From the NCBI GenBank assembly GCA_964608845.1, contig CAZSPP010000008.1:1-56487 (forward strand): a DNA stretch of 56,487 nucleotides. Reading direction: 5' to 3'. This document shows positions 1 through 56,487 of this stretch, one piece after another. The notes under the pieces were generated by a model, which saw nothing but the letters and a program-made list of their open reading frames with translations, ran no database searches and was not told where the DNA came from. How positions within the stretch are numbered: the stretch's first letter is position 1; each line of letters starts with the position of its first letter. A program made the position numbers and the translations under genes. This DNA comes from an uncultured archaeon (GTDB taxonomy: Archaea > Aenigmatarchaeota > Aenigmatarchaeia > GW2011-AR5 > JAHLMP01).

Positions 1-954
1 AATAGTTTGTGACTTTTCTGTTTCTGTTTTTATTTCTTTAGAAAATAAACTCATCTTATTTTCCAAACTTTGCTTTATGAACTCTAAATCTCCTATCCTG
101 TTTTTTATTATGGAGTCTACTCTACTTTCAACCTCTTTCACATTTTCTTGAAAACCTTCTTTTATGATTTCAATCTCTTTTACTTTATTTTCAAGCATTT
201 GATTTATCCTTTCTTTTAAAGCTTCTATCTTTTCTATATCTGAGGTTATCTTTTCTTCCTGAGTTTTAAGATTTAGAAGTGCATTATTTATCCTTTCAAT
301 ATTTATGTCAACCTCTTCAACCTTTCTTATTACATCTTGATTTTCAGCTATTGCTCTTTCTACTCTTTTTTTCGCAAGTTCCAATTCTTCAATCTTTCTA
401 TCTATTTCAATCTTTGCTTCATTTATCTTATTAAGGAAAGCCTTCGCACCTTTTTCTGTCAATACCTTTCCACTTCTTTCTACAATATCTTCAATCCTAG
501 AAATTTTTTTCTCTATCTCATTTTTCATCTCTTTTAAAGAATTTTCAAGGTTTTCTATTTTTTCCAAAGCCTTTCCAGCCTCTTCAAATTTTATCTTTTC
601 TAAAAGCTTTTTTACCTCATTAATATTGCTTATTTTTTCAATCTTTTCGATTCTTTTTAGTATATCTTCAGAAACAGCTACAGGTACACCTTTTCTTATC
701 ATTTCCTCTATTTGGATCAGCCTTTTTTCTAAATCACCATAAGGAAATTCAATAGGTTCGCCAAACACCCTATATTTAACCTGCATCAATTCTGCTTGAA
801 GAAGCATTTGTAAATCTTCTAATTCAGTCAATCTTTCTTTTAGCTCTTCTATTGCTGATGGAGATGTAGAAGCTTCTATGTTTGCTAATCTTCGCTCGAT
901 ATCATTTAGAGCATTAATTATTTCTTCATAACCCGAAATTTCTTCCTTAGGCAT
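1..954 (-). CDS. coiled-coil protein, C-terminal end cut by window edge, function unknown
   Basis: ATG is the rc of 952-954 and the frame stays open to nt 1. It is absent from the ORF track because no stop lies in the window. Translation MPKEEISGYEEIINALNDIERRLANIE... is heptad-like and K/E/I/L rich. Confidence 0.55.
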   Translation of the reverse strand, partial: MPKEEISGYEEIINALNDIERRLANIEASTSPSAIEELKERLTELEDLQMLLQAELMQVKYRVFGEPIEFPYGDLEKRLIQIEEMIRKGVPVAVSEDILKRIEKIEKISNINEVKKLLEKIKFEEAGKALEKIENLENSLKEMKNEIEKKISRIEDIVERSGKVLTEKGAKAFLNKINEAKIEIDRKIEELELAKKRVERAIAENQDVIRKVEEVDINIERINNALLNLKTQEEKITSDIEKIEALKERINQMLENKVKEIEIIKEGFQENVKEVESRVDSIIKNRIGDLEFIKQSLENKMSLFSKEIKTETEKSQTI

Positions 955-1022
955 TTTAACCCTATAAAATATATATCATTCAGTATATATAACTTTTAAA
1001 CAAATCCTTAAGGATATAAAAA

Positions 1023-1625
1023 CTACATTTTATTTAATAATCTTTCAAGCACGGCTATCACTCCATTTATTTCAGACTCCATTATAGCTAATTTGTTTAA
1101 TATATCTTCTTTTTCTTTCTTCGATTCTTTTACTTCATTCTTCATTTCATTTATAGAGTTCATTAACTCTTTCAATCCAATTTCAAAGTACTTTTTTGTA
1201 TTTTCAAGACTTTCTGTTGTATTAATTATAGAAGAAGATGCATTTTCTATAACCTTTCCCATCTTTCCTATTTGATACACACCCTCAGTAAGCATTCTTA
1301 AGACATTTTCTACACTTTCAGTAATCTTTTCTATTCTTGACTCAATATCAAGAATTTTTTCATTAATCTCTTCAAACCTTTTTGCAACATTACTTTCAAA
1401 AATAGAAACATCATCTTTTAAGTCACTCACCTTTAACATTAATTCTCCTGTGGTAGAATCGATTTTTTCACCGATTTTAGCTTCTTCTAATACATTTTTT
1501 ACAATTCCCTCTATTTTCTTTATTTCATTTTCACTTATTGCCTCAACCTCTATTGCCTTTATACTTTTATAAGCATCACTTGGCAATTCTTCTTCAGTAT
1601 CTACAAAAAGATAAGCCTTTGCCAT
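1023..1625 (-). CDS. coiled-coil protein, function unknown
   Basis: 200-aa ORF, K/E/I-rich helical sequence with no recognisable catalytic motif. Confidence 0.5.
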   Translation of the reverse strand: MAKAYLFVDTEEELPSDAYKSIKAIEVEAISENEIKKIEGIVKNVLEEAKIGEKIDSTTGELMLKVSDLKDDVSIFESNVAKRFEEINEKILDIESRIEKITESVENVLRMLTEGVYQIGKMGKVIENASSSIINTTESLENTKKYFEIGLKELMNSINEMKNEVKESKKEKEDILNKLAIMESEINGVIAVLERLLNKM

Positions 1626-1650
1626 AATATTACTTAGAAGTGATAAATTT

Positions 1651-2214
1651 TTAAATGTTGATTATACCCTTTATTACCTCTGTTTTTCTTATATCAGCAA
1701 CGCTTACAGGATAAAGCTTTTCGCATTCTTCTTTTATTTTTTTACCGAGATCTCCGGTAACTATAAGCTTAGAAAAATCTGCAAAACTATTTTCTTCAGC
1801 AGATTTTTTGATTATATCATCCATAATTTTTCTTGCCTTTCTACATATGGAATAAGGAACATTTCTAGCAAACAAAAGAATACCTTTAACTCTTATCTTC
1901 GCCCCATCTTTTGTATTAACCACAATATTATTATCAACTCTCGTTACCCCTCTTCTAACTATGTTTGAAATATATTCTCTCATAATTTCATGGCCATCAA
2001 ATTCTGCTAGTGCATAATCCTTTTCAACTTGAACAATTCGAAATATCACCTTTACATAAAATCTTTGAGTCTTTTCCATTATTTCTGTTAAACCTACTTC
2101 TATTCTTCTATTTATCAGCTTTTTTGGATCAGAAGCCAAAGCTTCTCCTAAAAATATATTGTCAAAAGTTTTCGTAGCTCTTATTTCATGCCAGTTTTTT
2201 TTCGTAGTTGCCAT
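1651..2214 (-). CDS. rps3ae: 30S ribosomal protein S3Ae (eS1)
   Basis: N-terminus KKNWHEIRATKTFDN..., length 187 aa and overall pattern are typical of archaeal S3Ae. Confidence 0.88.
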   Translation of the reverse strand: MATTKKNWHEIRATKTFDNIFLGEALASDPKKLINRRIEVGLTEIMEKTQRFYVKVIFRIVQVEKDYALAEFDGHEIMREYISNIVRRGVTRVDNNIVVNTKDGAKIRVKGILLFARNVPYSICRKARKIMDDIIKKSAEENSFADFSKLIVTGDLGKKIKEECEKLYPVSVADIRKTEVIKGIINI

Positions 2215-2306
2215 TATTTCACCTTTGATCTACCTAAATTTATTAAATTAAAATTAATAAAGTTTTAATCCTTAAAAAATAAAATAACTCTTTTTAAGGT
2301 GGTGAA

Positions 2307-2480
2307 ATGGCTGGTAAATTTTTGTTGGTGAGATGTAAAAAATGTAAAAATGAACAAGTAATATTTTCAGCTTCAAAAACTGTTGTAAAATGCCTTATTT
2401 GTGGAGAAATATTAGCAGAGCCAACAGGAGGTAAGGCGAATATAAAAACCCAAGTAATAGGGTCTTTCAAATCTTTGTAG
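2307..2480 (+). CDS. rps27e: 30S ribosomal protein S27e (eS27)
   Basis: 57-aa ORF missed by the track: MAGKFLLVRCKKCKNEQVIFSASKTVVKCLICGEILAEPTGGKANI. It has a C4 zinc ribbon and the SD AGGTGGTGA just upstream. The conserved S27e-aIF2alpha order supports the call. Confidence 0.9.
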   Translation: MAGKFLLVRCKKCKNEQVIFSASKTVVKCLICGEILAEPTGGKANIKTQVIGSFKSL

Positions 2481-2490
2481 GTAGAAAAAA

Positions 2491-3210
2491 ATGAAAGAAG
2501 GAGAGCTTGTAATATGTAAAATAGAAAAGATAGATGCACATTCTGCATTAGCTAAAATAATAAATACAGATAGATATGGGATAATTCATGCTTCTGAGGT
2601 TGCAAGTGGTTGGGTTAGAAGAATCTCAGATCATTTAAAAGAAGGTCAACTTGTTGTTTGTAAAATTCTTTCAGCAAACAAAACTTTATTAAATTTATCA
2701 ATAAAAAGGGTAAGCGAAAATGAAAAAAAGCAAACAATGAAAAAATATGAAGCAGAGAAAAGAGCGGATAAAATAATAAACTTTGTTGCTAAAAAAATGA
2801 AAGCAGAAAATTTGGAAGAAATAAAGAAAGATATAATTGAGAAATTCGGTTCACTTTCTTCTTTTATAGAAGCCGTAAAAGAGGATAAGAGTGAGATAGA
2901 GGAATTTGATAAGAAATGGATAAGAATGATAAAAAAGATTTTAGAAAAGATAGAGAAAAAGAAAGAGTACGAATTCAAGGCAAAAATAAAATTGAGAAGC
3001 TATGAACCTAATGGAGTAGAAATAATAAAAAGTGTTTTTGAAGATAATTTTGGTTTAGATATAAAATATATTGGAGGTTCGCAATTCCTTTTAAAGTTTA
3101 AATCCGAAAATCCGAAGATAGGAGAAAAAGAATTTAAAAATAGAGTAGATAAACTTATAGAGAAATCAAAAAGATTAAATTGCTTTGTAGAAGCAAATAT
3201 TTTGAGTTGA
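2491..3210 (+). CDS. eif2a: translation initiation factor aIF2 alpha subunit
   Basis: N-terminal S1 domain (GELVICKIEKI...GIIHASEVASGWVRRISDHLKEGQ) and position directly after rps27e. Confidence 0.85.
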   Translation: MKEGELVICKIEKIDAHSALAKIINTDRYGIIHASEVASGWVRRISDHLKEGQLVVCKILSANKTLLNLSIKRVSENEKKQTMKKYEAEKRADKIINFVAKKMKAENLEEIKKDIIEKFGSLSSFIEAVKEDKSEIEEFDKKWIRMIKKILEKIEKKKEYEFKAKIKLRSYEPNGVEIIKSVFEDNFGLDIKYIGGSQFLLKFKSENPKIGEKEFKNRVDKLIEKSKRLNCFVEANILS

Positions 3211-3215
3211 TAAAT

Positions 3216-3731
3216 ATGGCAAAACAAAGACCTTGGAGATGTTATAGAGATATAAAAAGACCTTATACTAGGCAATCAATAAGCGTACCTAAAAAAAGTT
3301 ATATAAAAGGAGTTCCTCCCCCAAGAATAGCCCAATTTGAAATGGGAACAAAAAAAGATTATGAATATAAGCTTTTTTTGGTTTCAAAAAATACGTGCCA
3401 AATAAGGCATAGTGCATTAGAAGCTGCAAGAATGGCCTTAGTTAAATCTTTGGAGAAAAAAGGAGCTACGTATTTTGCTAAGCTCAGAGTATATCCTCAT
3501 CATGTTTATAGAGAAAACCCACTTGCTACAGGAGCAGGAGCAGATAGATATCAACAGGGGATGAGATTAAGTTTTGGAAAACCAATAGGCACAGCAGCCC
3601 AAATAAAAACAGGACAAAAAATTTTTGAATTACGTGTAGATAAGCAATTCTTAAATGTTGCAAAAGAGGCTTTAAAAAAAGCTATGCATAAACTTCCTTT
3701 AAGATATAAAATAGTTGTTGAGGGAAAATAG
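3216..3731 (+). CDS. rpl10e: 50S ribosomal protein L10e (uL16)
   Basis: MAKQRPWRCYRDIKRPYTRQS... is typical L10e. The ATG at 3216 is preferred to the TTG at 3180. Confidence 0.9.
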   Translation: MAKQRPWRCYRDIKRPYTRQSISVPKKSYIKGVPPPRIAQFEMGTKKDYEYKLFLVSKNTCQIRHSALEAARMALVKSLEKKGATYFAKLRVYPHHVYRENPLATGAGADRYQQGMRLSFGKPIGTAAQIKTGQKIFELRVDKQFLNVAKEALKKAMHKLPLRYKIVVEGK

Positions 3732-3746
3732 TTGAGATTGAATTCT

Positions 3747-5492
3747 ATGAAAAGAATTATTGTTATAGATAAAGAACTATGCCAACCAAAAAAATGTAAT
3801 TATGCTTGTTCATATGCATGCCCAAAAAACAGATCTGGAGAAAAATGCATCATAATAAAAAAGGAAGAAGGTATATACCCAAAAATAGATGAAAATAAGT
3901 GTATTGGTTGCGGATTATGTGTAAAAAGATGTGACTTTAATGCTCTTAAGGTTATAAACCTTCCAGAAGCTTTAAAAGAAAATCCAATATTTCAATATGG
4001 TCCAAATTCTTTTAGACTTTTTCGATTACCTATACCGTTTAAAGGTGTTACAGGAATTTTGGGAGAGAATGGAACAGGAAAAACCACATCTCTAAAGCTT
4101 TTGAGCGGAGAAATAAAACCAAACCTAGGTAAAGAACTCGCTGAGAAAAAAGAAATTTTAGAAGCTTATAGAGGTACAGAGCTTCAAAACTATCTTAAAG
4201 ATTTACTCGAAGGAAAAATAAAAACAGTTTATAAAGAGCAGCAGGTAGATAAAATTCTGAATGTTTTTTCAAGCTTGGAGGAAATGGAGATAAAAGAAGA
4301 GTTTATAAGAAAATTTAATATTGAGAATAGAAAGCTTAGTGAAATGTCTGGTGGTGAGCTGCAAAAGGTTTGCATTGCATATACATTATCAAAAGAAGCT
4401 GATATATATTTTTTAGATGAACCAACAAGCTTTCTTGATATAAAAGAAAGATTGAATGTTGCTAAAATAATAAGGGAATTTAGTGAAAAGGAAGGAAAAA
4501 GTGTTATTGTTGTAGAGCACGATTTGGCTGTTTTGGATTATTTGGCTGATAGGATTCATATAATTTATGGAGAACCCGGAGCATATGGAATTGTTTCTAA
4601 GCCGTATTCAACAAAACAGGGAATAAACTCTTTTCTAAATGGTTATCTTAAAGAAGAGAACGTTAGAATAGGCGAACCAATAAAATTTGCTGAATCAGAA
4701 GATATAAGAGAGTGGAAAGAGGTTTTAATAAGGTTTAGTAACATTAAAAAATCCTTTGAAAATTTTTGTTTAGAAATAAGTCAAGGAGAAATATTTAAGA
4801 ATGAAGTTCTAGGAGTCTTTGGAGCAAACTCCTTAGGAAAAACAACATTTGCAAAAATACTCGCTGGCTTATTAGATTTTGAGGGCTATATTGAAAAGAA
4901 TATTAAAATCTCTTATAAGCCACAATATATTGCAAGTATTCAAGCTGAAATTACTGTGGAAGAATTATTTTCTTCTTTAAAAGATAGCATAAAAGATTTA
5001 AAAAAAGACGAACAATCTAAAGAAATTGAAACAATATTTGAAATTATATTGAGCAAGCTAGATATAAGAAAAATATTTCATAAGAAGATTAGCAATCTTT
5101 CTGGAGGAGAACTTCAAAGAGTAGCAATAGCTTCTTGTTTGGTTAGAGATGCAGATTTATATCTTTTGGATGAACCTTCTGCATATTTGGATGTAAAACA
5201 AAGAATGAGTTTAATAAAACTGATAAAATTCTTAAACAAAACATTCATAATAATAGATCACGATTTGACATTTCTTAGTTGCGTTTCAAATAGATGCATG
5301 CTTTTTAGAGGAGAACCTAAGAAAAAAGGGCATGCAAAGATATTCCCTCTTTATGCTGGAATTAATGAGTTTTTGAAAGAAGTAAATATTACATTCAGAA
5401 GGGATGAGGAAACAAGAAGATTAAGAGCAAATAAACCGGATTCTGTAAAAGATAGAGAGCAAAAAAGCTCAGGTATTTATTTTGAGAGGTAA
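3747..5492 (+). CDS. abce1: ABCE1 / RNase L inhibitor, ribosome recycling ATPase
   Basis: N-terminal double 4Fe-4S ferredoxin motifs (CxxxxCxxxCP, CIGCGLCVKRC). Two ABC domains with GENGTGKTT/LSGGELQ/LDEPT and GANSLGKTT/LSGGELQR/LLDEPS. Confidence 0.9.
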   Translation: MKRIIVIDKELCQPKKCNYACSYACPKNRSGEKCIIIKKEEGIYPKIDENKCIGCGLCVKRCDFNALKVINLPEALKENPIFQYGPNSFRLFRLPIPFKGVTGILGENGTGKTTSLKLLSGEIKPNLGKELAEKKEILEAYRGTELQNYLKDLLEGKIKTVYKEQQVDKILNVFSSLEEMEIKEEFIRKFNIENRKLSEMSGGELQKVCIAYTLSKEADIYFLDEPTSFLDIKERLNVAKIIREFSEKEGKSVIVVEHDLAVLDYLADRIHIIYGEPGAYGIVSKPYSTKQGINSFLNGYLKEENVRIGEPIKFAESEDIREWKEVLIRFSNIKKSFENFCLEISQGEIFKNEVLGVFGANSLGKTTFAKILAGLLDFEGYIEKNIKISYKPQYIASIQAEITVEELFSSLKDSIKDLKKDEQSKEIETIFEIILSKLDIRKIFHKKISNLSGGELQRVAIASCLVRDADLYLLDEPSAYLDVKQRMSLIKLIKFLNKTFIIIDHDLTFLSCVSNRCMLFRGEPKKKGHAKIFPLYAGINEFLKEVNITFRRDEETRRLRANKPDSVKDREQKSSGIYFER

Positions 5493-6638
5493 TTATTGTT
5501 TTATTAGTGGATGAAGAGATTTTTTGTAATGCACTCTATCTATTAATTCCTCTATCGTTGGAATTATTGTTATCTCCGTAAGCCAATCCTTGTTTTGTTC
5601 TAAATACCAATCACTTCTCGGAATTGTATCAGTTATTACAACTCTATCTATTTCAGAATTTCTCATCTTATATTCTGTTGGTTCTACAGTATATAATCTT
5701 TCTTCTTTTTTATCTTCTGCAATAATTCTATATGTTTTCGGCTCAAATCCAATATGATATATTGCTCTCTGAAGCTCTTCCTTCAAATCTTCAGGATTTT
5801 GATCAAAGGTTTCTATATATATTGTTTCTACAGGCTCTTCATTTTTATTTGCTGATCTAATCTTTTTTGAAAATAGGCCATGAGTCATTATTGCTGTAAC
5901 ACTTTTCGCTTTATTAAGTTTGCAAATGTTTGCAGCTTCAATTAATGTTCCTCCTGTATCTATTATATCATCCACTATAATACAATGCTTTCCTTCAACA
6001 TTTCCAAGAATATTTAATGCCCGAGCTTCTCCTGGAGCTGGCCGGATTTTATATATTATTGCTACATTATCTACTCCAACTTCATCAGCAAACTTTTTTG
6101 CGTATCCGGCTCTTCCAAAATCCGGAGCAACTATAACAATTTCATCTTCATTTAAACCCATCTCTTTCTTATAACTATCTAAATATTTCCTATATTCTCT
6201 CATAGGAACGAAAGAATCTATTGGACATCTAAAGGCTGCATAACTTCCTGCATTATGAATATGAAACGCTGCAACATAATCCCAATCTTCAAATACCTCT
6301 GCAATCTTTCTGACATTTATTGATGTTCTTCCTTCCGGTTTATCTGAACGCATAAATCCTAAATATGTTGGAATTGCAATTTTTCTTTCTGGTACAGAGC
6401 ATCTTAATGCATCTTCAACAAGCATAGTTTCGACCAATCTTCCTTTTGGGTCAGGATGAAATGGACATATATAAAATACATCAGCATTTCTTACACTTTT
6501 CTTAAAGTTTGGCATTATTTCTGTATCATTAAATCTAATTATTTCCAAAACACCATCTTCTAACCCAAAATCTTCACATATTTGCTTTGCTATCTTTCTT
6601 CCTGTTTTATTTGAAACTACAAATAATTCTGATCCCAT
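5493..6638 (-). CDS. prs: ribose-phosphate pyrophosphokinase (PRPP synthetase) with an internal insertion
   Basis: PRPP-binding loop CIIVDDIIDTGGT, C-terminal IDRVVITDTIP and N-terminal Prs-like domain. Confidence 0.8.
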   Translation of the reverse strand: MGSELFVVSNKTGRKIAKQICEDFGLEDGVLEIIRFNDTEIMPNFKKSVRNADVFYICPFHPDPKGRLVETMLVEDALRCSVPERKIAIPTYLGFMRSDKPEGRTSINVRKIAEVFEDWDYVAAFHIHNAGSYAAFRCPIDSFVPMREYRKYLDSYKKEMGLNEDEIVIVAPDFGRAGYAKKFADEVGVDNVAIIYKIRPAPGEARALNILGNVEGKHCIIVDDIIDTGGTLIEAANICKLNKAKSVTAIMTHGLFSKKIRSANKNEEPVETIYIETFDQNPEDLKEELQRAIYHIGFEPKTYRIIAEDKKEERLYTVEPTEYKMRNSEIDRVVITDTIPRSDWYLEQNKDWLTEITIIPTIEELIDRVHYKKSLHPLIKQ

Positions 6639-6662
6639 AATTACTATTTCAAAGTAAAGAAT

Positions 6663-7358
6663 TTAAACACAAGACTCAAGCATTTTCTTCATCTCTATTG
6701 CATTTTTAAGCATTGCATGATTGTTATTAAAGAAGACATAAACCTTCTTCGGCTTTTTCTTTAAAATCTTTTCTACAATTTCTTTTAATTCATCTTCATT
6801 ATATTCATACCTATACCAAGCTTCTCTACCATGCATTCTCAAATAAACAATTCCATTTGTATTATATATTTCTCTTGGAAGATAAGGGGCATCTACACTT
6901 ACCAAAGTCATTTTATTATTTTTACAGATTTCTATATATTTTTTGTTGAACAATTCCTTGTTTCTAAACTCTATCGCAAATTTTTCTTTCAATTTAGTCT
7001 TTTTTGCAAATTCTTGGATTTTTTTAATAGAACTTGCAGAAAGAGAAGGAGGTAGTTGAAATAGAAAAAAGTCAATATTTTCTTTTAATGAAGAAAAAAT
7101 TTCTTCAAATCTTTTCCAATCTTCAAATGAATCTTCTTCAAATTTTTTTAAATGCGTTATTATTTTATTTACCTTTATGCTCCACCTAATATCTTTACCT
7201 ATCTTTGCCCAACCTTTTATTACATTTGGAAAAGGAAATCTGTAAAAGCTCATGTTAAGCTCAATTGCATTTAGCTTAGAATTTTCTACATACCATTTTA
7301 AATTTCTTTCTTTATTCCAACTATAGGCCCAACCAGAAGTTCCGACAAAAATATCCAT
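6663..7358 (-). CDS. DUF72 (UPF0759) family protein
   Basis: MDIFVGTSGWAYSWNK... is the DUF72 signature. The track ORF's upstream 115 aa overlap the divergent gene and are low-complexity, so the start is placed at the ATG at 7358. Confidence 0.75.
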   Translation of the reverse strand: MDIFVGTSGWAYSWNKERNLKWYVENSKLNAIELNMSFYRFPFPNVIKGWAKIGKDIRWSIKVNKIITHLKKFEEDSFEDWKRFEEIFSSLKENIDFFLFQLPPSLSASSIKKIQEFAKKTKLKEKFAIEFRNKELFNKKYIEICKNNKMTLVSVDAPYLPREIYNTNGIVYLRMHGREAWYRYEYNEDELKEIVEKILKKKPKKVYVFFNNNHAMLKNAIEMKKMLESCV

Positions 7359-7398
7359 ATTTTTATTTTTGAACTTATTTATTTTAAATAATTCATAG

Positions 7399-8484
7399 GT
7401 GTTTTGTTTGGAAGATAAAACAGAAAATATAATAGAAAAAATTCTTTTGGAGAAAAAAGAAATAATAGACAAAACAATAGAAAAATATTTTCCTAGAAAA
7501 TTTTCAAGAAAGGATTTGGAATTTATGTGTGGAAGCAACATTCTTAACATTGAAGCATCTAATGAAGCTATTGCAAAGCCTATGTGGGAGTTATTGGACA
7601 GAGGAGGAAAGAGATGGAGACCTGTTTTATTTTTGTTAATAATAGAAGCGTTAGGAAAAGATCCTGAAAAGTTTGTTGATTTTTGTATAATACCTGAAAT
7701 CATTCATAACGGTACATTAATTGTGGATGATGTTGAAGATGATTCTGAATTAAGAAGAGGCAAGCCAACTATCCATAAAATTTTCGGTGAGGATATTGCA
7801 ATAAATGTAGGAAATGCGATGTATTTCTTGCCATTAATAATTTTTATTAAAAAGAAAAATGAGATTGAAAAAGATAGATTAATAAAAGCATATGAAACTT
7901 ATATCGAAGAAATGATAAAGCTTAGTTTTGGGCAAGGTAATGATATAGTTTGGCATAGAGGAATTATAAAAGATGAAAAAATAAGAGAAGAGGAATATTT
8001 GCAGATGTGTGCATATAAAACAGGGACTTTAGCGAGAATGAGCGCAAAGCTTGCAGCAATTTTAGCTGAAGCTTCAGATGAAATTATAGAAAAGATTGGA
8101 AGATTTGCTGAAAGTATTGGAATAGCATTTCAAATTCAAGATGATATCCTTGATGTGACAGCTCCAGAATCAATAGGAAAAACATTTGGAAATGATATAA
8201 AAGAAGGAAAGAGAACTTTGATGGTTATATACACATTGCAAAAAGCAAATGAAAAAGATAAGAAAAGATTGATTGAGATTTTGAATAAGCATACTGATGA
8301 TATTGAAGAAAGAAAAGAGGCAATAGAGATTCTAAAAAAATATAATTCCATTGAATATGCAAAAAACGTAGCAAGAAAAATAGTTGAAGATTCTTGGAAG
8401 GAAATTGAAAAAATAATTCCAGATAACCCAGCAAAAGAAAAATTAAGATTATTTGCAGAATATTTGATAGAGAGGAATAGATGA
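7399..8484 (+). CDS. idsA: polyprenyl (geranylgeranyl) diphosphate synthase
   Basis: First Asp-rich motif LIVDDVEDDSELRRGKPT and second motif FQIQDDILD. The GTG start is uncertain. Confidence 0.85.
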   Translation: MFCLEDKTENIIEKILLEKKEIIDKTIEKYFPRKFSRKDLEFMCGSNILNIEASNEAIAKPMWELLDRGGKRWRPVLFLLIIEALGKDPEKFVDFCIIPEIIHNGTLIVDDVEDDSELRRGKPTIHKIFGEDIAINVGNAMYFLPLIIFIKKKNEIEKDRLIKAYETYIEEMIKLSFGQGNDIVWHRGIIKDEKIREEEYLQMCAYKTGTLARMSAKLAAILAEASDEIIEKIGRFAESIGIAFQIQDDILDVTAPESIGKTFGNDIKEGKRTLMVIYTLQKANEKDKKRLIEILNKHTDDIEERKEAIEILKKYNSIEYAKNVARKIVEDSWKEIEKIIPDNPAKEKLRLFAEYLIERNR

Positions 8485-8609
8485 TTTAAAATATAACACA
8501 AACATAAAATTCAAAAAGGCATTAGAAAATATTTTTAACTTAAAATATTCTGCATTCTAAAGTATGAAATTTTAACTAAAGTTAATCTTAAAACTTTGAC
8601 TTAACAAAA

Positions 8610-8725
8610 TGGGTCTGCCCGGATTTGAACCGGGGTCTGAACCTTTTTCTCCTTTTGCAAAATTTTAAAATTTTTTAAAAATTGACCCGAAGGTCCGATG
8701 CTAGACCAAGCTACACCACAGACCC
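8610..8725 (-). tRNA. tRNA-Pro(CGG) with a 41-nt intron after position 37
   Basis: Hand-folded. Acceptor GGGTCTG/CAGACCC plus A73, anticodon stem GGACC/GGTTC, loop TT-CGG-G, intron 8645-8685, T-arm CCCGG-TTCAAAT-CCGGG. No encoded CCA. Confidence 0.8.
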
Positions 8726-8727
8726 AG

Positions 8728-8744
8728 ACAAGCCCCGGACGAGA
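8728..8744. repeat. attR: 17-bp direct repeat ACAAGCCCCGGACGAGA, a displaced copy of the tRNA-Thr 3' end
   Basis: Identical 17-mer at 15219-15235, where it forms the 3' T-stem strand, acceptor strand and trailer of tRNA-Thr. Confidence 0.85.
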
Positions 8745-8746
8745 AT

Positions 8747-8765
8747 GTTTAACTTCTATAATGCC
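8747..8765. repeat. element-terminal inverted repeat, left copy (GTTTAACTTCTATAATGCC)
   Basis: Its reverse complement matches 15202-15220 at 18 of 19 positions, with a perfect 15-mer core (8751-8765 versus 15202-15216). Confidence 0.8.
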
Positions 8766-9115
8766 TACCCGCTTTATAAATTTTATAAATATTATTAAAT
8801 ATATATAAAATAGCAAATATTTAAATCTTTTCAGATATTATCTTTTGTCAAATTACTACGCATTGTGTTGTTGATTTTATTTATTATCTTATTGTTATAC
8901 CCTAAACTCTTACCCCCTAAATCATAACACAAATTACATTTGAAATTATAATATTTTTTATGCTACATCCAAAATCACTAAAACACACTTGAGTGTTTTG
9001 ACCTTTTAAGATAATATATTTTGCAAAAGTACTTAAGAAATAATTGGTAAAGAAAACTTGTTTTTGTATTAATTGTATTATATTTTTTTAATATTTATGA
9101 ACAATAAATAATTTT

Positions 9116-10084
9116 ATGAACACTTTTAGAAATTCGAATTATAATATAAATCTTTTGTCTTTTATTGGGCTTATTATATGTTTGATCTCACTCTTTCTTC
9201 CATTATTTAGTTTGATAGCTTCTCTGGTAGAACCTCAAATTAAGTCTACATTATTGTCTTCTTTTCAAAGAGAATTATCAAGGGTTCAAGAACTTGGTTT
9301 CTTAAATTATTTCATTACGTCGCACTACGTTTCGATATCCATACTCGTTTTTCCGATAATTGGTTTTGTGCTCATCATCATAGGACTATTCACTAGAAAA
9401 TGGCTGGCTTTTACTGGATCTTTGTTTTTGACTCTTTTATCATTGACAATTCTTTACTTTCTTTCATATGGGATAAACATAGGCAGCTCTTCATATACTC
9501 TTATTTATTTTTCTGGAATTGGGTTGTGGGGCTTTTTGATAGGTTCACTTCTATTAGTTTATACTTTCGGAAAAGAAATGCATAGATCCGAAATACTTTA
9601 CTCATTAATAATTGTTTGTATTGTTAGTGGAATACTTTTTTCCAAATTTCCAATTTTTTCTCAAGTAAAAATAGAACAACAGCAAAACGATTCTCTTCAA
9701 TACGAAAAAGTAAAATCTGTTATCGAAGAAAGAATAAAAAATTACTCATCAAAATTCCCATGGACTAAAGTAGATAATTTGAAATATTTCGGTGTATTTG
9801 AAGGTAAATTCGATGGTTATGAGATTTGTGCACTCGGCAACTATGTTTGTGATTATGGAAAAGAAAGAGGGGAAAATATTAACTACATTTACTGTAAACC
9901 TTACGATGAGTATTTTAATCCCTATATTTTCTGTTTTAAAAAAATAATTGTATCATCATCTGGAGAAATTCAAGATGTTATAAAAAAATGCGTCTATAAT
10001 TTTGCTTTCGACCCAAAAAAATTAGAAGTAGTCTCGATAAAGATAGGACAAATGGAGAAAGAACCACCAATATCTAATTGTTGA
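9116..10084 (+). CDS. element cargo: polytopic membrane protein with a Cys-containing C-terminal domain
   Basis: 322-aa ORF with about five hydrophobic segments, then a soluble part with several Cys. No family recognised. Confidence 0.5.
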   Translation: MNTFRNSNYNINLLSFIGLIICLISLFLPLFSLIASLVEPQIKSTLLSSFQRELSRVQELGFLNYFITSHYVSISILVFPIIGFVLIIIGLFTRKWLAFTGSLFLTLLSLTILYFLSYGINIGSSSYTLIYFSGIGLWGFLIGSLLLVYTFGKEMHRSEILYSLIIVCIVSGILFSKFPIFSQVKIEQQQNDSLQYEKVKSVIEERIKNYSSKFPWTKVDNLKYFGVFEGKFDGYEICALGNYVCDYGKERGENINYIYCKPYDEYFNPYIFCFKKIIVSSSGEIQDVIKKCVYNFAFDPKKLEVVSIKIGQMEKEPPISNC

Positions 10085-10308
10085 TTCGAGACGAGTTTCA
10101 TAATATTTTTTGTGGAGTGGAATATTAAAAAATATCTTCCAAAAAGTCATTGTACAGAAACTTTGAAAACATACTTATTTATAGAATTTTAAAGTTCAAA
10201 ACAATCCATAATGATAAAATTAATTTGGAAAACAATACACTTAATCCATTTGTATAAAAAATAGCCATTTTTTATATACTTTTAAATCTTTGTTTTTTAA
10301 TTAAAATT

Positions 10309-11886
10309 ATGTCTAAACTAAAAATTCTGAAATTTTTATTAATGCCACTTATTCTTTCCTCTTTTGTATTTGCACAACCTCAACAAACTTGTCAGATTGC
10401 AATACCAAGGTATGGGGTAATAATGTGTCAATCAACAAGCAGTTACGAATATCCTACAGTTACCTTTTCTTGCAGTGGAAATTCTTGCACCGCAAGTTTT
10501 ACTTGTATTTCAAACTGCCAAATAACAAGTGTCAATGACATTAAAGTCGAGTGCGATCAGTTACAGGCTGCTGTTTGGAAAATTTATAAGAACGGAGAAT
10601 TAGTTACAGAAAAGGGGGTTTGGGGTGGAGGAAATTTTCCGATTACTTTTGACCGTGGAGATACAATAAGGATCGAAGCACAGTGTACAAGAATTTTAGC
10701 TAATTATCCTGTAAAGCCTACATCAAAAGTAGTAATCCAACAATTACTTATAATGCTTTATGAAGGATGGGCAGGAACTTTACCAACTTCTCCAATCTCT
10801 GGAACAGAGGGTTGTAGCATTCAGAAAATTAGAGACAAATACGTCTCGCAACCTAATGTGCAATCTTATATGGATCCTCGAACAAATAGTATAAGAGTAA
10901 AGCCAGATGCAACTTATTCAAGTCTTGACTATGTACCAACAAACTGGCGTGTAGGAGAAACTTACGTCTTTGTTAAGGACTGGGAAACCGGGATAGCCGA
11001 TATTTCATTAACATATGATAAACAAAATAATGCATATTGGTGTGGTGGTAGTTTCGGAAATAGAAAAATTTATGAGGTAAATTATGTTACAAGCCCAACT
11101 GGTACTTGTTATGCTATACCAACCCGCGTATTAAAAGATAATCTTCAATGTTGTTTTCCTTCAGATTGTCTTGCTTTAGATCCTTCTGGAAGGCTTACAT
11201 GCAATCCAGATACATGGAGATGTGAAGAGACAAAACCATGTAATTCCGATATAGACTGTCAACAAACATTTGGTTATCCAACATGTTTAAATAAACAGAT
11301 AACGAGTTGGCGTTGCGATACTACAAAAAAATGGGGAAGCTATTCTGGTACATGTGTAAAACAGGTAAGAAGTGTTTCGCAGTGTCCAAACGAATGTACA
11401 GCAAACGAATATTATAATGAGGATCAGGGAAAATGTTTACCAAGAATTACTTTATTAGAGTGTCCGGTCGGTAAGTGTTGTGAAGCTGGCGGAAATTATA
11501 AACCCAGAAGTTGTCCTAATGGATTACAATGTTGTCATACTGGAGATCCAATAATAGGAGAATGTAAACAAAGTTGTACTGAACAAAGACAAGAAACTCG
11601 TCAAATTGGAGGATGGCAAACTACTACAGGAAATCAGCCAATAACTGGACAATTTGTTCTATATAATAATCCGGTTGTGATTGTAATTTTAATTTTGGTC
11701 ATTATTGCTAGTTGTATCGGCTGTTACTTTTTATTTTGGAAAAAAGGTGGAGTTTCATTAACAAAAAAAGTTAAACCGGAAGAAAAAATAAAAACAAAAA
11801 ATAAGGTGAAATATTGCACAGAATGTGGTGCTAAACAAGATATAAATAACAAGTATTGCACAAAATGTGGAAATAAATTAAATTAA
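10309..11886 (+). CDS. element cargo: secreted Cys-rich protein with a C-terminal TM anchor and cytoplasmic zinc ribbon
   Basis: Signal peptide MSKLKILKFLLMPLILSSFVFAQP, a very Cys-rich ectodomain, the TM VVIVILILVIIASCIGCYFLFW, then KYCTECGAKQDINNKYCTKCGNKL. Confidence 0.6.
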   Translation: MSKLKILKFLLMPLILSSFVFAQPQQTCQIAIPRYGVIMCQSTSSYEYPTVTFSCSGNSCTASFTCISNCQITSVNDIKVECDQLQAAVWKIYKNGELVTEKGVWGGGNFPITFDRGDTIRIEAQCTRILANYPVKPTSKVVIQQLLIMLYEGWAGTLPTSPISGTEGCSIQKIRDKYVSQPNVQSYMDPRTNSIRVKPDATYSSLDYVPTNWRVGETYVFVKDWETGIADISLTYDKQNNAYWCGGSFGNRKIYEVNYVTSPTGTCYAIPTRVLKDNLQCCFPSDCLALDPSGRLTCNPDTWRCEETKPCNSDIDCQQTFGYPTCLNKQITSWRCDTTKKWGSYSGTCVKQVRSVSQCPNECTANEYYNEDQGKCLPRITLLECPVGKCCEAGGNYKPRSCPNGLQCCHTGDPIIGECKQSCTEQRQETRQIGGWQTTTGNQPITGQFVLYNNPVVIVILILVIIASCIGCYFLFWKKGGVSLTKKVKPEEKIKTKNKVKYCTECGAKQDINNKYCTKCGNKLN

Positions 11887-11900
11887 GATAGGGGAAAATA

Positions 11901-12365
11901 ATGAACACAGGTTTAGTTATTTTCGGAATAATTATAATCGGCGGAATGTTTTTCTTAGCAAATATCTATATAACTCCACAACAAAAGCAGCAACTTGAAT
12001 TAGTAAGTTCAGCTTGTAACTTTAATATTTTTGGTATTCCTATCGGACAAATTGGTCAATCAATAAGTTCTGATATTGCACAAAAATGTGAAGAGGTTAG
12101 GATTGTAAAGCAAATACTCTCGTTTGAACCTTTTGCTTATCTCTTAGGATTTATTCTTTTTGTTATAGGATTAGTAATCGGTGGGAGAAAAGAAGTTCAT
12201 ATAATAAAGGAATTTGTGAAAGAACCTGAAGAAGAGTTGGAAGAAGGAGTAGAAGAAAAATCGATAAAATCAAATAAAAAGGTATATAAATTCTGTTCAA
12301 ATTGTGGAAATAAAATTAATCCAGGAGAAAAGTTCTGTGGAAAATGTGGTAATAAGCTTGAGTAA
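11901..12365 (+). CDS. element cargo: small two-TM protein with a C-terminal zinc ribbon
   Basis: Two hydrophobic helices, an acidic linker, then FCSNCGNKINPGEKFCGKCGNKLE. The start lies 14 nt after the previous stop. Confidence 0.55.
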   Translation: MNTGLVIFGIIIIGGMFFLANIYITPQQKQQLELVSSACNFNIFGIPIGQIGQSISSDIAQKCEEVRIVKQILSFEPFAYLLGFILFVIGLVIGGRKEVHIIKEFVKEPEEELEEGVEEKSIKSNKKVYKFCSNCGNKINPGEKFCGKCGNKLE

Positions 12366-12520
12366 AAAACACAACTTCTTTCGGTTTTTATTTATATTTA
12401 TTTTTATTATTAAAGAAACAAATCTCCGTTATAGGTACCTAAAAATATTTCATAATAATAAGCATTGAAAAATAAGAACTTTCGCCAAACTTTAGAATAA
12501 AGTTAGTAGATTTTGGACAG

Positions 12521-13111
12521 ATGTTGGGTTTTATGTTTAAAGGGATAAAACTCGTTGTGGGAGAAATTACAAAACTGGAGGATTTGTTTTTCGGAATCGT
12601 TAAGTTGGATGTAAACCTCGAAGAGATTAAAAAGATTCACATAAAAGAAGGAGATATTGTCGAAATTCTTGGAAAGAAAAGCACAGGAGCTATAGTAGCA
12701 AACGCTTATCCTGAAGATAGGAACATCCCTTTGATTAGAATGGACAAATTAGTAATGAAAAATTGTGGTGCATCTGTTGGTGAGTATGTTGAAATTCGAA
12801 AAATTAAAGTGAAAAACGCAAAGATCATAACATTGGAACCCGAACGTGAAGATATACTGGTAGTTGGTGGTGGAGATCTGCTAAGAAAATTTCTTTTAGG
12901 AAGGCCTCTTAAAACTGGAGACATTATAAAGCCAATTAAAATTGATAAAAAGGATAAAGAGTTTGATGTATTTCGAGAATTCTTTGGAAGAGATTTCGAA
13001 TCGCTTTCATTTCCGTTGATAGATGAAAAATTCATAGTTGTTTCTACACAACCCGAAGGCATCGTTCGAGTTACAGATAATACATTGGTAAGGGTAGTGA
13101 TTAAGCTATGA
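12521..13111 (+). CDS. element cargo: stand-alone CDC48/VAT N-terminal domain protein (no AAA+ modules)
   Basis: IRMDKLVMKNCGASVGEYVEIRKIKVKNAKIITLEP parallels the VAT-N segment IRIDSVMRNNCGASIGDKVKVRKV. At 196 aa it covers both N-subdomains only. Confidence 0.7.
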   Translation: MLGFMFKGIKLVVGEITKLEDLFFGIVKLDVNLEEIKKIHIKEGDIVEILGKKSTGAIVANAYPEDRNIPLIRMDKLVMKNCGASVGEYVEIRKIKVKNAKIITLEPEREDILVVGGGDLLRKFLLGRPLKTGDIIKPIKIDKKDKEFDVFREFFGRDFESLSFPLIDEKFIVVSTQPEGIVRVTDNTLVRVVIKL

Positions 13112-13234
13112 AGTATTGAACACAACATTGAATAAAGCAAAAGCAATTTTCAACTTATTGATTTAGCAAATTTTTATAAATTTATCCACAACTTTAGCTC
13201 AAGAATTCTTTATTAGATCGTAAATAAGAGAAAA

Positions 13235-13810
13235 TTATATTTTAGCTTTTCTTATAAAACTCTTAATTATTTTACTGAAATTCTTAAATATTCTATATCC
13301 AACATATGCAATTATAATAAGAGCAATATAATTTTGTGGTGAAGTTAAATCTAATGCAACACCTTTCATTAAGAAAAGTAAACCCGAAAAGGTAAGTAAA
13401 GCTATAGTAAGATATCTTTCAAATTTTGTTTCTGAGGGGTCACTCATATTTAATTTTCCCTTAAAATAAAATTTCTTTTCGTATCCATAAGGATAAAGCC
13501 AACTAACTCCAGTAACAGTAAAAGAATCTGCAATAAGATGTGTCAACATACCAAGCACGATAGAAATAAATACTAATAAACTTCGTGTTAAATAAAATCC
13601 TATAAGTGAAACTATTAGGACAAACCATATATTATGGCCAAATGTTCTGTGCCGATTACCCATACCCCATTTAAATTGCATAGCCCAATCTATATCAGGA
13701 ATAAACGCAGCAAATCCCATCAAAAGAATAAGATTAGCACCAAATCCAAAAAAGTAGTACATTAAAGAACCGATAAATAAGCCAAAAGCAATATGGGTTT
13801 CAAGCTTCAT
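13235..13810 (-). CDS. element cargo: DUF457/YdjM-type membrane-bound metal-dependent hydrolase
   Basis: MKLETHIAFGLFIG..., HRTFGHN and THLIADSF motifs, with multiple TM segments. Confidence 0.65.
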   Translation of the reverse strand: MKLETHIAFGLFIGSLMYYFFGFGANLILLMGFAAFIPDIDWAMQFKWGMGNRHRTFGHNIWFVLIVSLIGFYLTRSLLVFISIVLGMLTHLIADSFTVTGVSWLYPYGYEKKFYFKGKLNMSDPSETKFERYLTIALLTFSGLLFLMKGVALDLTSPQNYIALIIIAYVGYRIFKNFSKIIKSFIRKAKI

Positions 13811-13843
13811 ATATATTTATTTGGTTTAAATTAAATATATTCT

Positions 13844-14704
13844 TTATCTCCATTTACCTTTCTCGTTTCTAATGATCTCAGAACTTCTCAATTCTCCAGA
13901 TTCAACATATCTTGTTGTTGTTTGAATTGAATTGTGAGCTAGAAACTCCTTCAACATAACCAAATCCTTATATCTTTTGTATAGTTCTTTAGCCCCACTT
14001 GTCCTCACCCAGTGAAAGCTTATCCCATATTCGCCCAAGAATCTTCTGCTCTCAATTTTCAATTCCTTCCAAAGCCTATAATAGCACTCCCACCAAGTTT
14101 CCCATCTGCCTTTAACTATTTTTCTAAAAACATAATCATTTTGATTCTTATCCTTTATGAAACTTTCAAGAAGGTTTGCTGTGATAGGATCCAAATATCT
14201 CTTTGCAATTTTACCCCTTTTCTCTTTACCTATAATGTATGTTCCGTCCTTGTCCTTCTTTATCATTTTAATTTTAAGATTGATTATAGGAGATATTCTC
14301 ATTCCCGTGTCATATAGGATCATCATTATCAATTTCAACTCATCATTAAAATGCTCAATCATGTCCTTGAATGTTTGAAAGTCAATGTATCTTTCATATC
14401 TTCTTTCTTGTGGTCTTAGATAAGTCCTTAACTTATCAATCTCCTTTATCCAATCCTCTTTTTTCAAGAACATGAGGAATTTCTTAATCGCAAATCTTCT
14501 ATTGTATACTATTCTATCCCCCTTTCTTGACAGCAAGTATTTTTTCAAATTTTCCAATTCTATCTCTTCATAAGTATCCAGAAACTTCTTGACCTGCAGA
14601 ACATATTGATTGATTGAGTTTTGTTTCATTGCTGTGTTTTCTCTGAGCCATTTCATAAAATCATTGAGAATGATATCTCTTCTCAACTCTTCCATAAGAG
14701 GCAC
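13844..14704 (-). CDS. int: tyrosine recombinase / integrase
   Basis: Catalytic residues in TGMRISP (R), HWVRTSGA (HxxR) and LAHNSIQTTTRYV (H...Y). An N-terminal SAM-like core-binding domain is present. The GTG start at 14704 or the ATG at 14695 is possible. Confidence 0.85.
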   Translation of the reverse strand: MPLMEELRRDIILNDFMKWLRENTAMKQNSINQYVLQVKKFLDTYEEIELENLKKYLLSRKGDRIVYNRRFAIKKFLMFLKKEDWIKEIDKLRTYLRPQERRYERYIDFQTFKDMIEHFNDELKLIMMILYDTGMRISPIINLKIKMIKKDKDGTYIIGKEKRGKIAKRYLDPITANLLESFIKDKNQNDYVFRKIVKGRWETWWECYYRLWKELKIESRRFLGEYGISFHWVRTSGAKELYKRYKDLVMLKEFLAHNSIQTTTRYVESGELRSSEIIRNEKGKWR

Positions 14705-14758
14705 CTTAAGGTAATTGATTTAATCCTTGATTGTTACAAAGGTCGTTGGAAAGATGGT

Positions 14759-15160
14759 TTAGTAAACATAGTAGTTTGCTGTGGGATTTTTTGCTTTTAT
14801 CCATTTAACAATGTCAGGATATTCTCCTTCCAAGCTTCCGTAAAATAGCCATCTATAAAAGAATTTGGTAATTGTCCTAAAATCATATTTGCTCCATTCA
14901 GAATAATTTGGATTTCTTTCAACATTTAATAAAAATCTTTCTATATCCTCTTTTTTTGCATCTTTAAAACAAACGCCCATCAGTCTATGTATTCTTCTCA
15001 AAATGCTCCAATATTTCAAAATCCTTCCTATTGCATATTTGTTTAATGTTAATGCTTTTTCAAAATTTTCCACAACTTTAAAACATTCTTCACACTCTTC
15101 TCTAAATTTTTGCTTTTGCCTTAATATCCCTTCTTCTCTATTATACAAATCTTTAACCAT
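14759..15160 (-). CDS. integrase N-terminal (SAM-like) domain protein, a possible accessory or remnant
   Basis: 133 aa. ...DIERFLLNVERNPNYSEWSKYDFRTITKFFYRWL...VKWIK resembles archaeal integrase N-domains. It is in the same frame as int but separated from it by two TAA codons. Confidence 0.4.
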   Translation of the reverse strand: MVKDLYNREEGILRQKQKFREECEECFKVVENFEKALTLNKYAIGRILKYWSILRRIHRLMGVCFKDAKKEDIERFLLNVERNPNYSEWSKYDFRTITKFFYRWLFYGSLEGEYPDIVKWIKAKNPTANYYVY

Positions 15161-15190
15161 AATTAATTCAACTTATAGCTTGCTTATAAA

Positions 15191-15200
15191 CCCACGTGGG
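15191..15200. repeat. perfect 10-bp palindrome CCCACGTGGG just inside the element's right end
   Basis: Self-complementary and GC-rich in an AT-rich context, located between the start of the 133-aa ORF and the terminal inverted repeat. Confidence 0.6.
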
Positions 15201-15201
15201 G

Positions 15202-15220
15202 GGCATTATAGAAGTTGAAC
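15202..15220. repeat. element-terminal inverted repeat, right copy (GGCATTATAGAAGTTGAAC)
   Basis: Reverse complement of 8747-8765 with one mismatch. Confidence 0.8.
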
Positions 15221-15235
15221 AAGCCCCGGACGAGA
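15219..15235. repeat. attL: 17-bp direct repeat ACAAGCCCCGGACGAGA within the tRNA-Thr 3' end
   Basis: Identical to 8728-8744. Confidence 0.85.
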
Positions 15236-15306
15236 TTTTCGCTAAAATTCGAACTCGTGACCTTTTGCTTACCATGCAAACGCTCTACCAGCTGAGCTAC
15301 CGGGGC
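15222..15306 (-). tRNA. tRNA-Thr(GGU) with a 12-nt insertion in the T-loop
   Basis: Hand-folded. GCCCCGG-TA-GCTC-AGCTGGTA-GAGC-G-TTTGC-AT-GGT-AA-GCAAA-AGGTC-ACGAG-TTCGAATTTTAGCGAAAAT-CTCGT-CCGGGGC-T. It is 73 nt once the 12 extra nt are removed. Confidence 0.85.
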
Positions 15307-15383
15307 TTCTTTATTTTATTTTTTAATAAAGAACAAATAAATTTTTATTTTGATATTTAAAGTTGTTTAGAAAAGATAAAAAT

Positions 15384-16397
15384 ATGGGAAGAAAGGCAAG
15401 TGCGATAGCAAATTCAAATATTGCATTAGTAAAATATTGGGGTAAAAGAGATGAAGAATTAATTCTACCATATAATAGCAGTATAAGTGTAACATTAGAT
15501 AATTTATTTACTCACACCACAGTTGAATTCAGCAAATATTTTTTTGAAGATAAGGTTTTTATTAATGGAAAAGAGATAGAAAAAGGCACGAGCGAGTATG
15601 AAGAATATATAGGAAGATTTCTTAGAAAATTAAGAGAATTATATCCAGATAAAATAAATGGCATGAAAGCAAAGATCGTTTCAAACAACAACTTTCCTAC
15701 AGCTGCAGGATTAGCTTCTTCAGCATCAGGGTTTGCTGCATTGGCTTTAGCTTGTAACGAAGCTTTGGATTTAAATTTGAGTAAAAAGAAGTTAAGCATT
15801 CTTGCAAGATTAGGATCTGGTTCTGCATGTAGATCTATATATGGTGGATTTGTAGAATGGAAAAAAGGAAATAAAAAAGATGGTAGTGATTCTTTTGCAC
15901 ATCAAATAGCACCTCAAAAACATTGGCCAGATTTTAGGATTATTGTTTGTGTTACAAGTATAAAAGAAAAAAAGATTAAAAGCAGGGTAGGAATGAAGCA
16001 AACTGTCAAAACATCACCTTTTTATAAAGCTTGGTTAGAAACGGTTGAAAATGATTTGAAAGATGTTAAAAGAGGTATACTGAAAAAAGATTTTTCTTTG
16101 GTAGGAAATGTTGCTGAATTAAATTGTCTTAAAATGCATGCTACAATGCTAACAACTAAGCCACCAATAATATATTGGAATGAAGAAACAATTAGTTTAA
16201 TAAATGCTGTTATGAGCTTAAGAGAAGAAGGAAAAGAATGTTATTTCACAATTGATGCTGGACCTCAAGTTAAAGTTTTGTGTTTAGAAAGAAATGTAAA
16301 TGTTATAGCAAAAAGATTAAAATGGGCTTTTGAAGGAAAACTTATAATATCAAAACCAGGAGGAGATGCTATACTCACAGAAAAACATTTATTTTAA
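15384..16397 (+). CDS. mvaD: diphosphomevalonate decarboxylase
   Basis: NIALVKYWGKRDE, NFPTAAGLASSASGFAALA, RLGSGSACRSIYGGFVEW and YFTIDAGPQVKVL closely parallel bacterial and eukaryotic MVD. Confidence 0.88.
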   Translation: MGRKASAIANSNIALVKYWGKRDEELILPYNSSISVTLDNLFTHTTVEFSKYFFEDKVFINGKEIEKGTSEYEEYIGRFLRKLRELYPDKINGMKAKIVSNNNFPTAAGLASSASGFAALALACNEALDLNLSKKKLSILARLGSGSACRSIYGGFVEWKKGNKKDGSDSFAHQIAPQKHWPDFRIIVCVTSIKEKKIKSRVGMKQTVKTSPFYKAWLETVENDLKDVKRGILKKDFSLVGNVAELNCLKMHATMLTTKPPIIYWNEETISLINAVMSLREEGKECYFTIDAGPQVKVLCLERNVNVIAKRLKWAFEGKLIISKPGGDAILTEKHLF

Positions 16398-16417
16398 TTT
16401 TGAATGGTATCGATTAA

Positions 16418-17509
16418 ATGATAATTTCAGCTCCCGGAAAGATTTTTTTAGCAGGAGAGTGGGCAATATTAGAGTTAGGAAGCCCAGGAATAGTTGCCGC
16501 TATTGATAAAAGAGTTTTTGTTGAAATTGAAAAATCAGAAAAATTCTTATTCACTTTCAAAGATAAGAAAATAAAAAATTTAGAGGCAATTTTTAACGGA
16601 AATGAGCTCATTTTTTCTAAATTAACAGAAGAAGAAAAAGAATATATAAAATTTGTTAAAAGTGCTGTGGAAATCACATTGAAATACTTAGGTACCAAAC
16701 AACCATTAAAAATAAAAACTTGGAGTAAGGGTATAAGAAAAAATGAAATTAAGATAGGATTCGGGTCTTCTGCTGCTATTAGCGTTGCTGTGGTAGCAGG
16801 AATTCTTAAAATAAATGGGTATGATATAAGAAAAGAAAAAACAAAAGAGATTATTTATAAATTATCAACAATTTCACACTTTTTTGCTCAGAAAAAACTT
16901 GGCTCGGGTTTTGATATTGCTGCATCAACATATGGAGGAATTATTTTATATTATAGATTTGATTCAGATTGGCTAATCAAGAAAATTGAAAGTTTTGGAA
17001 TAAGAGAAGCAGTAAATGAAAATTGGCCTTATCTTAAAGTAGAAAAACTGAAAATTCCAAAAGGGTTTAATCTTATTGTCGGATGGACTGGAAAGGAAGC
17101 AAAAACAAGTGAATTAATAAAAAAGATGAATGATTGGAAAAGAGGTAATAAAGAAATTTATGATAAAATTATGAATAACATAAAAGAAAATGTTGAAAAT
17201 CTTATTACCGCATGGAAGAAATCTAACAGAAAAAAGATAATAGAGCTTTTAAGAAAAAACGAGGAATATTTAAGAGATCTGACAGAAAAATCAGGAATAG
17301 AAATAGAAACAGAAAAATTAAGAATTCTTTCAGAAATAGCAAATTCTTATAATGCTGCAGGAAAGCTTAGTGGAGCAGGAGGAGGGGATTGCGGAATAGC
17401 AATATCCTTTAATAAAAAAATAGCAGAAAAAATAAAAAAAGAATGGAAAAAGAATGGAATTATTCCTTTAAATGTAAAGATTGATAAAAAAGGAGTTTGC
17501 GAATTTTGA
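16418..17509 (+). CDS. mvaK2: phosphomevalonate kinase (ERG8/MvaK2 type GHMP kinase)
   Basis: SAPGKIFLAGEWAILE, GFGSSAA, LIVGWTGKEA and SGAGGGDCGIAISF match bacterial MvaK2. Confidence 0.85.
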   Translation: MIISAPGKIFLAGEWAILELGSPGIVAAIDKRVFVEIEKSEKFLFTFKDKKIKNLEAIFNGNELIFSKLTEEEKEYIKFVKSAVEITLKYLGTKQPLKIKTWSKGIRKNEIKIGFGSSAAISVAVVAGILKINGYDIRKEKTKEIIYKLSTISHFFAQKKLGSGFDIAASTYGGIILYYRFDSDWLIKKIESFGIREAVNENWPYLKVEKLKIPKGFNLIVGWTGKEAKTSELIKKMNDWKRGNKEIYDKIMNNIKENVENLITAWKKSNRKKIIELLRKNEEYLRDLTEKSGIEIETEKLRILSEIANSYNAAGKLSGAGGGDCGIAISFNKKIAEKIKKEWKKNGIIPLNVKIDKKGVCEF

Positions 17510-17525
17510 AAATTTTCTATTAAAA

Positions 17526-18251
17526 TTATAGCTCAATGAAAAATACAACAGGATCCTTTTCTCCGTTTATTCTTGTTTCTATAACTGATATCCAACCATC
17601 ATAAAATGGCCCGGGATTTATTAAATGTGTTTTATCTCTTGATAAAGGATATACAGATCCATTTTTAGGTTCATATATTTCTATTCCTTGAGAATTTTGA
17701 CAAACATAAGTAGGAGAATGATCATGACCTCTAATCATTAGTTTGTAACCCCGCCTTTCCATTACTCTAAAATTTTTTTGATAATCTTCTTCTGTTTTTA
17801 GCCTTCCGAATAAATTAAATAAACACTGATCTCCTGAGCAATCTGGAAGATCTGATAAATCTCCTCTATATGCTCCATGCATTATTACTGCAGGATATCT
17901 TGTTTTAAATCTTTCTTTGTCAATAAAAATTCCAGTTCTATAACCATTGGGTGTAACTAAATTATCGAGATATTCTTTTGCAATCTTGTCATTCATCCAT
18001 TCATTATAAATTTTAGAATTTTTTTGGTTAGTAAAAATCCTATAATCCTCATCTCCAGGTACTTTAATACTCTCTTTCCCTTTTCTACGAAATTCTCTTT
18101 CTATAGGTATGAATTGATGAACCGTTGCTCTACTACCAAAATCACCTAAGCATATGATGGTGTCAGGATTTATATCTTCTAGATATCTTCTTAATTCTTT
18201 TAGAGATGCTCCGTGAAAGTCTCCAACTATTACGTATCTCATTTTTATCAA
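17526..18251 (-). CDS. calcineurin-like metallophosphoesterase
   Basis: VIVGDFHG, CLGDFGS and IRGHDH motifs. Confidence 0.7.
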   Translation of the reverse strand: MIKMRYVIVGDFHGASLKELRRYLEDINPDTIICLGDFGSRATVHQFIPIEREFRRKGKESIKVPGDEDYRIFTNQKNSKIYNEWMNDKIAKEYLDNLVTPNGYRTGIFIDKERFKTRYPAVIMHGAYRGDLSDLPDCSGDQCLFNLFGRLKTEEDYQKNFRVMERRGYKLMIRGHDHSPTYVCQNSQGIEIYEPKNGSVYPLSRDKTHLINPGPFYDGWISVIETRINGEKDPVVFFIEL

Positions 18252-18548
18252 TTTCAGTACAAACTTAGTTTGTCACTTTTCTTCAATGAAAAATTTATTT
18301 TTGTTTTTAAATATATTTAAATCTTACTGCTAAACAAACGAGTGAGCAAGATGGCAAAAATTACCAAGACGTTAAAAATTTCTTTGGATTAATAATTGGT
18401 TCTTTTATCCTATCTTAGGTTTAGGAATAGGATTAATGGCTCACTATTTTGGTGCAATTAAATGGATAGAAGAACTCAAAAAAGCTGAAGCATAATATAT
18501 AGCAAAAGAGAAAAAGAAAAGATAAATATAAAGCAAATTAACCAAAAA

Positions 18549-18761
18549 TCATTTCCAACCCTTTATTTCTAATGCAAGCTCTATGTCCTTTTCTTTTATC
18601 GTATTTCTTTCTGCATGTGATGCTATTTTTTGTGCTGTTATAGCAATTTCCATCGCATATTCTTCTAATATTTCTTTAAGCTCCTCTAAAGCATCTTTTG
18701 AAATCCTTTTAATCCCAGCCTTTTTTGCAATCTTTTCACATGCAAGTAATGAAATACTCAT
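18549..18761 (-). CDS. archaeal histone (HMf family)
   Basis: 70 aa from the ATG at 18761. ...IAKKAGIKRISKDALEELKEILEEYAMEIAITAQKIASHAERNTIKEKDIELAL has the histone-fold pattern. Confidence 0.85.
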   Translation of the reverse strand: MSISLLACEKIAKKAGIKRISKDALEELKEILEEYAMEIAITAQKIASHAERNTIKEKDIELALEIKGWK

Positions 18762-18908
18762 TCTAATCACAGCAAAATTATATACTTTATTATATATATA
18801 ACTAGACAGAAAATTTTAAATATAAAAAAATCCAAACTTATATCTACGTAAATCGCATTTTATGATTATCTTATGGTGGTAAATTTTAAAAAGTTAGGTT
18901 AGTTTGTT

Positions 18909-19904
18909 ATGAAAAAGAAAAAGAGCAAATCTGAAAAAAAAGAAGAAAAATCAAAGAAAGCTTTTTCTGGCCCAACATGTACAGAGTGTGGATCTACAGA
19001 CATATACGAAGATGAAAATAGAGGAGAAATGATATGCTCAAAATGTGGAGCTGTTTTAAATGAGGATATGATAGACACAACACAAGAGTGGAGAGCATTT
19101 GATAGTGAGCAAATGTCAAGAAGAAGCAGAACAGGAGCTCCTTTAACCTATAGAAGACATGATAAAGGATTAACAACAGAAATAGGAAGAGGAGTAACAG
19201 AGCTTTTTAAAGTCCCTGCTAAGAAAAGGGGTCAGTATTTTAGGTTAAGAAAATGGCAAAAAAGATTAATAACATCAAAGGATAGAAACCTTTCATTTGC
19301 CTTAGGTGAATTAGAAAGACTAATATCCTTCTTAGGATTACCGAAAACACTTCATGAAGAGGTTTCCGAGCTTTATGAAAAGGCGTTGCAAAAAGGTTTA
19401 GTAAGAGGAAGATCAATAGAATCTATAATAGCTGCTTTAGTTTATGCTTTGTCAAGAGAATACAAAACTCCGAGAACATTAGCAGAAATAGCACAAGCGA
19501 GCGGAATACCTAAGAGAGAGCTCGGAAGAACTTATAGATATATTTCAAGAAGGCTTAAGATGAGGATAGTGCCAGCAACAGCAGAATCTTATATCCCAAG
19601 ATTCACATCTCTTTTAAAACTCAAAGATAGCACAGAGGTTAAAGCTATACAAATATTAAGAAAGGCTATGGAGAAAGAGGTAATTTCTGGTAAAGGTCCT
19701 TGTGGTTGTGCAGCAGCTGCAATTTATATAGCTTCTGTGCTTAATGGAGAAAGAAGAACGCAAAGAGAGATTGCTGATGTAGTTGGTGTAACAGAGGTAA
19801 CAATAAGAAATAGATATAAAGAGATAGCACAAGCCTTAGGAATAGAAGAAGAGGTTGAAAGAAAAGCTAAGGAGCTTGAAGAAAAGGAAGAGAAAAAGGC
19901 GTAA
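18909..19904 (+). CDS. tfb: transcription initiation factor TFB
   Basis: Zn ribbon CTECGSTDIYEDENRGEMICSKCG, a B-reader/linker and two cyclin-like repeats. Both termini carry K/E-rich tails. Confidence 0.9.
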   Translation: MKKKKSKSEKKEEKSKKAFSGPTCTECGSTDIYEDENRGEMICSKCGAVLNEDMIDTTQEWRAFDSEQMSRRSRTGAPLTYRRHDKGLTTEIGRGVTELFKVPAKKRGQYFRLRKWQKRLITSKDRNLSFALGELERLISFLGLPKTLHEEVSELYEKALQKGLVRGRSIESIIAALVYALSREYKTPRTLAEIAQASGIPKRELGRTYRYISRRLKMRIVPATAESYIPRFTSLLKLKDSTEVKAIQILRKAMEKEVISGKGPCGCAAAAIYIASVLNGERRTQREIADVVGVTEVTIRNRYKEIAQALGIEEEVERKAKELEEKEEKKA

Positions 19905-20123
19905 AATATTTTTCAAGGCAAAAACACTTCAAATACAAACACTTTCTATTGGTTTTGAAAGTGATGAATTTGAAGATGATTTAAAAGAATGATTGCAAAC
20001 TTTGGCAAAAAATATTTTAGTTAGAATAAAAAAATTAAATAATTTAGCAGCAAAAAACCTATTTCTAAATTTGATTTTCTCAATTTGAATTTCTTATTCT
20101 TTTCTGAACATTTTTTATTTAGT

Positions 20124-21533
20124 ATGAGCTTTGAAAAGCTTGATATAAAAGAAGAGTTTGATTTGAGTAAGATTGAGATAAAAGAGCCTACAGAAGAGGA
20201 AATAATCTCCTATTATTCAAGAAAGGACATCCTAAAAGAAATGATTAAAATTGGAAATAATAGAGAATTTGTCGGTGCTTTTAGAAACGGAGCATACAGC
20301 AAAAGGCCATCTGTTATACAATATGAAAATGATATAATAGAAATGGTTAAAAATGGAGTTATATCGTTTCATTGCTCTGTTGAAAGATGGAAAAATCCTA
20401 TGCTACTTTCTACTGACATAAAAAATTATGATGAAATTAGAATAGGCTTTGATTTTATAATTGATATAGATTCAAAAATAGGCATAGAAGCTGGTATGAT
20501 TTGTGCTCAACTGGTTTGCGATCTTCTGAAAAAATATAATATAAAAAGTTATGGAGTAAAATTTTCTGGTTCACGGGGCTTTCATATTATTTTGCCTTTT
20601 GAAGCATTTCCGAAAGAAATAGATTTTGAAAATATAGCCAAGCAATATCCTAAAATTCCTAGAATACTCTCAGAATTCATAAGAGAAAAGATTAAAGATG
20701 AGTTATTAGAAAGGCTTGTTGAAAGATATACAATGAAAAATCTTTTAGAAATTACAAAGTCTCAAACATTAGATCCTTATAATTGGGTTGAAATAGAAAA
20801 AGGTTGGGGAGAAAGGCATTTATTTAGGGTTCCATATTCAATAAATGAAAAAACTTGGTTAATATCTGTGCCAATAGAAGAGCCAAAAAGTTTTAATTTA
20901 AAAATGGCAGTAATGAGTAATGTAAGGATTAATGCCGAATTCTTTAAAATTCCTAATAAAGAGGAAGCAGAGGATCTTTTGTTAGATGCTATTGAGTGGA
21001 AAGCATCAATAGAAGATAAAGAAAAAAGGATTAGAGAAATTAAGAAAAGGTTAATAGAAGATAAAATAAAAGCAAAGATCCCCGAACAAAACTTTCCACC
21101 ATGCATAAAAAAGATACTTGCTGGATTGTATGATGGTAAAAAGAGAAGTACTTTCACATTAATAAGCTTTCTAAGAGAGATGAATTGGTCAAGAGAAGAG
21201 ATAGAAGAAAGATTAGAGGAATGGAATAAGAAGAATGTTCCGCCACTCCCAACAAGCTTTATATTAGGACAAATAAATTGGAATTTTAGAAGAGAAAAAA
21301 TCTATCCTGCAAGCTGTGATAGCGATCTTTTTTATAAAAGCATTGGAATCTGCGAACCAGATGAAATATGCAAAAATATAAAGAATCCGATGGCATATCC
21401 GCTTAAAAAAATGAAAATAAACAAAAAAGAGGAAAAGGAAAGATTCTTCTGCAGATTATGTAACAGAGAATTCAAAAATGAAAAAGGTTTAAAAATGCAT
21501 CAGATAAGATTTCATAAGGATGAAGTTATTTAA
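20124..21533 (+). CDS. priSL: fused DNA primase PriS (catalytic) plus PriL C-terminal Fe-S domain plus C-terminal C2H2 zinc finger
   Basis: PriS motifs DFIIDIDS and FSGSRGFHI. PriL-CTD motif FPPCIKKILAGL...STFTLISFL plus further Cys residues (ASC, GIC, EIC). The terminal finger is CRLCNREFKNEKGLKMHQIRFH. Confidence 0.85.
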   Translation: MSFEKLDIKEEFDLSKIEIKEPTEEEIISYYSRKDILKEMIKIGNNREFVGAFRNGAYSKRPSVIQYENDIIEMVKNGVISFHCSVERWKNPMLLSTDIKNYDEIRIGFDFIIDIDSKIGIEAGMICAQLVCDLLKKYNIKSYGVKFSGSRGFHIILPFEAFPKEIDFENIAKQYPKIPRILSEFIREKIKDELLERLVERYTMKNLLEITKSQTLDPYNWVEIEKGWGERHLFRVPYSINEKTWLISVPIEEPKSFNLKMAVMSNVRINAEFFKIPNKEEAEDLLLDAIEWKASIEDKEKRIREIKKRLIEDKIKAKIPEQNFPPCIKKILAGLYDGKKRSTFTLISFLREMNWSREEIEERLEEWNKKNVPPLPTSFILGQINWNFRREKIYPASCDSDLFYKSIGICEPDEICKNIKNPMAYPLKKMKINKKEEKERFFCRLCNREFKNEKGLKMHQIRFHKDEVI

Positions 21534-21548
21534 CTTTTCGTGATTTAA

Positions 21549-22052
21549 ATGATTCTGACATTTGAAAAAATAAGGGCCCTTCAATGGAAAGAAAAGAATG
21601 AGAAAAAGCTCCAAGAATTGCCGGAGAATTTTTATGAAGAACTTCGAGAATATGTTGAAAAGAGCAAACAAGATAATGCTATACTTGTTGCAAAGGATCT
21701 TATAGATACCCGAAGTAGAAAAATTTTTGATGCAGTTATAAATTATTTTAAAACAAAGGAAATACCTGTTAACATGACAAAGGAGGAAAAGGAAATGTTT
21801 TATACGGTTTTGGAAATATTTTCAAACTTCAGGGAATCTTTATTTAAAGAATTTATCCATCAAAAAGAAAAAATAGAAGAGAAAAAAGAAGAGGTCAAGG
21901 AAAGCGGTTTTGTAATAATTACTGAAAATTTGCCATGCTTCATAGGTCCAGATTTAAAAGCATATGAACTTAAAAAGAATGATAAAGTATTTTTACCAGA
22001 AGATTTAAAGAGTTTATTGCTAAAATATGGTTATTGCAAAAAGATGGAGTGA
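21549..22052 (+). CDS. gins51: GINS subunit (Gins51/Gins15-like)
   Basis: N-terminal ...[16 protein letters not shown]... pattern, size 167 aa, and the priS-gins15 adjacency known in archaea. Confidence 0.55.
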
Positions 22053-22057
22053 AAAAT

Positions 22058-22336
22058 ATGAAAGCCCCAAAAGAACAAAGAAGATTTTGTCCATTTTGCA
22101 AAAAATATACAGAACATAAAGTAGAGATAGCTAAAAAAAGGCCAAGAAGCAAGAATTCAAAATCACAAAGAAGCTTTGAAAGAAAATTGAAAGGATACGG
22201 CTCATTCCCGAAGCCTAATCCGACCGGTAGAGAAAAGCCCACGAAAAAATTGGACTTGAGATATAAATGCACAGAATGTGGAAAAATGCATCCTATAGGT
22301 AAAGGGTTTAGAGTAAAAAAGTTTGAACTAAAGTAA
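22058..22336 (+). CDS. rpl44e: 50S ribosomal protein L44e (eL42)
   Basis: [22 protein letters not shown]...[12 protein letters not shown] zinc ribbon. The ATG at 22058 is preferred. Confidence 0.88.
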
Positions 22337-22351
22337 TTCTGAGGTTTGGTT

Positions 22352-24436
22352 ATGAGCTATACGCTTATAATTACAGAAAAGCCAACAGCAGCAAAAACAA
22401 TTGCAAAAGCTTTGGCTGATAGTGAAATCAAAGAATATGAAAAAAATGGAGCAAAATATTATGAAATAACCAGAGAAGGAAAAAGATTTGTGATCGCTCC
22501 TGCTGCCGGACATCTTTTTATGTTGAAACAGAAGTCAAAAGGATGGGATTATCCCAGGTTTGATGTTGAATGGGTACCGAGTCATAAATTCCCCTCTTCT
22601 CGGTTCTCTGAAAAATTTTATAAGAATATAGAAGAATTAGCAAAAAATGCTTCTGATTTTATTATAGCTACCGACTATGATGAAGAAGGGGAGGTAATAG
22701 GTGCAAATATTTTAAAATTTTTATGTAAAAGAGAAAATGCAAAAAGAATGAAATTCTCTACAATGACAAAAGAAGAGCTTATTGAAAGTTTTAAGAACAT
22801 GAGTGATAGCCTTGATAAAAATTTGGTGGAAGCGGGATATACAAGGCACATGCTAGATTGGTATTTCGGCATAAATCTTACAAGAGCATTAACAAACTCT
22901 ATAAAATCTGTTGGAGAAAGATTTAGGATTATATCTACTGGAAGAGTTCAAGGACCAACGCTTTATCTATTAGCAAAACATGAAAAAAAGATAAAAGAGT
23001 TTAAACCAACCCCCTATTGGGAAATTAAACTAAAATTAAATATAAGTGGAAAGGAGTTTATAGCCTCTTATGAAAAGGATAAAATATGGATTAAAGAAGA
23101 TGCTTATAATCTCGAGAAAAAATTGAAAGAATGTAAGGAAGCAGTTATAGAGAATATTAGCAAAAAGGTTATAAAACAAAATCCGCCAAAACCATATAAT
23201 ACCACATCATTGCTTGCAGATATAAACAGATATTTCGGCTATTCTCCTACTCAAGGAATGCAGATCGCAGAATCTTTATATCAGGCAGGATATATAAGCT
23301 ATCCAAGAACTTCTAGTGAGAAATTACCTTCAGATATAGATTATAAAAAGATTTTGAAAAGCCTTTCTAAGATCCAAAAATATAATAAGCTTACTTCTTT
23401 TCTTTTAAGTAAGGAAGAATTAAAACCGAATGAAGGAAAGAAAACAGATCCTGCTCATCCAGCAATTTATCCAACTCACGAAATTCCGAAAAAGCTAGGA
23501 GAAAAGCAACAAAAGGTTTATGATTTGATTGTTCATCGCTTTTTTGCTGTTTTCGGAGAACCTGCAAAGAGAGAGAGCCAGAAAATCTTACTAAATGTTA
23601 ATGGTGAAAGATTTATTGTGAATGGAATAAAAACGTTAGATCCGGGATGGACTGCTTTATATGGTCCATATGCAGAAAGAGAAGAAAATCCTTTACCTGA
23701 CTTAAGCGTTGGAGAAAAGATAAAAATAAAAGAGGTTATAAAGGAAGAGAAAGAAACATCACCTCCTCAAAGATTTTCTCAAGGTTCTATATTAAAAGAG
23801 ATGGAAAAACGCGGATTAGGAACAAAAGCTACGCGACCAATAATATTACAAATTTTGTATAACAGAGGATATTTAGTAGGAAAATCTATAGAGGTTACAG
23901 ATTTAGGAATAAAACTTTCAGAGATTTTAGAGAAAAATGTGAAAGACATAGTTTCAGAAAAACTTACAAGACATTTTGAAAATGAGTGTGATTTAGTAGA
24001 GAAAGGAAAGAAAAAAAGGGAAGAGGTTTTAAATGAAGCAAAAGAAACCCTAGAAAAGATTTTAAGTAAAATGAAAAAGATTGAAAGCAAGATAGGCAAA
24101 GAGCTTACAGAATCTGTTATAGCTTCACAAGAAAAACAATCTATAATCGGAAAATGTACAAAATGTGAAGGAACTTTAAAAGTTTTTAAAATATGGAAAA
24201 CAGGAACAAGATTTGTAGGTTGCTCAAATTATAAAAAAGGATGTACAGTTTCTTATCCACTTCCAAGAGAAGGTAACATAATGCCAACAGGAAAGACTTG
24301 TGAGCAATGTAATACACCAATAATACAAGTAATAAGACAAGGTTCAAGACCTTTTAGAATGTGTCTTGATCTGAATTGTCCAACTAAAAAGGATTGGATT
24401 GATAAAAATAAGATAAACAAAAAAAGTAAAAAATAA
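22352..24436 (+). CDS. topA: DNA topoisomerase IA
   Basis: TOPRIM domain (LIITEKPTAAKTIAKAL, DYDEEGE), the active-site region SYPRTSS, and C-terminal Zn-ribbon modules. Confidence 0.88.
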   Translation: MSYTLIITEKPTAAKTIAKALADSEIKEYEKNGAKYYEITREGKRFVIAPAAGHLFMLKQKSKGWDYPRFDVEWVPSHKFPSSRFSEKFYKNIEELAKNASDFIIATDYDEEGEVIGANILKFLCKRENAKRMKFSTMTKEELIESFKNMSDSLDKNLVEAGYTRHMLDWYFGINLTRALTNSIKSVGERFRIISTGRVQGPTLYLLAKHEKKIKEFKPTPYWEIKLKLNISGKEFIASYEKDKIWIKEDAYNLEKKLKECKEAVIENISKKVIKQNPPKPYNTTSLLADINRYFGYSPTQGMQIAESLYQAGYISYPRTSSEKLPSDIDYKKILKSLSKIQKYNKLTSFLLSKEELKPNEGKKTDPAHPAIYPTHEIPKKLGEKQQKVYDLIVHRFFAVFGEPAKRESQKILLNVNGERFIVNGIKTLDPGWTALYGPYAEREENPLPDLSVGEKIKIKEVIKEEKETSPPQRFSQGSILKEMEKRGLGTKATRPIILQILYNRGYLVGKSIEVTDLGIKLSEILEKNVKDIVSEKLTRHFENECDLVEKGKKKREEVLNEAKETLEKILSKMKKIESKIGKELTESVIASQEKQSIIGKCTKCEGTLKVFKIWKTGTRFVGCSNYKKGCTVSYPLPREGNIMPTGKTCEQCNTPIIQVIRQGSRPFRMCLDLNCPTKKDWIDKNKINKKSKK

Positions 24437-24498
24437 GTTTAAAAACTTTTGCAAAAATAAGTTTAGAAAATTTAATTATTCGTCTTCTAAAAATTTGG

Positions 24499-25485
24499 TT
24501 ATTCAAATTTTACTTTAAAGAGCTTTACTTCTCCTCCGAAATTCTTTACAAATTCAAAATGCTTTAATCCTGCTCCATTCAATAAAAACATTCTTGTAAA
24601 TAACGAATCTACAATTTCTTTTTGTATGTATATTATAAATTTTTTGTCTGGGCTAATCCAAATTGCTCCATCAATATCATATTTTTCATATGTCTTTTCT
24701 TTTATTGAATTTTGATCGAAATAAATTATTTTCTTTATCCTTGTAATATTTTCATTAATTTGTAGAAATGCTTCTAATTCATTTTCTTTTTCATAAATCA
24801 AAAATATTTCTTGTCTGCTCACCGGATATAAATAAAATGTTTTGTTTTCAATTTTTGTAGTACCTGTAAAATATATCGGAAGATAAAAATATTTTGTACC
24901 TGTTTTTGTTTTTGGCGACCATGTAGCAAAATAAGTCCACCACTGAGATTTTCCAAGTAAATCTTCAGAAGCTATATAATACATTGTATTGTTGCAATCA
25001 GGAATTAAATACCTTTTCAATATTTTTATCGCTTGTTCTTCACTATCTGTAAATAAAGTTGTTGCTATATCTTGAATTCTAGCGGTTGTTACATTTACAT
25101 ATTCTTTTCCATCTTTTGTAAACCTTTTTATTTTGAAATTTTCTATTCCTATGATATTTTTAATTTCCTCATCTGTTAAATTTCCTTCAATTGTTATAGT
25201 TCTTAAAGAGTTTTGAGAAGCCCCATCAAATACAACAGGCCTTTCAGCAATTCCTGTTATAAAGTGTCCAGGATCCCAATATGTTGCTATTACTGCACAT
25301 TTTGGAGTATTTTCTTTTATCCAATTGAGAGCAACCCACCAATTATCTGACAAAACAGTTCCTGAGTATAAAGATATTAAATAGCTTCGATAAAGAAAGA
25401 AACCTAAAATTGTGATAGTTAAGAATAAGGCTAATATTAAAAACACCCTCTCTTTATCTTCCATTGATATAATTTTTTCTTTCAT
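24499..25485 (-). CDS. aglB: oligosaccharyltransferase AglB/STT3, C-terminal part (last TM plus periplasmic domain)
   Basis: One TM, then NWIKENTPKCAVIATYWDPGHFITG, a variant of the WWDYG motif. Confidence 0.7.
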   Translation of the reverse strand: MKEKIISMEDKERVFLILALFLTITILGFFLYRSYLISLYSGTVLSDNWWVALNWIKENTPKCAVIATYWDPGHFITGIAERPVVFDGASQNSLRTITIEGNLTDEEIKNIIGIENFKIKRFTKDGKEYVNVTTARIQDIATTLFTDSEEQAIKILKRYLIPDCNNTMYYIASEDLLGKSQWWTYFATWSPKTKTGTKYFYLPIYFTGTTKIENKTFYLYPVSRQEIFLIYEKENELEAFLQINENITRIKKIIYFDQNSIKEKTYEKYDIDGAIWISPDKKFIIYIQKEIVDSLFTRMFLLNGAGLKHFEFVKNFGGEVKLFKVKFE

Positions 25486-26822
25486 TCTTTTTCACTCAAA
25501 TCAATTTTTACAAAATCCCATATTTTTGATAAAAATATTGAAAATAATAATGATAGTGGAGTAACCAAAAATATTGAAAATCTTATTGCATATAAACTTG
25601 CTATTAAGAATCCACCGCCCCATAAAGCAACATATATTAAGCACTCTAAATGTTTTCTTTTTTTGAAATATTCGAAAAACAAATATGCAAAAGAATAAAT
25701 CAATATTCCGAAGAACAAAAATGTTAATATTATTTCAAAGATATTCCTGGAATTTTCTCTGATAAGATAAATTCCAAGACTGTTTCCAACATTTTTAATT
25801 GTACCTCCAGTCATCATTTCTGCAACAGAAACATAAACATTCGGAAAATCTCTATCTTCGGATTTTAATTGAAACGATTCAAAAGGTCCGTTTAAAGTAA
25901 TATAAATAAACTCTGAACCTATTATTGGTATTGTTAATCCGAAGAATATTAATATTATAATGAAATAAGAAGTTATAATCCTTTTTGAAAATTTTAAAAA
26001 TTCTTTATTTTTTATTTCTGAAAGAATTGCTAAAAGACAAAATCCTGTTACAAAATAGAACAAATGCCATGATACCCATGTATAAGCAAGAGCAGCCATC
26101 GAAATTCCTGTTAATATGGAAAATATTATACTCTTTTTAATATTTCCGATTTTAGAAAAATTGTAAGCTTCAAAAAACAATGCTAGTGATATTAAAGGAA
26201 TTAGTAAAACAATAGCATCAGAATCTGGATCTCCTCCTAAGGATCTTGACATTATTGCTGGGTTAAAAACTACAAGAAAAGCTAAAAATATTCCAACCTT
26301 TTTATCAAAAAGTCTTTTTCCTATAAAATAACACGGAATAACTGCTAAGCTTGCCAAAAATGCTGGAAAGTATATTAAAAATCTCCAAAGCTCTAGGTTT
26401 GAATTGAAGATTTTTACCAAAAGATAGGAATATGCACCAAGATAATGATATAAATGCATTGTGTCTATTTTTCTAAATTCCGGAGCTTCCATTAATGTAT
26501 CATATTCCGGAAGTTTTCCATTATTTTCTATAATCATTTTCATATATCTATAATGCCAATAAGAATCAATGTTTCTAAGATAATTGTATCTAAAACCAAC
26601 AACCCTTACATAAAATGACAGAAGAAATATTGAAATTAATAAAATCGGCACATAATATTTTTTTATAAACTTATATAGAAATCCAATGTTTATGGTTATT
26701 TCTTTGTTAATTATGTTTTTTATTTTTTCATTTTTCGTATCTTTATTTTCAGAAGATTTGTTTTCTTCAAATTTGTTTTCATTTTCATCTTTTAAATCAT
26801 TTTCCGCCTTTTCTTCTGACAT
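25482..26822 (-). CDS. aglB: oligosaccharyltransferase AglB/STT3, N-terminal polytopic membrane part
   Basis: First-loop Asp motif NIDSYWHYR, GGDPDSD, and the EL5 motif SVAEM. Its stop overlaps the downstream start (ATGA). Confidence 0.7.
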   Translation of the reverse strand: MSEEKAENDLKDENENKFEENKSSENKDTKNEKIKNIINKEITINIGFLYKFIKKYYVPILLISIFLLSFYVRVVGFRYNYLRNIDSYWHYRYMKMIIENNGKLPEYDTLMEAPEFRKIDTMHLYHYLGAYSYLLVKIFNSNLELWRFLIYFPAFLASLAVIPCYFIGKRLFDKKVGIFLAFLVVFNPAIMSRSLGGDPDSDAIVLLIPLISLALFFEAYNFSKIGNIKKSIIFSILTGISMAALAYTWVSWHLFYFVTGFCLLAILSEIKNKEFLKFSKRIITSYFIIILIFFGLTIPIIGSEFIYITLNGPFESFQLKSEDRDFPNVYVSVAEMMTGGTIKNVGNSLGIYLIRENSRNIFEIILTFLFFGILIYSFAYLFFEYFKKRKHLECLIYVALWGGGFLIASLYAIRFSIFLVTPLSLLFSIFLSKIWDFVKIDLSEKE

Positions 26823-26862
26823 AAAATTTTATTCGGCATAAAAATTTAAAAGAGAAGTAAAA

Positions 26863-27510
26863 TCATAAGTTCTTTATTCTTGCAAGTATTTGTTTAAAAA
26901 GAAAATCCACTCCTCCTATTTTAGGCATTCCGTGACCCGGTAAAAGATATTTCACATCAAGCTTAGAAAGTTTTATTATAGACCTTTTCAAATCTTCTTT
27001 ATTTCCATTTGGAAGATCACTTCTCCCTATGCTATCCGCAAATATAGTATCTCCAGAAATTAATATCTTTTTATTTTTTTCATATAGACATATAGAGCCA
27101 GGGGTATGTCCAGGAGTTGAGATTACTGTAAATGTAAAGTTTTTTGTTTTTATTTTATCGTTTTCGTTTAATATTTTGTCAACAGTAACGCTTTTCATTT
27201 TCTTTCCAAAATATTCCGCTAATGTTCCATTTCCAGATTCTATAGCATCCTTATCATTTTTATGAATAGCTATCTCTGCTTTACATAAATCTCTAAAGCT
27301 TTTATCTGCTCCTACATGATCATAATGACAATGGGTATTTATTATTGTATGAATCTTTTCAAAATCTATTCCTAAGTTTTCGAACTCTTCCTTTATTTCG
27401 TTAAAGAATATTCCTGTGCCAACATCAACTAAAATCTCTTTATCTATTAAATATATGTTAGAATCATATCCTATTCCGCCTGTAAGAATTATTCCTTTCA
27501 AAACCTGCAT
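26863..27510 (-). CDS. MBL-fold metallo-hydrolase
   Basis: HCHYDHVGA (HxHxDH) and downstream His/Asp ligands (TPGHTPGS, GDTIF, PGHG). Confidence 0.8.
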   Translation of the reverse strand: MQVLKGIILTGGIGYDSNIYLIDKEILVDVGTGIFFNEIKEEFENLGIDFEKIHTIINTHCHYDHVGADKSFRDLCKAEIAIHKNDKDAIESGNGTLAEYFGKKMKSVTVDKILNENDKIKTKNFTFTVISTPGHTPGSICLYEKNKKILISGDTIFADSIGRSDLPNGNKEDLKRSIIKLSKLDVKYLLPGHGMPKIGGVDFLFKQILARIKNL

Positions 27511-27560
27511 ATAAAGTTATAAACAAAAAAATATTTAATATCTTTTGTTAGAACAAACAA

Positions 27561-29678
27561 ATGATTAAAATGAAAGAGTTAATTGAAAATCTTCTAAAAA
27601 TTTCTGGTTTTAGAGAATTGAATCCTGTGCAAAAAGAAGCAATAAATAAGGGTTTGTTAGAAAATAAAAATTTTATAATAGCTTCTCCAACAGCAAGCGG
27701 AAAAACATTTGCAGCAGAACTTGCAATGATAAAAACAATTTTAGAGGAAAGAAAAAAGGTTGTTTATATTGTTCCTTTAGTTGCATTAGCAGCAGAAAAA
27801 TATAACAATTTCAGAAAAAAATATGAAGAAATGAAGATAAAGGTTGCTTTGTCAATAGGAGATTTTGATAACTCAGACCCGTGGCTAAAGGAATATGACA
27901 TAATTGTATGTTCTAATGAAAAATTGGATTCTTTAATAAGGCATGGAGCAGAATGGATTAATGATGTTGGTTTGGTTGTATGCGATGAAATACATTTAAT
28001 AAATGATGAAAGTAGAGGACCAACATTAGAAATTTTAATAACAAAATTAAGAGAGATTTCAAATGCAAGAATAATAGCTCTTTCTGCAACTATTAAAAAT
28101 ATAGAAGATTTGGCAAATTGGTTAAATGCAAATTACATAGTTTCTGATTGGAGACCGGTAAAGCTTTACGAAGGTATATTTTTTGAAGGAAGATTAGAGT
28201 TTCCTAACTGGAAGAAATATGAGTTAGATAAAGATGATGCAGAAAAGGCTATTGTAAAAAATACATTAAAAATGAATAAGCAGTGTATAATATTTGTAGG
28301 AACAAGAAAATCTTCTGAAAAGCTTGCAAAAGAATTGAAAGATACTGTAAAAAATTTTTTGACAGAAAATGAAAAAGAAAAACTAAAAGAAATATCAGAA
28401 GAAATATTGAATGTTTTGGAATATCCTTCAGAGCAATGCAAGTTATTAGCGGAATGTGTAAAATCTGGGATAGCATTTCATCATGCCGGACTTTTAGGAA
28501 AACAAAAATTTATTATAGAAGAGGCTTTTAGGAAAAGAATAATAAAAGTTATAACAGCAACACCAACATTAGCAATGGGCGTTTCTCTACCTGCTTTTAG
28601 AGTTATAATAAGAGATGTTAAAAGATATTATTCAAGATTAGGATACTCTTATATTCCGATTTCAGAGTATAAGCAAATGTCAGGAAGGGCAGGAAGACCA
28701 GAATATGATGAATGGGGAGAATCTATATTAATAGCAAGAAATTTTAGTGAAGCAAGAAAATTATATGAGCATTACATTTTAGGGGAATCTGAAGAAATTT
28801 ATTCTAAACTTTTTTTAGAGCCGATATTAAGAATTCAAACGCTTTCTTTAATAGCTTCTGGTATGTATCCTACTATTGAAGATATAAGGAGATTCTTTTC
28901 AAAAACATTTTTTGCAAGCCAATATGGTGATATAGAAAGAATAATGGAAAAAATAGAAAGGATTATTGATTTATTAATAAAGTGGAAGTTCGTAAAAGAA
29001 AGAGAAAAAATATTTGAAGCAACAAGATTAGGTGAAAGAGTTGATAAGCTTTACATAGATCCTTTTACTGCATGGTATTTTATATCAAATCTTATGAGAA
29101 AAAAGCATGAAAAATTGAAAGAGATAGCTTATCTTTTACTTATTTCAAGAGCATTGGAGATGATGCCTTTACCGAACGTAAAATCTAAAGAGTTTGACGA
29201 ACTTTCAAAAATAGCGGAAAAGGAGGTATTTTTTGAAAAAGTTCCTGATGCTTGGGAAGATGAATTTGATGATTTTGTGAGAGCGCTAAAGTTGGCAATT
29301 GCATTTAAAAACTGGATAGAAGAAAAAACAGAAGCAGAGATATTGGAAGATTTTGGTATTACTCCGGGAGAGCTAATGGCAAGACTAGAAATAGCTGATT
29401 GGTTATTATATTCTGCTTATGAGCTTTCAAATATTTTGCATTTAAAAATACATAAAAAGATTATAAAAAAACTAAGGATAAGAATGAAATACGGTATAAA
29501 AGAAGAACTATTGCCTTTAATAAGCATTAAAGGAATAGGAAGAATTAGAGCTAGAAAATTATATAATAACGGAATAAGAAGTATAGATGATGTAAGAAAA
29601 ACACCTTTAAATATATTAGAAAATATTATTGGAAAGAAAACAGCGAAACAAATAAAAGAAGAGGTAGAGAATAGCTAA
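27561..29678 (+). CDS. hel308: Ski2-like DNA helicase Hel308
   Basis: SPTASGKT, DEIH, SATI and QMSGRAGR helicase motifs, plus a C-terminal helix-hairpin-helix (IKGIGRIRARKL). Confidence 0.85.
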   Translation: MIKMKELIENLLKISGFRELNPVQKEAINKGLLENKNFIIASPTASGKTFAAELAMIKTILEERKKVVYIVPLVALAAEKYNNFRKKYEEMKIKVALSIGDFDNSDPWLKEYDIIVCSNEKLDSLIRHGAEWINDVGLVVCDEIHLINDESRGPTLEILITKLREISNARIIALSATIKNIEDLANWLNANYIVSDWRPVKLYEGIFFEGRLEFPNWKKYELDKDDAEKAIVKNTLKMNKQCIIFVGTRKSSEKLAKELKDTVKNFLTENEKEKLKEISEEILNVLEYPSEQCKLLAECVKSGIAFHHAGLLGKQKFIIEEAFRKRIIKVITATPTLAMGVSLPAFRVIIRDVKRYYSRLGYSYIPISEYKQMSGRAGRPEYDEWGESILIARNFSEARKLYEHYILGESEEIYSKLFLEPILRIQTLSLIASGMYPTIEDIRRFFSKTFFASQYGDIERIMEKIERIIDLLIKWKFVKEREKIFEATRLGERVDKLYIDPFTAWYFISNLMRKKHEKLKEIAYLLLISRALEMMPLPNVKSKEFDELSKIAEKEVFFEKVPDAWEDEFDDFVRALKLAIAFKNWIEEKTEAEILEDFGITPGELMARLEIADWLLYSAYELSNILHLKIHKKIIKKLRIRMKYGIKEELLPLISIKGIGRIRARKLYNNGIRSIDDVRKTPLNILENIIGKKTAKQIKEEVENS

Positions 29679-29741
29679 ATAAAAGTTTTTATCTTCAATA
29701 AAAGAATGAAATATAATTGGGTTTTGTTAAAAAAGATTGAA

Positions 29742-30326
29742 ATGAACGAGAAAAAAGAAAAAAAAGAGATAATAATTGAAAAAAGAGTAAAAATACCAGA
29801 AGGAGTAGAGATAAATATAGATGGAAAAAGAATTGAAGTAAAAGGCTTAAAAGGTACTGTAGTTAAAGATTTTTCTAATCCGACTTTTGACAAAGAGGTA
29901 AAAATAGAAAGGGTTGGAGACGAGGTTGTAATATCAGCTAAAAAATCGAGAAGAAAAATTAAAGCTTTTATAGGAACCATCTTAGCAAAAATAAAAAATA
30001 TGTTTATTGGAGTGACCAAAGGATATAGATATGAAATGAAAATATATTATGTTCATTTCCCTATTTCTGTGGAAACTAAAAAAATAGGAGACGAGACAGA
30101 AATAATAATAAAAAACTTTTTGGGAGAGAAAAAACCTAGAAAGGTAAGTGTTAAAGGTGTAGAGGTAGAGGTTTCAAAAGACACAATAATACTACGTGGT
30201 CCAGATAACGAAGCCCTAGGAAATGCTGCTGGAAAAATAGAATATGTAACAAAGATAAAAGGTAAAGATAGAAGAGTTTTTAATGATGGAATATTTTTAT
30301 TTAAAAAAGAAATAGATACTGGGTGA
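29742..30326 (+). CDS. rpl6: 50S ribosomal protein L6 (uL6)
   Basis: RVKIPEGVEINIDGKRIEVKGLKGT pattern. The start may be 29742 or 29706. Confidence 0.85.
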   Translation: MNEKKEKKEIIIEKRVKIPEGVEINIDGKRIEVKGLKGTVVKDFSNPTFDKEVKIERVGDEVVISAKKSRRKIKAFIGTILAKIKNMFIGVTKGYRYEMKIYYVHFPISVETKKIGDETEIIIKNFLGEKKPRKVSVKGVEVEVSKDTIILRGPDNEALGNAAGKIEYVTKIKGKDRRVFNDGIFLFKKEIDTG

Positions 30327-30330
30327 AAAA

Positions 30331-30705
30331 ATGTCTAAGAAAAAGAAATTTTTTAGAAGATTATATTTCATAAAAAGGTTAGGAGAAAAGTGGAGAAGAC
30401 CTAGAGGAAGACAAAATAAATTAAGATTAGAGAAAAAAGGTAAAGGTAAACGAGTCAAAATTGGTTTCGGTTCTCCAAAAAGTGAAAGGAAGAAAATAAT
30501 AAGAATATTTTCTAAGAAAGATATCGAGAATCTAAAGAATTTGAAATTGGATCCAAAAAATAATATAATACTTATCGCTTCTTCAGTTGGAAAAAAGAAA
30601 AGGGAAGAGTTAAAAAATTTGTTATTAGATATATTTCCTGAATTAAAAATAAAGAATTTGAAGATTTCGAAAAAAGAAATTAAGAAACAAGATGATAACA
30701 AATGA
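30331..30705 (+). CDS. rpl32e: 50S ribosomal protein L32e (eL32)
   Basis: KWRRPRGRQNKLR motif and position after rpl6. Confidence 0.8.
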   Translation: MSKKKKFFRRLYFIKRLGEKWRRPRGRQNKLRLEKKGKGKRVKIGFGSPKSERKKIIRIFSKKDIENLKNLKLDPKNNIILIASSVGKKKREELKNLLLDIFPELKIKNLKISKKEIKKQDDNK

Positions 30706-31361
30706 AAGAGAAACTATTTATAGAGGATGCAAAAAAATATGTACAAATAGAGGAATTTTTGAAGAAAGAGTTATCAGAAGCTAAGCCAGGAAGCATAGAT
30801 ATTCAAGATACTCCTCTAGGAACAAGAATAACCATCTACACTTTAAATCCAGGTCTTGTTATAGGAGTAGGGGGAGAAAAGATTTCTAGTATTGTAAAAA
30901 AATTGGAAGAGATGGGAATAAGCAATCCACAAATTGATGTACAAAAGATAAAAAATCCATTTTTAGACCCAGAAATAGTTGCCCAATATATTGCAGAAGC
31001 TATTGAAAAAGGTATAAATTATAAGAAAGTTGCAAATTATTATTTAGACAAAGTAATGAAGGCTGGAGCAAAGGGATGCGAAATAATAATTTCTGGGAAG
31101 ATTGCTGGAGAAAAGGCAAGCACACAAAAGTTTTATGCAGGATTTGTTGAAAAAAGCGGTACAAGAGAGAATGTTTTAAAAGGTTTTAAAACAACTACAC
31201 CAAAGGTAGGAGTAATAGGAATAAAGGTGTTTATAAGTATAGATAAATCTTCTCATAAAAAAACCGATACAGAAATAACAGGTTCAGATGAAAAAGTAGA
31301 AGAAATAAAAGAAGAAGACACAAGTAAAATTTCTATAAGTGAGGAAGGTGATAAAGAATGA
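30702..31361 (+). CDS. rps3: 30S ribosomal protein S3 (uS3)
   Basis: KH domain (TPLGTRITIYTLNPGLVIGVGGEKI) and C-domain (VMKAGAKGCEIIISGKIAGEKA) align with archaeal S3. There is an acidic C-terminal tail. Confidence 0.85.
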   Translation: MKEKLFIEDAKKYVQIEEFLKKELSEAKPGSIDIQDTPLGTRITIYTLNPGLVIGVGGEKISSIVKKLEEMGISNPQIDVQKIKNPFLDPEIVAQYIAEAIEKGINYKKVANYYLDKVMKAGAKGCEIIISGKIAGEKASTQKFYAGFVEKSGTRENVLKGFKTTTPKVGVIGIKVFISIDKSSHKKTDTEITGSDEKVEEIKEEDTSKISISEEGDKE

Positions 31362-31783
31362 ACATAAGTAATCAAAGGAAGATGGCTGCCAAAATATTAA
31401 AGTGCGGTTTGGATAGGGTTTGGATAGATCCTAAGAGGGTGAAAGATGTTTCTCAAGCAATAACAAGAAAGGATATTAGAAGATTAATATCATCAGGAGT
31501 AATAAAAAAGCTTCCTAAGAAGGGAAATGCAAAAAATGTAAAAAGAAAAAGAAGAGGACCGGGAAGCAGGAAAGGAAATAGGGCCGATAGACACAAGAAA
31601 AGATGGATGATTACCATAAGAGCATTAAGAAGACATTTAAGAAAATTAAAAACCTCTGGAAAAATATCAAACAAAATTTATAGGGAATTATATAAAAAGG
31701 CAAAGTCAGGAATGTTTAAAAGCAAAGCCGAATTAGACCTATATATAAAAAGAGAAATTTTAGAAAAAGAATTAGAAAAATAA
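31358..31783 (+). CDS. rpl19e: 50S ribosomal protein L19e (eL19)
   Basis: [20 protein letters not shown]...[15 protein letters not shown]. Confidence 0.88.
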
Positions 31784-31799
31784 GTTTAAAGTGTTTGAT

Positions 31800-32366
31800 A
31801 TGTTCAGAAAATTGAAAAGAAGAAAAATTAAAAAAACAGATTATTATCAGAGATTAGAGTTATTAAAATCTGGAAAATTAAGATTAGTGGTTAGAAAGTC
31901 ATTAAATAACATGCTTGCTCAAATCGTTAAGTACGATCCGAAAGGAGATAAGGTTTTAGTTTCTGCAATGACAAAAGAACTAAAAAAATATGGTTGGCTT
32001 GGTGGAAATAATGTTTGCTCGGCATATCTTACAGGCCTTTTAATAGGATATAAGGCAAAAAAATTAGGAATAAATGAAGCAATACTTGATATAGGTCTTC
32101 ATAGGTCTATAAAAGGTTGTAAAATTTATGCTTTAGTGAAAGGTTGTTTAGATGCTGGGCTAAACGTTCCTGTAGGAGAAGAGATGCTTCCTAATGAAGA
32201 TAGAATATTAGGAAAACATATAGAAAAATACGCTAAGATTCTTAAAGAAGAAGGAAAATATGAAAAAAGGTTTTCCAAGTATATAGAAAAAGGATTAGAT
32301 GCAGAAAATATTTCTGGACATGTAAATGAAGTAATGAAAAAAATAAAAGAAGCTTTTGGTAATTAA
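31800..32366 (+). CDS. rpl18: 50S ribosomal protein L18 (uL18)
   Basis: [32 protein letters not shown] and AILDIGLH. Confidence 0.88.
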
Positions 32367-32378
32367 ACTAAAAGGTTT

Positions 32379-32834
32379 TTACTTTTCTTTGTCAACTTTT
32401 ATACTTAATAGTTTTTGGATTCTTTTTTCTATATCTTCCATTTTCTTAGCTTGCGTTTCGATACTCATGTTAATTTTTTCTAATGTATTTTCCATTTTTT
32501 CAATTTTTTTATTTAGAAATTTTTTAGCATCTTCTATATTTTTTTCTTGAATTATTCCAGAGCCTATGTTTACAAAAACTTTATCTTTTTCTGATATATT
32601 TCCTCTTAAAAAGATATCGCTTCCTATAGAAAACCATATTTCATTTTGATTTTTTAACTCAGAAATTTTATCTATTGTTTCTATACTTTTTTTAACTTCT
32701 TCTATACTTTCTTTTATTATTTCTCTTTGTGAAATAATGTTTTCTATCTGTTCTTGTATAATTTTGTATTTTATGTACTCACCTCTCACTTTTTCTTCTA
32801 TTTCTTCTTTTGATAATTCTTTCATTTTACCCAC
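32379..32834 (-). CDS. pfdA: prefoldin alpha subunit
   Basis: Coil, beta-hairpin (IWFSIGSDIFLRGNI...VFVNIGSGI), then coil. The conserved order L31e-aIF6-pfdA supports the call. Confidence 0.8.
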   Translation of the reverse strand: MGKMKELSKEEIEEKVRGEYIKYKIIQEQIENIISQREIIKESIEEVKKSIETIDKISELKNQNEIWFSIGSDIFLRGNISEKDKVFVNIGSGIIQEKNIEDAKKFLNKKIEKMENTLEKINMSIETQAKKMEDIEKRIQKLLSIKVDKEK

Positions 32835-33486
32835 CTCTTAACAAAACCTCTTCTATTTTAGCCATTTCTATTCCTGTCGTTTTTGGAGATATTAGAGCGA
32901 AATTTGAGTTTGCTATAATACACGAGCCAACATAATATGATCCAAAGTTTGCTGTACCCGTATCAACCTTTACTTTCAAAACCTTTTCAATCTTTTTTAT
33001 TTCATCTTCATCCATTAATGGAGAAACAAGACAACCTCTATTAGTTGCAATTCCCAAGGAGCCTATAACCATATATTTCTTAGAAGCTATTTGACAATCT
33101 AATCCAAAAAATCTTTCTATCTTTTCTTTCAAATTTTTTATTAAATAAGAAATTATACAGCCTTTATCATTCATAAGTAAAAGATTTCCCAGTGCAGTAT
33201 ATTTTGTATTAAGAAAATAAACATTTTCGTCAATTCTCTCTAGTTCTTTTTTTATATAAGGAATATCACCTGAAACCAAAATACCAGAAGAATTTCCTGT
33301 ACAGAAGATTCCAACTAAGTTTGTATTTGCAACAGTATTTTTAATTATTTTAATTTTTTCTGTAAAATTTTTTGGCATTTCTATATACTTTCCGATAAAA
33401 ACATATTTTTCAGTTGCGAATCCATATAATCCTAAGTTAAAATCTTTATTAAAATCTGTTGTTATTATTTTTGGCATAAAAAACAT
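32827..33486 (-). CDS. eif6: translation initiation factor aIF6
   Basis: Pentein-repeat pattern (NLGLYGFATEKYVFIG, IGSLGIATNRGCLVSP, VGSCIIANS). Confidence 0.85.
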   Translation of the reverse strand: MFFMPKIITTDFNKDFNLGLYGFATEKYVFIGKYIEMPKNFTEKIKIIKNTVANTNLVGIFCTGNSSGILVSGDIPYIKKELERIDENVYFLNTKYTALGNLLLMNDKGCIISYLIKNLKEKIERFFGLDCQIASKKYMVIGSLGIATNRGCLVSPLMDEDEIKKIEKVLKVKVDTGTANFGSYYVGSCIIANSNFALISPKTTGIEMAKIEEVLLRGG

Positions 33487-33508
33487 CTAATCCAAAAATC
33501 GGTTTTTA

Positions 33509-34003
33509 TTATTCTTTTTTCTCTTCTTTAGTTTCTTTTGCTTTATCCTTATCTTCTTCAACTTTACCTTCAACCATCTTTTCTTCTTCTTGCTTTTTTA
33601 ATGCTTTTAATCCAATTCTCGCAGCCATTTTCTCAGCTAACCCTTCTTTTACTTTTGCAGGTTCTTCTTCAAATGGCACATAATTAAATCCAAAAAGCTC
33701 TGCTCTATATTCATTATCTGCAAATGTAACACTGACCTTAACCCTTCTAGGAGGCTTTTCTATTCCCCTTTTCCATATTTCTTCGTTTAGATGTTTTCCA
33801 AGTTTTATATTATCTGTTTTTAAATGTCTTTTAAGAAACTCCTTAATTAGCCTTATTGCATATTTTGCTCTTTTTCTTCTAGTTTTTCTATAAGCTTTTC
33901 TAAGAGGAATAGTAAAAACTTTTATCAACTTTTCTTTTTTTTCTTCCTTTTTTTCGGTTATTTCTTTTTTATCTTCTTCAATTTTTTTATTTTCCTCTGC
34001 CAT
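33509..34003 (-). CDS. rpl31e: 50S ribosomal protein L31e (eL31) with K/E-rich N- and C-terminal extensions
   Basis: Core FTIPLRKAYRKTRRKRAKYAIRLIKEFLKRH...IWKRGIEKPPRRVKV. Confidence 0.85.
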   Translation of the reverse strand: MAEENKKIEEDKKEITEKKEEKKEKLIKVFTIPLRKAYRKTRRKRAKYAIRLIKEFLKRHLKTDNIKLGKHLNEEIWKRGIEKPPRRVKVSVTFADNEYRAELFGFNYVPFEEEPAKVKEGLAEKMAARIGLKALKKQEEEKMVEGKVEEDKDKAKETKEEKKE

Positions 34004-34013
34004 TCAAATCACT

Positions 34014-34184
34014 CTACACCTTTATTCTTCCATTTCTCCAATGTTTTGTATGACTTATTATTCTTCTTGTTCTCGCTCTTTTAAGACCAAATTTTTTTAT
34101 ATCACACCATCTCGGAGCCCTCTTTCTTCTCGCAGCTATTAATTTTATTTTTTTTCCACATTTTTTTCTTGATGACATTTTCAT
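34014..34184 (-). CDS. rpl39e: 50S ribosomal protein L39e (eL39)
   Basis: 56-aa ORF not in the track: MKMSSRKKCGKKIKLIAARRKRAPRWCDIKKFGLKRARTRRIISHTKHWRNGRIKV. It has an ATGA overlap with the upstream gene. Confidence 0.85.
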   Translation of the reverse strand: MKMSSRKKCGKKIKLIAARRKRAPRWCDIKKFGLKRARTRRIISHTKHWRNGRIKV

Positions 34185-34462
34185 CTCCTTATTATTTTCA
34201 TCTCCTTCTTTTTACTTAATTCTGAAAGGATAGCAACAAGCTGCTCATCAGTTATTTGTTTTATTTGTCCAGCTTTATATAGTTGATAAAGATAAATTTC
34301 AAGCTCAGTAACTATTTCCGGTTTTATAATCCTAAGGTTAGATAATCTTTCTCTAGCTTTTTTATCTAATATGTTTCCCACAACTCTTCTTATTTCTTTT
34401 AACTGCTTTTCTAACTCTATAGCTGCTGATGCATCTATATATTCTTCATTCATTCTTTTCAC
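34181..34462 (-). CDS. PDCD5/TFAR19-like dsDNA-binding protein
   Basis: LDKKARERLSNLRIIKPE pattern and the conserved position between rps19e and rpl39e. Confidence 0.75.
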   Translation of the reverse strand: MKRMNEEYIDASAAIELEKQLKEIRRVVGNILDKKARERLSNLRIIKPEIVTELEIYLYQLYKAGQIKQITDEQLVAILSELSKKKEMKIIRR

Positions 34463-34871
34463 CTTTTTCTATTTCTTTTATAATATCTTTTATAAATTTC
34501 ATGCCTTTTGGTGTTATTATTCTACCTTTCTTTTCCTTCTTTTCCAAAAATCCAATAGATTCGAGTTGTTGTAATATGACTCTTATAATTTTTCCACCAC
34601 CTTTCCTAAAATGTGCTGGTTGATGGCCAAGCCTTTTTAACCCCCCGTAATATGTTCTTAGTCTTTGTACACCTACTGGACCATCTAAAGCTATTCTTCT
34701 TAATATGCTAGCTGCTCTTATCCACCACCAATCAGGATTTTCCGGAGGTCTTTCTCTGCTTGTTCCAGTTTTTACATATTTTGCCCATTCGGGCATAGGT
34801 ATTATTTTTTTTAGTTCTTCGCTCATTTTTTTTATCAGTATTTCTGCCTTAACTTCTTTTATCGATTTCAT
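34446..34871 (-). CDS. rps19e: 30S ribosomal protein S19e (eS19)
   Basis: PEWAKYVKTGTSRERPPENPDWWWIRAASILRR. Confidence 0.9.
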   Translation of the reverse strand: MKSIKEVKAEILIKKMSEELKKIIPMPEWAKYVKTGTSRERPPENPDWWWIRAASILRRIALDGPVGVQRLRTYYGGLKRLGHQPAHFRKGGGKIIRVILQQLESIGFLEKKEKKGRIITPKGMKFIKDIIKEIEKGEKNE

Positions 34872-34926
34872 TTTATCTACCCTTTATGTGTATATTTTTG
34901 TTAAACTTTAAATTTAAGATTTTTTG

Positions 34927-35487
34927 TCATAATCCTAAATCATTCGAAATTTTTTTAAGGGCGTTTAAAGATATTTCGAAAAATTTTTCTTCTGTAATTC
35001 CAAGCATTTTGCAAAAAAGTATTCTTTCTCTACTACAATTCCTAGCAAAATCTTTTTGCTTAAATTTTTTTGAAATAAATTCAGCATCAACATCATTTAT
35101 TTTTTTGCTCGGTTTTATTAATGCACATGCTATTATTAAACCAGATATTGCATCGCTAGCAATAAGTGCATATTCTAAATTATTCTTTGCCTCTTCTGCT
35201 TTTGAATATGCATGAACCTTTATTGCATTTAGTAAATTTTCAGGTAATAATCCATTAAGAATTTCACAAGCTCTAACTCCATGAAGTTCTGGCTTTTCCT
35301 TGGTTTCTTCAAAATCTATATCATGAAGCAATCCAACTATACCAAAAACCTCTTCATCTTCGTTAATATTTTTAGCAACTTCTCTCATTATTGCTTCTAC
35401 AGCAAGCATATGTTTTTTCAATTTGTCATCTTTTACATATTTTTCAATTAGCTCAATTGCTTCATCTCTGCTTATCATATCCATCAA
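34927..35487 (-). CDS. HD-domain phosphohydrolase
   Basis: H...GLLHDIDFE motif. Confidence 0.7.
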   Translation of the reverse strand: MMDMISRDEAIELIEKYVKDDKLKKHMLAVEAIMREVAKNINEDEEVFGIVGLLHDIDFEETKEKPELHGVRACEILNGLLPENLLNAIKVHAYSKAEEAKNNLEYALIASDAISGLIIACALIKPSKKINDVDAEFISKKFKQKDFARNCSRERILFCKMLGITEEKFFEISLNALKKISNDLGL

Positions 35488-35810
35488 CTTATTTTTGCTC
35501 CTGCCTCAACATCTTTATCTACTGTTAGCAAAACTGGAAAATTATTTTTATCATGAGCGGCAAGAAGCATCCCCTGAGACTCTATTCCAAAAATTTTTTT
35601 AGGTTTTAAATTTGCTAATACTATTATTTTTTTACCAATCAATTCTTCTGTTTTATAAGATAATGCTATCCCTGCAACAAGCTGTATTTTTTTCTCTCCT
35701 ATATTAACTATTAGTTTAACCAACTTTTCACTATTTTTTATTTTTTCACAGTTTTCTATCTCCCCTACCCTCAGATCCATTTTCTGAAAATCTGAAATAT
35801 CTATTTCCAT
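35484..35810 (-). CDS. tRNA-binding domain protein (Trbp111/CsaA-like)
   Basis: MDLRVGEIENCEKI...KLVKLIVNIG...VANLKPKKIFGIESQGMLLAA is the OB-fold signature. Confidence 0.8.
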   Translation of the reverse strand: MEIDISDFQKMDLRVGEIENCEKIKNSEKLVKLIVNIGEKKIQLVAGIALSYKTEELIGKKIIVLANLKPKKIFGIESQGMLLAAHDKNNFPVLLTVDKDVEAGAKIS

Positions 35811-35870
35811 TTTTTCACCATATATTTTTTTCTAAACTAAAATATATCTCATAATGAGATCAAAATTTAT

Positions 35871-36215
35871 TTAAATTCTCTCCTTATATTTATATATTTT
35901 ATATTTTCCGCATGCAAGGCATTTTATTCTTATAACCTTTTTTTCACTGTCAATTCTAACTTTCGCATTTTTCCCCGGAAAAAGAAAAGATTTACAATTT
36001 TTACAAAATTTCAATCTCAGATCTTTTGGAATTTTTACATTACATTTCATTCCTATTCTTCTCGCATATTCTACATACTTTTTCGATAAATCTAATCTAT
36101 CTTTCTTAGCAGCTTTTTCAGCTTCTTCAAAAAGAATTCTTATTCTTTCTAGGGCTATTTTTCTTATCTTTTTTTGCATTATTTTCATCTTTTTATTTTT
36201 CCTTTTGAAGATCAT
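35871..36215 (-). CDS. rnp4: RNase P protein component Rpp21/Rnp4
   Basis: N-terminal helices, then the zinc ribbon FCKNCKSFLFPG...KCLACGK. Confidence 0.75.
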   Translation of the reverse strand: MIFKRKNKKMKIMQKKIRKIALERIRILFEEAEKAAKKDRLDLSKKYVEYARRIGMKCNVKIPKDLRLKFCKNCKSFLFPGKNAKVRIDSEKKVIRIKCLACGKYKIYKYKERI

Positions 36216-36231
36216 TAAAAATTAAAAAAGA

Positions 36232-36315
36232 TGCGTCGACCGGGAATTTCTTTTAAAATTCGAACCCGGGTCACCAGCTTGGAAGGCTGGTGTCCTACCA
36301 CTAGACTATCGACGC
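36232..36315 (-). tRNA. tRNA-Gly(UCC) with a 13-nt insertion in the T-loop
   Basis: Hand-folded. GCGTCGA-TA-GTCT-AGTGGTA-GGAC-A-CCAGC-CT-TCC-AA-GCTGG-TGAC-CCGGG-TTCGAATTTTAAAAGAAATT-CCCGG-TCGACGC-A. Confidence 0.85.
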
Positions 36316-36357
36316 ATCTAAGAATAATATTTAAGAATAAAATTAAAATTTCTTTTG

Positions 36358-37185
36358 TTATCTTGATATTTTACTTTCTAGAGCTAATGCCTCAAGATTT
36401 GCAACACTTATCAGATCTTCTATTATTTCTTTTTCAAGTATTTTTGCATTTATACCAAGAGATTTCATTTCTATATATGCCTTTATTATCATAATCTCAA
36501 TACTTTCTTTTGTTGGATAGTTGATTTCTAAGGAAATATTTATCATATTACCAATAGCTTTTGTTATTTCTTCCATAATCTTTTCCTCATCTATACGGAG
36601 AACGTCTTTTGGATATATTATGTCATTTTCAATAACTGCTACTAGATCAATTCCAATTTCTATTGGCTCTATTTTAAGTAGGTTAAGTACTGCTGCAATG
36701 TCTTCTGTTATCACTTCACCTTTTTTGCATATCAATTGATCTTCTAATATAGATATTTTACCACCCTCTACCTTTGTTTTAAGCTTTGCTTTTTGCAATG
36801 TTGTAATTGCAGGACCAGGAGATAAATCTGTTTTTCCAGCGTTTACTATAATATCTTTTGGAGCAATGTCTCCAACTCTTGCTGGAGCATTTGATTTTGT
36901 TTTTTCAAGTATTTTGTAAATCTCGAAAGGATTTAGATTAGACATTATTAGTGCAGGTTGTCCGGTGATATATTTTTTCAATTCACTTTTGTTTATATTA
37001 TCTAAAACACGCTCTATTATATTTTTTGGTAAAACTTTTATGAGAGCTTTATCCTTTATTTTATTTCTAATACTCTGAAACTGCTTAGACGGAAGTTTAT
37101 ATATGTTAAGTAAACCTATTGTTGAGTAATTTTTTGCTATATGTGATACCTCTTCGACTAATTTTGGTTTATCTTTTTTTAGCAT
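36358..37185 (-). CDS. rpl10: 50S ribosomal protein L10 / P0 (uL10), short form
   Basis: VEEVSHIAKNYSTIGLLNIYKLPSKQFQSIR... and position after rpl1. The ATG at 37185 is preferred to the TTG at 37200. Confidence 0.8.
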   Translation of the reverse strand: MLKKDKPKLVEEVSHIAKNYSTIGLLNIYKLPSKQFQSIRNKIKDKALIKVLPKNIIERVLDNINKSELKKYITGQPALIMSNLNPFEIYKILEKTKSNAPARVGDIAPKDIIVNAGKTDLSPGPAITTLQKAKLKTKVEGGKISILEDQLICKKGEVITEDIAAVLNLLKIEPIEIGIDLVAVIENDIIYPKDVLRIDEEKIMEEITKAIGNMINISLEINYPTKESIEIMIIKAYIEMKSLGINAKILEKEIIEDLISVANLEALALESKISR

Positions 37186-37190
37186 TTTAC

Positions 37191-37796
37191 TCACTTCCAA
37201 TCTATTTTTATTGGCTTTGACATAGTCTTTTTTATCATAATATTTTTTATTTGTGCAGAGCCTTTTGGCAAGGCCTTTTCAACCTCTCTAATTACCGTTT
37301 TTATATTTTCAATTATTTCTTCATCTTTCATATCCTCGGTCCCAACAGCTAATTGAATATTTAATCCAGATTTTAGAGCAAATTTAACACTTTTTTCTTT
37401 TATTTTTACTAAATTTTCAATAATTTCTTTTGTAGCATTCGGTGGAATAGGTTGAGGCATTTTGTCTGATGGAGCAAGATATTTACCTAGGAATTTACCT
37501 ATGATTGGCATAAGGTTTGGGGAGGCTAAGAAGAAATCATAACTCTTAGCAAACTTTTTGGCATCCTTTTTCGATTGCCCCAAAGCTTCAATCTTTTCCT
37601 TTGTAAATCCATATTCTTCAGAAATTATACAAACTTTTGCAGGTTTTCCTCTTCCATAAGGAAGAACTATCTCTTTTTTTATTCTGTTTTCAGGTTTTTT
37701 TAAGTCAATATTTCTTAGATTTATTATTAAATCTATTCTTTGCTTAAAATTTCTTTTATATTTTTTCAATTCTTTTAAAGCATCCTCTATTTTCAT
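37191..37796 (-). CDS. rpl1: 50S ribosomal protein L1 (uL1)
   Basis: NFKQRIDLIINLRNIDLKKPENRIKKEIVLPYGRGK. The ATG at 37796 follows the SD GGAGG (37803-37807) after a 6-nt spacer. Confidence 0.88.
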   Translation of the reverse strand: MKIEDALKELKKYKRNFKQRIDLIINLRNIDLKKPENRIKKEIVLPYGRGKPAKVCIISEEYGFTKEKIEALGQSKKDAKKFAKSYDFFLASPNLMPIIGKFLGKYLAPSDKMPQPIPPNATKEIIENLVKIKEKSVKFALKSGLNIQLAVGTEDMKDEEIIENIKTVIREVEKALPKGSAQIKNIMIKKTMSKPIKIDWK

Positions 37797-37802
37797 TTTC
37801 AC

Positions 37803-37840
37803 CCTCCTACCTAAAAAGGTAGTCCAGCCGGGTATATATT
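37803..37840 (-). promoter_or_regulatory. rpl1-rpl10 upstream region: SD GGAGG plus a TATATA box
   Basis: Minus-strand reading is TATATACCCGGCTGGACTACCTTTTTAGGTAGGAGGGTGAAAATG. The TATA-like hexamer (37833-37838) lies about 35 nt upstream of the ATG. Confidence 0.35.
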
Positions 37841-37859
37841 TGATGTCTCATTAAACTTT

Positions 37860-38354
37860 TTAAGGCTTTTTTTCATCTGATTTTAAAGCATCTTCAATAT
37901 AAGATATATAGCCCGCTAAAGATTTTTTTACTTCATTCATCTTATTTTCTATCTCTATAACTTTTTTCGCCATTTCTCTATGTTTGTTCTCAATCTCTTC
38001 TTCAATCTCTTTTCTATTATTTTCAACCTTTTTTTCTATCCTAAATACAGAAATCATAAAGTCATCTCTTAGCTTCAGAATACTCTCCATAATATTTTCT
38101 AACCCGTTAGAAATTTTTTCAATTACAGAGAGTTTATTTTCTATTTTCTCTATCTTTTGATCAAAACTTATTTTATAAAGTGAAACAATTAACATTACTA
38201 ATAAGAAAGAAAATGCTAGAGACCAAATAATCATAAGTCTCAATATAATAAAGATTAGTAGGCATAGATTCAATATAAGTGCTAACTTTTCGTAAAAATT
38301 CATAATAACCACTATAAAGTTATAACTATAAAAAGATTTAAAAGCTTTAAACAA
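37860..38354 (-). CDS. membrane-anchored coiled-coil protein, unknown function
   Basis: Two N-terminal hydrophobic helices followed by a K/E/I-rich coil. The start is uncertain. Confidence 0.45.
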   Translation of the reverse strand: MFKAFKSFYSYNFIVVIMNFYEKLALILNLCLLIFIILRLMIIWSLAFSFLLVMLIVSLYKISFDQKIEKIENKLSVIEKISNGLENIMESILKLRDDFMISVFRIEKKVENNRKEIEEEIENKHREMAKKVIEIENKMNEVKKSLAGYISYIEDALKSDEKKP

Positions 38355-38362
38355 AATTTAGA

Positions 38363-39208
38363 ATGATTTTAATGAGCGTTTTAGAAAGATTTTTGTATAT
38401 CTCTAATTCGTTTACATTTAATTATCCTTTAAAAGAAGCTGATATAGTTTTTTTAGGAATACCATTTTCTTCTACGTCAATCTCAGAAAAAAGTATGTTT
38501 GGGCCAACAATTGTAAGGGAGTGTATGAAGCTTATAGAAGGTTTTTCTGATGATAAGAATGGAATAGATATATTCTCAAATTTTAAGTTCTGTGATTTAG
38601 GAAATATAGAAGTGGTACCAGGAAATTATTTTCTTACTAGAAAAAGAATAAAAGAAACATTAAAAGAGATAAAGTCTATAAACAAAGAAGCATTTCTTAT
38701 AATTATTGGGGGTGAGCATCTAATATCCCTTCCTGTAATAGAATTTTTGAAGCCGGATATTGTAATACAGTTCGATGCTCACGCGGATATGAGAAAAGAC
38801 TATTTAGGAGAAAAATATTCTCACGCTACTTGGGCTTATCATGCATCAAAAATATCCAAAATAATAAGATATGGTGTAAGGTCTTATTCAAAGGAAGAAA
38901 AGATTTTGATGGAAAAAAATAAAAAGGAAAAGAAAGTTGAAAAAACTGCATATATCACAATAGACATGGATGTTTTTAGTCCAGAATATGTGGATGTCGC
39001 TCTTCCCGTTTTTGATAAACCAGAAAAGGCTCTATCACCAAATACTTTTTTTGATTTAATAGAAGACATTTTCAAAAAGTATAAAATAGTAGGAATGGAT
39101 ATAACAGAGATTAATGGTGATAAAATTTTATCAAAAACGGGATTTTTGGCATGTGAAATAATAAAAAAGGCAGTAGCTTCTTTGAATTTTTTTAGCCCTT
39201 CTTTTTAG
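38363..39208 (+). CDS. speB: arginase-family ureohydrolase (agmatinase-like)
   Basis: IIGGEHLIS, QFDAHADMR, ITIDMDVFSPEY and GMDITEIN correspond to the Mn-ligand motifs of the family. Confidence 0.7.
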   Translation: MILMSVLERFLYISNSFTFNYPLKEADIVFLGIPFSSTSISEKSMFGPTIVRECMKLIEGFSDDKNGIDIFSNFKFCDLGNIEVVPGNYFLTRKRIKETLKEIKSINKEAFLIIIGGEHLISLPVIEFLKPDIVIQFDAHADMRKDYLGEKYSHATWAYHASKISKIIRYGVRSYSKEEKILMEKNKKEKKVEKTAYITIDMDVFSPEYVDVALPVFDKPEKALSPNTFFDLIEDIFKKYKIVGMDITEINGDKILSKTGFLACEIIKKAVASLNFFSPSF

Positions 39209-39746
39209 CCTTCTTTTTCTCACTTTCAATCCATTTTAAAGAACCGAGCATAGGTTGTCTCATTGTTAATCCTATTTTAGTCTTATCTTTTCCTAAAGAT
39301 ACAGAAATTATTCTTGCTCTTACAATATCACCTTCTTGTAATTTCTTTTTAGTCTTTTTTCCTAACAGAATAGAGTTTTTTTGATCAAACACTACTTTAT
39401 CATTCATTATCTGCGAAATATGTACAAAACCGTCTATAGAGCCTATTCTTATAAAGGCTCCTATGTCAGTATTATCAGTAACAACTCCATAAACTATTTC
39501 GTGTGTTTCTGGTTGAAAGACGAGTGCTTCAAATGTTGTAGTGCAATGCACATTTGGATCCTCTGGTAATATTTTACCTTCCTCTATATCTATAACATTA
39601 ATTATTGAAAGGATTACGCCAATATCAGGCTCTATTTTACCTTCTATTTTATTGCTTAAACTTTGTTTAACAGCCTCTTCTATACCTAAGCTTAATAAAC
39701 TTGGATGTACACTTACATCATCTTTTATTGTCATTATTTTATACAT
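39192..39746 (-). CDS. rpoE1: RNA polymerase subunit Rpo7 (E')
   Basis: N-terminal Rpb7-like domain plus an S1 domain (GVVTDNTDIGAFIRIGSIDGFVHISQI). Confidence 0.85.
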   Translation of the reverse strand: MYKIMTIKDDVSVHPSLLSLGIEEAVKQSLSNKIEGKIEPDIGVILSIINVIDIEEGKILPEDPNVHCTTTFEALVFQPETHEIVYGVVTDNTDIGAFIRIGSIDGFVHISQIMNDKVVFDQKNSILLGKKTKKKLQEGDIVRARIISVSLGKDKTKIGLTMRQPMLGSLKWIESEKKKAKKKG

Positions 39747-39766
39747 TTCTAAGCACCATACAATAC

Positions 39767-40108
39767 TTATTTTTCAAGAGTTAAATATTTTTTTTGTCTC
39801 AATCTTAAGACACCAATACCTTTTAATTTTAATTTTTTTATAAGATTTATATCGTTTGTAGCTACTACATCATTTTTGCTTGCAATATTAAGTATACCCT
39901 TATCAGTACTTTTTTCTTCTGTTTTTATTATCTTTATTTTATAATGTTTTATAAGCTCTAATGCAAGCTTTCCTTTCCTGTTATTCATTTTTTCCAATTC
40001 TTTTATAGTGGTATCTAAAATTACCGGCTCCCCAAATTCTGAAAATTTTTTAATTTCTTCCATAAGATTTTTGCAATCTATCAATATGTTTGTATCTACT
40101 ATTATCAT
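39767..40108 (-). CDS. PIN-domain protein (Fcf1-like, conserved neighbour of rpoE)
   Basis: MIIVDTNILID..., VATNDINL acidic residues, 113 aa. Confidence 0.65.
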   Translation of the reverse strand: MIIVDTNILIDCKNLMEEIKKFSEFGEPVILDTTIKELEKMNNRKGKLALELIKHYKIKIIKTEEKSTDKGILNIASKNDVVATNDINLIKKLKLKGIGVLRLRQKKYLTLEK

Positions 40109-40148
40109 TCTGACCCTTAAATTTATTTATGACAAATTTTTATTTTGT

Positions 40149-40805
40149 ATGAAAGCAACATTCATTTTGACAAGTTTAATATTACTATCTTACATTTTAA
40201 TATACTTATTAGATTACTTTTCTTTGTTTTCCTTTGAAAATATTGTAAAAAATTTTGGATTTTCATTTAATAATTTTTTTAAGAGGCCTTATGTATTAAT
40301 TACGTCCATCTTTATTCATGGAAGTATAGACCATCTCATTTCAAATTTAATAGCTCTAATATTTTTTGGTATTGCCGTGGAAGATGAAATCGGAGCTAAA
40401 AAAATGTTATTAATATTTTTTTATGGAGCGTTTTTCGGAGACATTTTTTCATTATTTTTCTATTCTCCTGAAACAATATCTATAGGTGCTTCTGCTGGAA
40501 TTTTTGCTCTCGTAGGATTTGGTATGATTATTAGACCATTGGATATAAGCTTATATCCTCCTTTCTATATAATTCCATTAGGTCTTGTCGGAATACTGTA
40601 TACGATTTATAATATAATAGGCTTTATTTTTAATATTGGTAACATTTCATATATCGGCCATTTTGCTGGGTTATTTGCTGGCTTATTTGCAGCCTCTCGC
40701 CATAGAAAGTGGAAAAAAGGGATTAAAATGCTTTCATTTTTAATATTTTTTACAATATTTTTATGGATATTACTTATGATATTTAAATTTTATTTTTATA
40801 AGTGA
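40149..40805 (+). CDS. rhomboid-family intramembrane serine protease
   Basis: HGSIDHLISNLIALIFFG, GASAGIFALVGF (GxSxG) and a later GHFAG His. The ATG at 40149 removes the overlap with the PIN gene. Confidence 0.8.
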   Translation: MKATFILTSLILLSYILIYLLDYFSLFSFENIVKNFGFSFNNFFKRPYVLITSIFIHGSIDHLISNLIALIFFGIAVEDEIGAKKMLLIFFYGAFFGDIFSLFFYSPETISIGASAGIFALVGFGMIIRPLDISLYPPFYIIPLGLVGILYTIYNIIGFIFNIGNISYIGHFAGLFAGLFAASRHRKWKKGIKMLSFLIFFTIFLWILLMIFKFYFYK

Positions 40806-41215
40806 TGAATATGCCATACACATTTCAACCAAAAGAAAGACATGCAAAAGCAAGGTCTTGGTTAAACATATCGCGAAAAGATGCTTTAAAGATTTGTAGA
40901 GTTATTAGAAGAAAAAAACTAAAAACAGTGAAAAGATTACTTGAAGATCTTTTAAAAAGAAAGAGAAGTTTAAAAGGTAAATATTATACAAAAGCAGTCT
41001 CTGAAATAAAAAAGTTAATAGAAAGCTGTGAAAAAAATGCAGAAAATTTGGGTTTGGATAAAGAAAAACTATTTGTTTATGCATCATCTTGCAAAGGACC
41101 AACAATAAGAAGAGCTAGAAGAAAGGTAGAATTTGGCTCTAATTTAAAATCAACAAATGTAGAAATAATTTTGGTAGAAAGAGGGAAGAAAAAGGTGGAA
41201 AGCAACAAATCCTAA
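40805..41215 (+). CDS. rpl22: 50S ribosomal protein L22 (uL22)
   Basis: AKARSWLNISRKDALKICRVIRRKKLKTVKRLLEDL...YTKAVSEIKKLIESCEKNAENLGLD...NVEIILVE. Confidence 0.8.
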   Translation: MNMPYTFQPKERHAKARSWLNISRKDALKICRVIRRKKLKTVKRLLEDLLKRKRSLKGKYYTKAVSEIKKLIESCEKNAENLGLDKEKLFVYASSCKGPTIRRARRKVEFGSNLKSTNVEIILVERGKKKVESNKS

Positions 41216-41910
41216 TTTGTTTGATTTGTTTGGCTTTCGAAAACTTCTTTCAACTCTATAAATATTTCACCGAAAATTTCTTGTTGGAAGCAGATTATTT
41301 TATTATTCATAACCAAATGAAGAAGAGGTATGAAATTATAAACTATGTTTTTTCTATTCCATTCTCCTACAAGGCTAGAAAAGTTTTTTATTTTTTCATT
41401 TTTTATTCTTTCATATATTTTTTCAATTCTACTTTCTATGTCTTCATATTCTCCAATAAGGTTTTCGACATTTCTTCTAAGTCTAAGTTTCTTCAACTTT
41501 TTCTTTTCCTCGAATTCTATAACCTTTTGTAATGCATTTATAAGCTCTGTTAAAGTAACCTTTCTTTTAGGGGTTCTTATTATAGGAAGATCCACTAAAG
41601 GAACGTTTATATCTATATTAGGTTTTAAAGTTTCTTCTTTCGGCTCATTTATCTTCAAAACTTCACATTTCATTCTTAAAAGAATAGCCGCTATCAATAT
41701 AAATCTCGCCGGAATTCTAAAATCAAACTTTTTTAAATTTTTTAGATAATCTAAGAATGCATCAACAAGTCTAACAATATCTATATCCGACGGGTTTATA
41801 CCTTCTTCCTCTATTATATTTGTTATAACCTCCTCCCAATCGCTCGCAACAACTATTGTTTTTATTAGTTTACTTTCATCAACTTCCATTTTTTCTTGAA
41901 TATTAATCAC
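41212..41910 (-). CDS. scpA: segregation and condensation protein A (kleisin ScpA)
   Basis: DIDIVRLVDAFLDYL...ARFILIAAILLRMK, and it overlaps the smc 3' end. Confidence 0.8.
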   Translation of the reverse strand: MINIQEKMEVDESKLIKTIVVASDWEEVITNIIEEEGINPSDIDIVRLVDAFLDYLKNLKKFDFRIPARFILIAAILLRMKCEVLKINEPKEETLKPNIDINVPLVDLPIIRTPKRKVTLTELINALQKVIEFEEKKKLKKLRLRRNVENLIGEYEDIESRIEKIYERIKNEKIKNFSSLVGEWNRKNIVYNFIPLLHLVMNNKIICFQQEIFGEIFIELKEVFESQTNQTN

Positions 41911-44278
41911 CTTTTGGCATTTTTATAGAAAATACTTTTGAAACGCCATCTTCCATAGATACTCCAAAAACATGATCAGCTTCTTGTATTGTTAAATCAT
42001 TGTGTGTTATTACTATAAGTTGAGTTTTTTCAGAATATTTTTTTAAGAATTCTACTGCCTTTTTTGTATTAACTTTATCTAATGCTGCATCGATTTCATC
42101 TAATATATAAAATGGACATGCATAGTATTGTTGAATTGCAAAAAGAAATGCTATTGCTGTCATTGATTTTTCACCACCCGACATAGCATCTATATTTATA
42201 GGTGCTTTTGTGGTTGTTGAAGCTTCTATAATTAATCCAGAATTTATATCATTTTCATCTTCCAATCTAAGCCTCCCCTCACCTCCCATAAGATCTTTAT
42301 ATATGTTTGCAAAGTTTTCAGAAACTATCTTAAGTGTTTCCATAAATTTTTCCTTCTTTTTACTTTCTATCTCCTGTATAGCTTTTAGTATCGAATCTTT
42401 TTCTTCGACAAGCTTTTCCAACCTTTTTTTAAGTTCTTCATATTCTACTCTTATTATTTCGAATTCTTCTGCTGCACGCATGTTCACTAATCCCAAAGAA
42501 TTTAATTCATTAATGTACTGAGAAAGCAAGGATTTTAGTTTATTGACTTCATAATCATAATAAGATTCTGTTTTAAAGTTTTCTATTTCTTTTTCTATGT
42601 TTTCAAACTCAGCTTCTTTCTTTGCAAGGTTTACTGTCAGCTTATTTAATTCGCTTGTTAATTGAAGTTTCTCGTTTAATAGGATATTTAACTCTTTTCT
42701 AATTTTGTCAACATCAATTTCGAATCTTGATCTCTCTTCTTCAAGCTTTTTTAGATTTTCTTCTTCTTTCTTTTGTTCTTCCCTTAGGTTTTTTAATTCT
42801 TCTTCCAACTTTTCTATTTCTTTTAATAATCTTTCATTTTCTTCCAATATTCTTTTTTCAAACTCTGCTCTCTTATTATATCCTCCAACAATAGCTCCAA
42901 AGGGTTCTATCAAATCTCCATCTAATGTAACGGCTTTTATCCCAGGCTCAACCCTTTTTTCAATATTTTCTATTATTACAGTATCTCCTAATACATATTC
43001 TATAACATCTCTATATTTCGGATCAAACTTCACTAAATTTATTGCCTTATCTATTATTTCTCCAGAAATCTTTCTTTCTTTTTTATCAATTTTTATTTTA
43101 TCTAATGGTAAAAAGCGAGCTCTTCCTATTTTATTCTCTTTTAAAAATTTTATACACTCTATTGCAACATTTTCATTTTCAACAACGATATCATTTAAAT
43201 GATTTCCTATAGCAACTTTAATAGCTACTGAATATTTTTTTGGTATTTCTATTAATTGTTGTAAAGTTCCTACAACTCCATTTATATTAGAAATGTGTCT
43301 TAATATGTTTTCATATTTTTCTTTTGATAATAAAGCTTCGTTCAAATCTATTTTATCTTTTTTTCTTATTATCTCCATATTTATTTGATCGATTTTTCTA
43401 AGAAGCTCTATATTTCTAGCTTTTTGTATTATTATTTCATTTAACTTTTTTGTTTCCTCGCTACTTTTTTCTAACTCGTTTTGCTTTTCAGAATATTTTT
43501 TATCCAATTCTTCCAATCTCTTTTTCAGGTTTTCTATTTTTTCATTAATTTTGTTTATGTCTTTTTGAAGATTTTCTTTCGACTTTAGTGCAATAGAATA
43601 TCTTATCTTTTTTATTTCTTCATTTAGAAATATGCTTTTTTCTGCATACTCTTTTTCCTTTTTTAGCCTTTCTAACAATTTTTCCTTTTCCATTAGAACT
43701 ATTTTCATTTCATTTATATGCTTTTCAACTTTTTCCAATTCTAATTCAGATTTTCTTTTCTTTTCATCAAACTCAGCTATTCCTGAAATTTGATCTATAA
43801 GTTCTCTTCTTTCTTTAGGAGAGGTTTCGATTACTTTTGTTATATCACCTTGCATTATTATATTATGACCATAAGGAGAGATGTTTAGATTAGAAAGCAA
43901 ATCTAACATCTTATTTCTTGTAACAACTTTACCGTTTATTCTTATAATACTCAGACCCTTTTCATTTATCTTTCTAGTTATTTTTATTTCATCATCGTAA
44001 GGAAGCTTTCTATCTTTATTATCTAAATATATAGATACACTACAATACTTTGCGGGTTTTCTTTTCTTACTACCACGAAATATAAGTTCTGAAAGCCTCT
44101 CGGCTCTTATAACTTTTGCTGAAGATATTCCTAAAGCGAACATTATTGCGTCACATATGTTAGATTTTCCACTTCCGTTTGGCCCGCAAATTACTGTAAA
44201 TCCAGAAGGAAAAGGTATAGCTACTTTATCTGCAAAAGATTTAAATCCATGAATTACTATTCTGTTTATTCTTGTCAT
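41903..44278 (-). CDS. smc: SMC chromosome segregation ATPase, short-armed (791 aa)
   Basis: Walker A GPNGSGKSN, a hinge (GVVGTLQQLIEI...RARFLPLD...VTLDGDLIEPFGAIVGG), the signature MSGGEK, and Walker B FYILDEIDAALD. Confidence 0.88.
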   Translation of the reverse strand: MTRINRIVIHGFKSFADKVAIPFPSGFTVICGPNGSGKSNICDAIMFALGISSAKVIRAERLSELIFRGSKKRKPAKYCSVSIYLDNKDRKLPYDDEIKITRKINEKGLSIIRINGKVVTRNKMLDLLSNLNISPYGHNIIMQGDITKVIETSPKERRELIDQISGIAEFDEKKRKSELELEKVEKHINEMKIVLMEKEKLLERLKKEKEYAEKSIFLNEEIKKIRYSIALKSKENLQKDINKINEKIENLKKRLEELDKKYSEKQNELEKSSEETKKLNEIIIQKARNIELLRKIDQINMEIIRKKDKIDLNEALLSKEKYENILRHISNINGVVGTLQQLIEIPKKYSVAIKVAIGNHLNDIVVENENVAIECIKFLKENKIGRARFLPLDKIKIDKKERKISGEIIDKAINLVKFDPKYRDVIEYVLGDTVIIENIEKRVEPGIKAVTLDGDLIEPFGAIVGGYNKRAEFEKRILEENERLLKEIEKLEEELKNLREEQKKEEENLKKLEEERSRFEIDVDKIRKELNILLNEKLQLTSELNKLTVNLAKKEAEFENIEKEIENFKTESYYDYEVNKLKSLLSQYINELNSLGLVNMRAAEEFEIIRVEYEELKKRLEKLVEEKDSILKAIQEIESKKKEKFMETLKIVSENFANIYKDLMGGEGRLRLEDENDINSGLIIEASTTTKAPINIDAMSGGEKSMTAIAFLFAIQQYYACPFYILDEIDAALDKVNTKKAVEFLKKYSEKTQLIVITHNDLTIQEADHVFGVSMEDGVSKVFSIKMPKGD

Positions 44279-44334
44279 AACAAATATAGTTATATTTTGA
44301 TAATTAAATAACTTTTTCCTTTTTCTGAAAAATT

Positions 44335-45720
44335 TTATGATTTTTGTATAGAGTTATGAATATTTTCGTCATATTCTGGAACAAACCTTTTTATCATACT
44401 ACAGAATTTTCTTTCTGGACAAAAACCTAGCTTACATTTAGGTCCGAGAAGCTCATAAGGAATACCAAAGTTTACAAGCTCTGAAATAATTTTGTTCATT
44501 GTTGCAACTATTTCGCTATCAGCTGTTATACAACTTCTAACCCCTATAAATCCAAATGGGTCAAAGATATGATAACCATCCATATAAATCTTATATTTTA
44601 TTTTTAATCCTAGAGGTATTATGTATATAGCTTCTGTTTTAGGTACCCCATTTTCAACCATTTTTTCATACAACTGGATAGCAGAAGAGTAAGCTTCTTC
44701 TAATTTATTTTCAATTTCATTTGGTAAGTATGATGGTATAAAAAAGTTTTCTTTCATGTTTTCATTAATTGCTCTATCAATTGCATTATATATATTTTCT
44801 ACATTTTGTTTCATTGTTCTATGTCTTTTAAGATCTGTGAAGCAGGCCAAAGAAATTTTATCTGTGAAAGAAAATAGAGTTAAATCCTTTATTTTTGTTA
44901 CAAATCTTTTCCATTCCTCTGCTTTCTCTTTTGTTGTTTTTGAGTTATTAATTTTTTCATAATGTTGTTTAACTAATTCTTCAAAATCTTTTTCAGAATA
45001 CAATTTTTTAAGGTTATAGTCTTCATCTAAAAGCTCGCCATTAAAAATATTTGGTTTTGAAAAAGAGTTGTTGTAAATTAATTTTTCAGCAGCGTTTGTT
45101 GTCAAAGGGGCTTTTTCTAAAGCAAAACTTTTTATCCTTTTTCCAATTTCAATTATTTCTTTTGGATATATATCGATTTTTTCGCAATCTTTTATTATTC
45201 CTATAATTGTTTGTAATGGGAAGCTAAAAAATCCAAAAGTTTTTATAGAAAGCGGTAAAAGTTTTCTTGCTGTATCTATTCCATATTTTTCAAAAAGTAT
45301 TTGATATGTATCTAACAATTTTTTACAAGTATCCTGATATTCTTTCTCAAATCCACATTCGATAATAGATTCTGGAATAGTTATAAAATCTTCTGTAAAC
45401 TTAATTCTTCTTGTACTACATATTATATAAGAACCAAAAGGAAAGTTTGAAAAATAAAAATCAGAAATTTTACTACCTTCTAACCAAAAATAAAAGTTTA
45501 TTGAGGTTGTTAAAGATGCATGTCCTCTCTTAGTAGATTCTCTGTGAAAAACCTCTAGAGATTTTTTATCCAAGCTTGACAAAAGATCTGAAAAATTTTC
45601 GATTTTTGCAGTTAAAAAGCCGCTTGCCGCAATAACACTATCTGGGCCAAAGTCAAGATATTTAGGAGAATAATCTAACAGTTTAACATCCAAGCATTCT
45701 AAAATTTTTTTCATAGTCAA
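44335..45720 (-). CDS. thyX: tandem-duplicated ThyX-like protein (FAD-dependent thymidylate synthase fold, twice)
   Basis: The N-half has KRGHASL...FYFWLEG...STRRIKF...ARKLLPL. The C-half has FSFTDKISLACFTDLKRHRT...FFIPS...EAIYIIPLG...RSCITADSEI. Both halves parallel the T. maritima ThyX motif order. Confidence 0.6.
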   Translation of the reverse strand: MTMKKILECLDVKLLDYSPKYLDFGPDSVIAASGFLTAKIENFSDLLSSLDKKSLEVFHRESTKRGHASLTTSINFYFWLEGSKISDFYFSNFPFGSYIICSTRRIKFTEDFITIPESIIECGFEKEYQDTCKKLLDTYQILFEKYGIDTARKLLPLSIKTFGFFSFPLQTIIGIIKDCEKIDIYPKEIIEIGKRIKSFALEKAPLTTNAAEKLIYNNSFSKPNIFNGELLDEDYNLKKLYSEKDFEELVKQHYEKINNSKTTKEKAEEWKRFVTKIKDLTLFSFTDKISLACFTDLKRHRTMKQNVENIYNAIDRAINENMKENFFIPSYLPNEIENKLEEAYSSAIQLYEKMVENGVPKTEAIYIIPLGLKIKYKIYMDGYHIFDPFGFIGVRSCITADSEIVATMNKIISELVNFGIPYELLGPKCKLGFCPERKFCSMIKRFVPEYDENIHNSIQKS

Positions 45721-45889
45721 ATACCTAAAAATTTTATTTATCTTATTAAATTTTACATTTAAAAATTGCCTATTGTTTTTAATAAGCTTTTTGGTTTTTT
45801 ACTAAATATATTTGAAAATAATGAAATTGAAAATATGTTTTTGTAAAACTAATTAAAAAAATTTAAAAGTAAGAGACAAAAAAACTTTT

Positions 45890-46660
45890 ATGAAAATTTT
45901 CGCAAAAAGTAATATTTCTAAATTTAAAAAGCTTGATAAAAAGATTTTGATTTTAAAAACCTTCTTTGCTATATTATTTGCTTCATTGTTCATAGTTTTA
46001 ACAAAAGTTAAAGTTACTCCTATTATAGGAACAGAATCAAAATTTTCAGCTTCTGTAATGTTTGGTCCAATAATTTCCAAATTTATTGGAATAGGTTTTG
46101 GTTCAGGCTCTATTATAGGAGCTCACATATTCGGAATAATTTTCGGAATATATAAGATAAAATCTTTTTTAAGTTTTTTCACATTTGCTCCAATAATATT
46201 TGCAGGAATATATTTTGCAAAAATCTTTAAGAGTGAAAAGAAAATAATTCTTTTTCCTTTAATATCAATAATTGCATTCATTTTACATCCTATTGGAAGA
46301 GAGGTTTGGTTTTACTCTCTTTTCTGGATAATACCTATAACAATTTCTTTAGGAGAAAGAATAATTTCAAATTATATAAAAAACAATATAATAAAAACTT
46401 ATCTTTATTCTATTGGAACAGCCTTTGTTGATCATAGTGTCGGTTCTATATTATTTCTTTATTTCCTTAATATTCCAAAAGAGGCTTGGATAGCAGCAAT
46501 ACCTTTAACTATAGTAGAAAGACTAATAATTGCAGCTGGTATAACATTTAGTTATTTTTCAGTATTAGTTGCGATAAAGGTTTTAAAAGAAATTTCTGTT
46601 GGAGTTGGTATTGGTGAAAAGGTTTTAGAAAAAGAGAAACCTATTGTTGAAAAAGGTTAA
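45890..46660 (+). CDS. polytopic membrane protein, unknown (possible vitamin or folate uptake component)
   Basis: 256 aa with about seven hydrophobic segments. No motif recognised; the suggestion comes from context only. Confidence 0.4.
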   Translation: MKIFAKSNISKFKKLDKKILILKTFFAILFASLFIVLTKVKVTPIIGTESKFSASVMFGPIISKFIGIGFGSGSIIGAHIFGIIFGIYKIKSFLSFFTFAPIIFAGIYFAKIFKSEKKIILFPLISIIAFILHPIGREVWFYSLFWIIPITISLGERIISNYIKNNIIKTYLYSIGTAFVDHSVGSILFLYFLNIPKEAWIAAIPLTIVERLIIAAGITFSYFSVLVAIKVLKEISVGVGIGEKVLEKEKPIVEKG

Positions 46661-46664
46661 AGAA

Positions 46665-47927
46665 ATGAGAGAAGAAATAAAGAAGATTAAAGAAATTGTG
46701 GAAAATGAAAATAGATGGAGAAGGGAAGAATGTATAAATCTAATAGCTTCTGAAAGCGTTTTATCCCCTTTAGCTGAAAAATTTTACATTTCAGATTTTG
46801 AAGGAAGGTATAATGAGCATGATGAAGTAGAACATTATTGTGGAACAAAATATTCTACAGAAATAGAAAATTTTTGCAACAAAATATTTATGGAAAGATT
46901 TTCTACAAAATATGTAGATACAAGACTTATATCTGGAGCTATTGCGAATCTTGCTATATATACAGCTTTCACAAATCCTGGGGATTTAATAGCATCTTTA
47001 GGAATACAGAACGGTGCTCATGTATCAGCGACAAAATGGGGTATAGCTGGAGTGAGAGGTTTAAAGCATATTGATATGGCTTTTGATTATAAAAGAATGA
47101 ATATAGATGTTGATGAAACAGTAAAAATATTAAAAGAGAAAAATCCAAAGCTTGTTGTTTTAGGCGGATCAATGATATTATTTCCTCACCCAATAAAAGA
47201 ATTAAAAGAGAGTTTAGAAGAAGTAATTTTTGTTTATGATGCTGCACATGTCTTTGGTTTGATTTATGCAGGAGAATTTCAAAATCCTTTAAAAGAAGGG
47301 GCAGAAGTTTTAACCTCATCAACCCATAAAACATTTCAAGGTCCTCAAGGCGGAATTATAATATGTAATAACTTTATTTCTGAAGATTTTTGGAAAAAGA
47401 TTCAAAAAGCAATATTTCCAGGATTAATATCAAATCATCATATTCATAGATTACCTTCTCTTGCAATAACAGCAATAGAGATGAATGTATTTGGAAAAGA
47501 ATATGCGAAACAAACAATAAAAAATGCGAAATGTCTGGCTGAGAGTTTATATAATTTTGGGTTTGATGTTTTATGTCCAGACTTAGGATTTACAGAAACC
47601 CATCAAGTTATTATAAATGTGAAAAGATTTGGTGGCGGAGAAAAGGTTGCGAAAAATTTAGAAGAAGCAAACATAATATGCAACAAAATGTCTTTGCCAG
47701 AAGATTCTCCTCACGATGCAACAAAAAATCCATCTGGAATAAGAATCGGTGTGCAGGAAATGACAAGATTTGGTATGAAAGAAGAAGAGATGAGAGAAAT
47801 AGCGAGATTTTTTAAAAAGGTTTTGATTGATAACATATCTACAAAAGAATTAAGAGAAGATGTAATAAATTTTAGAAAAGGTTTTACAAAAATACATTAT
47901 TGCTTCGAATTAGAAGAGTTTTGTTAA
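46665..47927 (+). CDS. glyA: serine hydroxymethyltransferase
   Basis: INLIASESVLSP and the PLP-lysine motif SSTHKTFQGPQGGII. Confidence 0.88.
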   Translation: MREEIKKIKEIVENENRWRREECINLIASESVLSPLAEKFYISDFEGRYNEHDEVEHYCGTKYSTEIENFCNKIFMERFSTKYVDTRLISGAIANLAIYTAFTNPGDLIASLGIQNGAHVSATKWGIAGVRGLKHIDMAFDYKRMNIDVDETVKILKEKNPKLVVLGGSMILFPHPIKELKESLEEVIFVYDAAHVFGLIYAGEFQNPLKEGAEVLTSSTHKTFQGPQGGIIICNNFISEDFWKKIQKAIFPGLISNHHIHRLPSLAITAIEMNVFGKEYAKQTIKNAKCLAESLYNFGFDVLCPDLGFTETHQVIINVKRFGGGEKVAKNLEEANIICNKMSLPEDSPHDATKNPSGIRIGVQEMTRFGMKEEEMREIARFFKKVLIDNISTKELREDVINFRKGFTKIHYCFELEEFC

Positions 47928-47930
47928 ATA

Positions 47931-49397
47931 TTATTCTACTTTTATTTTTATCATTATTTTGTTTGTGGTAGAATTTAATCCAAGATTTTCTATAACAACA
48001 TTGTGAGTTCCTTTGGAAATTCTTTCAAAAGAAACCAAATCAATTTTTGTATAAGGTATTATCATTCTTATAGTTTTTTCCTCTCTTGAAATTTTTATAT
48101 TATCGAAATATGTTGTTTTTGGCGAAGAAAGAACGAGAAATATATTGGCTAAATTTTCTATTTTTATTGTCTTGCTTTCATTTAGTTTTTTAATCCCCAA
48201 AATATAATCTTGCAATATTTCATCATCGCTTAATGCTGTGTTATATATCCTTATTTCATCAATAACCCCATTAAAATACCCGGGCTTCCCTAACAAGAGA
48301 TTTGCTGTTGTATTTGAATAATATGTTGGTATTAACTTTTCCCCTATAAATATCCCATTTTTATAACTTCTCCCTTTTCCTAAACTAGTATTAACACTAA
48401 CTGCTATATAGTTCCAATCATTTTCTGTATATGATATTTGAGGTGAAAACTCTCCACTATATCCATCAGAAGACCCATAATAAAATACTAATGTTTTTGT
48501 TGAATTTGAGAGTTGAATACTCCATCCGTTTGATAAATATCCTCCATATTCTAAAATTCTCGGATTTTCGTTTGTTTGAATGTATGGCTTTATCCAAAAC
48601 GATATTGTAAAACTTCCTAATCCCAAATCAAAGATTGTATTATTACCAAAATCTACATAATCATCATTTCCATCGAATTCCAAAGCATTTGAAAACTTTC
48701 CATCTACTCTTTTCGGTAAGGTATTGCCATCTGAATTTTCATGATCATCATCATATAAAGTTCCATTATTATAATTAAAAGAAAAATCGTATGCTATTTC
48801 ACCAGAATTTTCATCAAAGGTCCAATATCCGATCAAATTGTTAGGATTTTTTGGCAAAATAAATATCTCTCCTATCACATTTTCTTCTCCATAAATTTCT
48901 CCACTTAAGTAAAAGTTTTCAAGCGTTCCAATACTTTTATATGCTAATCCATTAACTCCTTTATATCTTCCACTACTTATGCTCCAATTTCCGCTTAAGA
49001 TATTCCATGTTGAGCTTGCGTTGCTATTTTCTACATAATTATTAAAATATTCTGAGAAATTCAACCCAGTAATAACATCTATATCACCTTTTTTACCTCC
49101 TAATTTCAGTTGCTCAGATGGCTTAAACTCAAAATATAAATATTCTTTATTTTCATCAATATAATAAATTCCATCTGTTATTGAGATCGATATAGTTCTT
49201 TTTGATCCTTTTGACTCAGATGCAACTTCTTTTATTAATGAATTTAACAATTGCAAATTTTGCGTAGCTTCTGAAATTATTGCAGAGTCTTTAGCTTTTT
49301 CTATTGTAGGGGTTAAAGCGTTCATTACAATAATTATTGCTGTAACACTAAAGGCTATAACCATAATCATTGAGACTATTGGACTTAATCCTTTCAT
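47931..49397 (-). CDS. type IV pilin-like (class III signal) protein with a LamG/concanavalin-like domain
   Basis: N-terminus MKG-LSPIVSMIMVIAFSVTAIIIV. LamG signature GYWTFDE...GKFSNALEFDGNDDYVDFG...FTISFWIKP...IDEIRIYN. Confidence 0.7.
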   Translation of the reverse strand: MKGLSPIVSMIMVIAFSVTAIIIVMNALTPTIEKAKDSAIISEATQNLQLLNSLIKEVASESKGSKRTISISITDGIYYIDENKEYLYFEFKPSEQLKLGGKKGDIDVITGLNFSEYFNNYVENSNASSTWNILSGNWSISSGRYKGVNGLAYKSIGTLENFYLSGEIYGEENVIGEIFILPKNPNNLIGYWTFDENSGEIAYDFSFNYNNGTLYDDDHENSDGNTLPKRVDGKFSNALEFDGNDDYVDFGNNTIFDLGLGSFTISFWIKPYIQTNENPRILEYGGYLSNGWSIQLSNSTKTLVFYYGSSDGYSGEFSPQISYTENDWNYIAVSVNTSLGKGRSYKNGIFIGEKLIPTYYSNTTANLLLGKPGYFNGVIDEIRIYNTALSDDEILQDYILGIKKLNESKTIKIENLANIFLVLSSPKTTYFDNIKISREEKTIRMIIPYTKIDLVSFERISKGTHNVVIENLGLNSTTNKIMIKIKVE

Positions 49398-49402
49398 TTT
49401 AA

Positions 49403-50017
49403 TCAACTTATATTCAACTCTTTCATTTCTTTCGATCTTCTTATTCCTAAGTTAGATGTAAAAATTAAATCGAAAAAATATTTATATGAAGGGTTGTATG
49501 TATTAAAGGTTATGTTTTCTTCATTTTCTTCATATTTAACATTTAAATTATAATTGTCGTTTGCATTAACTGAAAAGCTCACATTATAAATTGTATTCTT
49601 TTGAGCTATAAAGCTTTCTATTTGTTCAGGAGAAGAATTTAGAACAAGTGTAACATTTATTTCATTATCAAAGAAATTAATTATAGTAACATTTGCTATA
49701 TAACTTCCAGAATAATTTATGCTGAGATAAAAGGCATTAAAATCAAAACCTTTTGAAGATAGATATTTTTCTAAAAATTGGAAAAAATTGAGAACATTTT
49801 CATTTATTTCGTTATAAAAAGAATATATGGGGACTTTTGCAATTTCTTCTTTCAAATTTTCAAAAATTTTATTTTCCAAAGAATTTTCTATGTATCTTTT
49901 CTGAATATCTGGAGATACAAAATTTATGTTAGAGAGAAGAATTACTAAACTTGTTATTATTATTGCAGCAGCTATCAAAAACATTTGCCCTTTGCAATTC
50001 ATTTCACAGTACCCCAT
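49403..50017 (-). CDS. type IV pilin-like protein
   Basis: N-terminus ...MNCKG-QMFLIAAAIIITSLVILL. An alternative ATG at 50002 forms an ATGA overlap with the upstream stop. Confidence 0.6.
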   Translation of the reverse strand: MGYCEMNCKGQMFLIAAAIIITSLVILLSNINFVSPDIQKRYIENSLENKIFENLKEEIAKVPIYSFYNEINENVLNFFQFLEKYLSSKGFDFNAFYLSINYSGSYIANVTIINFFDNEINVTLVLNSSPEQIESFIAQKNTIYNVSFSVNANDNYNLNVKYEENEENITFNTYNPSYKYFFDLIFTSNLGIRRSKEMKELNIS

Positions 50018-50439
50018 ATATAAATTCTTATCTCTCTTGGTGAATAACTTCCAACATCACCTGAAATTATATAGGAAATGGAAGCAATATTTTTTTCAAG
50101 TTCATCAGATTTAAAATCTTCAGTAATGTTTGTTGTTTCATTAAATAGTACAATCTTGCAATTTATTTTATAACATGAAGATATTGCTTCTTTTATTTTT
50201 TCTGTGTTGTTTTCTAAAACCAATTTTCTAAGATTACCCATCTTATCCAAAGTGCTTATTTCATTAAAAATCTGTAATTTATAATTAGCTATAGAATATT
50301 CTGAAACAGTTAACTTTTTAGATAAAAGAAAAGATATTATGCTTATCAATAAAATAATAGCGATAGCAGCTTCTATAATCTTTGTAAAACCTTTTTTCGT
50401 TTTTTTAGATTTTAATTCATTTGATTTTAAGTCAAACAT
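49999..50439 (-). CDS. type IV pilin-like protein
   Basis: MFDLKSNELKSKKTKKG-FTKIIEAAIAIILLISIISFLL, a G/FT..IE-like prepilin motif. Confidence 0.6.
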   Translation of the reverse strand: MFDLKSNELKSKKTKKGFTKIIEAAIAIILLISIISFLLSKKLTVSEYSIANYKLQIFNEISTLDKMGNLRKLVLENNTEKIKEAISSCYKINCKIVLFNETTNITEDFKSDELEKNIASISYIISGDVGSYSPREIRIYIWGTVK

Positions 50440-50461
50440 AAAACAAAAGATATTCAACACC

Positions 50462-51634
50462 TCATTTATATATTTCTATTCTAAATTTGTAACCTTCCTC
50501 TATTAATCCCTTTACAAATTCATATGAAAAATTTTTCATTTGAAACATTTTAGAGAATGAGATTATTTTTATTTCTTCTTTTGGATATATTTTTATGTTT
50601 TGGAATGAAATATTTCTAGAGAATATATAATCTTCATCTTTAACTTCTTTCCAAAATCTAATTTCATCCATGGAACCATTAAAATATTCGTTCTCAAAAA
50701 AACCTATTTTGCATGAATTAGCGTTTATTCCATCGTTTGTAGAAATAACAACATAATTCCACTCATTTAGATTAATAGTTGTGTTGATAATACCGTTTAC
50801 ATAAATTGTAGGTGAAGAAATATTTGAGGCAACTATATTACTATCTTGTAATAATATTCCTGCAGAAGAATTTAGTTGAAGAATCTTCTGATTGGTATTA
50901 TTAGTTTTGATCCAGAATTCAATTGTTTTTATGTTTTCTCCAACATCTCCACAATCAACATAATCATTAACTCCATCGAAATATAACGCATTAGAAAATT
51001 TTCCTACTATCCAGGTAGGGCAATCTTCATTATAACAATTTACTGTTCCATTTTTTAATATTCCTGTTTTTTCATTTCCAGAATAATCTATAGCAATGCT
51101 TTCTGACTCATCAAATTTGTAATAAAGAGATAGGTTAGATAAATAATTTTTTGGTATAACATCTCTATCATTTGAAAAGTATATATATAATTTTTTGTTA
51201 TAATTTGGTGAAAGATTTACAAACATTGTTATTAAGCTAAAATTCAAATATTGCTCAGAACATAAATTACTATAAGAAATTTTATTTGCAATCTCTGTAA
51301 AATTTTCGTCATAGACTCTTATAGTGGAGTTCCAGGCTTCTTTGTTACAAAGACTATCAAAAGTTATATTAATTGAAATGGGCTCGTTTTTTAAATCATA
51401 TCCAGTAATTTCAATTATAATTGGAATTCTCTTTATAGGTTTTAACAACATAATATTATCCTCAGAATCTTCTTCGTTATAACTTGAAAATATTTTGTTA
51501 AATATGGTTATTGCCTTATCTCTAAACTCTGTAGCACTTACCTGTAGAGAAGAGAAATAGTAAGTTATGTAAAGTAAAGCAAACCCTATCATAAAAATAA
51601 ATATCGCAATACCTATAACAAAGTCTATCTCCAT
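50462..51634 (-). CDS. N-terminally anchored LamG-domain protein
   Basis: Hydrophobic N-terminus MEIDFVIGIAIFIFMIGFALLY. LamG signature YYKFDE...GKFSNALYFDGVNDYVDCG...IEFWIKT...MDEIRFW. Confidence 0.65.
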   Translation of the reverse strand: MEIDFVIGIAIFIFMIGFALLYITYYFSSLQVSATEFRDKAITIFNKIFSSYNEEDSEDNIMLLKPIKRIPIIIEITGYDLKNEPISINITFDSLCNKEAWNSTIRVYDENFTEIANKISYSNLCSEQYLNFSLITMFVNLSPNYNKKLYIYFSNDRDVIPKNYLSNLSLYYKFDESESIAIDYSGNEKTGILKNGTVNCYNEDCPTWIVGKFSNALYFDGVNDYVDCGDVGENIKTIEFWIKTNNTNQKILQLNSSAGILLQDSNIVASNISSPTIYVNGIINTTINLNEWNYVVISTNDGINANSCKIGFFENEYFNGSMDEIRFWKEVKDEDYIFSRNISFQNIKIYPKEEIKIISFSKMFQMKNFSYEFVKGLIEEGYKFRIEIYK

Positions 51635-51669
51635 AATTAAGAATTTGTTTTATTTTTATTTATTTTTTA

Positions 51670-54015
51670 TTAAGCTTTTTTGACATAAAAAATTGTAATG
51701 TTTCTCTTTCTTCTTCTAAAAGTGATAATTATTGCAAAAGCGAGAATTAATATAATGAGTCCAATAAGTATTATAATTGAATTTCCAGACACAAATTCTG
51801 ATACAAAAGAGTAAATTTCTTTTATAATGTTTTTCTTTTCTTTTTTTTCTGTTTGGATTGTTGTTTGCAAGCTCGTTTGTTTTAAAGTTGTAGTTTCTGT
51901 TTTTTCTTCTTTACATATTCCGCAATCTTTTTCGCATGTTTCACAATTTTCATTTTCTTCACAAATTCCATTTCCACAAACATTTTTTATAATACATTTC
52001 GGAATACCTGAATTACAATCTATAATTTCATTTTCTTTGCATGTTGGTGGAGAACAATCTTCTTTACATACACAATAATTCTCTTCATTTTCACATATTT
52101 TATTTCCACAAATTAATTTTCCTATATAAAAGTAGCCAACATCTTTAATTGTTTTTGTGTTGTTATTGATATCACTAGAAGTTATATCTATCCAATAAGA
52201 GCCATTAGAAGCAATATATATTTCTCCATGCCAATTTGATCCTTTCCTTAAATCTAAGGTATAATTTTTTTCACCTTTTATTAAAAGTTGAGCAAAAATT
52301 ACATCACTTCCTTCATCTTTTAAAACAGCAGTAAAATTAAAAACTCTTGAAAAAGAGGAATATGTGGGATAGACATAAAGTGAAATTAGTTCTGGAGGAT
52401 TATTATCTACTCTTATCTTAACACTTCTATTGACAACATTTCCTGCTAAATCTTCTCCGACAAAAAATATTTCATTTTCCCCATCATGTAATATTGTGGT
52501 ATCAAAAGTTCCTGTACAAGAGAACCTTCTTCCTTGAAGAATAGAAATGCAATCCATTTCAATATTTTTATCCAAAACCTTTAGGAAAAAGCTATTTTCT
52601 TTTAAGCCCCACTCATCCATATAATATACTACAGCAGAGTGATCTCCTTTCAAATAAATTTGGGAATAATCTGCTGTTGTTAAAATTGTTGGAGGAGTAT
52701 TATCTATTATAATAGATTTTTCATCGCTAACAGAATAATTTAAAGAATTTTTAACAATAACCTTAATTATATATGCTCCATCGTTTATGTTTGTTGTATT
52801 TAATAAGTAACTACAATAAGAAAAATCATTGTAGCAATTCATTTTATAATCCTTTTCCATAAACTTCAGAATAACATCTTCTATTATATCCTTTCTTCCA
52901 CTCAACGTAGCATTTATTGTTACAATACCTTTAACATAGTTCGGAGAAATAATTTGTACAAAAGGCCTTTGATTATTTATTTTGATATTTAAGGGGGTTT
53001 TTATGGTATTGTTTGCCTTATCAAAAACTGAAAAATAAATTTCATAATTGCCGTCTGAAAATATTGTAGTGTTTAAGATAAATGAACATAGATATGTATC
53101 TTCAGAAATATTTTTACATTCCATTCTATATTTGTTATTATTTATTTCCATTTCAGAATAATCTAAACCAGAATATCTATCTTTTATTCTTAATGTTATG
53201 TTAACCGATCCTCTTATTTCTTCACCTTCACTTAATGAAATATTATTAATTTCAGGAATTTCATTATCAATAAAAGCAACTCCTAAAAATGTTGTGTTTT
53301 TATTTCCTAAAACATCGCTCGCATTTACATAAATTAATATAGATTCATTATTTTGGAATTCGTCAGTTCTTATTTTCATTTTCCATGTAGCATTTAGAGT
53401 TATGTTTGCGAGAAATGTTTCATTATCTTTTATATAATATGCTAATACAGAAGAATTGTCTAATCCGGAAAGCAAATCAATTATAGAAAGGTCTATGATT
53501 TTATTAGAAGAAATAAAAGAGCCATTAATAAAATTTAAAGCGTTAACAATAGGGGGTTGTCTATCTATTATTACAGCTAAAGGATTTGTTTCATTTCCTA
53601 GAAATGTTGTTTCATTTCTATCAGAAACCTCAAAATAATAATATTCTTTTGTACCAGATTCTGCTGCAACTATTTCAATCTCTTTGAAACAATTTGCTGT
53701 TGTAGAATTTATTAAAAAACATGACATATTATAAATACTTCTATTTCCTGGCCAAACATCCTGAGCACCAAAATGTAAAAGAGCTGAAAGATTTTCAAAA
53801 GAAGAAGAAAAATTCGAAACTATAAGTGAAACATTAACAGAAAAATTGTATGATCTACCTCCTGATATATAGGTTCCATTTGTTGGTAAATAAGAAACAA
53901 TTTGCAAACATTTTCCTTCTGAAATAAAGATCAAAATTAGGGTCAATACAAATATAATTTTCCAAAAATACCCTCTACTATTTTTGAGATTTTTAATTAT
54001 AGAAGCATTAACCAT
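51670..54015 (-). CDS. large surface protein: Ig-like repeats, two Cys-rich modules, Thr-rich stalk, C-terminal TM anchor
   Basis: N-terminal signal or anchor. Repeated units end in (I/V)D(N/R)xPP, and several contain M(E/D/N)C...C..(F/L)(N/D)TT...DG. CGNKICENEENYC and CGNGICEENENCETCEKDCG follow, then the TM IIILIGLIILILAFAIIITF and RRRKR. Confidence 0.65.
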   Translation of the reverse strand: MVNASIIKNLKNSRGYFWKIIFVLTLILIFISEGKCLQIVSYLPTNGTYISGGRSYNFSVNVSLIVSNFSSSFENLSALLHFGAQDVWPGNRSIYNMSCFLINSTTANCFKEIEIVAAESGTKEYYYFEVSDRNETTFLGNETNPLAVIIDRQPPIVNALNFINGSFISSNKIIDLSIIDLLSGLDNSSVLAYYIKDNETFLANITLNATWKMKIRTDEFQNNESILIYVNASDVLGNKNTTFLGVAFIDNEIPEINNISLSEGEEIRGSVNITLRIKDRYSGLDYSEMEINNNKYRMECKNISEDTYLCSFILNTTIFSDGNYEIYFSVFDKANNTIKTPLNIKINNQRPFVQIISPNYVKGIVTINATLSGRKDIIEDVILKFMEKDYKMNCYNDFSYCSYLLNTTNINDGAYIIKVIVKNSLNYSVSDEKSIIIDNTPPTILTTADYSQIYLKGDHSAVVYYMDEWGLKENSFFLKVLDKNIEMDCISILQGRRFSCTGTFDTTILHDGENEIFFVGEDLAGNVVNRSVKIRVDNNPPELISLYVYPTYSSFSRVFNFTAVLKDEGSDVIFAQLLIKGEKNYTLDLRKGSNWHGEIYIASNGSYWIDITSSDINNNTKTIKDVGYFYIGKLICGNKICENEENYCVCKEDCSPPTCKENEIIDCNSGIPKCIIKNVCGNGICEENENCETCEKDCGICKEEKTETTTLKQTSLQTTIQTEKKEKKNIIKEIYSFVSEFVSGNSIIILIGLIILILAFAIIITFRRRKRNITIFYVKKA

Positions 54016-54059
54016 ATAAAAACATATTAAACAAAGAACAATAAAAATGTTACTATAAT

Positions 54060-54713
54060 TTAAAGTAAAGGTATTTCATTTACATTACGCTCTTCATCGA
54101 CTCCAAACATTCTATACCATTCATCGTCTTCAATCTTTACTCTAATAAAAACACATAACTTATTTCCACATTGGCCTATTCCAAATATTTCTGACTCTAA
54201 AACATTTTTTCCTTGATTATTAAGATAATTTAAAAGCACATCAAGTGCTTCACTTTCTGTTATATTCATTGGTCTTACTTCACAAGCATTTTTTGTTTTA
54301 TTGCATATCTCATAATCAAAAGGACAACCGCAATCTATACAGCAATTTTCATAAGATTCAAATATTTCACATACATTATTTCCACATATTGGTTTTACAC
54401 AAGTTTGTTTTTCTTCTGAGCAGTATTCACCTTCATTACATTTGCAATCCGGAGCACAATTGAAACAATTTTCTCCAATTTCACATATTCTGTTTCCGCA
54501 TAAAGCTTTACTTATTGTTTGATTTGTTTTTGTTTGTGTTGGCTTAGAGAAAATGAAAATTAAAGAAATAACGAGAATTATTATCCCTATGGCCAAAAAA
54601 ATTTTTTTATTATCTTTCTTTTCAAACCCTTCAAATTCAATTCTTTTGTATTCATCTTCTGGGCTATATTCATTTGGATAATATTGATTTTTCAGTCCAA
54701 AGAAAATCTTCAT
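54060..54713 (-). CDS. membrane-anchored Cys-rich protein with a PepSY-like C-terminal domain (paralog A)
   Basis: A TM, then two CGN..CE...EN..C..DC modules, then ITESEALDVLLNYL...MFGVDEERNVNEI. Confidence 0.6.
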   Translation of the reverse strand: MKIFFGLKNQYYPNEYSPEDEYKRIEFEGFEKKDNKKIFLAIGIIILVISLIFIFSKPTQTKTNQTISKALCGNRICEIGENCFNCAPDCKCNEGEYCSEEKQTCVKPICGNNVCEIFESYENCCIDCGCPFDYEICNKTKNACEVRPMNITESEALDVLLNYLNNQGKNVLESEIFGIGQCGNKLCVFIRVKIEDDEWYRMFGVDEERNVNEIPLL

Positions 54714-54799
54714 ATTATTTAATAGAGTTTTAGAATATAAAACATTTTAGGAGTAAAATTTAGTGTGTCGACTCTTTAGTTAGTTAATATTTGCTGCGA

Positions 54800-55435
54800 T
54801 CATATTGGAATTCCAAGAAGACGAACATTACCGTCAGCTGTTACAACAAAATACAATGTATCACGCCAATCTTTTTGAGTATGAGGATAAACATATACAA
54901 TCTTCGCTGGTTTGCCTTCATGTATAGTGTCATTTCCAACTACAATCTCATAACCAGAAATACCTTTTTCTTTTAGATAGTCTTCAACTAATTTTTTCGC
55001 AAGATCATCTGAAACTCCAGAAGACGGAATCTCGCATTTATGAGTTATTTTATTACATATTTCACCGCTTATTCTACATCCACAATCGTTACAACAATTT
55101 TCTGAATTTTCACCCGGTTCACATTTGTTGTTTCCACATATAGCTAATACACATTTTCTAGTTTCTGGTGAACAATAGTATCCTTCTTCACATTTACAGT
55201 CGAATGGACACTCGTAGCAATTTTCTCCAATATCACATCTTCTATTTCCACATTCAGGCTTTTCAAGTTTTTCTTTCGGTATCAATACAAAAAGAGATGT
55301 GATTAGAATAAATAAAACAACCGCACCTATTAAAACATACAAAAACCGCTTGCTTCTTTTAGAGTACTCAAGATCGGAATAATCTGAGTATTGGTTTGTT
55401 ATTTTTTCACTAACTGTTTCTGTTAGTTCTCGCAT
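54800..55435 (-). CDS. membrane-anchored Cys-rich protein with a PepSY-like C-terminal domain (paralog B)
   Basis: Cys spacing is identical to paralog A across about 73 aa. The C-terminus is DDLAKKLVEDYLKEKGISGYEIV...YFVVTADGNVRLLG. Confidence 0.6.
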   Translation of the reverse strand: MRELTETVSEKITNQYSDYSDLEYSKRSKRFLYVLIGAVVLFILITSLFVLIPKEKLEKPECGNRRCDIGENCYECPFDCKCEEGYYCSPETRKCVLAICGNNKCEPGENSENCCNDCGCRISGEICNKITHKCEIPSSGVSDDLAKKLVEDYLKEKGISGYEIVVGNDTIHEGKPAKIVYVYPHTQKDWRDTLYFVVTADGNVRLLGIPI

Positions 55436-55438
55436 ATT

Positions 55439-56487
55439 TTACCACATTTTTTTAATTTTTATGGTAGGATCGCCATAAAGGAGTGTTTGATGTGCTACTT
55501 TAAATACACATGCATCTGAATAACTGTTAAAATATTCTATCTTTTTCTCTTTAAATATATCACCTATTCTTTTTCCTACTTGGAATCCCTTAGAGATTCT
55601 TGTATATAAATTTCCTGTAAAGATTTCACCGCCAAAACGACACTCATCCACACCCTCAGAAGCTAATCCACTTCTTGATATAACACCACCGAGTTGCATT
55701 TCGGTTCCTCCAATATATACAGCTCCTCCTGATTTTAAAAAGACCATAAGAATAGATTCCGATGTTCTTTCAATATTATGAATTCTTCCGCCATAGCATG
55801 GCATTACCAACCAAAAAGGATTCTTTGTAATTGAAACGCTATTAGGAGTAAGCCATGGATCTTGGCCATAGCCATTCTCAGGAGAGAATTGTTGCGTCTC
55901 TATTCCACTCAATGATCGACAATATGGGGGAAAAGTTCTGCCTTCATTGCCATGAAGAAGACCCATCCAAAAAGATTTTCCTCTTATTGCATCATTATTT
56001 CTCTCCTCCGGATGGTAACAATCCTTAATAGACTTGCAAGGTGGGTTTGTTATTATCTCAAATATGTTGTTTGGACATGTTCCATGAACAGCACAGGCAT
56101 AACATTCTCCAGAAGTCCAGTATAAAAGTCCATACCAAGAAGGGCGTTCAAACATAGATATCTGTATCCGGTCAGATATGTCTATTCCACCTTCTTTGTG
56201 TAATTTTATAGCAGAATCTAATGAGTTCAATATAACATCAATATCTCCTTTATTAGGATCTGGTATTCTTCCTACTGGTATGTCAGGTAAACCATTTTTA
56301 GGTGTCTCGTAATCACCATACGGATCGTCAGTAAAAAGGTTTTTATCGCAGATGTTATAAATAAATGCAATGTCAGGGCATCCTGAATTGTCAATCACTG
56401 GTTGCACAAACCTATCATATCCACCTAAAATTATCAAGTATTTTACTTCCAATTTTTTAATTAATTGATCTAAAACTCCATCAATAT
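55439..56487 (-). CDS. C25 (gingipain)-like caspase-fold peptidase domain protein, N-terminus outside the window
   Basis: The frame is open to the window edge. YLIILGGYDRFVQPV...DDPYGDY...PDIPVGRIPDP is the C25 pattern, with candidate catalytic dyad LLHGNEG (His) and VMPCYGG (Cys). Confidence 0.5.
   Translation of the reverse strand, partial: IDGVLDQLIKKLEVKYLIILGGYDRFVQPVIDNSGCPDIAFIYNICDKNLFTDDPYGDYETPKNGLPDIPVGRIPDPNKGDIDVILNSLDSAIKLHKEGGIDISDRIQISMFERPSWYGLLYWTSGECYACAVHGTCPNNIFEIITNPPCKSIKDCYHPEERNNDAIRGKSFWMGLLHGNEGRTFPPYCRSLSGIETQQFSPENGYGQDPWLTPNSVSITKNPFWLVMPCYGGRIHNIERTSESILMVFLKSGGAVYIGGTEMQLGGVISRSGLASEGVDECRFGGEIFTGNLYTRISKGFQVGKRIGDIFKEKKIEYFNSYSDACVFKVAHQTLLYGDPTIKIKKMW

Follow-up and report, generated by a model that had tools for sequence, protein, structure and literature searches.

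A probable cryptic integrative element at an intron-containing tRNA-Thr gene of a low-GC DPANN archaeon

An insertion at tRNA-Thr and its unoccupied counterpart

Is the 6.5-kb segment that separates tRNA-Thr(GGU) from tRNA-Pro(CGG) in a metagenomic contig of a low-GC archaeon a mobile element and, if so, of what kind? A preliminary description of the window, i.e. the whole stretch of 56,487 nucleotides that was analysed, had proposed an integrated element bounded by short direct and inverted repeats and equipped with its own tyrosine recombinase, being either a minimal integrative element or a decayed or novel provirus. The best explanation, which we hold with considerable confidence, is that a DPANN archaeon, probably a member of Aenigmatarchaeota, harbours a cryptic integrative element of 6,491 bp, which entered by tyrosine-recombinase-mediated site-specific recombination. 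While such an element is of an ordinary kind, its host, a tiny archaeon of symbiotic type, is poorly explored.

The proposed direct repeat, the 17-mer ACAAGCCCCGGACGAGA, is indeed found as an exact match at both ends of the segment (8728–8744 and 15219–15235). The window contains no further copy, not even one with up to three mismatches, and none of 100 shuffles gave two matches. The inverted arms are unique as well.

The preliminary description had itself proposed a search for the empty site as a test, and the outcome was positive: a metagenome scan yielded two contigs, L017 and L016, in which an intact tRNA-Thr(GGU) is directly followed, after a 5-nt gap, by tRNA-Pro(CGG), and each of which retains one copy of the 17-mer. 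L017 matches the two flanks of the window in two blastn alignments with 99.77% and 99.92% identity, and L016 is 98% identical to both flanks. The presence of an unoccupied site with a single 17-mer shows that the window carries a precise site-specific insertion, with a length of 6,491 bp defined to the base. The two L017 alignments overlap by exactly the 17-mer, and the earlier assignments of attL, attR, attB and the deduced attP are therefore correct. Thus, insertion at tRNA-Thr is real, and near-identical genomes without the element exist. The near-identity of the flanks to an empty-site genome also indicates that the event, whether an insertion here or else an excision in the relatives, is recent, which makes the “decayed provirus” option unlikely. 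No second integrated copy of the element was found, and the predicted circular attP junction had no match in IMG/VR.

The composition of the element is foreign. In tetranucleotide usage, no other part of the 56 kb stands out as strongly (0.23 vs a median of 0.12), and CGN arginine codons are enriched, as had been noted by eye (12/80 in the element vs 13/338 outside; Fisher p = 7e-4). The accompanying estimate of a GC content in the mid to upper 30s does not hold for the element overall, which has a GC of 0.307 vs 0.287 in the rest of the window, with about 0.35 reached by ORF2 and ORF4 only. The small mean GC gap, along with the metagenomic nature of the assembly, might be taken to mean that there is no mobile element at all, only chance or common repeats in ordinary chromosomal DNA or in an assembly chimera. 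We give this practically no credence, as the repeats are unique and not reproduced by shuffling, the segment is a compositional outlier carrying an integrase gene, and two independent contigs lack exactly the inter-repeat DNA while keeping one 17-mer; it is these empty-site contigs that refute it.

Attachment sites and host tRNA genes

The features of the locus are listed in Table 1. The target tRNA-Thr was missed by ARAGORN and by Rfam gathering-threshold scans of the unspliced sequence because of a 12-nt T-loop insertion at 15236–15247. With these 12 nt removed, ARAGORN calls a perfect tRNA-Thr(ggt), confirming that the right-hand 17-mer forms the 3′ end of an intact tRNA gene; Rfam gives a 27.6-bit partial match. 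The T-loop intron is found in both empty sites and is thus native to the host. It is an unusual detail that the att core coincides with the 14-nt 3′ exon of this tRNA plus 3 nt. In both empty-site contigs, the attL core runs directly into host flank sequence, and it is the original host copy left adjoining tRNA-Pro, itself called by ARAGORN as tRNA-Pro(cgg) after intron removal.

Table 1. Features of the element and its target site in the window
Feature	Position	Strand	Description
tRNA-Pro(CGG), host	8610..8725	-	41-nt canonical (37/38) intron; Rfam tRNA model 39.4 bits
attL core	8728..8744	.	Orphan copy of tRNA-Thr 3′ exon (14 nt) + TGT; exact 17-mer
Left inverted arm TGTTTAACTTCTATAATGCC	8746..8765	.	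Element side of attL; 95% complementary to 15202–15221
AT-rich non-coding element end	8766..9115	.	No ORF
ORF1, 322 aa, polytopic membrane protein	9116..10084	+	Orphan; about 5–6 helices; Cys-containing C-terminal domain
ORF2, 525 aa, surface protein	10309..11886	+	Signal peptide, ectodomain, TM anchor 455–477, cytoplasmic zinc ribbon
ORF3, 154 aa, small membrane protein with cytoplasmic zinc ribbon	11901..12365	+	Pfam zinc-ribbon matches
ORF4, 196 aa, stand-alone CDC48/VAT N-terminal domain	12521..13111	+	CDC48_N E 1.2e-15; CDC48_2 E 1.7e-7 (Pfam)
ORF5, 191 aa, YdjM-family membrane-bound metal-dependent hydrolase	13235..13810	-	Pfam PF04307 E 1.1e-19; PHROGs “hydrolase”
Int, small Xer-like tyrosine recombinase	13844..14704	-	Pfam PF00589 E 8.5e-17
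ORF7, 133 aa, N-terminal SAM-like core-binding domain only	14759..15160	-	Phage_int_SAM_4 E 7e-8
Putative archaeal promoter of ORF7-Int	15184..15200	-	Read from sequence; presumed function
Right inverted arm GGCATTATAGAAGTTGAACA	15202..15221	.	Element side of attR; 3-nt overlap with core
attR core	15219..15235	.	Functional tRNA-Thr 3′ exon 15222–15235 + TGT 15219–15221
tRNA-Thr(GGU), host, integration target (attB)	15222..15306	-	ARAGORN on spliced sequence; Rfam partial match

The inverted arms, initially described as 19-mers with one mismatch (8747–8765 and 15202–15220), are lengthened by repeat search to 20 nt, and the left arm is missing from both empty sites. They had been interpreted as integrase core-type sites C and C′; the arms are present, but their spacing of about 15 bp is too wide for the classical 6–8-bp overlap, so that they are not classical core-type sites, and any C/C′ role is conjectural. 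Probably, they are protein-binding sites delimiting attP. In our reading, attP has the structure GGCATTATAGAAGTTGA-ACAAGCCCCGGACGAGA-ATGTTTAACTTCTATAATGCC and recombined with the tRNA-Thr(GGU) gene at its 3′ end, strands being exchanged inside the shared 17 bp. At attR this leaves a complete tRNA gene, and the displaced original 3′ exon survives as an orphan at attL.

Inside the left arm, the AT-rich end has no significant internal repeats; it presumably holds the promoter of ORF1–ORF4 and possibly accessory recombination sites. At the opposite end, a putative TATA box (TTTATAA, 15184–15190) has its centre some 27 nt ahead of the ORF7 start codon (ATG 15160), and is preceded by a perfect palindrome, CCCACGTGGG (15191–15200).

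Two integrase-related genes

The Int gene is intact in the integrated state, with att located outside the gene. Its product would be 286 aa long if translation starts at GTG 14704, although ATG 14695 (283 aa), with a GGTG Shine-Dalgarno motif 7 nt upstream, is a more likely start. That the recombinase is complete, as originally stated, is borne out by its Pfam match and by the catalytic residues R136, H231-x-x-R234, H257 and Y266, which are invariant across 16 family members. As to its placement among archaeal integrases, it is Xer-like: the best solved relative is Pyrococcus abyssi XerA (4a8e, E 7e-19), and it scores 79.8 bits against the NCBIfam XerA_Arch model (cutoff 220 bits), while hhalign probabilities are 16% for the pNOB8 and 11% for the SSV1 integrase.

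The family is tiny, as a search of 5.8 billion proteins gave no more than 18 homologues, and is absent from IMG/VR. At none of the homologue loci checked is there a direct repeat of tRNA origin close by, and in the closest relative (L001) the integrase gene has no adjoining tRNA; tRNA targeting by this family is therefore shown only here. Small Int homologues in relatives often lie well inside larger regions of ORFans which also code for an integrase of about 400 aa (409–431 aa in L001, L003, L006 and L008), and in those relatives the small protein might be a resolvase rather than an integrase.

Between Int and the att site lies ORF7, which was overlooked in the preliminary description. A HMMER search of 1.84 billion representatives gave 456 matches, in which ORF7 aligns to residues ~2–125 of ~400-aa proteins and stops right past a VKWIK motif, ahead of the catalytic domain. 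These proteins are integrases of about 390–445 aa with a C-terminal zinc ribbon, and form a family distinct from that of Int. ORF7 also matches the large integrases of L008 and L020. It is thus a remnant of, or a partner from, a different integrase family, a member of which once occupied, or still acts at, the att-proximal position. This point we count against our main reading, along with the failure to find a circular junction or a second copy, the tRNA targeting seen in no other member of the Int family, the possible resolvase role in relatives and the unusual spacing of the arms. The two genes probably share an operon: the layout is compact, as 55 nt separate the genes, int has a Shine-Dalgarno sequence in front of it, and nothing is left of the catalytic domain of a large integrase. 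It reads as a stable operon and not as recent decay.

These observations give some weight, though clearly a minor one, to the idea that a larger mobile element or virus of DPANN archaea gave rise to the element as its satellite or defective derivative, with a helper, needed for integration, excision and spread, supplying a full-length large integrase as well as replication or packaging functions, ORF7 being a remnant of or an adaptor for the helper-type integrase, and Int acting mainly as a multimer resolvase. ORF7 ends exactly at the domain boundary and holds the place usual for an integrase gene, the small Int homologues reside alongside large integrases, the ORF2 homologue in L020 directly adjoins the gene of an ORF7-type integrase of 458 aa, and the element has no replication genes of its own. 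On the other hand, it possesses a complete integrase with conserved catalytic residues, the compact ORF7-Int pair looks stable, the insertion is recent, and there is no helper within the 56-kb window. Under the cryptic-element reading, the recombinase would most likely be the small Xer-like Int, expressed in an operon with ORF7 from the promoter beside attR, and ORF7 may assist it as an accessory protein that binds DNA, or else represent a leftover of integrase replacement.

Cargo genes

The cargo is mostly envelope-related, consisting of three membrane or secreted proteins (ORF1, ORF2 and ORF3) and the YdjM hydrolase, with the addition of a CDC48 N-domain protein. ORF1 has no match in Pfam, PHROGs, NCBIfam or PADLOC and no relatives in IMG/VR, is alone in its 90% identity cluster, and gave an unusable single-sequence AF2 model (pLDDT 47). 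ORF2, which carries a Zn_Ribbon_1 match in Pfam, has an all-beta ectodomain of about 400 aa with many conserved cysteines; its AF2 model (pLDDT 81) found no PDB match at E ≤ 1e-3, displaying only partial jelly-roll similarity. It has 45 homologues, and the named ones belong to MAGs of Aenigmatarchaeota and Micrarchaeia. Together with ORF3 it forms a module that is met again in DPANN MAGs, at times beside integrases or in variable regions: the pair is kept in L018, L021 and L022, in the last of which it adjoins a YdjM gene, while in L020 the small gene 3′ of the ORF2 homologue lacks detectable similarity to ORF3, and in L030 the gene in front of the ORF2 homologue codes for a zinc ribbon. ORF4 is predicted to comprise a double-psi barrel and a beta-clam without an ATPase, and covers only positions 3–159 of 733 in the TIGR01243 profile. 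Copies of ORF5 with at least 90% identity occur on two other short contigs.

Could such a gene set represent the proviral form of a novel membrane-vesicle virus, capsid-less or pleomorphic and resembling pleolipoviruses, with ORF1–ORF3 as envelope proteins and ORF2 as the spike? In its gross layout (signal peptide, ectodomain of similar length, C-terminal TM anchor) ORF2 is like pleolipovirus spikes, ORF1 and ORF3 are polytopic or small membrane proteins, 6.5 kb is close to the sizes of small pleomorphic or filamentous viruses, a contig with an Int homologue codes for a HAP2-like domain protein, and pleolipovirus-like proviruses are known from another DPANN group (bioRxiv 10.1101/2025.02.15.638363). 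Nevertheless, we consider this origin very improbable, since PHROGs assigns nothing to ORF1–4 beyond the zinc ribbon, the ORF2 fold matches no viral spike or fusogen in BFVD or PDB, pleolipovirus core genes, the AAA+/NTPase among them, are lacking, IMG/VR contains no members of the Int and ORF2 families, and the ORF2-ORF3 pair in L021 resides among ordinary chromosomal genes (ribosomal proteins, NFACT).

Class of element and comparison with known systems

Searches of Pfam, PHROGs, NCBIfam and PADLOC detected no replication, packaging, capsid or defence genes in the element, which, together with the ORF2 fold search, upholds the earlier statement that genes for replication, packaging or a capsid cannot be recognised. 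In view of this lack of replication or virion genes, the element would persist either in the integrated state only, with a transient circular form, or by relying on a helper element, and could possibly be a satellite.

The SNJ2-type module of temperate pleolipoviruses (PMC5861418) resembles the element in its tRNA target, its membrane proteins and the operon-like association of a tyrosine integrase with a small extra gene, but this family is restricted to Halobacteria (PMC8371274), and no pleolipovirus core genes were detected here. The pNOB8-type (class II) systems share with the element an integrase gene that stays intact upon integration, with attP outside and adjoining it, and a target in the 3′ portion of tRNA genes in a lambda-like paradigm (PMC8371274). 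Their integrases, however, are about 440 aa long and have an R...YxxR...Y signature, whereas the shorter Int has HxxR and finds little similarity to them in hhalign, and the element has no conjugation or partition genes.

Among solved structures and NCBIfam models, Int is matched best by the archaeal XerA resolvases of chromosome dimers (P. abyssi 4a8e, Thermoplasma acidophilum 5hxy), with which it shares length, the SAM-like plus catalytic two-domain architecture, the HxxR motif and a recombination site with inverted arms. Unlike XerA, it falls far under the equivalog cutoff, its gene is inside a mobile insertion missing from otherwise identical genomes, and its site is a tRNA 3′ end with widely spaced arms, compared with the 6-bp spacing of dif. 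In the “suicidal” SSV-type (class I) systems, attP lies within int, which is split on integration, and the motif is KxxR; here int is intact, att is outside of it, and the motif is HxxR. The satellite pSSVi, a roughly 6-kb integrase-bearing element with no capsid genes, a tRNA target and helper dependence, is similar to the element in all but the last of these respects, in which a likeness is possible.

The element is best placed with the cryptic integrated elements, an established class of integrase-only elements without signature genes, defined for Thaumarchaeota with a published size range of 2.6–98 kb (Krupovic et al. 2019, PMC6563490). Like them, the element is small, has an integrase and short direct repeats at a tRNA gene, lacks viral, conjugative or recognisable replication signature genes, and carries ORFans and membrane proteins as cargo. 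It differs from them in its DPANN host, in an integrase from a tiny uncharacterised Xer-like family, in the extra N-domain-only integrase-like gene, and in an att core confined to the 3′ exon of a tRNA whose T-loop is interrupted by an intron.

Empty sites and the precise insertion

The window carries an insertion in a tRNA-Thr gene for which unoccupied target sites exist in close relatives. We scanned metagenome contigs for the 5′ end of tRNA-Pro followed by a 2-nt spacer and the 17-mer ACAAGCCCCGGACGAGA, a pattern shared by occupied attL and empty attB sites. It occurs in two contigs (L016 and L017), which both turned out to be empty sites with a single 17-mer and no insert: next to the 17-mer come TTTTCGCTAAAATTCGAAC..., the intron, the remainder of an intact tRNA-Thr, and a decarboxylase gene, which is the same neighbour as in the window. 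This is the empty arrangement, with tRNA-Thr directly followed by tRNA-Pro, that was anticipated in the preliminary description. L017 is 99.77% identical to the window over positions 1-8744 and 99.92% identical over 15219-17698, and the two alignments share exactly the 17-mer, indicating that the attL, attR, attB and attP sites had been assigned correctly; L016, with 98% identity to both flanks, is also empty. Since the empty sites reside in near-identical genomes, the insert in the window can be defined with base precision as 6,491 bp, and the alternative of a chance or artefactual arrangement is ruled out by the same sites. The insertion is real, and the interpretation of the locus as a mobile element is supported. 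The T-loop intron of tRNA-Thr, being already present in the empty sites, is the host's own and was not brought in by the element.

The predicted 34-mer attP had no match in IMG/VR, and no contig retrieved displayed the terminal overlap of a circular form. A search of genome contigs with the flanking decarboxylase yielded only a Hodarchaeota locus at 58% identity, without the tRNA pair and hence uninformative about the empty site. A second strain-variable spot lies to the right of the mevalonate-pathway genes: it holds a metallophosphoesterase in the window and about 3.1 kb in L016, including a 311-aa protein with weak matches to Cys-loop ligand-gated channel domains.

Coordinates of the element, its attachment sites and neighbouring features (window positions, unless a contig is named)
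Feature	Position	Strand	Description
tRNA-Pro(CGG)	8610-8725	-	Rfam E-value scan, full match, 39.4 bits; 45-nt insertion in anticodon loop
tRNA-Pro(CGG), L016	1720-1855		intron longer than in the window
attL core	8728-8744		first copy of the 17-mer
Left arm	8747-8765		reverse complement of right arm, one mismatch
ATTATAG	within 8726-8765		TATA-like, ~33 nt upstream of tRNA-Pro
ORF1			polytopic membrane protein, orphan; AF2 single-sequence model unusable (pLDDT 47)
ORF2			525 aa: signal peptide, cysteine-rich all-beta ectodomain, TM anchor, cytoplasmic zinc ribbon
ORF2 CxxC knuckles	11809-11876		zinc-ribbon DNA
ORF3			small membrane protein; zinc ribbon of ORF2's kind
ORF3 CxxC knuckles	12288-12355		zinc-ribbon DNA
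ORF4			CDC48 N-domain protein, stand-alone
ORF5	13235-13810		YdjM-family hydrolase
Int	13844-14704	-	tyrosine recombinase
ORF7	14759-15160	-	133 aa, integrase-like N-domain
Candidate third arm	15166-15180		degenerate copy, not significant
Palindrome CCCACGTGGG	15191-15200		between right arm and TATA box
Right arm	15202-15220		GGCATTATAGAAGTTGAAC
attR core	15219-15235		second copy of the 17-mer
tRNA-Thr(GGU)	15222-15306	-	split by 12 nt
T-loop insert	15236-15247		TTTTAGCGAAAA, ~position 59/60
Partial tRNA match	15241-15300	-	Rfam E-value scan, 27.6 bits
tRNA-Thr(GGU), L003	17490-17598		~33-nt insert
Second variable spot	17503-18559		metallophosphoesterase
Second variable spot, L016	4138-7287		
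Fused primase	20085-21533	+	482 aa
HAP2-GCS1-like gene, L024	6148-6771		207 aa; equals L025 6133-6756
attB			CCACAGACCCAG-core-TTTTCGCTAAAATTCGAAC
attL			host-core-ATGTTTAACTTCTATAATGCC
attR			GGCATTATAGAAGTTGA-core-host
attP (deduced)			GGCATTATAGAAGTTGA-ACAAGCCCCGGACGAGA-ATGTTTAACTTCTATAATGCC

Attachment sites and intron-containing tRNA genes

Searching the window for the 17-mer returned exactly two copies, with no third copy in the 56,487 bp even when up to three mismatches were allowed, and two matches were not reached in any of 100 dinucleotide-preserving shuffles. As had been proposed, the pair is exact and occupies both element ends, the attR copy completing the target gene as its 3′ exon. 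ARAGORN and an Rfam scan at the gathering threshold reported zero tRNA genes in the window, which are false negatives caused by the tRNA introns; an Rfam scan by E-value detected one full and one partial match. On the minus strand, tRNA-Thr(GGU) can be read as a gene interrupted in its T-loop, and ARAGORN returned a perfect tRNA-Thr(ggt) once the 12 nt were taken out in silico, as well as tRNA-Pro(cgg) once 41 nt were taken out of the neighbouring gene. It follows from this strand reading and splicing that the 17-mer consists of the 14-nt 3′ exon and 3 nt (TGT) past the gene, and the identity block stops at the exon-intron junction, within 1 nt.

A distant relative on contig L003 has an insert in tRNA-Thr(GGU) at the same T-loop position, so that this tRNA may commonly carry T-loop introns across these lineages. 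The intron of tRNA-Pro in L016 is largely different in sequence from that in the window, with exons and flanks about 98% identical, which has the appearance of intron turnover among closely related strains. Only 5 nt separate tRNA-Thr from the start of tRNA-Pro in the empty site, and the two are therefore probably co-transcribed; in the window they are 6.5 kb apart. Losing this co-transcription would be costly to the host, unless a promoter is provided by the end of the element, and the TATA-like motif in the left arm might serve as such a substitute for tRNA-Pro.

The inverted arms just inside the 17-mer copies, also noted previously, are indeed present with one mismatch and are unique in the window; they are palindromic, confined to the element ends, and extend to 20 nt with 95% complementarity in a repeat search. 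The arm motif had no real match in IMG/VR, the sole hit (L032) being a chance occurrence within a coding region. Their earlier designation as core-type C and C′ sites stands as far as the inverted repeats are concerned, but not in its geometry: with about 15 bp between them, the arms are too widely separated for both to be classical core sites on either side of a 6-8-bp overlap. They may instead represent extended or accessory sites, for the N-domain of the integrase itself or for ORF7.

The integrase and its N-domain partner

Seven ORFs fill the element. Int has two domains and is a complete tyrosine recombinase, in line with its initial description, as judged from the PF00589 match (E 8.5e-17) and from the catalytic residues R136, H231-x-x-R234 (HWVR), H257 and Y266, which are unchanged in all 16 aligned family members; its start is more likely at ATG 14695, with a GGTG Shine-Dalgarno 7 nt upstream. 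The family is tiny: a search of 5.8 billion proteins yielded 18 homologues (41-66% identity), IMG/VR has no relatives, and no recombinase of a deposited phage or plasmid exceeds 28% identity. Among characterised proteins, the archaeal XerA resolvases are closest (4a8e, E 7e-19). We considered whether Int could be the host XerA chromosomal resolvase, a core gene acting at a dif site, and rejected this because it scores 79.8 bits with the NCBIfam model XerA_Arch NF040815 (cutoff 220), is located inside an att-flanked insertion at a tRNA, and is absent from the isogenic empty-site contigs. The int gene is undivided and lies about 500 bp from the 17-mer core, on the attR side. Inspection of nine related integrase loci for tRNA-derived direct repeats or attP-like palindromes revealed nothing convincing.

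ORF7, which is upstream of int and adjoins attR, comprises a SAM-like N-terminal domain only. A HMMER search of 1.84 billion representatives yielded 456 relatives, and the match covers residues ~2-125 of 390-445-aa integrases ending in a zinc ribbon; ORF7 terminates just past the conserved VKWIK motif, where the catalytic domain of the full-length proteins starts. Its own ATG lies 58 nt inward of the core, closely preceded by an in-frame stop, and the ORF reads inward without overlapping the core; for these reasons its interpretation as an SSV-type Int(N) fragment was rejected. A TTTATAA box is centred ~27 nt upstream of the ORF7 start, and is preceded by the perfect 10-bp palindrome CCCACGTGGG, a candidate operator of the ORF7-int operon. 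Scanning for sigma-70 promoters and terminators gave no enrichment, the sigma-70 model being irrelevant to an archaeon.

Tyrosine integrases of ~400-460 aa with a C-terminal zinc ribbon recur in five loci with relatives of the element's genes (L001, L003, L006, L008 and L020), where they are found 6-10 kb from small-Int homologues or, in L020, adjoining an ORF2 homologue. ORF7 is the N-domain of this family, and its type of large integrase lies near small-Int homologues in L008 and beside the ORF2 homologue in L020. It is possible that ORF7 and Int reflect replacement of an integrase module or form a two-part recombinase. The derivation of ORF7 from another integrase family, and the fact that related loci often contain small and large integrases together, support a helper-dependent satellite; however, Int is complete and conserved and the operon is compact, which speaks against any need for a helper in integration, and we regard such a satellite as unlikely.

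The locus displays a 17-bp duplication which bounds a precise insertion and regenerates the tRNA, with an intact recombinase gene beside attR. We envisage that the element would circularise into a 6,491-bp form carrying attP, and that the small Xer-like Int would recombine attP with the 3′ exon of tRNA-Thr, strand exchange presumably occurring within the 17-bp identity and the 20-bp arms acting as putative protein-binding sites. A predicted promoter next to the right arm would drive the ORF7-int operon and, because it adjoins that arm, arm occupancy could feed back on expression.

Cargo genes

ORF2 has 45 full-length homologues (37-70% identity), those with a name belonging to Aenigmatarchaeota and Micrarchaeia metagenome-assembled genomes (MAGs). 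An ORF3 homologue follows the ORF2 homologue in L018, L021 and L022; in L020 the next small gene has no detectable similarity to ORF3, and in L030 a zinc-ribbon protein gene comes before. The surroundings vary: in L021 they are ordinary chromosomal genes, the gene immediately upstream encodes a YdjM protein in L022 and a large integrase in L020, and in L030 the region is variable and contains toxin-antitoxin and SIR2-STAND genes.

With 30 aligned sequences as input, AlphaFold gave a confident model of ORF2 (pLDDT 81.4). No PDB structure matches it at E <= 1e-3, and searches of PDB and BFVD brought up only a partial jelly-roll resemblance (CBM35 or C1q-like); no relatives of ORF2 or ORF1 were found in IMG/VR. 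A fusexin identity (Fsx1 / HAP2-GCS1) was considered because an 8.4-kb contig with a 53% identical Int homologue (L024) encodes a protein matching Pfam HAP2-GCS1 with 36.7 bits (E 2.5e-9, above the gathering cutoff, profile positions 370-494), for which the precomputed annotation lists Fsx1 as well. That contig, a putative mobile element of DPANN archaea, thus carries a short gene of fusexin-domain-like type. For ORF2 the idea was rejected: it has no Pfam match to Fsx1 or HAP2, and no class II fusogen matches its confident model, so that ORF2 is neither a fusexin nor a class II fusogen, nor any viral spike now known. It is best described as a lineage-specific surface protein paired with ORF3, possibly carbohydrate-binding.

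Between the zinc ribbons of ORF2 and ORF3, the CxxC knuckles are alike even in their DNA, with four 26-nt copies 77-100% identical to the reference copy, a similarity which suggests a common origin of the two cytoplasmic tails. ORF1 and ORF4 were seen on this contig only; ORF5, in contrast, has copies with at least 90% identity on two further contigs, both very short and belonging to different data sets, so that all or part of the element is also present in other samples.

Composition and host

The GC content of the element is 0.307, versus 0.287 in the rest of the window, a small difference in the mean, and only ORF2 and ORF4 reach ~0.35. Its tetranucleotide distance is 0.23 versus a median of 0.12, making it the top outlier among all 6.5-kb windows, and CGN arginine codons are four times commoner (12/80 versus 13/338 in 16 host genes; Fisher p = 7e-4). 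Both of these measures mark the element as foreign; the initial compositional argument is thus right in kind, but the size of the GC contrast had been overstated.

The window encodes the archaeal informational proteins S3Ae, aIF2-alpha, RLI, TFB, Hel308, STT3, topoisomerase and SMC; its TFB shares 63% identity with the TFB of an Aenigmatarchaeota MAG. A single protein joins the primase domains of the small subunit (PriS/Prim-Pol) and the large subunit (PriL), a fusion typical of DPANN archaea and consistent with a DPANN host. Together with the taxa of the named ORF2 homologues, these features point to a DPANN archaeon, probably one of the Aenigmatarchaeota.

Nature of the element

Searches of the element with Pfam, PHROGs, NCBIfam and PADLOC, the last giving zero matches, detected no domain for replication, partition, conjugation, packaging, capsid or defence functions, in agreement with the earlier impression that recognisable replication, packaging and capsid genes are absent. 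Matches in PHROGs were limited to integrase and hydrolase families and one weak zinc-ribbon match of unknown function. With regard to plasmid derivation, none of the seven ORFs is a recognisable Rep, primase-helicase or MCM initiator, ORF1 being uncharacterised. Having no replication module, the element is essentially an integrated passenger, or else depends on a helper.

Viral hallmarks (capsid, spike, packaging, morphogenesis) were likewise not found in PHROGs, in BFVD and PDB for ORF2, or in IMG/VR for Int, ORF1 and ORF2. The trio of membrane proteins would allow the element to be read as a pleomorphic virus or a vesicle element, yet all virus-directed searches were negative, making this highly improbable. 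A broader scenario is the integrated form of a previously unseen DPANN-specific agent (minimal virus, vesicle-borne element or satellite), with the membrane proteins ORF1-ORF2-ORF3 as its only “structural” genes and ORF2 as a new-fold, disulfide-rich spike; with a two-component recombination module made of a Xer-like catalytic integrase and a separate N-domain protein from another integrase family; and with att homology shrunk to the 14-nt 3′ exon as an adaptation to an intron-interrupted tRNA. Taken as a whole, we consider this combination rather improbable. The element is a tRNA-targeting, integrase-driven cryptic element, representing a known class in an under-sampled host group.

The mobile elements of DPANN archaea have hardly been charted and, to our knowledge, att sites resolved to the base and backed by an empty-site control exist for very few of them. 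The clean set of attB, attL and attR, the deduced attP and a candidate integrase can be tested in vitro, and might become a seed of genetic tools for these archaea. The element also carries a conserved DPANN surface-protein cassette, ORF2-ORF3, the mobility of which matters because DPANN organisms live attached to host cells. It is an old idea that tRNA introns limit the integration of mobile elements; shrinkage of att to the 14-nt 3′ exon, if true, would be a natural case bearing on it. In any event, an element has here integrated naturally into a tRNA gene whose T-loop intron is non-canonical, and the core they share ends at the exon-intron junction. Current understanding is not overturned by these findings, which extend a known class to a new host group, the noteworthy details being the intron-bounded att core, the N-domain partner ORF7 and the mobile surface-protein cassette.

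Comparison with known integrated elements

The class of cryptic integrated elements (CIEs) was defined for Thaumarchaeota (PMC6563490), and the present element agrees with that definition in having an integrase and att sites without viral, conjugative, casposon or IS signature genes (PMC6563490). Among archaeal integrases, the KxxR motif marks the SSV type and YxxR the pNOB8 type (PMC8371274). In SSV-type (class I) elements attP is inside int, which integration breaks up into Int(N) and Int(C), whereas here int is undivided and att lies outside; Int has HWVR instead of KxxR, and hhalign assigns it an insignificant 11% probability versus the SSV1 integrase. It resembles the pNOB8 type (class II) in its intact int gene with att beside it, but differs in having HxxR in place of YxxR, with an equally insignificant hhalign probability of 16%. 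Functionally, the element follows the pNOB8/lambda paradigm and not the “suicidal” paradigm of SSV. In Caldiarchaeum, a mobile element has been linked with heterogeneity of an intron-containing tRNA-Thr(GGU) locus (PMC3293823), in comparison with which the element described here is a cleaner example of the use of the 3′ exon only.

Follow-up and report, generated by a model that had tools for sequence, protein, structure and literature searches.

The T-loop of the tRNA-Gly(UCC) gene of this archaeon contains 13 nucleotides too many, and these are very likely an archaeal intron of the kind that is spliced by an endonuclease, located at the non-canonical site 59/60 and with a splicing motif of the relaxed bulge-helix-loop (hBH/BHL) form. 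The excision is suggested by the geometry of the motif and above all by its recurrence, since the motif of tRNA-Gly taken singly is weak, and the case for the intron rests on a family of 23 T-loop inserts in the genome and not on the fold of tRNA-Gly.

The tRNA-Gly(UCC) gene and its insert

The window analysed is the whole of one contig (C8), 56,487 nt, from a genome of 618 kb with 29% G+C in 30 contigs. The gene and the elements of the putative splicing motif are all on the minus strand:

36232–36315, minus strand: tRNA-Gly(UCC) gene with intron; G1 is at 36315, the discriminator A73 at 36232 and the anticodon TCC at 36283–36281
36265–36269, minus strand: 5' strand of the T-stem, CCGGG (positions 49–53)
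36259–36264, minus strand: T-loop positions 54–59, TTCGAA; the exon strand of the central helix is TTCG, 36264–36261
36246–36258, minus strand: predicted 13-nt intron TTTTAAAAGAAAT between tRNA positions 59 and 60, placed by the BHB rule and by the register common to the 23 T-loop inserts
36248–36251, minus strand: intron strand of the central helix, AGAA, which pairs with T54, T55 and C56 and has a G57·A mismatch at the fourth position
36245–36247, minus strand: 3-nt bulge ATT adjoining the T-stem, with the predicted 3' splice site after its second base, before T60 (36245)
36240–36244, minus strand: 3' strand of the T-stem, CCCGG (positions 61–65), the outer helix h of the splicing motif
36316–36319, minus strand: leader AGAT, complementary to A73 and the trailer TCT (36232–36229)
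35871–36215, minus strand: rnp4, RNase P subunit Rpr2/Rpp21 (PF04032, E 9.7e-17), starting 16 nt after A73

All stems of the tRNA are perfect. The acceptor stem is GCGTCGA/TCGACGC followed by A73, the D arm is GTCT-AGTGGTA-GGAC, the anticodon arm CCAGC-CTTCCAA-GCTGG with the anticodon UCC, and the variable region has 4 nt; CCA is not encoded, and the predicted mature length is 71 nt. The T-stem closes over 20 nt (TTCGAATTTTAAAAGAAATT) where 7 are usual. ARAGORN called no tRNA in the native sequence of the whole window, and Rfam at gathering thresholds reported nothing in it. At relaxed thresholds the Rfam tRNA model reached 28.9 bits as compared to the threshold of 29 bits, with the 3' end of tRNA-Gly misaligned. 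When the 13 nt were excised, ARAGORN called a 71-nt tRNA-Gly(tcc), and this product folds into a clean cloverleaf of −32.2 kcal/mol. What the earlier sequence-only reading had stated about the letters themselves was confirmed throughout. We also scored every single deletion of 0–30 nt across the gene with ARAGORN, and the deletions that rescued the gene were at gene positions 53–68, the exceptions being six calls with shifted gene bounds for deletions at positions 1–2.

The insert is real DNA. It is unchanged in contigs from three hot-spring metagenome runs, one of which may be the source sample. Contigs from two runs stop at 36266/36268, within the T-loop, where the assembly probably broke off at a sequence that is common to many tRNAs. 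A search of sequencing runs found none of RNA that contains this DNA. That the gene is overlooked by standard finders is what would be seen with a decaying pseudogene or an assembly artefact, but this explanation is extremely improbable given the perfect stems, the identical sequence from the three runs, the same design in 22 other tRNA genes and the intron kept at the same site by orthologues of the same genus. Furthermore, no other Gly(UCC) gene was found; the gene holds the sole TCC anticodon arm within a tRNA gene in an assembly that is 87.7% complete, and it must therefore be functional and not a dispensable pseudogene.

In the canonical intron at 37/38 the outer helix is provided by the anticodon stem and the central helix by bases 32–35 with their partners in the intron, and both 3-nt bulges are cut behind the second base. 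The T arm likewise consists of a stem of 5 bp and a loop of 7 nt. The cut sites in the T arm were placed by the BHB rule, as deduced from the standard 37/38 geometry: intron bases −6 to −3 would pair with positions 54–57 as the central helix, and the cuts would fall after A59 (36259) and before T60 (36245). Shifting the cuts by one base, to 60/61, would leave the mature sequence unchanged, since both junctions are T. The excision restores the loop TTCGAAT, the canonical seven bases.

The 3' splice motif is present in tRNA-Gly, with the T-stem, the ATT bulge and a TTC/GAA helix of three Watson-Crick pairs and the G·A. A58, A59 and the first intron base are at the place of the 5' bulge and are here part of a loop. 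The second 3-nt bulge and the inner helix h' of the strict hBHBh' form are absent from the 13-nt intron, and the 5' site is within an 11-nt hairpin loop (G57·A counted as unpaired), which makes the motif a relaxed hBH/BHL. For the single intron, the BHB-like fold has −31.9 kcal/mol versus −32.5 for the MFE fold (ViennaRNA). In the latter, AAUUUU/GAAAUU forms a competing helix that stacks on the T-stem and is favoured by 0.6 kcal/mol, and the pairs of the BHB-like fold have a probability of only about 0.16–0.17.

It had also been noticed from the sequence that the acceptor helix could be extended to 11 bp. The stretches 36229–36239 and 36309–36319 are indeed exact reverse complements, and the four extra pairs between leader and trailer are perfect and formed in the MFE fold, but such an extension is not general to the pre-tRNAs of the organism. 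We counted the consecutive Watson-Crick pairs beyond the acceptor stem in 41 tRNAs, with leaders combined with the trailers of other tRNAs as a control. No extra pair was found in 24 tRNAs, one in 6, two in 7, three in 2 and four in 2. Four or more pairs thus occur in 4.9% of the tRNAs (2/41), as compared to 3.5% of the mismatched combinations, and the mean is 0.83 as compared to 0.72; among the 41 tRNAs there is no recurrence beyond the control. Pairing between leader and trailer is cheap because the flanks are A/T-rich, and the 4-bp extension is due to chance and without a role. It is highly unlikely that the 11-bp helix is a processing signal, for instance for RNase P, which has a subunit encoded by the adjacent gene, or for an end processing of the BHB type. 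The perfect pairs of the MFE fold, and the three extra pairs that are possible with different bases in orthologues of the same genus, would fit such a signal; against it are the 24 tRNAs with no extension, the closeness to the control, the 0–2 pairs in more distant tRNA-Gly orthologues, and the helix itself, which is continuous and not flanked by bulges.

The distance of 16 nt to rnp4, pointed out earlier, was found to be correct. The gap between the tRNA and the start codon of rnp4 (36216–36231) is mostly a T-run, and rpl10 (P0) and rpl1 are located directly upstream of tRNA-Gly on the same strand. The rnp4 gene may be co-transcribed with tRNA-Gly or translated from a leaderless mRNA.

T-loop inserts in the genome and its relatives

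ARAGORN with default settings found 9 of the approximately 41 tRNAs of the genome, and the Rfam tRNA model gave many partial hits. We scanned the genome for a G+C-rich T-stem strand, TTCRA, an insert of 0–80 nt, the closing strand and an acceptor strand with an upstream partner, and obtained 41 tRNA-like genes. Nine of these have a T-loop insert only (10–32 nt), 14 have a T-loop insert together with other inserts, 12 have other inserts only, and 6 are uninterrupted. The survey of T-loop inserts that the sequence-only reading had proposed thus gives 23 of the 41 genes (56%), with 18 distinct loop sequences, and such inserts are also present in relatives of the lineage. The 23 inserts, of 10–32 nt, are all at the same site and in the same register, and most of the 23 genes are recognised by ARAGORN after the insert has been cut out at 59/60.

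The inserts have a common design. TTCG or TTCA at 54–57 is followed by A58, A59, the first intron base and a variable middle part; then comes NGAA, complementary to 54–57, and AAT or ATT directly before the 3' strand of the T-stem (23/23). In the 18 distinct loops the central helix has 56 Watson-Crick pairs out of 72, versus 21.5±3.5 with shuffled intron bases, and none of 2000 shuffles reached 56, in a test that ignores common descent among the inserts. They are not independent samples, because the T arms of several isoacceptors are identical (those of three Ser, two Lys, two Gln and two Glu). Over the 23 inserts, 73 pairs are formed in the register with a 3-nt bulge, as compared to 17–47 in registers shifted by 1–3 nt; the pairing of TTC with GAA and the ATT bulge beside the stem, both seen earlier in tRNA-Gly, are in the register common to all 23. 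An inner hairpin h' can be seen by eye in at least three longer inserts, those of 26, 27 and 21 nt, which completes the full hBHBh' motif. The short inserts have a loop in place of the second bulge and the inner helix, and many of the introns are only 10–16 nt.

A sister intron is found in the same window:

15236–15247, minus strand: intron of 12 nt in tRNA-Thr(GGU), likewise at 59/60; its TTCG/CGAA central helix is perfect and the bulge is AAT

The 11 nt said to be shared by tRNA-Gly and tRNA-Thr, TTCGAATTTTA, do occur exactly at 36254–36264 and 15243–15253 on the minus strand, but they are not evidence of homology. A homology of the two inserts was considered and rejected: six of the 11 nt are the universal T-loop and five are A/T-rich, and with at most one mismatch the motif was found 12 times where 8.2 are expected, which does not exceed chance.

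Several other features of the tRNA genes were observed. At least one insert interrupts 35 of the 41 genes, a share that equals that of the Thermoproteales richest in introns, and inserts are present in each of the three tRNA genes found in the window. One of these, at 8610–8725 on the minus strand, is Pro(CGG) by sequence and has an almost pure A/T insert of about 41–45 nt in the anticodon loop; Rfam gives it 39.4 bits with the insert allowed, and ARAGORN -i mislabels it as Phe(aaa). The -i option covers canonical introns only, and several genes were mislabelled with it. Further inserts in the D-loop or the anticodon arm are present in some genes, for instance Gly-CCC (C13:5879–5996) and Arg-CCU (C15:28094–28190). 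The T arms, intron included, are identical in three tRNA-Ser (C14:41526–41674, C17:20327–20421 and C21:1486–1590) and in Lys-UUU and Lys-CUU (C1:15177–15316 and C26:9284–9382), and these identical arms of isoacceptors suggest concerted evolution or a recent duplication of 3' halves.

The tRNA-Gly gene was also compared by BLAST with 60 relatives, and the loci were then inspected. Two genomes of the same genus have a 14-nt intron at 59/60 with a different sequence, a perfect TTCG/CGAA helix and an AAT bulge. In two other genera of the family the introns at this site are about 75 nt and 322 nt, in other families of the order they are 85–130 nt, and many other relatives have a tRNA-Gly with no intron at 59/60. 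All of these introns end with AAT or ATT beside the T-stem. The position is thus conserved among the relatives, while sequence and length vary. BLAST matches that stopped at the T-loop raised the possibility of a split tRNA-Gly in relatives, which was rejected when the 3' exons were found about 75–322 nt downstream at the same loci.

A strict pattern of the motif matched in 26 of 61 genomes, with 16 matches here, 4 and 8 in two congeners and 0–3 in each of the others, and the same pattern read backwards gave 0–2 matches per genome; the 61 genomes are kin, and these counts are a description and not statistics. In the pair between position 57 and intron base −6, the base opposite A57 is mostly T in the relatives and that opposite G57 is C or A, as judged by eye. 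By these comparisons the 59/60 site is old and widespread in the order, with the mini-introns concentrated in the genus studied here. It is conceivable, although on the whole doubtful, that the mini-introns at 59/60 have multiplied recently in the genus, and that they spread between tRNA genes through the palindromic TTCGAA after an ε2-type endonuclease that tolerates reduced motifs (a bulge, a helix of 3–4 bp and a loop) had appeared. Should this be true, the arrival and the shrinkage of tRNA introns in archaea could be studied in this small genome as a natural system.

The long 59/60 introns in tRNA-Gly of the relatives have a hairpin module in common, CTTTTCTTT-loop-AAAGAAAAG (loci L005:~1550–1890, L009, L012, L013, L025 and L027; also L016 and L028). 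The same module is present in 37/38 introns of other relatives, which hints at one intron family at two sites.

It could be argued that the insert is retained and that the organism uses tRNAs with an enlarged T-loop of 17–39 nt, as the MFE fold keeps the cloverleaf and only adds a small hairpin in the T-loop. We consider this very improbable. The inserts of the orthologues range from 10 to 322 nt at one site, which would be intolerable for a functional loop, and the conservation is limited to the bases of the splice motif. The remaining T-loop bases, TTCGAA and T, are exactly the canonical seven, the genome encodes splicing enzymes, and the identical case in ARMAN-2 is cut in vitro (PMC3239211).

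Splicing enzymes and the proposed route

Two genes for splicing endonucleases were found in the genome:

C21:3028–4245, plus strand: P0002, ε2-type endonuclease homologue, 406 aa
C12:1515–2129, minus strand: P0001, α-type endonuclease, 205 aa

Residues 25–406 of P0002 align in a single stretch to residues 12–387 of the ε2 enzyme of ARMAN-2 (4FZ2), with E 1.9e-105. One chain covers all three units (αN-α-βC), and Pfam reports two stretches of the N-terminal domain and one catalytic domain. With residue names and numbers from PMC6379350 and PMC12397907, the catalytic triad Y236/H251/K282 and the ASL residues Y160-K161 of P0002 are identical to those of 4FZ2, and R275 and W384 are conserved. The ASL is the loop that gives ε2 the ability to cut relaxed motifs (PMC6379350, PMC12397907). 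Full-length matches of the ε type are present in all nine genomes of this family (including G001–G008); in the other 52 genomes of the order, the P0002 query gave only partial matches in α-type frames of about 200 aa, or none. In the literature, ε2 is described from ARMAN-1/-2, the Mancarchaeum group and a few unnamed Candidatus species. Judged from its sequence, P0002 is most likely an ε2-type enzyme that acts on the 59/60 introns.

P0001 has the catalytic Tyr and His, with Ala at the aligned Lys (K156 of M. jannaschii, K282 of ARMAN-2), in the motif AHNIRA, and it also has a Lys-rich insert, KKGPK. AHNIRA is found in 26 of 28 α-type homologues (loci L086–L112) from 8 families of the order, and in some families the enzyme with this motif is the only endonuclease found.

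A RtcB ligase is also encoded (E 5.3e-152). It is in one open frame of 970 aa (C21:8156–10912, plus strand), where the Pfam match is split into two parts (profile 1–50 and 44–426) about 1.4 kb apart, and the interruption looks like an intein-sized insertion.

From the motif, its recurrence in the genome, its conserved position in relatives and the presence of the enzyme genes we infer cleavage, the exact cut sites and the acting endonuclease. The T-stem of the precursor would serve as the outer helix, and T54–C56 would pair with GAA close to the 3' end of the intron to form a short central helix. The ATT bulge would carry the 3' splice site between its second and third base, and the 5' site, after A59, would be located in the hairpin loop at a symmetric distance; the overall geometry would correspond to a 37/38 intron transferred to the T arm. 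Both sites would most likely be cut by the three-unit ε2-type endonuclease of the genome. RtcB would then join the exons of 57 and 14 nt to a 71-nt tRNA with a normal TTCGAAT loop, and CCA would be added post-transcriptionally.

A real intron could also be handled in another way, with cuts at different bonds (58/59 for example), by the α-type paralogue in place of ε2, or after another processing step, but this is quite improbable. The competing helix is slightly more stable than the BHB-like fold, and families of the same order in which the P0002 query found only the α-type enzyme of about 200 aa still have 59/60 introns; these are mostly long and with an inner hairpin. However, a cut at 58/59 would give TTCGATT, unlike the loop of intron-less genes, and the conserved register with a 3-nt bulge indicates 59/60. 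The Ala at the catalytic Lys position speaks against the α-type enzyme, and the published ε2 substrate has the relaxed hBH form (PMC3239211).

Relation to known tRNA introns

The site 59/60 is one of the listed non-canonical sites of archaeal tRNA introns (PMC4090602). The sequence-only reading took the inserts as a lineage-specific intron class and not as random damage. An intron is indeed what the evidence favours, with the same site used in other tRNAs, but the type, BHB/BHL at 59/60, is a known one (PMC4090602, PMC3239211). The tRNA-Gly intron is a new example of a kind already described and represents no new class or mechanism.

The closest case is known from Candidatus Micrarchaeum acidiphilum (ARMAN-2), whose pre-tRNA-Cys(GCA) has at 59/60 an intron of 13 nt; the motif is a relaxed hBH, and the precursor is cleaved in vitro by ε2 (Fujishima et al. 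2011, PMC3239211). The same substrate was used again in a structural paper from 2025, where ASL mutants were tested (PMC12397907). The two cases agree in site, intron length and relaxed motif, and in a DPANN host with a full-length gene of the ε2 type. They differ in the tRNA, which is Gly(UCC) here and not Cys, and in the host, for which the closest records with a name carry the label Aenigmatarchaeota. In the present genome 23 of 41 tRNA genes make use of the site, as compared to a few in ARMAN-2.

Non-canonical BHB introns are also well described in Crenarchaeota, notably Thermoproteales (Marck and Grosjean 2003; Sugahara et al. 2008; reviewed in PMC4090602). These resemble the present genome in that protein-spliced introns are located at non-canonical sites, with as many as three in one gene, and in that a very large part of the tRNA genes is interrupted (here 35/41). 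The Thermoproteales have (αβ)2 endonucleases and introns spread over many positions, whereas the T-loop site 59/60 dominates here and many introns are only 10–16 nt. Heavy disruption of tRNA genes and incomplete tRNA predictions have been reported for DPANN archaea (Pacearchaeota and Woesearchaeota) by Kaneta et al. 2018 (PMC5829648). Unlike here, the disruption in those cases is tied to α4 enzymes with an L3 loop, and at that time, in 2018, ε2 was known only from ARMAN-1/-2 and the Mancarchaeum group (PMC5829648).

Standard finders miss tRNA-Gly(UCC) and most other tRNA genes of this genome, which would therefore seem to lack essential tRNAs; allowing for an insert at 59/60 recovers the missed genes. 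With this finding the combination of an ε2-type endonuclease and relaxed 59/60 introns, described from the ARMAN-2 group, is seen in a further DPANN family, with an extreme preference for one site that affects 56% of the tRNA genes. It supports the published idea that the specificity of the splicing endonuclease and the disruption of tRNA genes co-evolve.

Follow-up and report, generated by a model that had tools for sequence, protein, structure and literature searches.

A conserved set of four pilin-like genes with lectin modules beside a swappable protease cassette in an Aenigmatarchaeota archaeon: putative minor pilins of an archaeal type IV pilus

The minor pilins and pseudopilins of bacteria, such as GspH-I-J-K and FimU-PilV-W-X with the PilY1 adhesin, are encoded as four tandem pilin-like subunits, with the gene of a large adhesin-type protein beside them; an inserted domain makes one of the subunits larger, and only some subunits have a conserved acidic residue in the helix. 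In archaea, PilB/C can serve pilin sets encoded in trans, and the euryarchaeal type IV pilus loci (clade 2) contain several pilins together with an S-layer-like protein (PMC4858521; PMC6491452). Pilin-like proteins that lack the class-III motif are encoded in the system 2 loci, as are large adhesin-like proteins (bioRxiv 10.64898/2026.04.22.720090). The minor pilins EpdA-D of Methanococcus maripaludis are needed for piliation, and the Epd locus includes adhesin-like and sugar-binding domains (PMC3875500; bioRxiv 10.64898/2026.04.22.720090). Modular pilins are known from Streptococcus sanguinis, where PilB carries a vWA module and PilC a ConA-like lectin (PMC8179133; PMC9934059).

The window analyzed here is a stretch of 56,487 nucleotides from a hot-spring DPANN archaeon, in which eight ORFs follow one another on the minus strand (Table 1). 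All eight are real genes, and the ORF check agreed with the initial annotation regarding the coordinates and overlaps of this single-strand cluster as well as the N-termini of G1 (MKG-LSPIV), G2 (CKG-QMFL) and G3 (KKG-FTKIIE) and the bare hydrophobic N-terminus of G4. The stop codon of G3 overlaps the start codon of G2 (ATGA at 49999-50002) and the stop codon of G2 overlaps the TTG start of G1 (TTGA at 49403-49406); the other gaps within G1-G8 are 1-86 nt, that from G8 to G7 being 3 nt. G8 has no upstream in-frame stop, so its reading frame continues past the window edge. When every ORF of the window was scanned for a class-III-like N-terminus, only G1, G2 and one spurious ORF of 72 aa were returned. 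N-glycosylation sequons (N-x-S/T) are 4 to 9 times as dense in G1-G5, at 2.0-4.2 per 100 aa, as in 35 other window proteins (0.48), and an AglB gene is also present within the window.

Table 1. Features of the gene cluster, with positions in the window.
Feature	Positions	Strand	Description
G1	47931-49406	-	modular minor pilin, 491 aa; TTG start
Insertion in G1	48057-49058	-	ConA/LamG-type jelly-roll; residues ~117-450 (~330 residues), from alignment of long and short orthologs
G2	49403-50002	-	pilin-like, 199 aa from ATG at 50002; ORF spans 49403-50017
G3	49999-50460	-	small DUF7288-type pilin-like protein
G4	50462-51634	-	leaderless pilin-like protein, 390 aa
G5	51670-54015	-	membrane-anchored Ig-repeat surface protein, 781 aa
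G6	54060-54713	-	type-II membrane protein, 217 aa
G7	54800-55435	-	G6 paralog
G8	55439 to beyond 56487	-	C25-like (clan CD) cysteine peptidase domain; C-terminal part

The order G4-G3-G2-G1 was identical in all of the 44 loci collected, which represent 27, 19 and 8 lineages at 90, 70 and 50% G3 identity, respectively, and neither the order nor the motifs change at identities as low as about 25-30%. In G1, G2 and G3, a [KR]-G motif of the prepilin type precedes the hydrophobic helix. Moreover, remote Pfam links lead from G4 to DUF7287, from G3 to DUF7288 and from G1 to DUF7289, the matches of the window proteins themselves falling below the Pfam gathering scores. The earlier proposal that the four proteins are pilin-like is supported, and the constant order shows that they are conserved together as a unit. 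The ATGA and TTGA overlaps give the genes an operon-like arrangement, and G4-G3-G2-G1 represent a conserved set of four pilin-like subunits that are probably co-translated; L006 and L013-15 have duplicates of G1. The initial annotation had also stated that no archaeal system of such composition is described, which proved too strong for the four-gene core because of its remote kinship to DUF7287, DUF7288 and DUF7289 and its match to the multi-pilin sets that computational work has described for archaeal type IV filament systems, where S-layer-like proteins, large adhesin-like proteins and pilin-like proteins devoid of a class-III motif also occur (PMC4858521; bioRxiv 10.64898/2026.04.22.720090).

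G1 combines a helix at its N-terminus with a DUF7289-like pilin core and carries a lectin module as an insertion. Its class-III signal is M-I-K-M-K-G followed by L-S-P-I-V, the pattern [KR][GAS][LIVMA][ST]x is present in 35 of 38 orthologs, and 9 of 12 family members matched DUF7289 (best E 1.1e-6). The AF2 model (pLDDT 80.7) places a helix of ~54 residues at positions 9-62, and the protein is all-beta thereafter. Alignment of long and short orthologs revealed that the lectin insertion is missing from the ~162-aa G1 proteins at distant loci. The module matched Laminin_G_3 in Pfam (E=2.3e-21), a PDB profile search led to 4qvs and 5ho0, and Foldseek aligned ~240 columns with AbnA domain 4 and with the HCN lectin domains of clostridial neurotoxins (E down to 2.8e-12). 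A further LamG domain was recognized at residues ~160-340 of G4, with a Pfam match (E 5e-5) under the Pfam cut-off and a 99.7% hhalign probability between the G4 family and the G1 LamG domain, in accordance with the earlier assignment of LamG domains to two of the four pilin-like proteins.

G4 starts with M-E-I-D-F, directly continued by a hydrophobic helix without leader, and has a conserved Asp at position 4-5; the direct helix start was found in 27 of 27 orthologs. The N-terminus is DUF7287-like; this family was matched by the window protein with E=0.0034 and by 6 of 17 orthologs (best E 3.4e-5). In G3, the motif is K-G followed by five residues and a Glu, and [KRQ][GA]x5E with the invariant Glu at +6 is present in all 41 orthologs. 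An exhaustive HMMER search with G3 yielded 428 cluster representatives, nearly all of 120-140 aa, and 10 of 34 proteins matched DUF7288 (best E 2e-6). The AF2 model of G3 comprises a helix at residues 13-40 followed by an alpha/beta domain, and no significant structural neighbor of the model was found in the PDB. The G2 motif is K-G followed by Q-M-F-L ([KR]GQ[MVLI][FY] in 41/41 orthologs), and no consistent Pfam family was obtained among 25 G2 orthologs.

In agreement with the initial annotation, no pilus ATPase, platform protein or prepilin peptidase was detected in the Pfam survey of 38 of the larger window ORFs between 1023 and 38354 or, for 38363-47927, among the Pfam labels of the syntenic counterpart in L002 by which that segment was judged. 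In the closest relatives examined (L002-L010, L045-L048), these machinery genes are likewise missing up to a distance of 10 kb from the cassette. In four distant loci (L020, L021, L026 and L030), the cassette is located directly downstream of a T2SSE (FlaI/PilB-type) ATPase gene, two T2SSF (PilC/TadC-type) genes and two PilA-like pilin genes, with one further class-III protein encoded before the cassette, and a PilB3_C domain is present on the ATPase of the distant relatives (E=3.5e-27 and 4.8e-9). Furthermore, a PilA-like pilin gene adjoins the LamG-bearing cassette in L006. The linkage in the distant relatives fits a minor-pilin module that is served in trans, and we read G4-G3-G2-G1 as the minor pilins of an archaeal type IV pilus with its machinery presumably encoded elsewhere. 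That G1-G4 belong to an adhesion pilus of the PilB/PilC/PilA type, accompanied by a swappable protease cassette, is the explanation that we favor and consider rather likely. Following this, we propose that a PibD-type peptidase encoded elsewhere would cut G1-G3 after the Gly and that the four helices would pack as a small complex, either built into a PilA-like filament or priming it, in what would be, by analogy, a parallel to bacterial minor-pilin complexes. Given the lectin jelly-roll inserted in a G1 loop and the LamG domain of G4, the complex would expose two lectin modules and serve as an adhesive, probably glycan-binding, part of the pilus. The cassette is a good candidate for an attachment device, which, as the initial annotation proposed, may sit at the pilus tip and may hold onto a host.

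It is unlikely that G1-G4 form a short membrane-anchored stub, similar to a bindosome or pseudopilus, which presents the lectin domains and never becomes a long pilus. Such a stub would agree with the lack of a major pilin and of machinery in the window and its closest relatives, two large lectin-bearing subunits would be bulky for a filament, and class-III signals are known from binding proteins (bioRxiv 10.64898/2026.04.22.720090), such as the sugar-binding proteins of the Sulfolobus bindosome. However, the locus that contains the cassette in distant relatives also encodes a PilB/PilC set together with two PilA-like pilins, the PilA-like gene of L006 adjoins the very version that bears LamG, and no ABC transporter is consistently linked to the cassette.

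In the adhesion pilus that we propose, G5 would be an S-layer-like or adhesin partner of the cassette. Its orthologs are encoded immediately upstream of G4 in L002, L006, L008, L010, L013-15, L019 and L036. The protein starts with a signal peptide, which is followed by about six Ig-like repeats, by two Cys-rich modules (636-702) and by a Thr/Lys-rich stalk, and it ends with a transmembrane segment (747-765) and a basic tail; the repeats were recognized by weak Big_7/Big_13 matches and by five evenly spaced domain boundaries of the form [IV][DN]Nx[PR]P, which together with the C-terminal anchor is in line with the multi-Ig-repeat, membrane-anchored protein described before. The density of sequons in G5, 33 in total, suggests heavy glycosylation.

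The genes further upstream vary between strains. Nucleotide similarity with L047 (99.74%) and L045 (96%) stops at 54721, 8 nt upstream of the G6 ATG, and the block that is constant between strains begins with G6. Strains that are 96-99.7% identical over G1-G6 encode another C25 peptidase or a metzincin-motif protein, with a partner gene that differs in each case, and G8 is only 37-43% identical to the C25 proteins of strains with 80-100% identical G1-G6. Upstream of 54721 lies a distinct, swappable cassette that varies between strains; G7 forms part of it. Three alternatives were observed, namely C25 type A (in the window), C25 type B and a metzincin-motif domain, the latter assigned in L045 by the single motif HEMGHSFGLGH; the proteases are secreted or membrane-bound, and the small Cys-rich membrane partner changes along with them. 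G7 was seen only with the C25 variant of the window: it is missing in L047, L002 and L045 and stands alongside G8 in L001. In G8, whose N-terminus lies off the window so that the C-terminal peptidase domain alone is seen, Peptidase_C25 was matched with E=1.2e-10 (41.6 bits, cut-off 23) over profile positions 246-373 only, and the catalytic His178 (55952-55954) and Cys230 (55796-55798) are invariant in three orthologs, as befits the C25-like peptidase running off the window that had been noticed earlier.

G6 has a transmembrane segment (38-56), two Cys-rich modules and a C-terminal alpha/beta domain of ~70 aa; module 1 matches CGNxxC..E..CxxCxxDC, and module 2 was read by eye. Within the window, this Cys-rich module is common only to G5, G6 and G7, and it occurs also in the C25 proteins of relatives. 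The initial annotation had described G6 and G7 as tandem Cys-rich, PepSY-like paralogs belonging to a dedicated protease-plus-regulator arm. Their paralogy was evident (41% identity, E=2.7e-34), but the resemblance to PepSY found no support, no Pfam match at E<=1 and no PDB profile match having been obtained. The protease does co-vary with an adjacent small Cys-rich partner, which lends some weight to an arm of this kind, but the arm is not a fixed part of the apparatus: it was present in the closest clade only, and it is swapped among strains that are nearly identical. It is therefore improbable, more so than the stub, that G8, G7 and G6 are a dedicated unit for maturation or regulation of pilus proteins with the Cys-rich proteins as PepSY-type inhibitors. 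The adjacency of the three genes on one strand with 3 nt between G8 and G7, the invariable change of the partner gene with the protease and the Cys-rich module shared with G5 would agree with such a unit; nevertheless, most cassette-bearing loci lack the arm, and its replacement in strains of 96-99.7% identity is unlike a housekeeping maturase. Moreover, a TATA-like box, TTTATATT, conserved in four strains ~30 nt upstream of G6, suggests separate transcription. The protease would act extracellularly on a variable target, e.g., the surface of a host or neighbor, rather than mature the pilins.

Finally, a chance neighborhood of unrelated surface proteins with ordinary Sec signal anchors, as might be supposed from the missing cleavage motif of G4, the missing known family of G2 and the missing structural match of G3, is hardly credible in view of order and motifs invariant in 44 loci whose identity clustering argues against a redundant-contig artifact, the linkage of relatives to pilus machinery and the remote links of G1, G3 and G4 to DUF7289, DUF7288 and DUF7287.

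As compared to archaeal TFF loci, such as those of the PilB3/PilA adhesion pili of Haloferax volcanii and the pilB1/pilB4 operons, the locus shares several distinct pilin-like genes per operon, one pilin-like protein without class-III motif (G4), an all-beta minor pilin of variable length that is prone to duplication (G1), a large S-layer-like or adhesin-like protein with C-terminal anchor (G5), and an ATPase and platform often provided in trans, with PilB3_C on the ATPase of relatives (PMC4858521; PMC6491452; bioRxiv 10.64898/2026.04.22.720090). By contrast, the window proteins are under the Pfam cut-offs, lectin modules are present on G1 and G4, and the cassette is unlinked from machinery and linked to a swappable protease cassette; the platform of the relatives is split in two genes, which is treated as a system 1 trait (bioRxiv 10.64898/2026.04.22.720090). 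No individual study of the haloarchaeal pilin-set proteins was found in the archaeal TFF literature examined. The LamG-like domain of G1 is similar to TafC of the haloarchaeal Tat-fimbriae (NCBIfam E=6.6e-8), but with 32 bits against a cut-off of 410 and a class-III instead of a twin-arginine signal G1 is no member of that family.

The Epd minor pilins of M. maripaludis likewise comprise several class-III minor pilins encoded together; no sequence relationship to G1-G4 was found, and the Epd locus has its own peptidase and machinery. The traits of the bacterial minor pilins and pseudopilins are shared by the cluster by analogy only, with no detectable similarity in sequence or fold, and the Glu is at +6 in G3 as compared to +5 in bacteria. 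In S. sanguinis PilC, a lectin module is also grafted onto a pilin module, and there the pilus itself binds glycans; the system is bacterial, its pilin part is without homology and the module is appended, whereas that of G1 is inserted in a loop. G8 resembles Gingipain/PorU (Peptidase C25, clan CD) in its profile match and in a catalytic His-Gly and Cys that follow hydrophobic strands, yet it is distant and lacks a T9SS context, and in relatives a Cys/Asp-rich scaffold is fused to the domain, whose place can be taken by a metzincin-motif domain. Taken together, the core would be a variant form of an archaeal pilus system whose kind is already known, to which this Aenigmatarchaeota lineage has added lectin modules and a swappable protease cassette.

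The gene order G4-G3-G2-G1, coding for four pilin-like proteins, was kept in 44 of 44 related loci with breaks only at contig ends, so that co-conservation of these genes, as implied by the module proposed in the initial annotation, was borne out. The loci were gathered by exact-protein look-ups, a genome scan and a metagenome scan queried with a four-sequence G3 alignment (A12), were then searched with local HMMs, and stand for 27 lineages at 90% G3 identity, 19 at 70% and 8 at 50%. The N-termini are conserved as well: the G1 motif [KR][GAS][LIVMA][ST]x, which is of the archaeal K-G / L-S-P-I type, was present in 35 of 38 orthologs, [KR]GQ[MVLI][FY] in G2 and [KRQ][GA]-x5-E in G3 in 41 of 41 orthologs each, and a direct helix start M-x(1-4)-[DS]-[FLM] in all 27 orthologs of G4. 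The Glu of the G3 motif is the sole invariant residue in an alignment of 34 sequences. In G1, G2 and G3 a short, positively charged leader ending in [KR]-[GAS] is directly followed by a hydrophobic helix, as is characteristic of class-III signals, and the pilin-like N-termini described earlier can be upheld for these three proteins, whereas G4 lacks the leader. Each of the four proteins has a single hydrophobic segment, which is N-terminal in every case. Moreover, G1-G5 contain 2.0-4.2 sequons per 100 aa as compared to 0.48 elsewhere in the window, a density that would fit glycosylated surface proteins.

The four genes belong to a cluster of eight consecutive ORFs (G1-G8) at 47931-56487, all on the minus strand, and both the coordinates and the ATGA overlap of this cluster were confirmed. 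Besides the two start/stop overlaps listed in the table, the intergenic gaps measure 1-86 nt, and G8 remains open to the window end, an in-frame stop being absent before 56487. The archaeal origin of the window is indicated by genes for S3Ae, eIF2-alpha, TFB, RLI and AglB together with a GC content of 29%. Scanning the window for Rfam families and tRNAs gave no matches. The near-identical contig L047 stems from a Great Boiling Spring enrichment at 77 °C, and a (hyper)thermophilic lifestyle is in accordance with this source and with the reverse gyrase gene of the 89%-identical relative L002.

Coordinates of the cluster, of its counterparts in related loci and of further features of the window
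Feature	Sequence	Positions	Strand	Remark
G1	window	47931-49406	-	TTG start
G8	window	55439->56487	-	cut by the window end
G2 stop/G1 start	window	49403-49406	-	TTGA shared
G3 stop/G2 start	window	49999-50002	-	ATGA shared
TTTATATT motif	window	54740-54750		lies about 30 nt before the G6 ATG
Block shared with L047	window	47421-54721		99.74% nucleotide identity
Block shared with L045	window	47926-54721		96% nucleotide identity
L047 protease cassette	L047	1-435		C25 type B, G7 absent
L045 protease cassette	L045	3024-5700		metzincin-motif domain and 199-aa partner
SHMT and 256-aa membrane protein genes	window	45890-47927		between G1 and thyX; not so in L045 and L046
Region compared with window 45890-47927	L045	1-1072		in L045, SHMT gene upstream of the cluster instead
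Reverse gyrase gene	L002	1-1165		near the cluster
554-aa G2 ortholog	L030	9284-10948		about 205 aa elsewhere
554-aa G2 ortholog	L031	3399-5063		about 205 aa elsewhere
Zinc-ribbon protein, 525 aa	window	10309-11886	+	odd pairing of signal-peptide-like N-terminus and terminal zinc ribbon
Neighbouring zinc-ribbon protein	window	11901-12365	+	zinc ribbon likewise terminal
Tyrosine recombinase, two adjoining ORFs	window	13844-14704; 14759-15160	-	N-terminal SAM-like and catalytic domains apart; possibly a split integrase or one with a frameshift
PriS-PriL fusion, 482 aa	window	20085-21533	+	DNA primase small- and large-subunit domains in one ORF
AglB/STT3 oligosaccharyltransferase	window	25482-26822	-	same window as sequon-rich G1-G5

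Word-based searches for G4 and G3 returned only close relatives, and the size of the G3 family became apparent with an exhaustive HMMER profile search, which yielded 428 cluster representatives at E<=1e-3, nearly all of 120-140 aa and starting with M-K-G. Relatives of G3 matched Pfam DUF7288 in 10 of 34 sampled cases (best E 2e-6), those of G1 matched DUF7289 in 9 of 12 (best E 1.1e-6) and those of G4 matched DUF7287 in 6 of 17 (best E 3.4e-5). The window proteins score below the gathering cut-off of 27 bits common to these families, namely 18.4 bits for G4 (DUF7287) and 12.9 bits for G1 (DUF7289), with no DUF7288 match for G3; judged by profile similarity, G4, G3 and G1 are remote relatives of DUF7287, DUF7288 and DUF7289 and not members by the curated threshold. 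No Pfam match was obtained for the window proteins G2, G3, G6 and G7, nor could G2 be assigned to a family via Pfam. The three DUF numbers are consecutive and run parallel to the gene order G4, G3, (G2), G1, which suggests that these families were derived from adjacent genes in a single operon. We infer a link between the three DUFs and neighbouring haloarchaeal pil genes; a tblastn search of plasmids with a halophile-like G3 relative for an annotated haloarchaeal locus gave no match. Within the G3 family, the 278-aa protein P0188 combines a DUF7288-like small pilin with a C-terminal Cys-rich module (CGDGNCNGAETCSTCPADC) of the same kind as in G5, G6 and G7, and other members carry inserted domains (P0072, P0111, P0165 and P0185). 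Two long orthologs were observed for G2, so that this protein, too, can gain a sizeable additional domain in certain lineages.

The lectin portion of G1 is an insertion into a smaller pilin-like protein. In most of the distant loci G1 comprises only about 162 aa, and since these short forms align to residues 1-125 and 451-491 of G1, residues 117-450 represent the inserted part. The AF2 model of G1 (pLDDT 80.7) has the shape of a pilin, i.e., an N-terminal helix of about 50 residues (54 residues, positions 9-62) followed by a mostly beta globular domain, here all-beta. The model of G3 displays a helix at residues 13-40 and a small alpha/beta domain, and had no significant PDB neighbour in Foldseek; a significant match to a PDB pilin was obtained neither for the G3 model nor, among the matches listed, for the G1 model. 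According to Foldseek and a PDB profile search, the G1 insert matches lectin jelly-rolls, namely the clostridial neurotoxin HCN domain, AbnA domain 4 and an S-layer-domain protein, and all 50 Foldseek matches listed for G1 are lectin jelly-rolls, from which the pilin core cannot be read. The presence of two LamG-type lectin proteins was corroborated: G1 matches Laminin_G_3 with E=2.3e-21 (77 bits as compared to a cut-off of 27.6), and G4, although under the cut-off (E=5e-5, 23.9 bits), aligns to the LamG domain of G1 with 99.7% probability in hhalign. The two proteins are alike only in the LamG region, and the middle domain of G4 differs among lineages. An identification of G1 as TafC of Tat-fimbriae was rejected, as the score of 32 bits, compared to 410 for the equivalog, was confined to the LamG region and the N-terminus MIKMKG|LSP has no RR motif.

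Upstream of the four pilin-like genes, G5 codes for a surface protein that begins with a signal peptide and continues with some six Ig-like repeats (weak Pfam matches to Big_7 and Big_13), a pair of Cys-rich modules, a stalk, a TM segment and a basic tail, and its orthologs precede G4 in many loci devoid of machinery genes, L009 being an exception. G6 and G7 are paralogs sharing 41% identity. The label PepSY-like, previously attached to them, has to be dropped at the sequence level: no Pfam match was found at E<=1, and a five-ortholog profile retrieved nothing relevant from the PDB. Within the window, the motif CGNxxC..E..CxxCxxDC is confined to G5, G6 and G7, while relatives have it in the C25 protein as well. 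For G8, the assignment as a C25-like peptidase holds, with a Peptidase_C25 match above the cut-off of 23 bits (E=1.2e-10, 41.6 bits) that is restricted to the last third of the profile, and with the catalytic residues His178 (LLHGNEG) and Cys230 (MPCYGG) invariant in three orthologs. Full-length C25 relatives consist of an N-terminal anchor, a Cys/Asp-rich region and a peptidase domain, with the His and Cys again invariant.

Strains differ in the genes preceding G6. In strains with 80-100% identical G1-G6, the C25 protein is only 37-43% identical to G8, and the similarity of both L047 and L045 to the window stops 8 nt before the G6 start. Upstream of this break the window carries C25 type A with G7, L047 carries C25 type B and L045 a metzincin-motif protein, hence three alternative protease-plus-partner cassettes precede one constant module. 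An exact-protein look-up located the same G8 and G7 on a 1.9-kb contig, while the other strains found carry other cassettes. In the L045 protease, an N-terminal scaffold 81% identical to that of the L002 C25 protein is joined to a domain in which HEMGHSFGLGH represents a zinc motif of the metzincin type, an assignment supported by motif-level PDB matches only; the gene that follows codes for an unrelated partner of 199 aa, which has a Cys module and is anchored at its C-terminus. The TTTATATT motif, placed just inside the conserved block and kept in the window, L047, L045 and L002, is a candidate archaeal TATA box and may serve as a promoter for the constant block G6-G1. The exchange of three cassettes argues against a housekeeping maturation role, and an extracellular enzyme under diversifying pressure fits better than a housekeeping maturase. 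The region around the cluster is rearrangement-prone, as seen from the lack of the SHMT and 256-aa membrane protein genes between G1 and thyX in L045 and L046, from the shifted SHMT gene of L045 and from the IS240-family transposase next to the L002 C25 gene. Such a cassette swap between near-identical strains is unexpected and, if real, would point to rapid diversification of an extracellular enzyme beside adhesion genes.

A direct connection to pilus machinery was found in four relatives (L020, L021, L026 and L030), where the pilin-like genes lie directly downstream of genes for a T2SSE ATPase with PilB3_C domain (JGI name FlaI), two T2SSF platform proteins, two small PilA-like pilins starting with MKGVSPL... 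and one further class-III protein. Pairs of PilA-like genes also occur in L023, L024, L031 and L044, and the 38%-identical relative L006, whose G1 copies contain LamG, has a PilA-like gene after the cassette. ATPase, platform and PilA-like genes are missing from the window as well as from its close relatives; when 38 of the larger ORFs located between 1023 and 38354 were surveyed with Pfam, neither a pilus ATPase nor a platform protein nor a prepilin peptidase was detected, and the content of 38363-47927 was taken from the Pfam labels of syntenic L002 genes.

With respect to function, the initial annotation had proposed a pilus-tip or pseudopilus adhesion module used for holding onto a host. 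Homology and conserved gene context support the putative pilin and adhesion-module assignment, whereas tip position, ligand and host attachment are features that we infer. DPANN archaea are thought to be dependent on physical contact with a host. It is conceivable, albeit rather unlikely, that the locus serves a thermophilic DPANN symbiont as a toolkit for host interaction, in which a pilus with two lectin modules in its minor-pilin complex would bind host S-layer glycans, a swappable exoprotease would breach or remodel the host surface and the small co-changing membrane partner would act as cognate inhibitor, immunity or docking protein. The protease, be it C25 type A, type B or metzincin-type, would sit, in relatives, on a shared Cys/Asp-rich scaffold, and the exchange at 54721 would then represent an arms-race or host-range switch like those of polymorphic effector-immunity loci. 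Irrespective of this toolkit, two of the four subunits have turned into lectin carriers in one thermophilic lineage, which makes them concrete candidates for host or substrate recognition.

The likeness to the bacterial minor-pilin priming/tip complex (GspHIJK, PilVWX type) is one of organisation and not of homology: Foldseek gave no significant match between the G3 model and subunits of this type, and the best bacterial Pfam match in the G3 family was ComGE, with E=0.15 in one of 34 sequences. No published description was found of the lectin insertions, of a location apart from the machinery genes or of the strain-variable protease cassette. Tad-type machinery without annotated pilins was found in the DPANN MAGs of one genomic study (PMC9563170), and the signatures KGQ[MV][FY] of G2, KG-x5-E of G3, leaderless M-x-x-D-F of G4 and [KR]G[LIV]SP of G1 offer a means of locating the pilin sets that are missing there. 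Archaeal PilB/PilC modules often serve pilin sets encoded elsewhere, and euryarchaeal T4P loci of clade 2 code for an S-layer-like protein and several pilins, one of them a minor pilin of variable length that is prone to duplication (PMC4858521; PMC6491452). Furthermore, the system 2 loci of a 2026 TFF preprint combine pilin-like proteins without class-III motif with large adhesin-like proteins (bioRxiv 10.64898/2026.04.22.720090). The published archaeal T4P analyses are in agreement with a set of several pilins served by machinery in trans, and the core of the cassette represents a variation on a kind of archaeal pilus component already known from computational descriptions.
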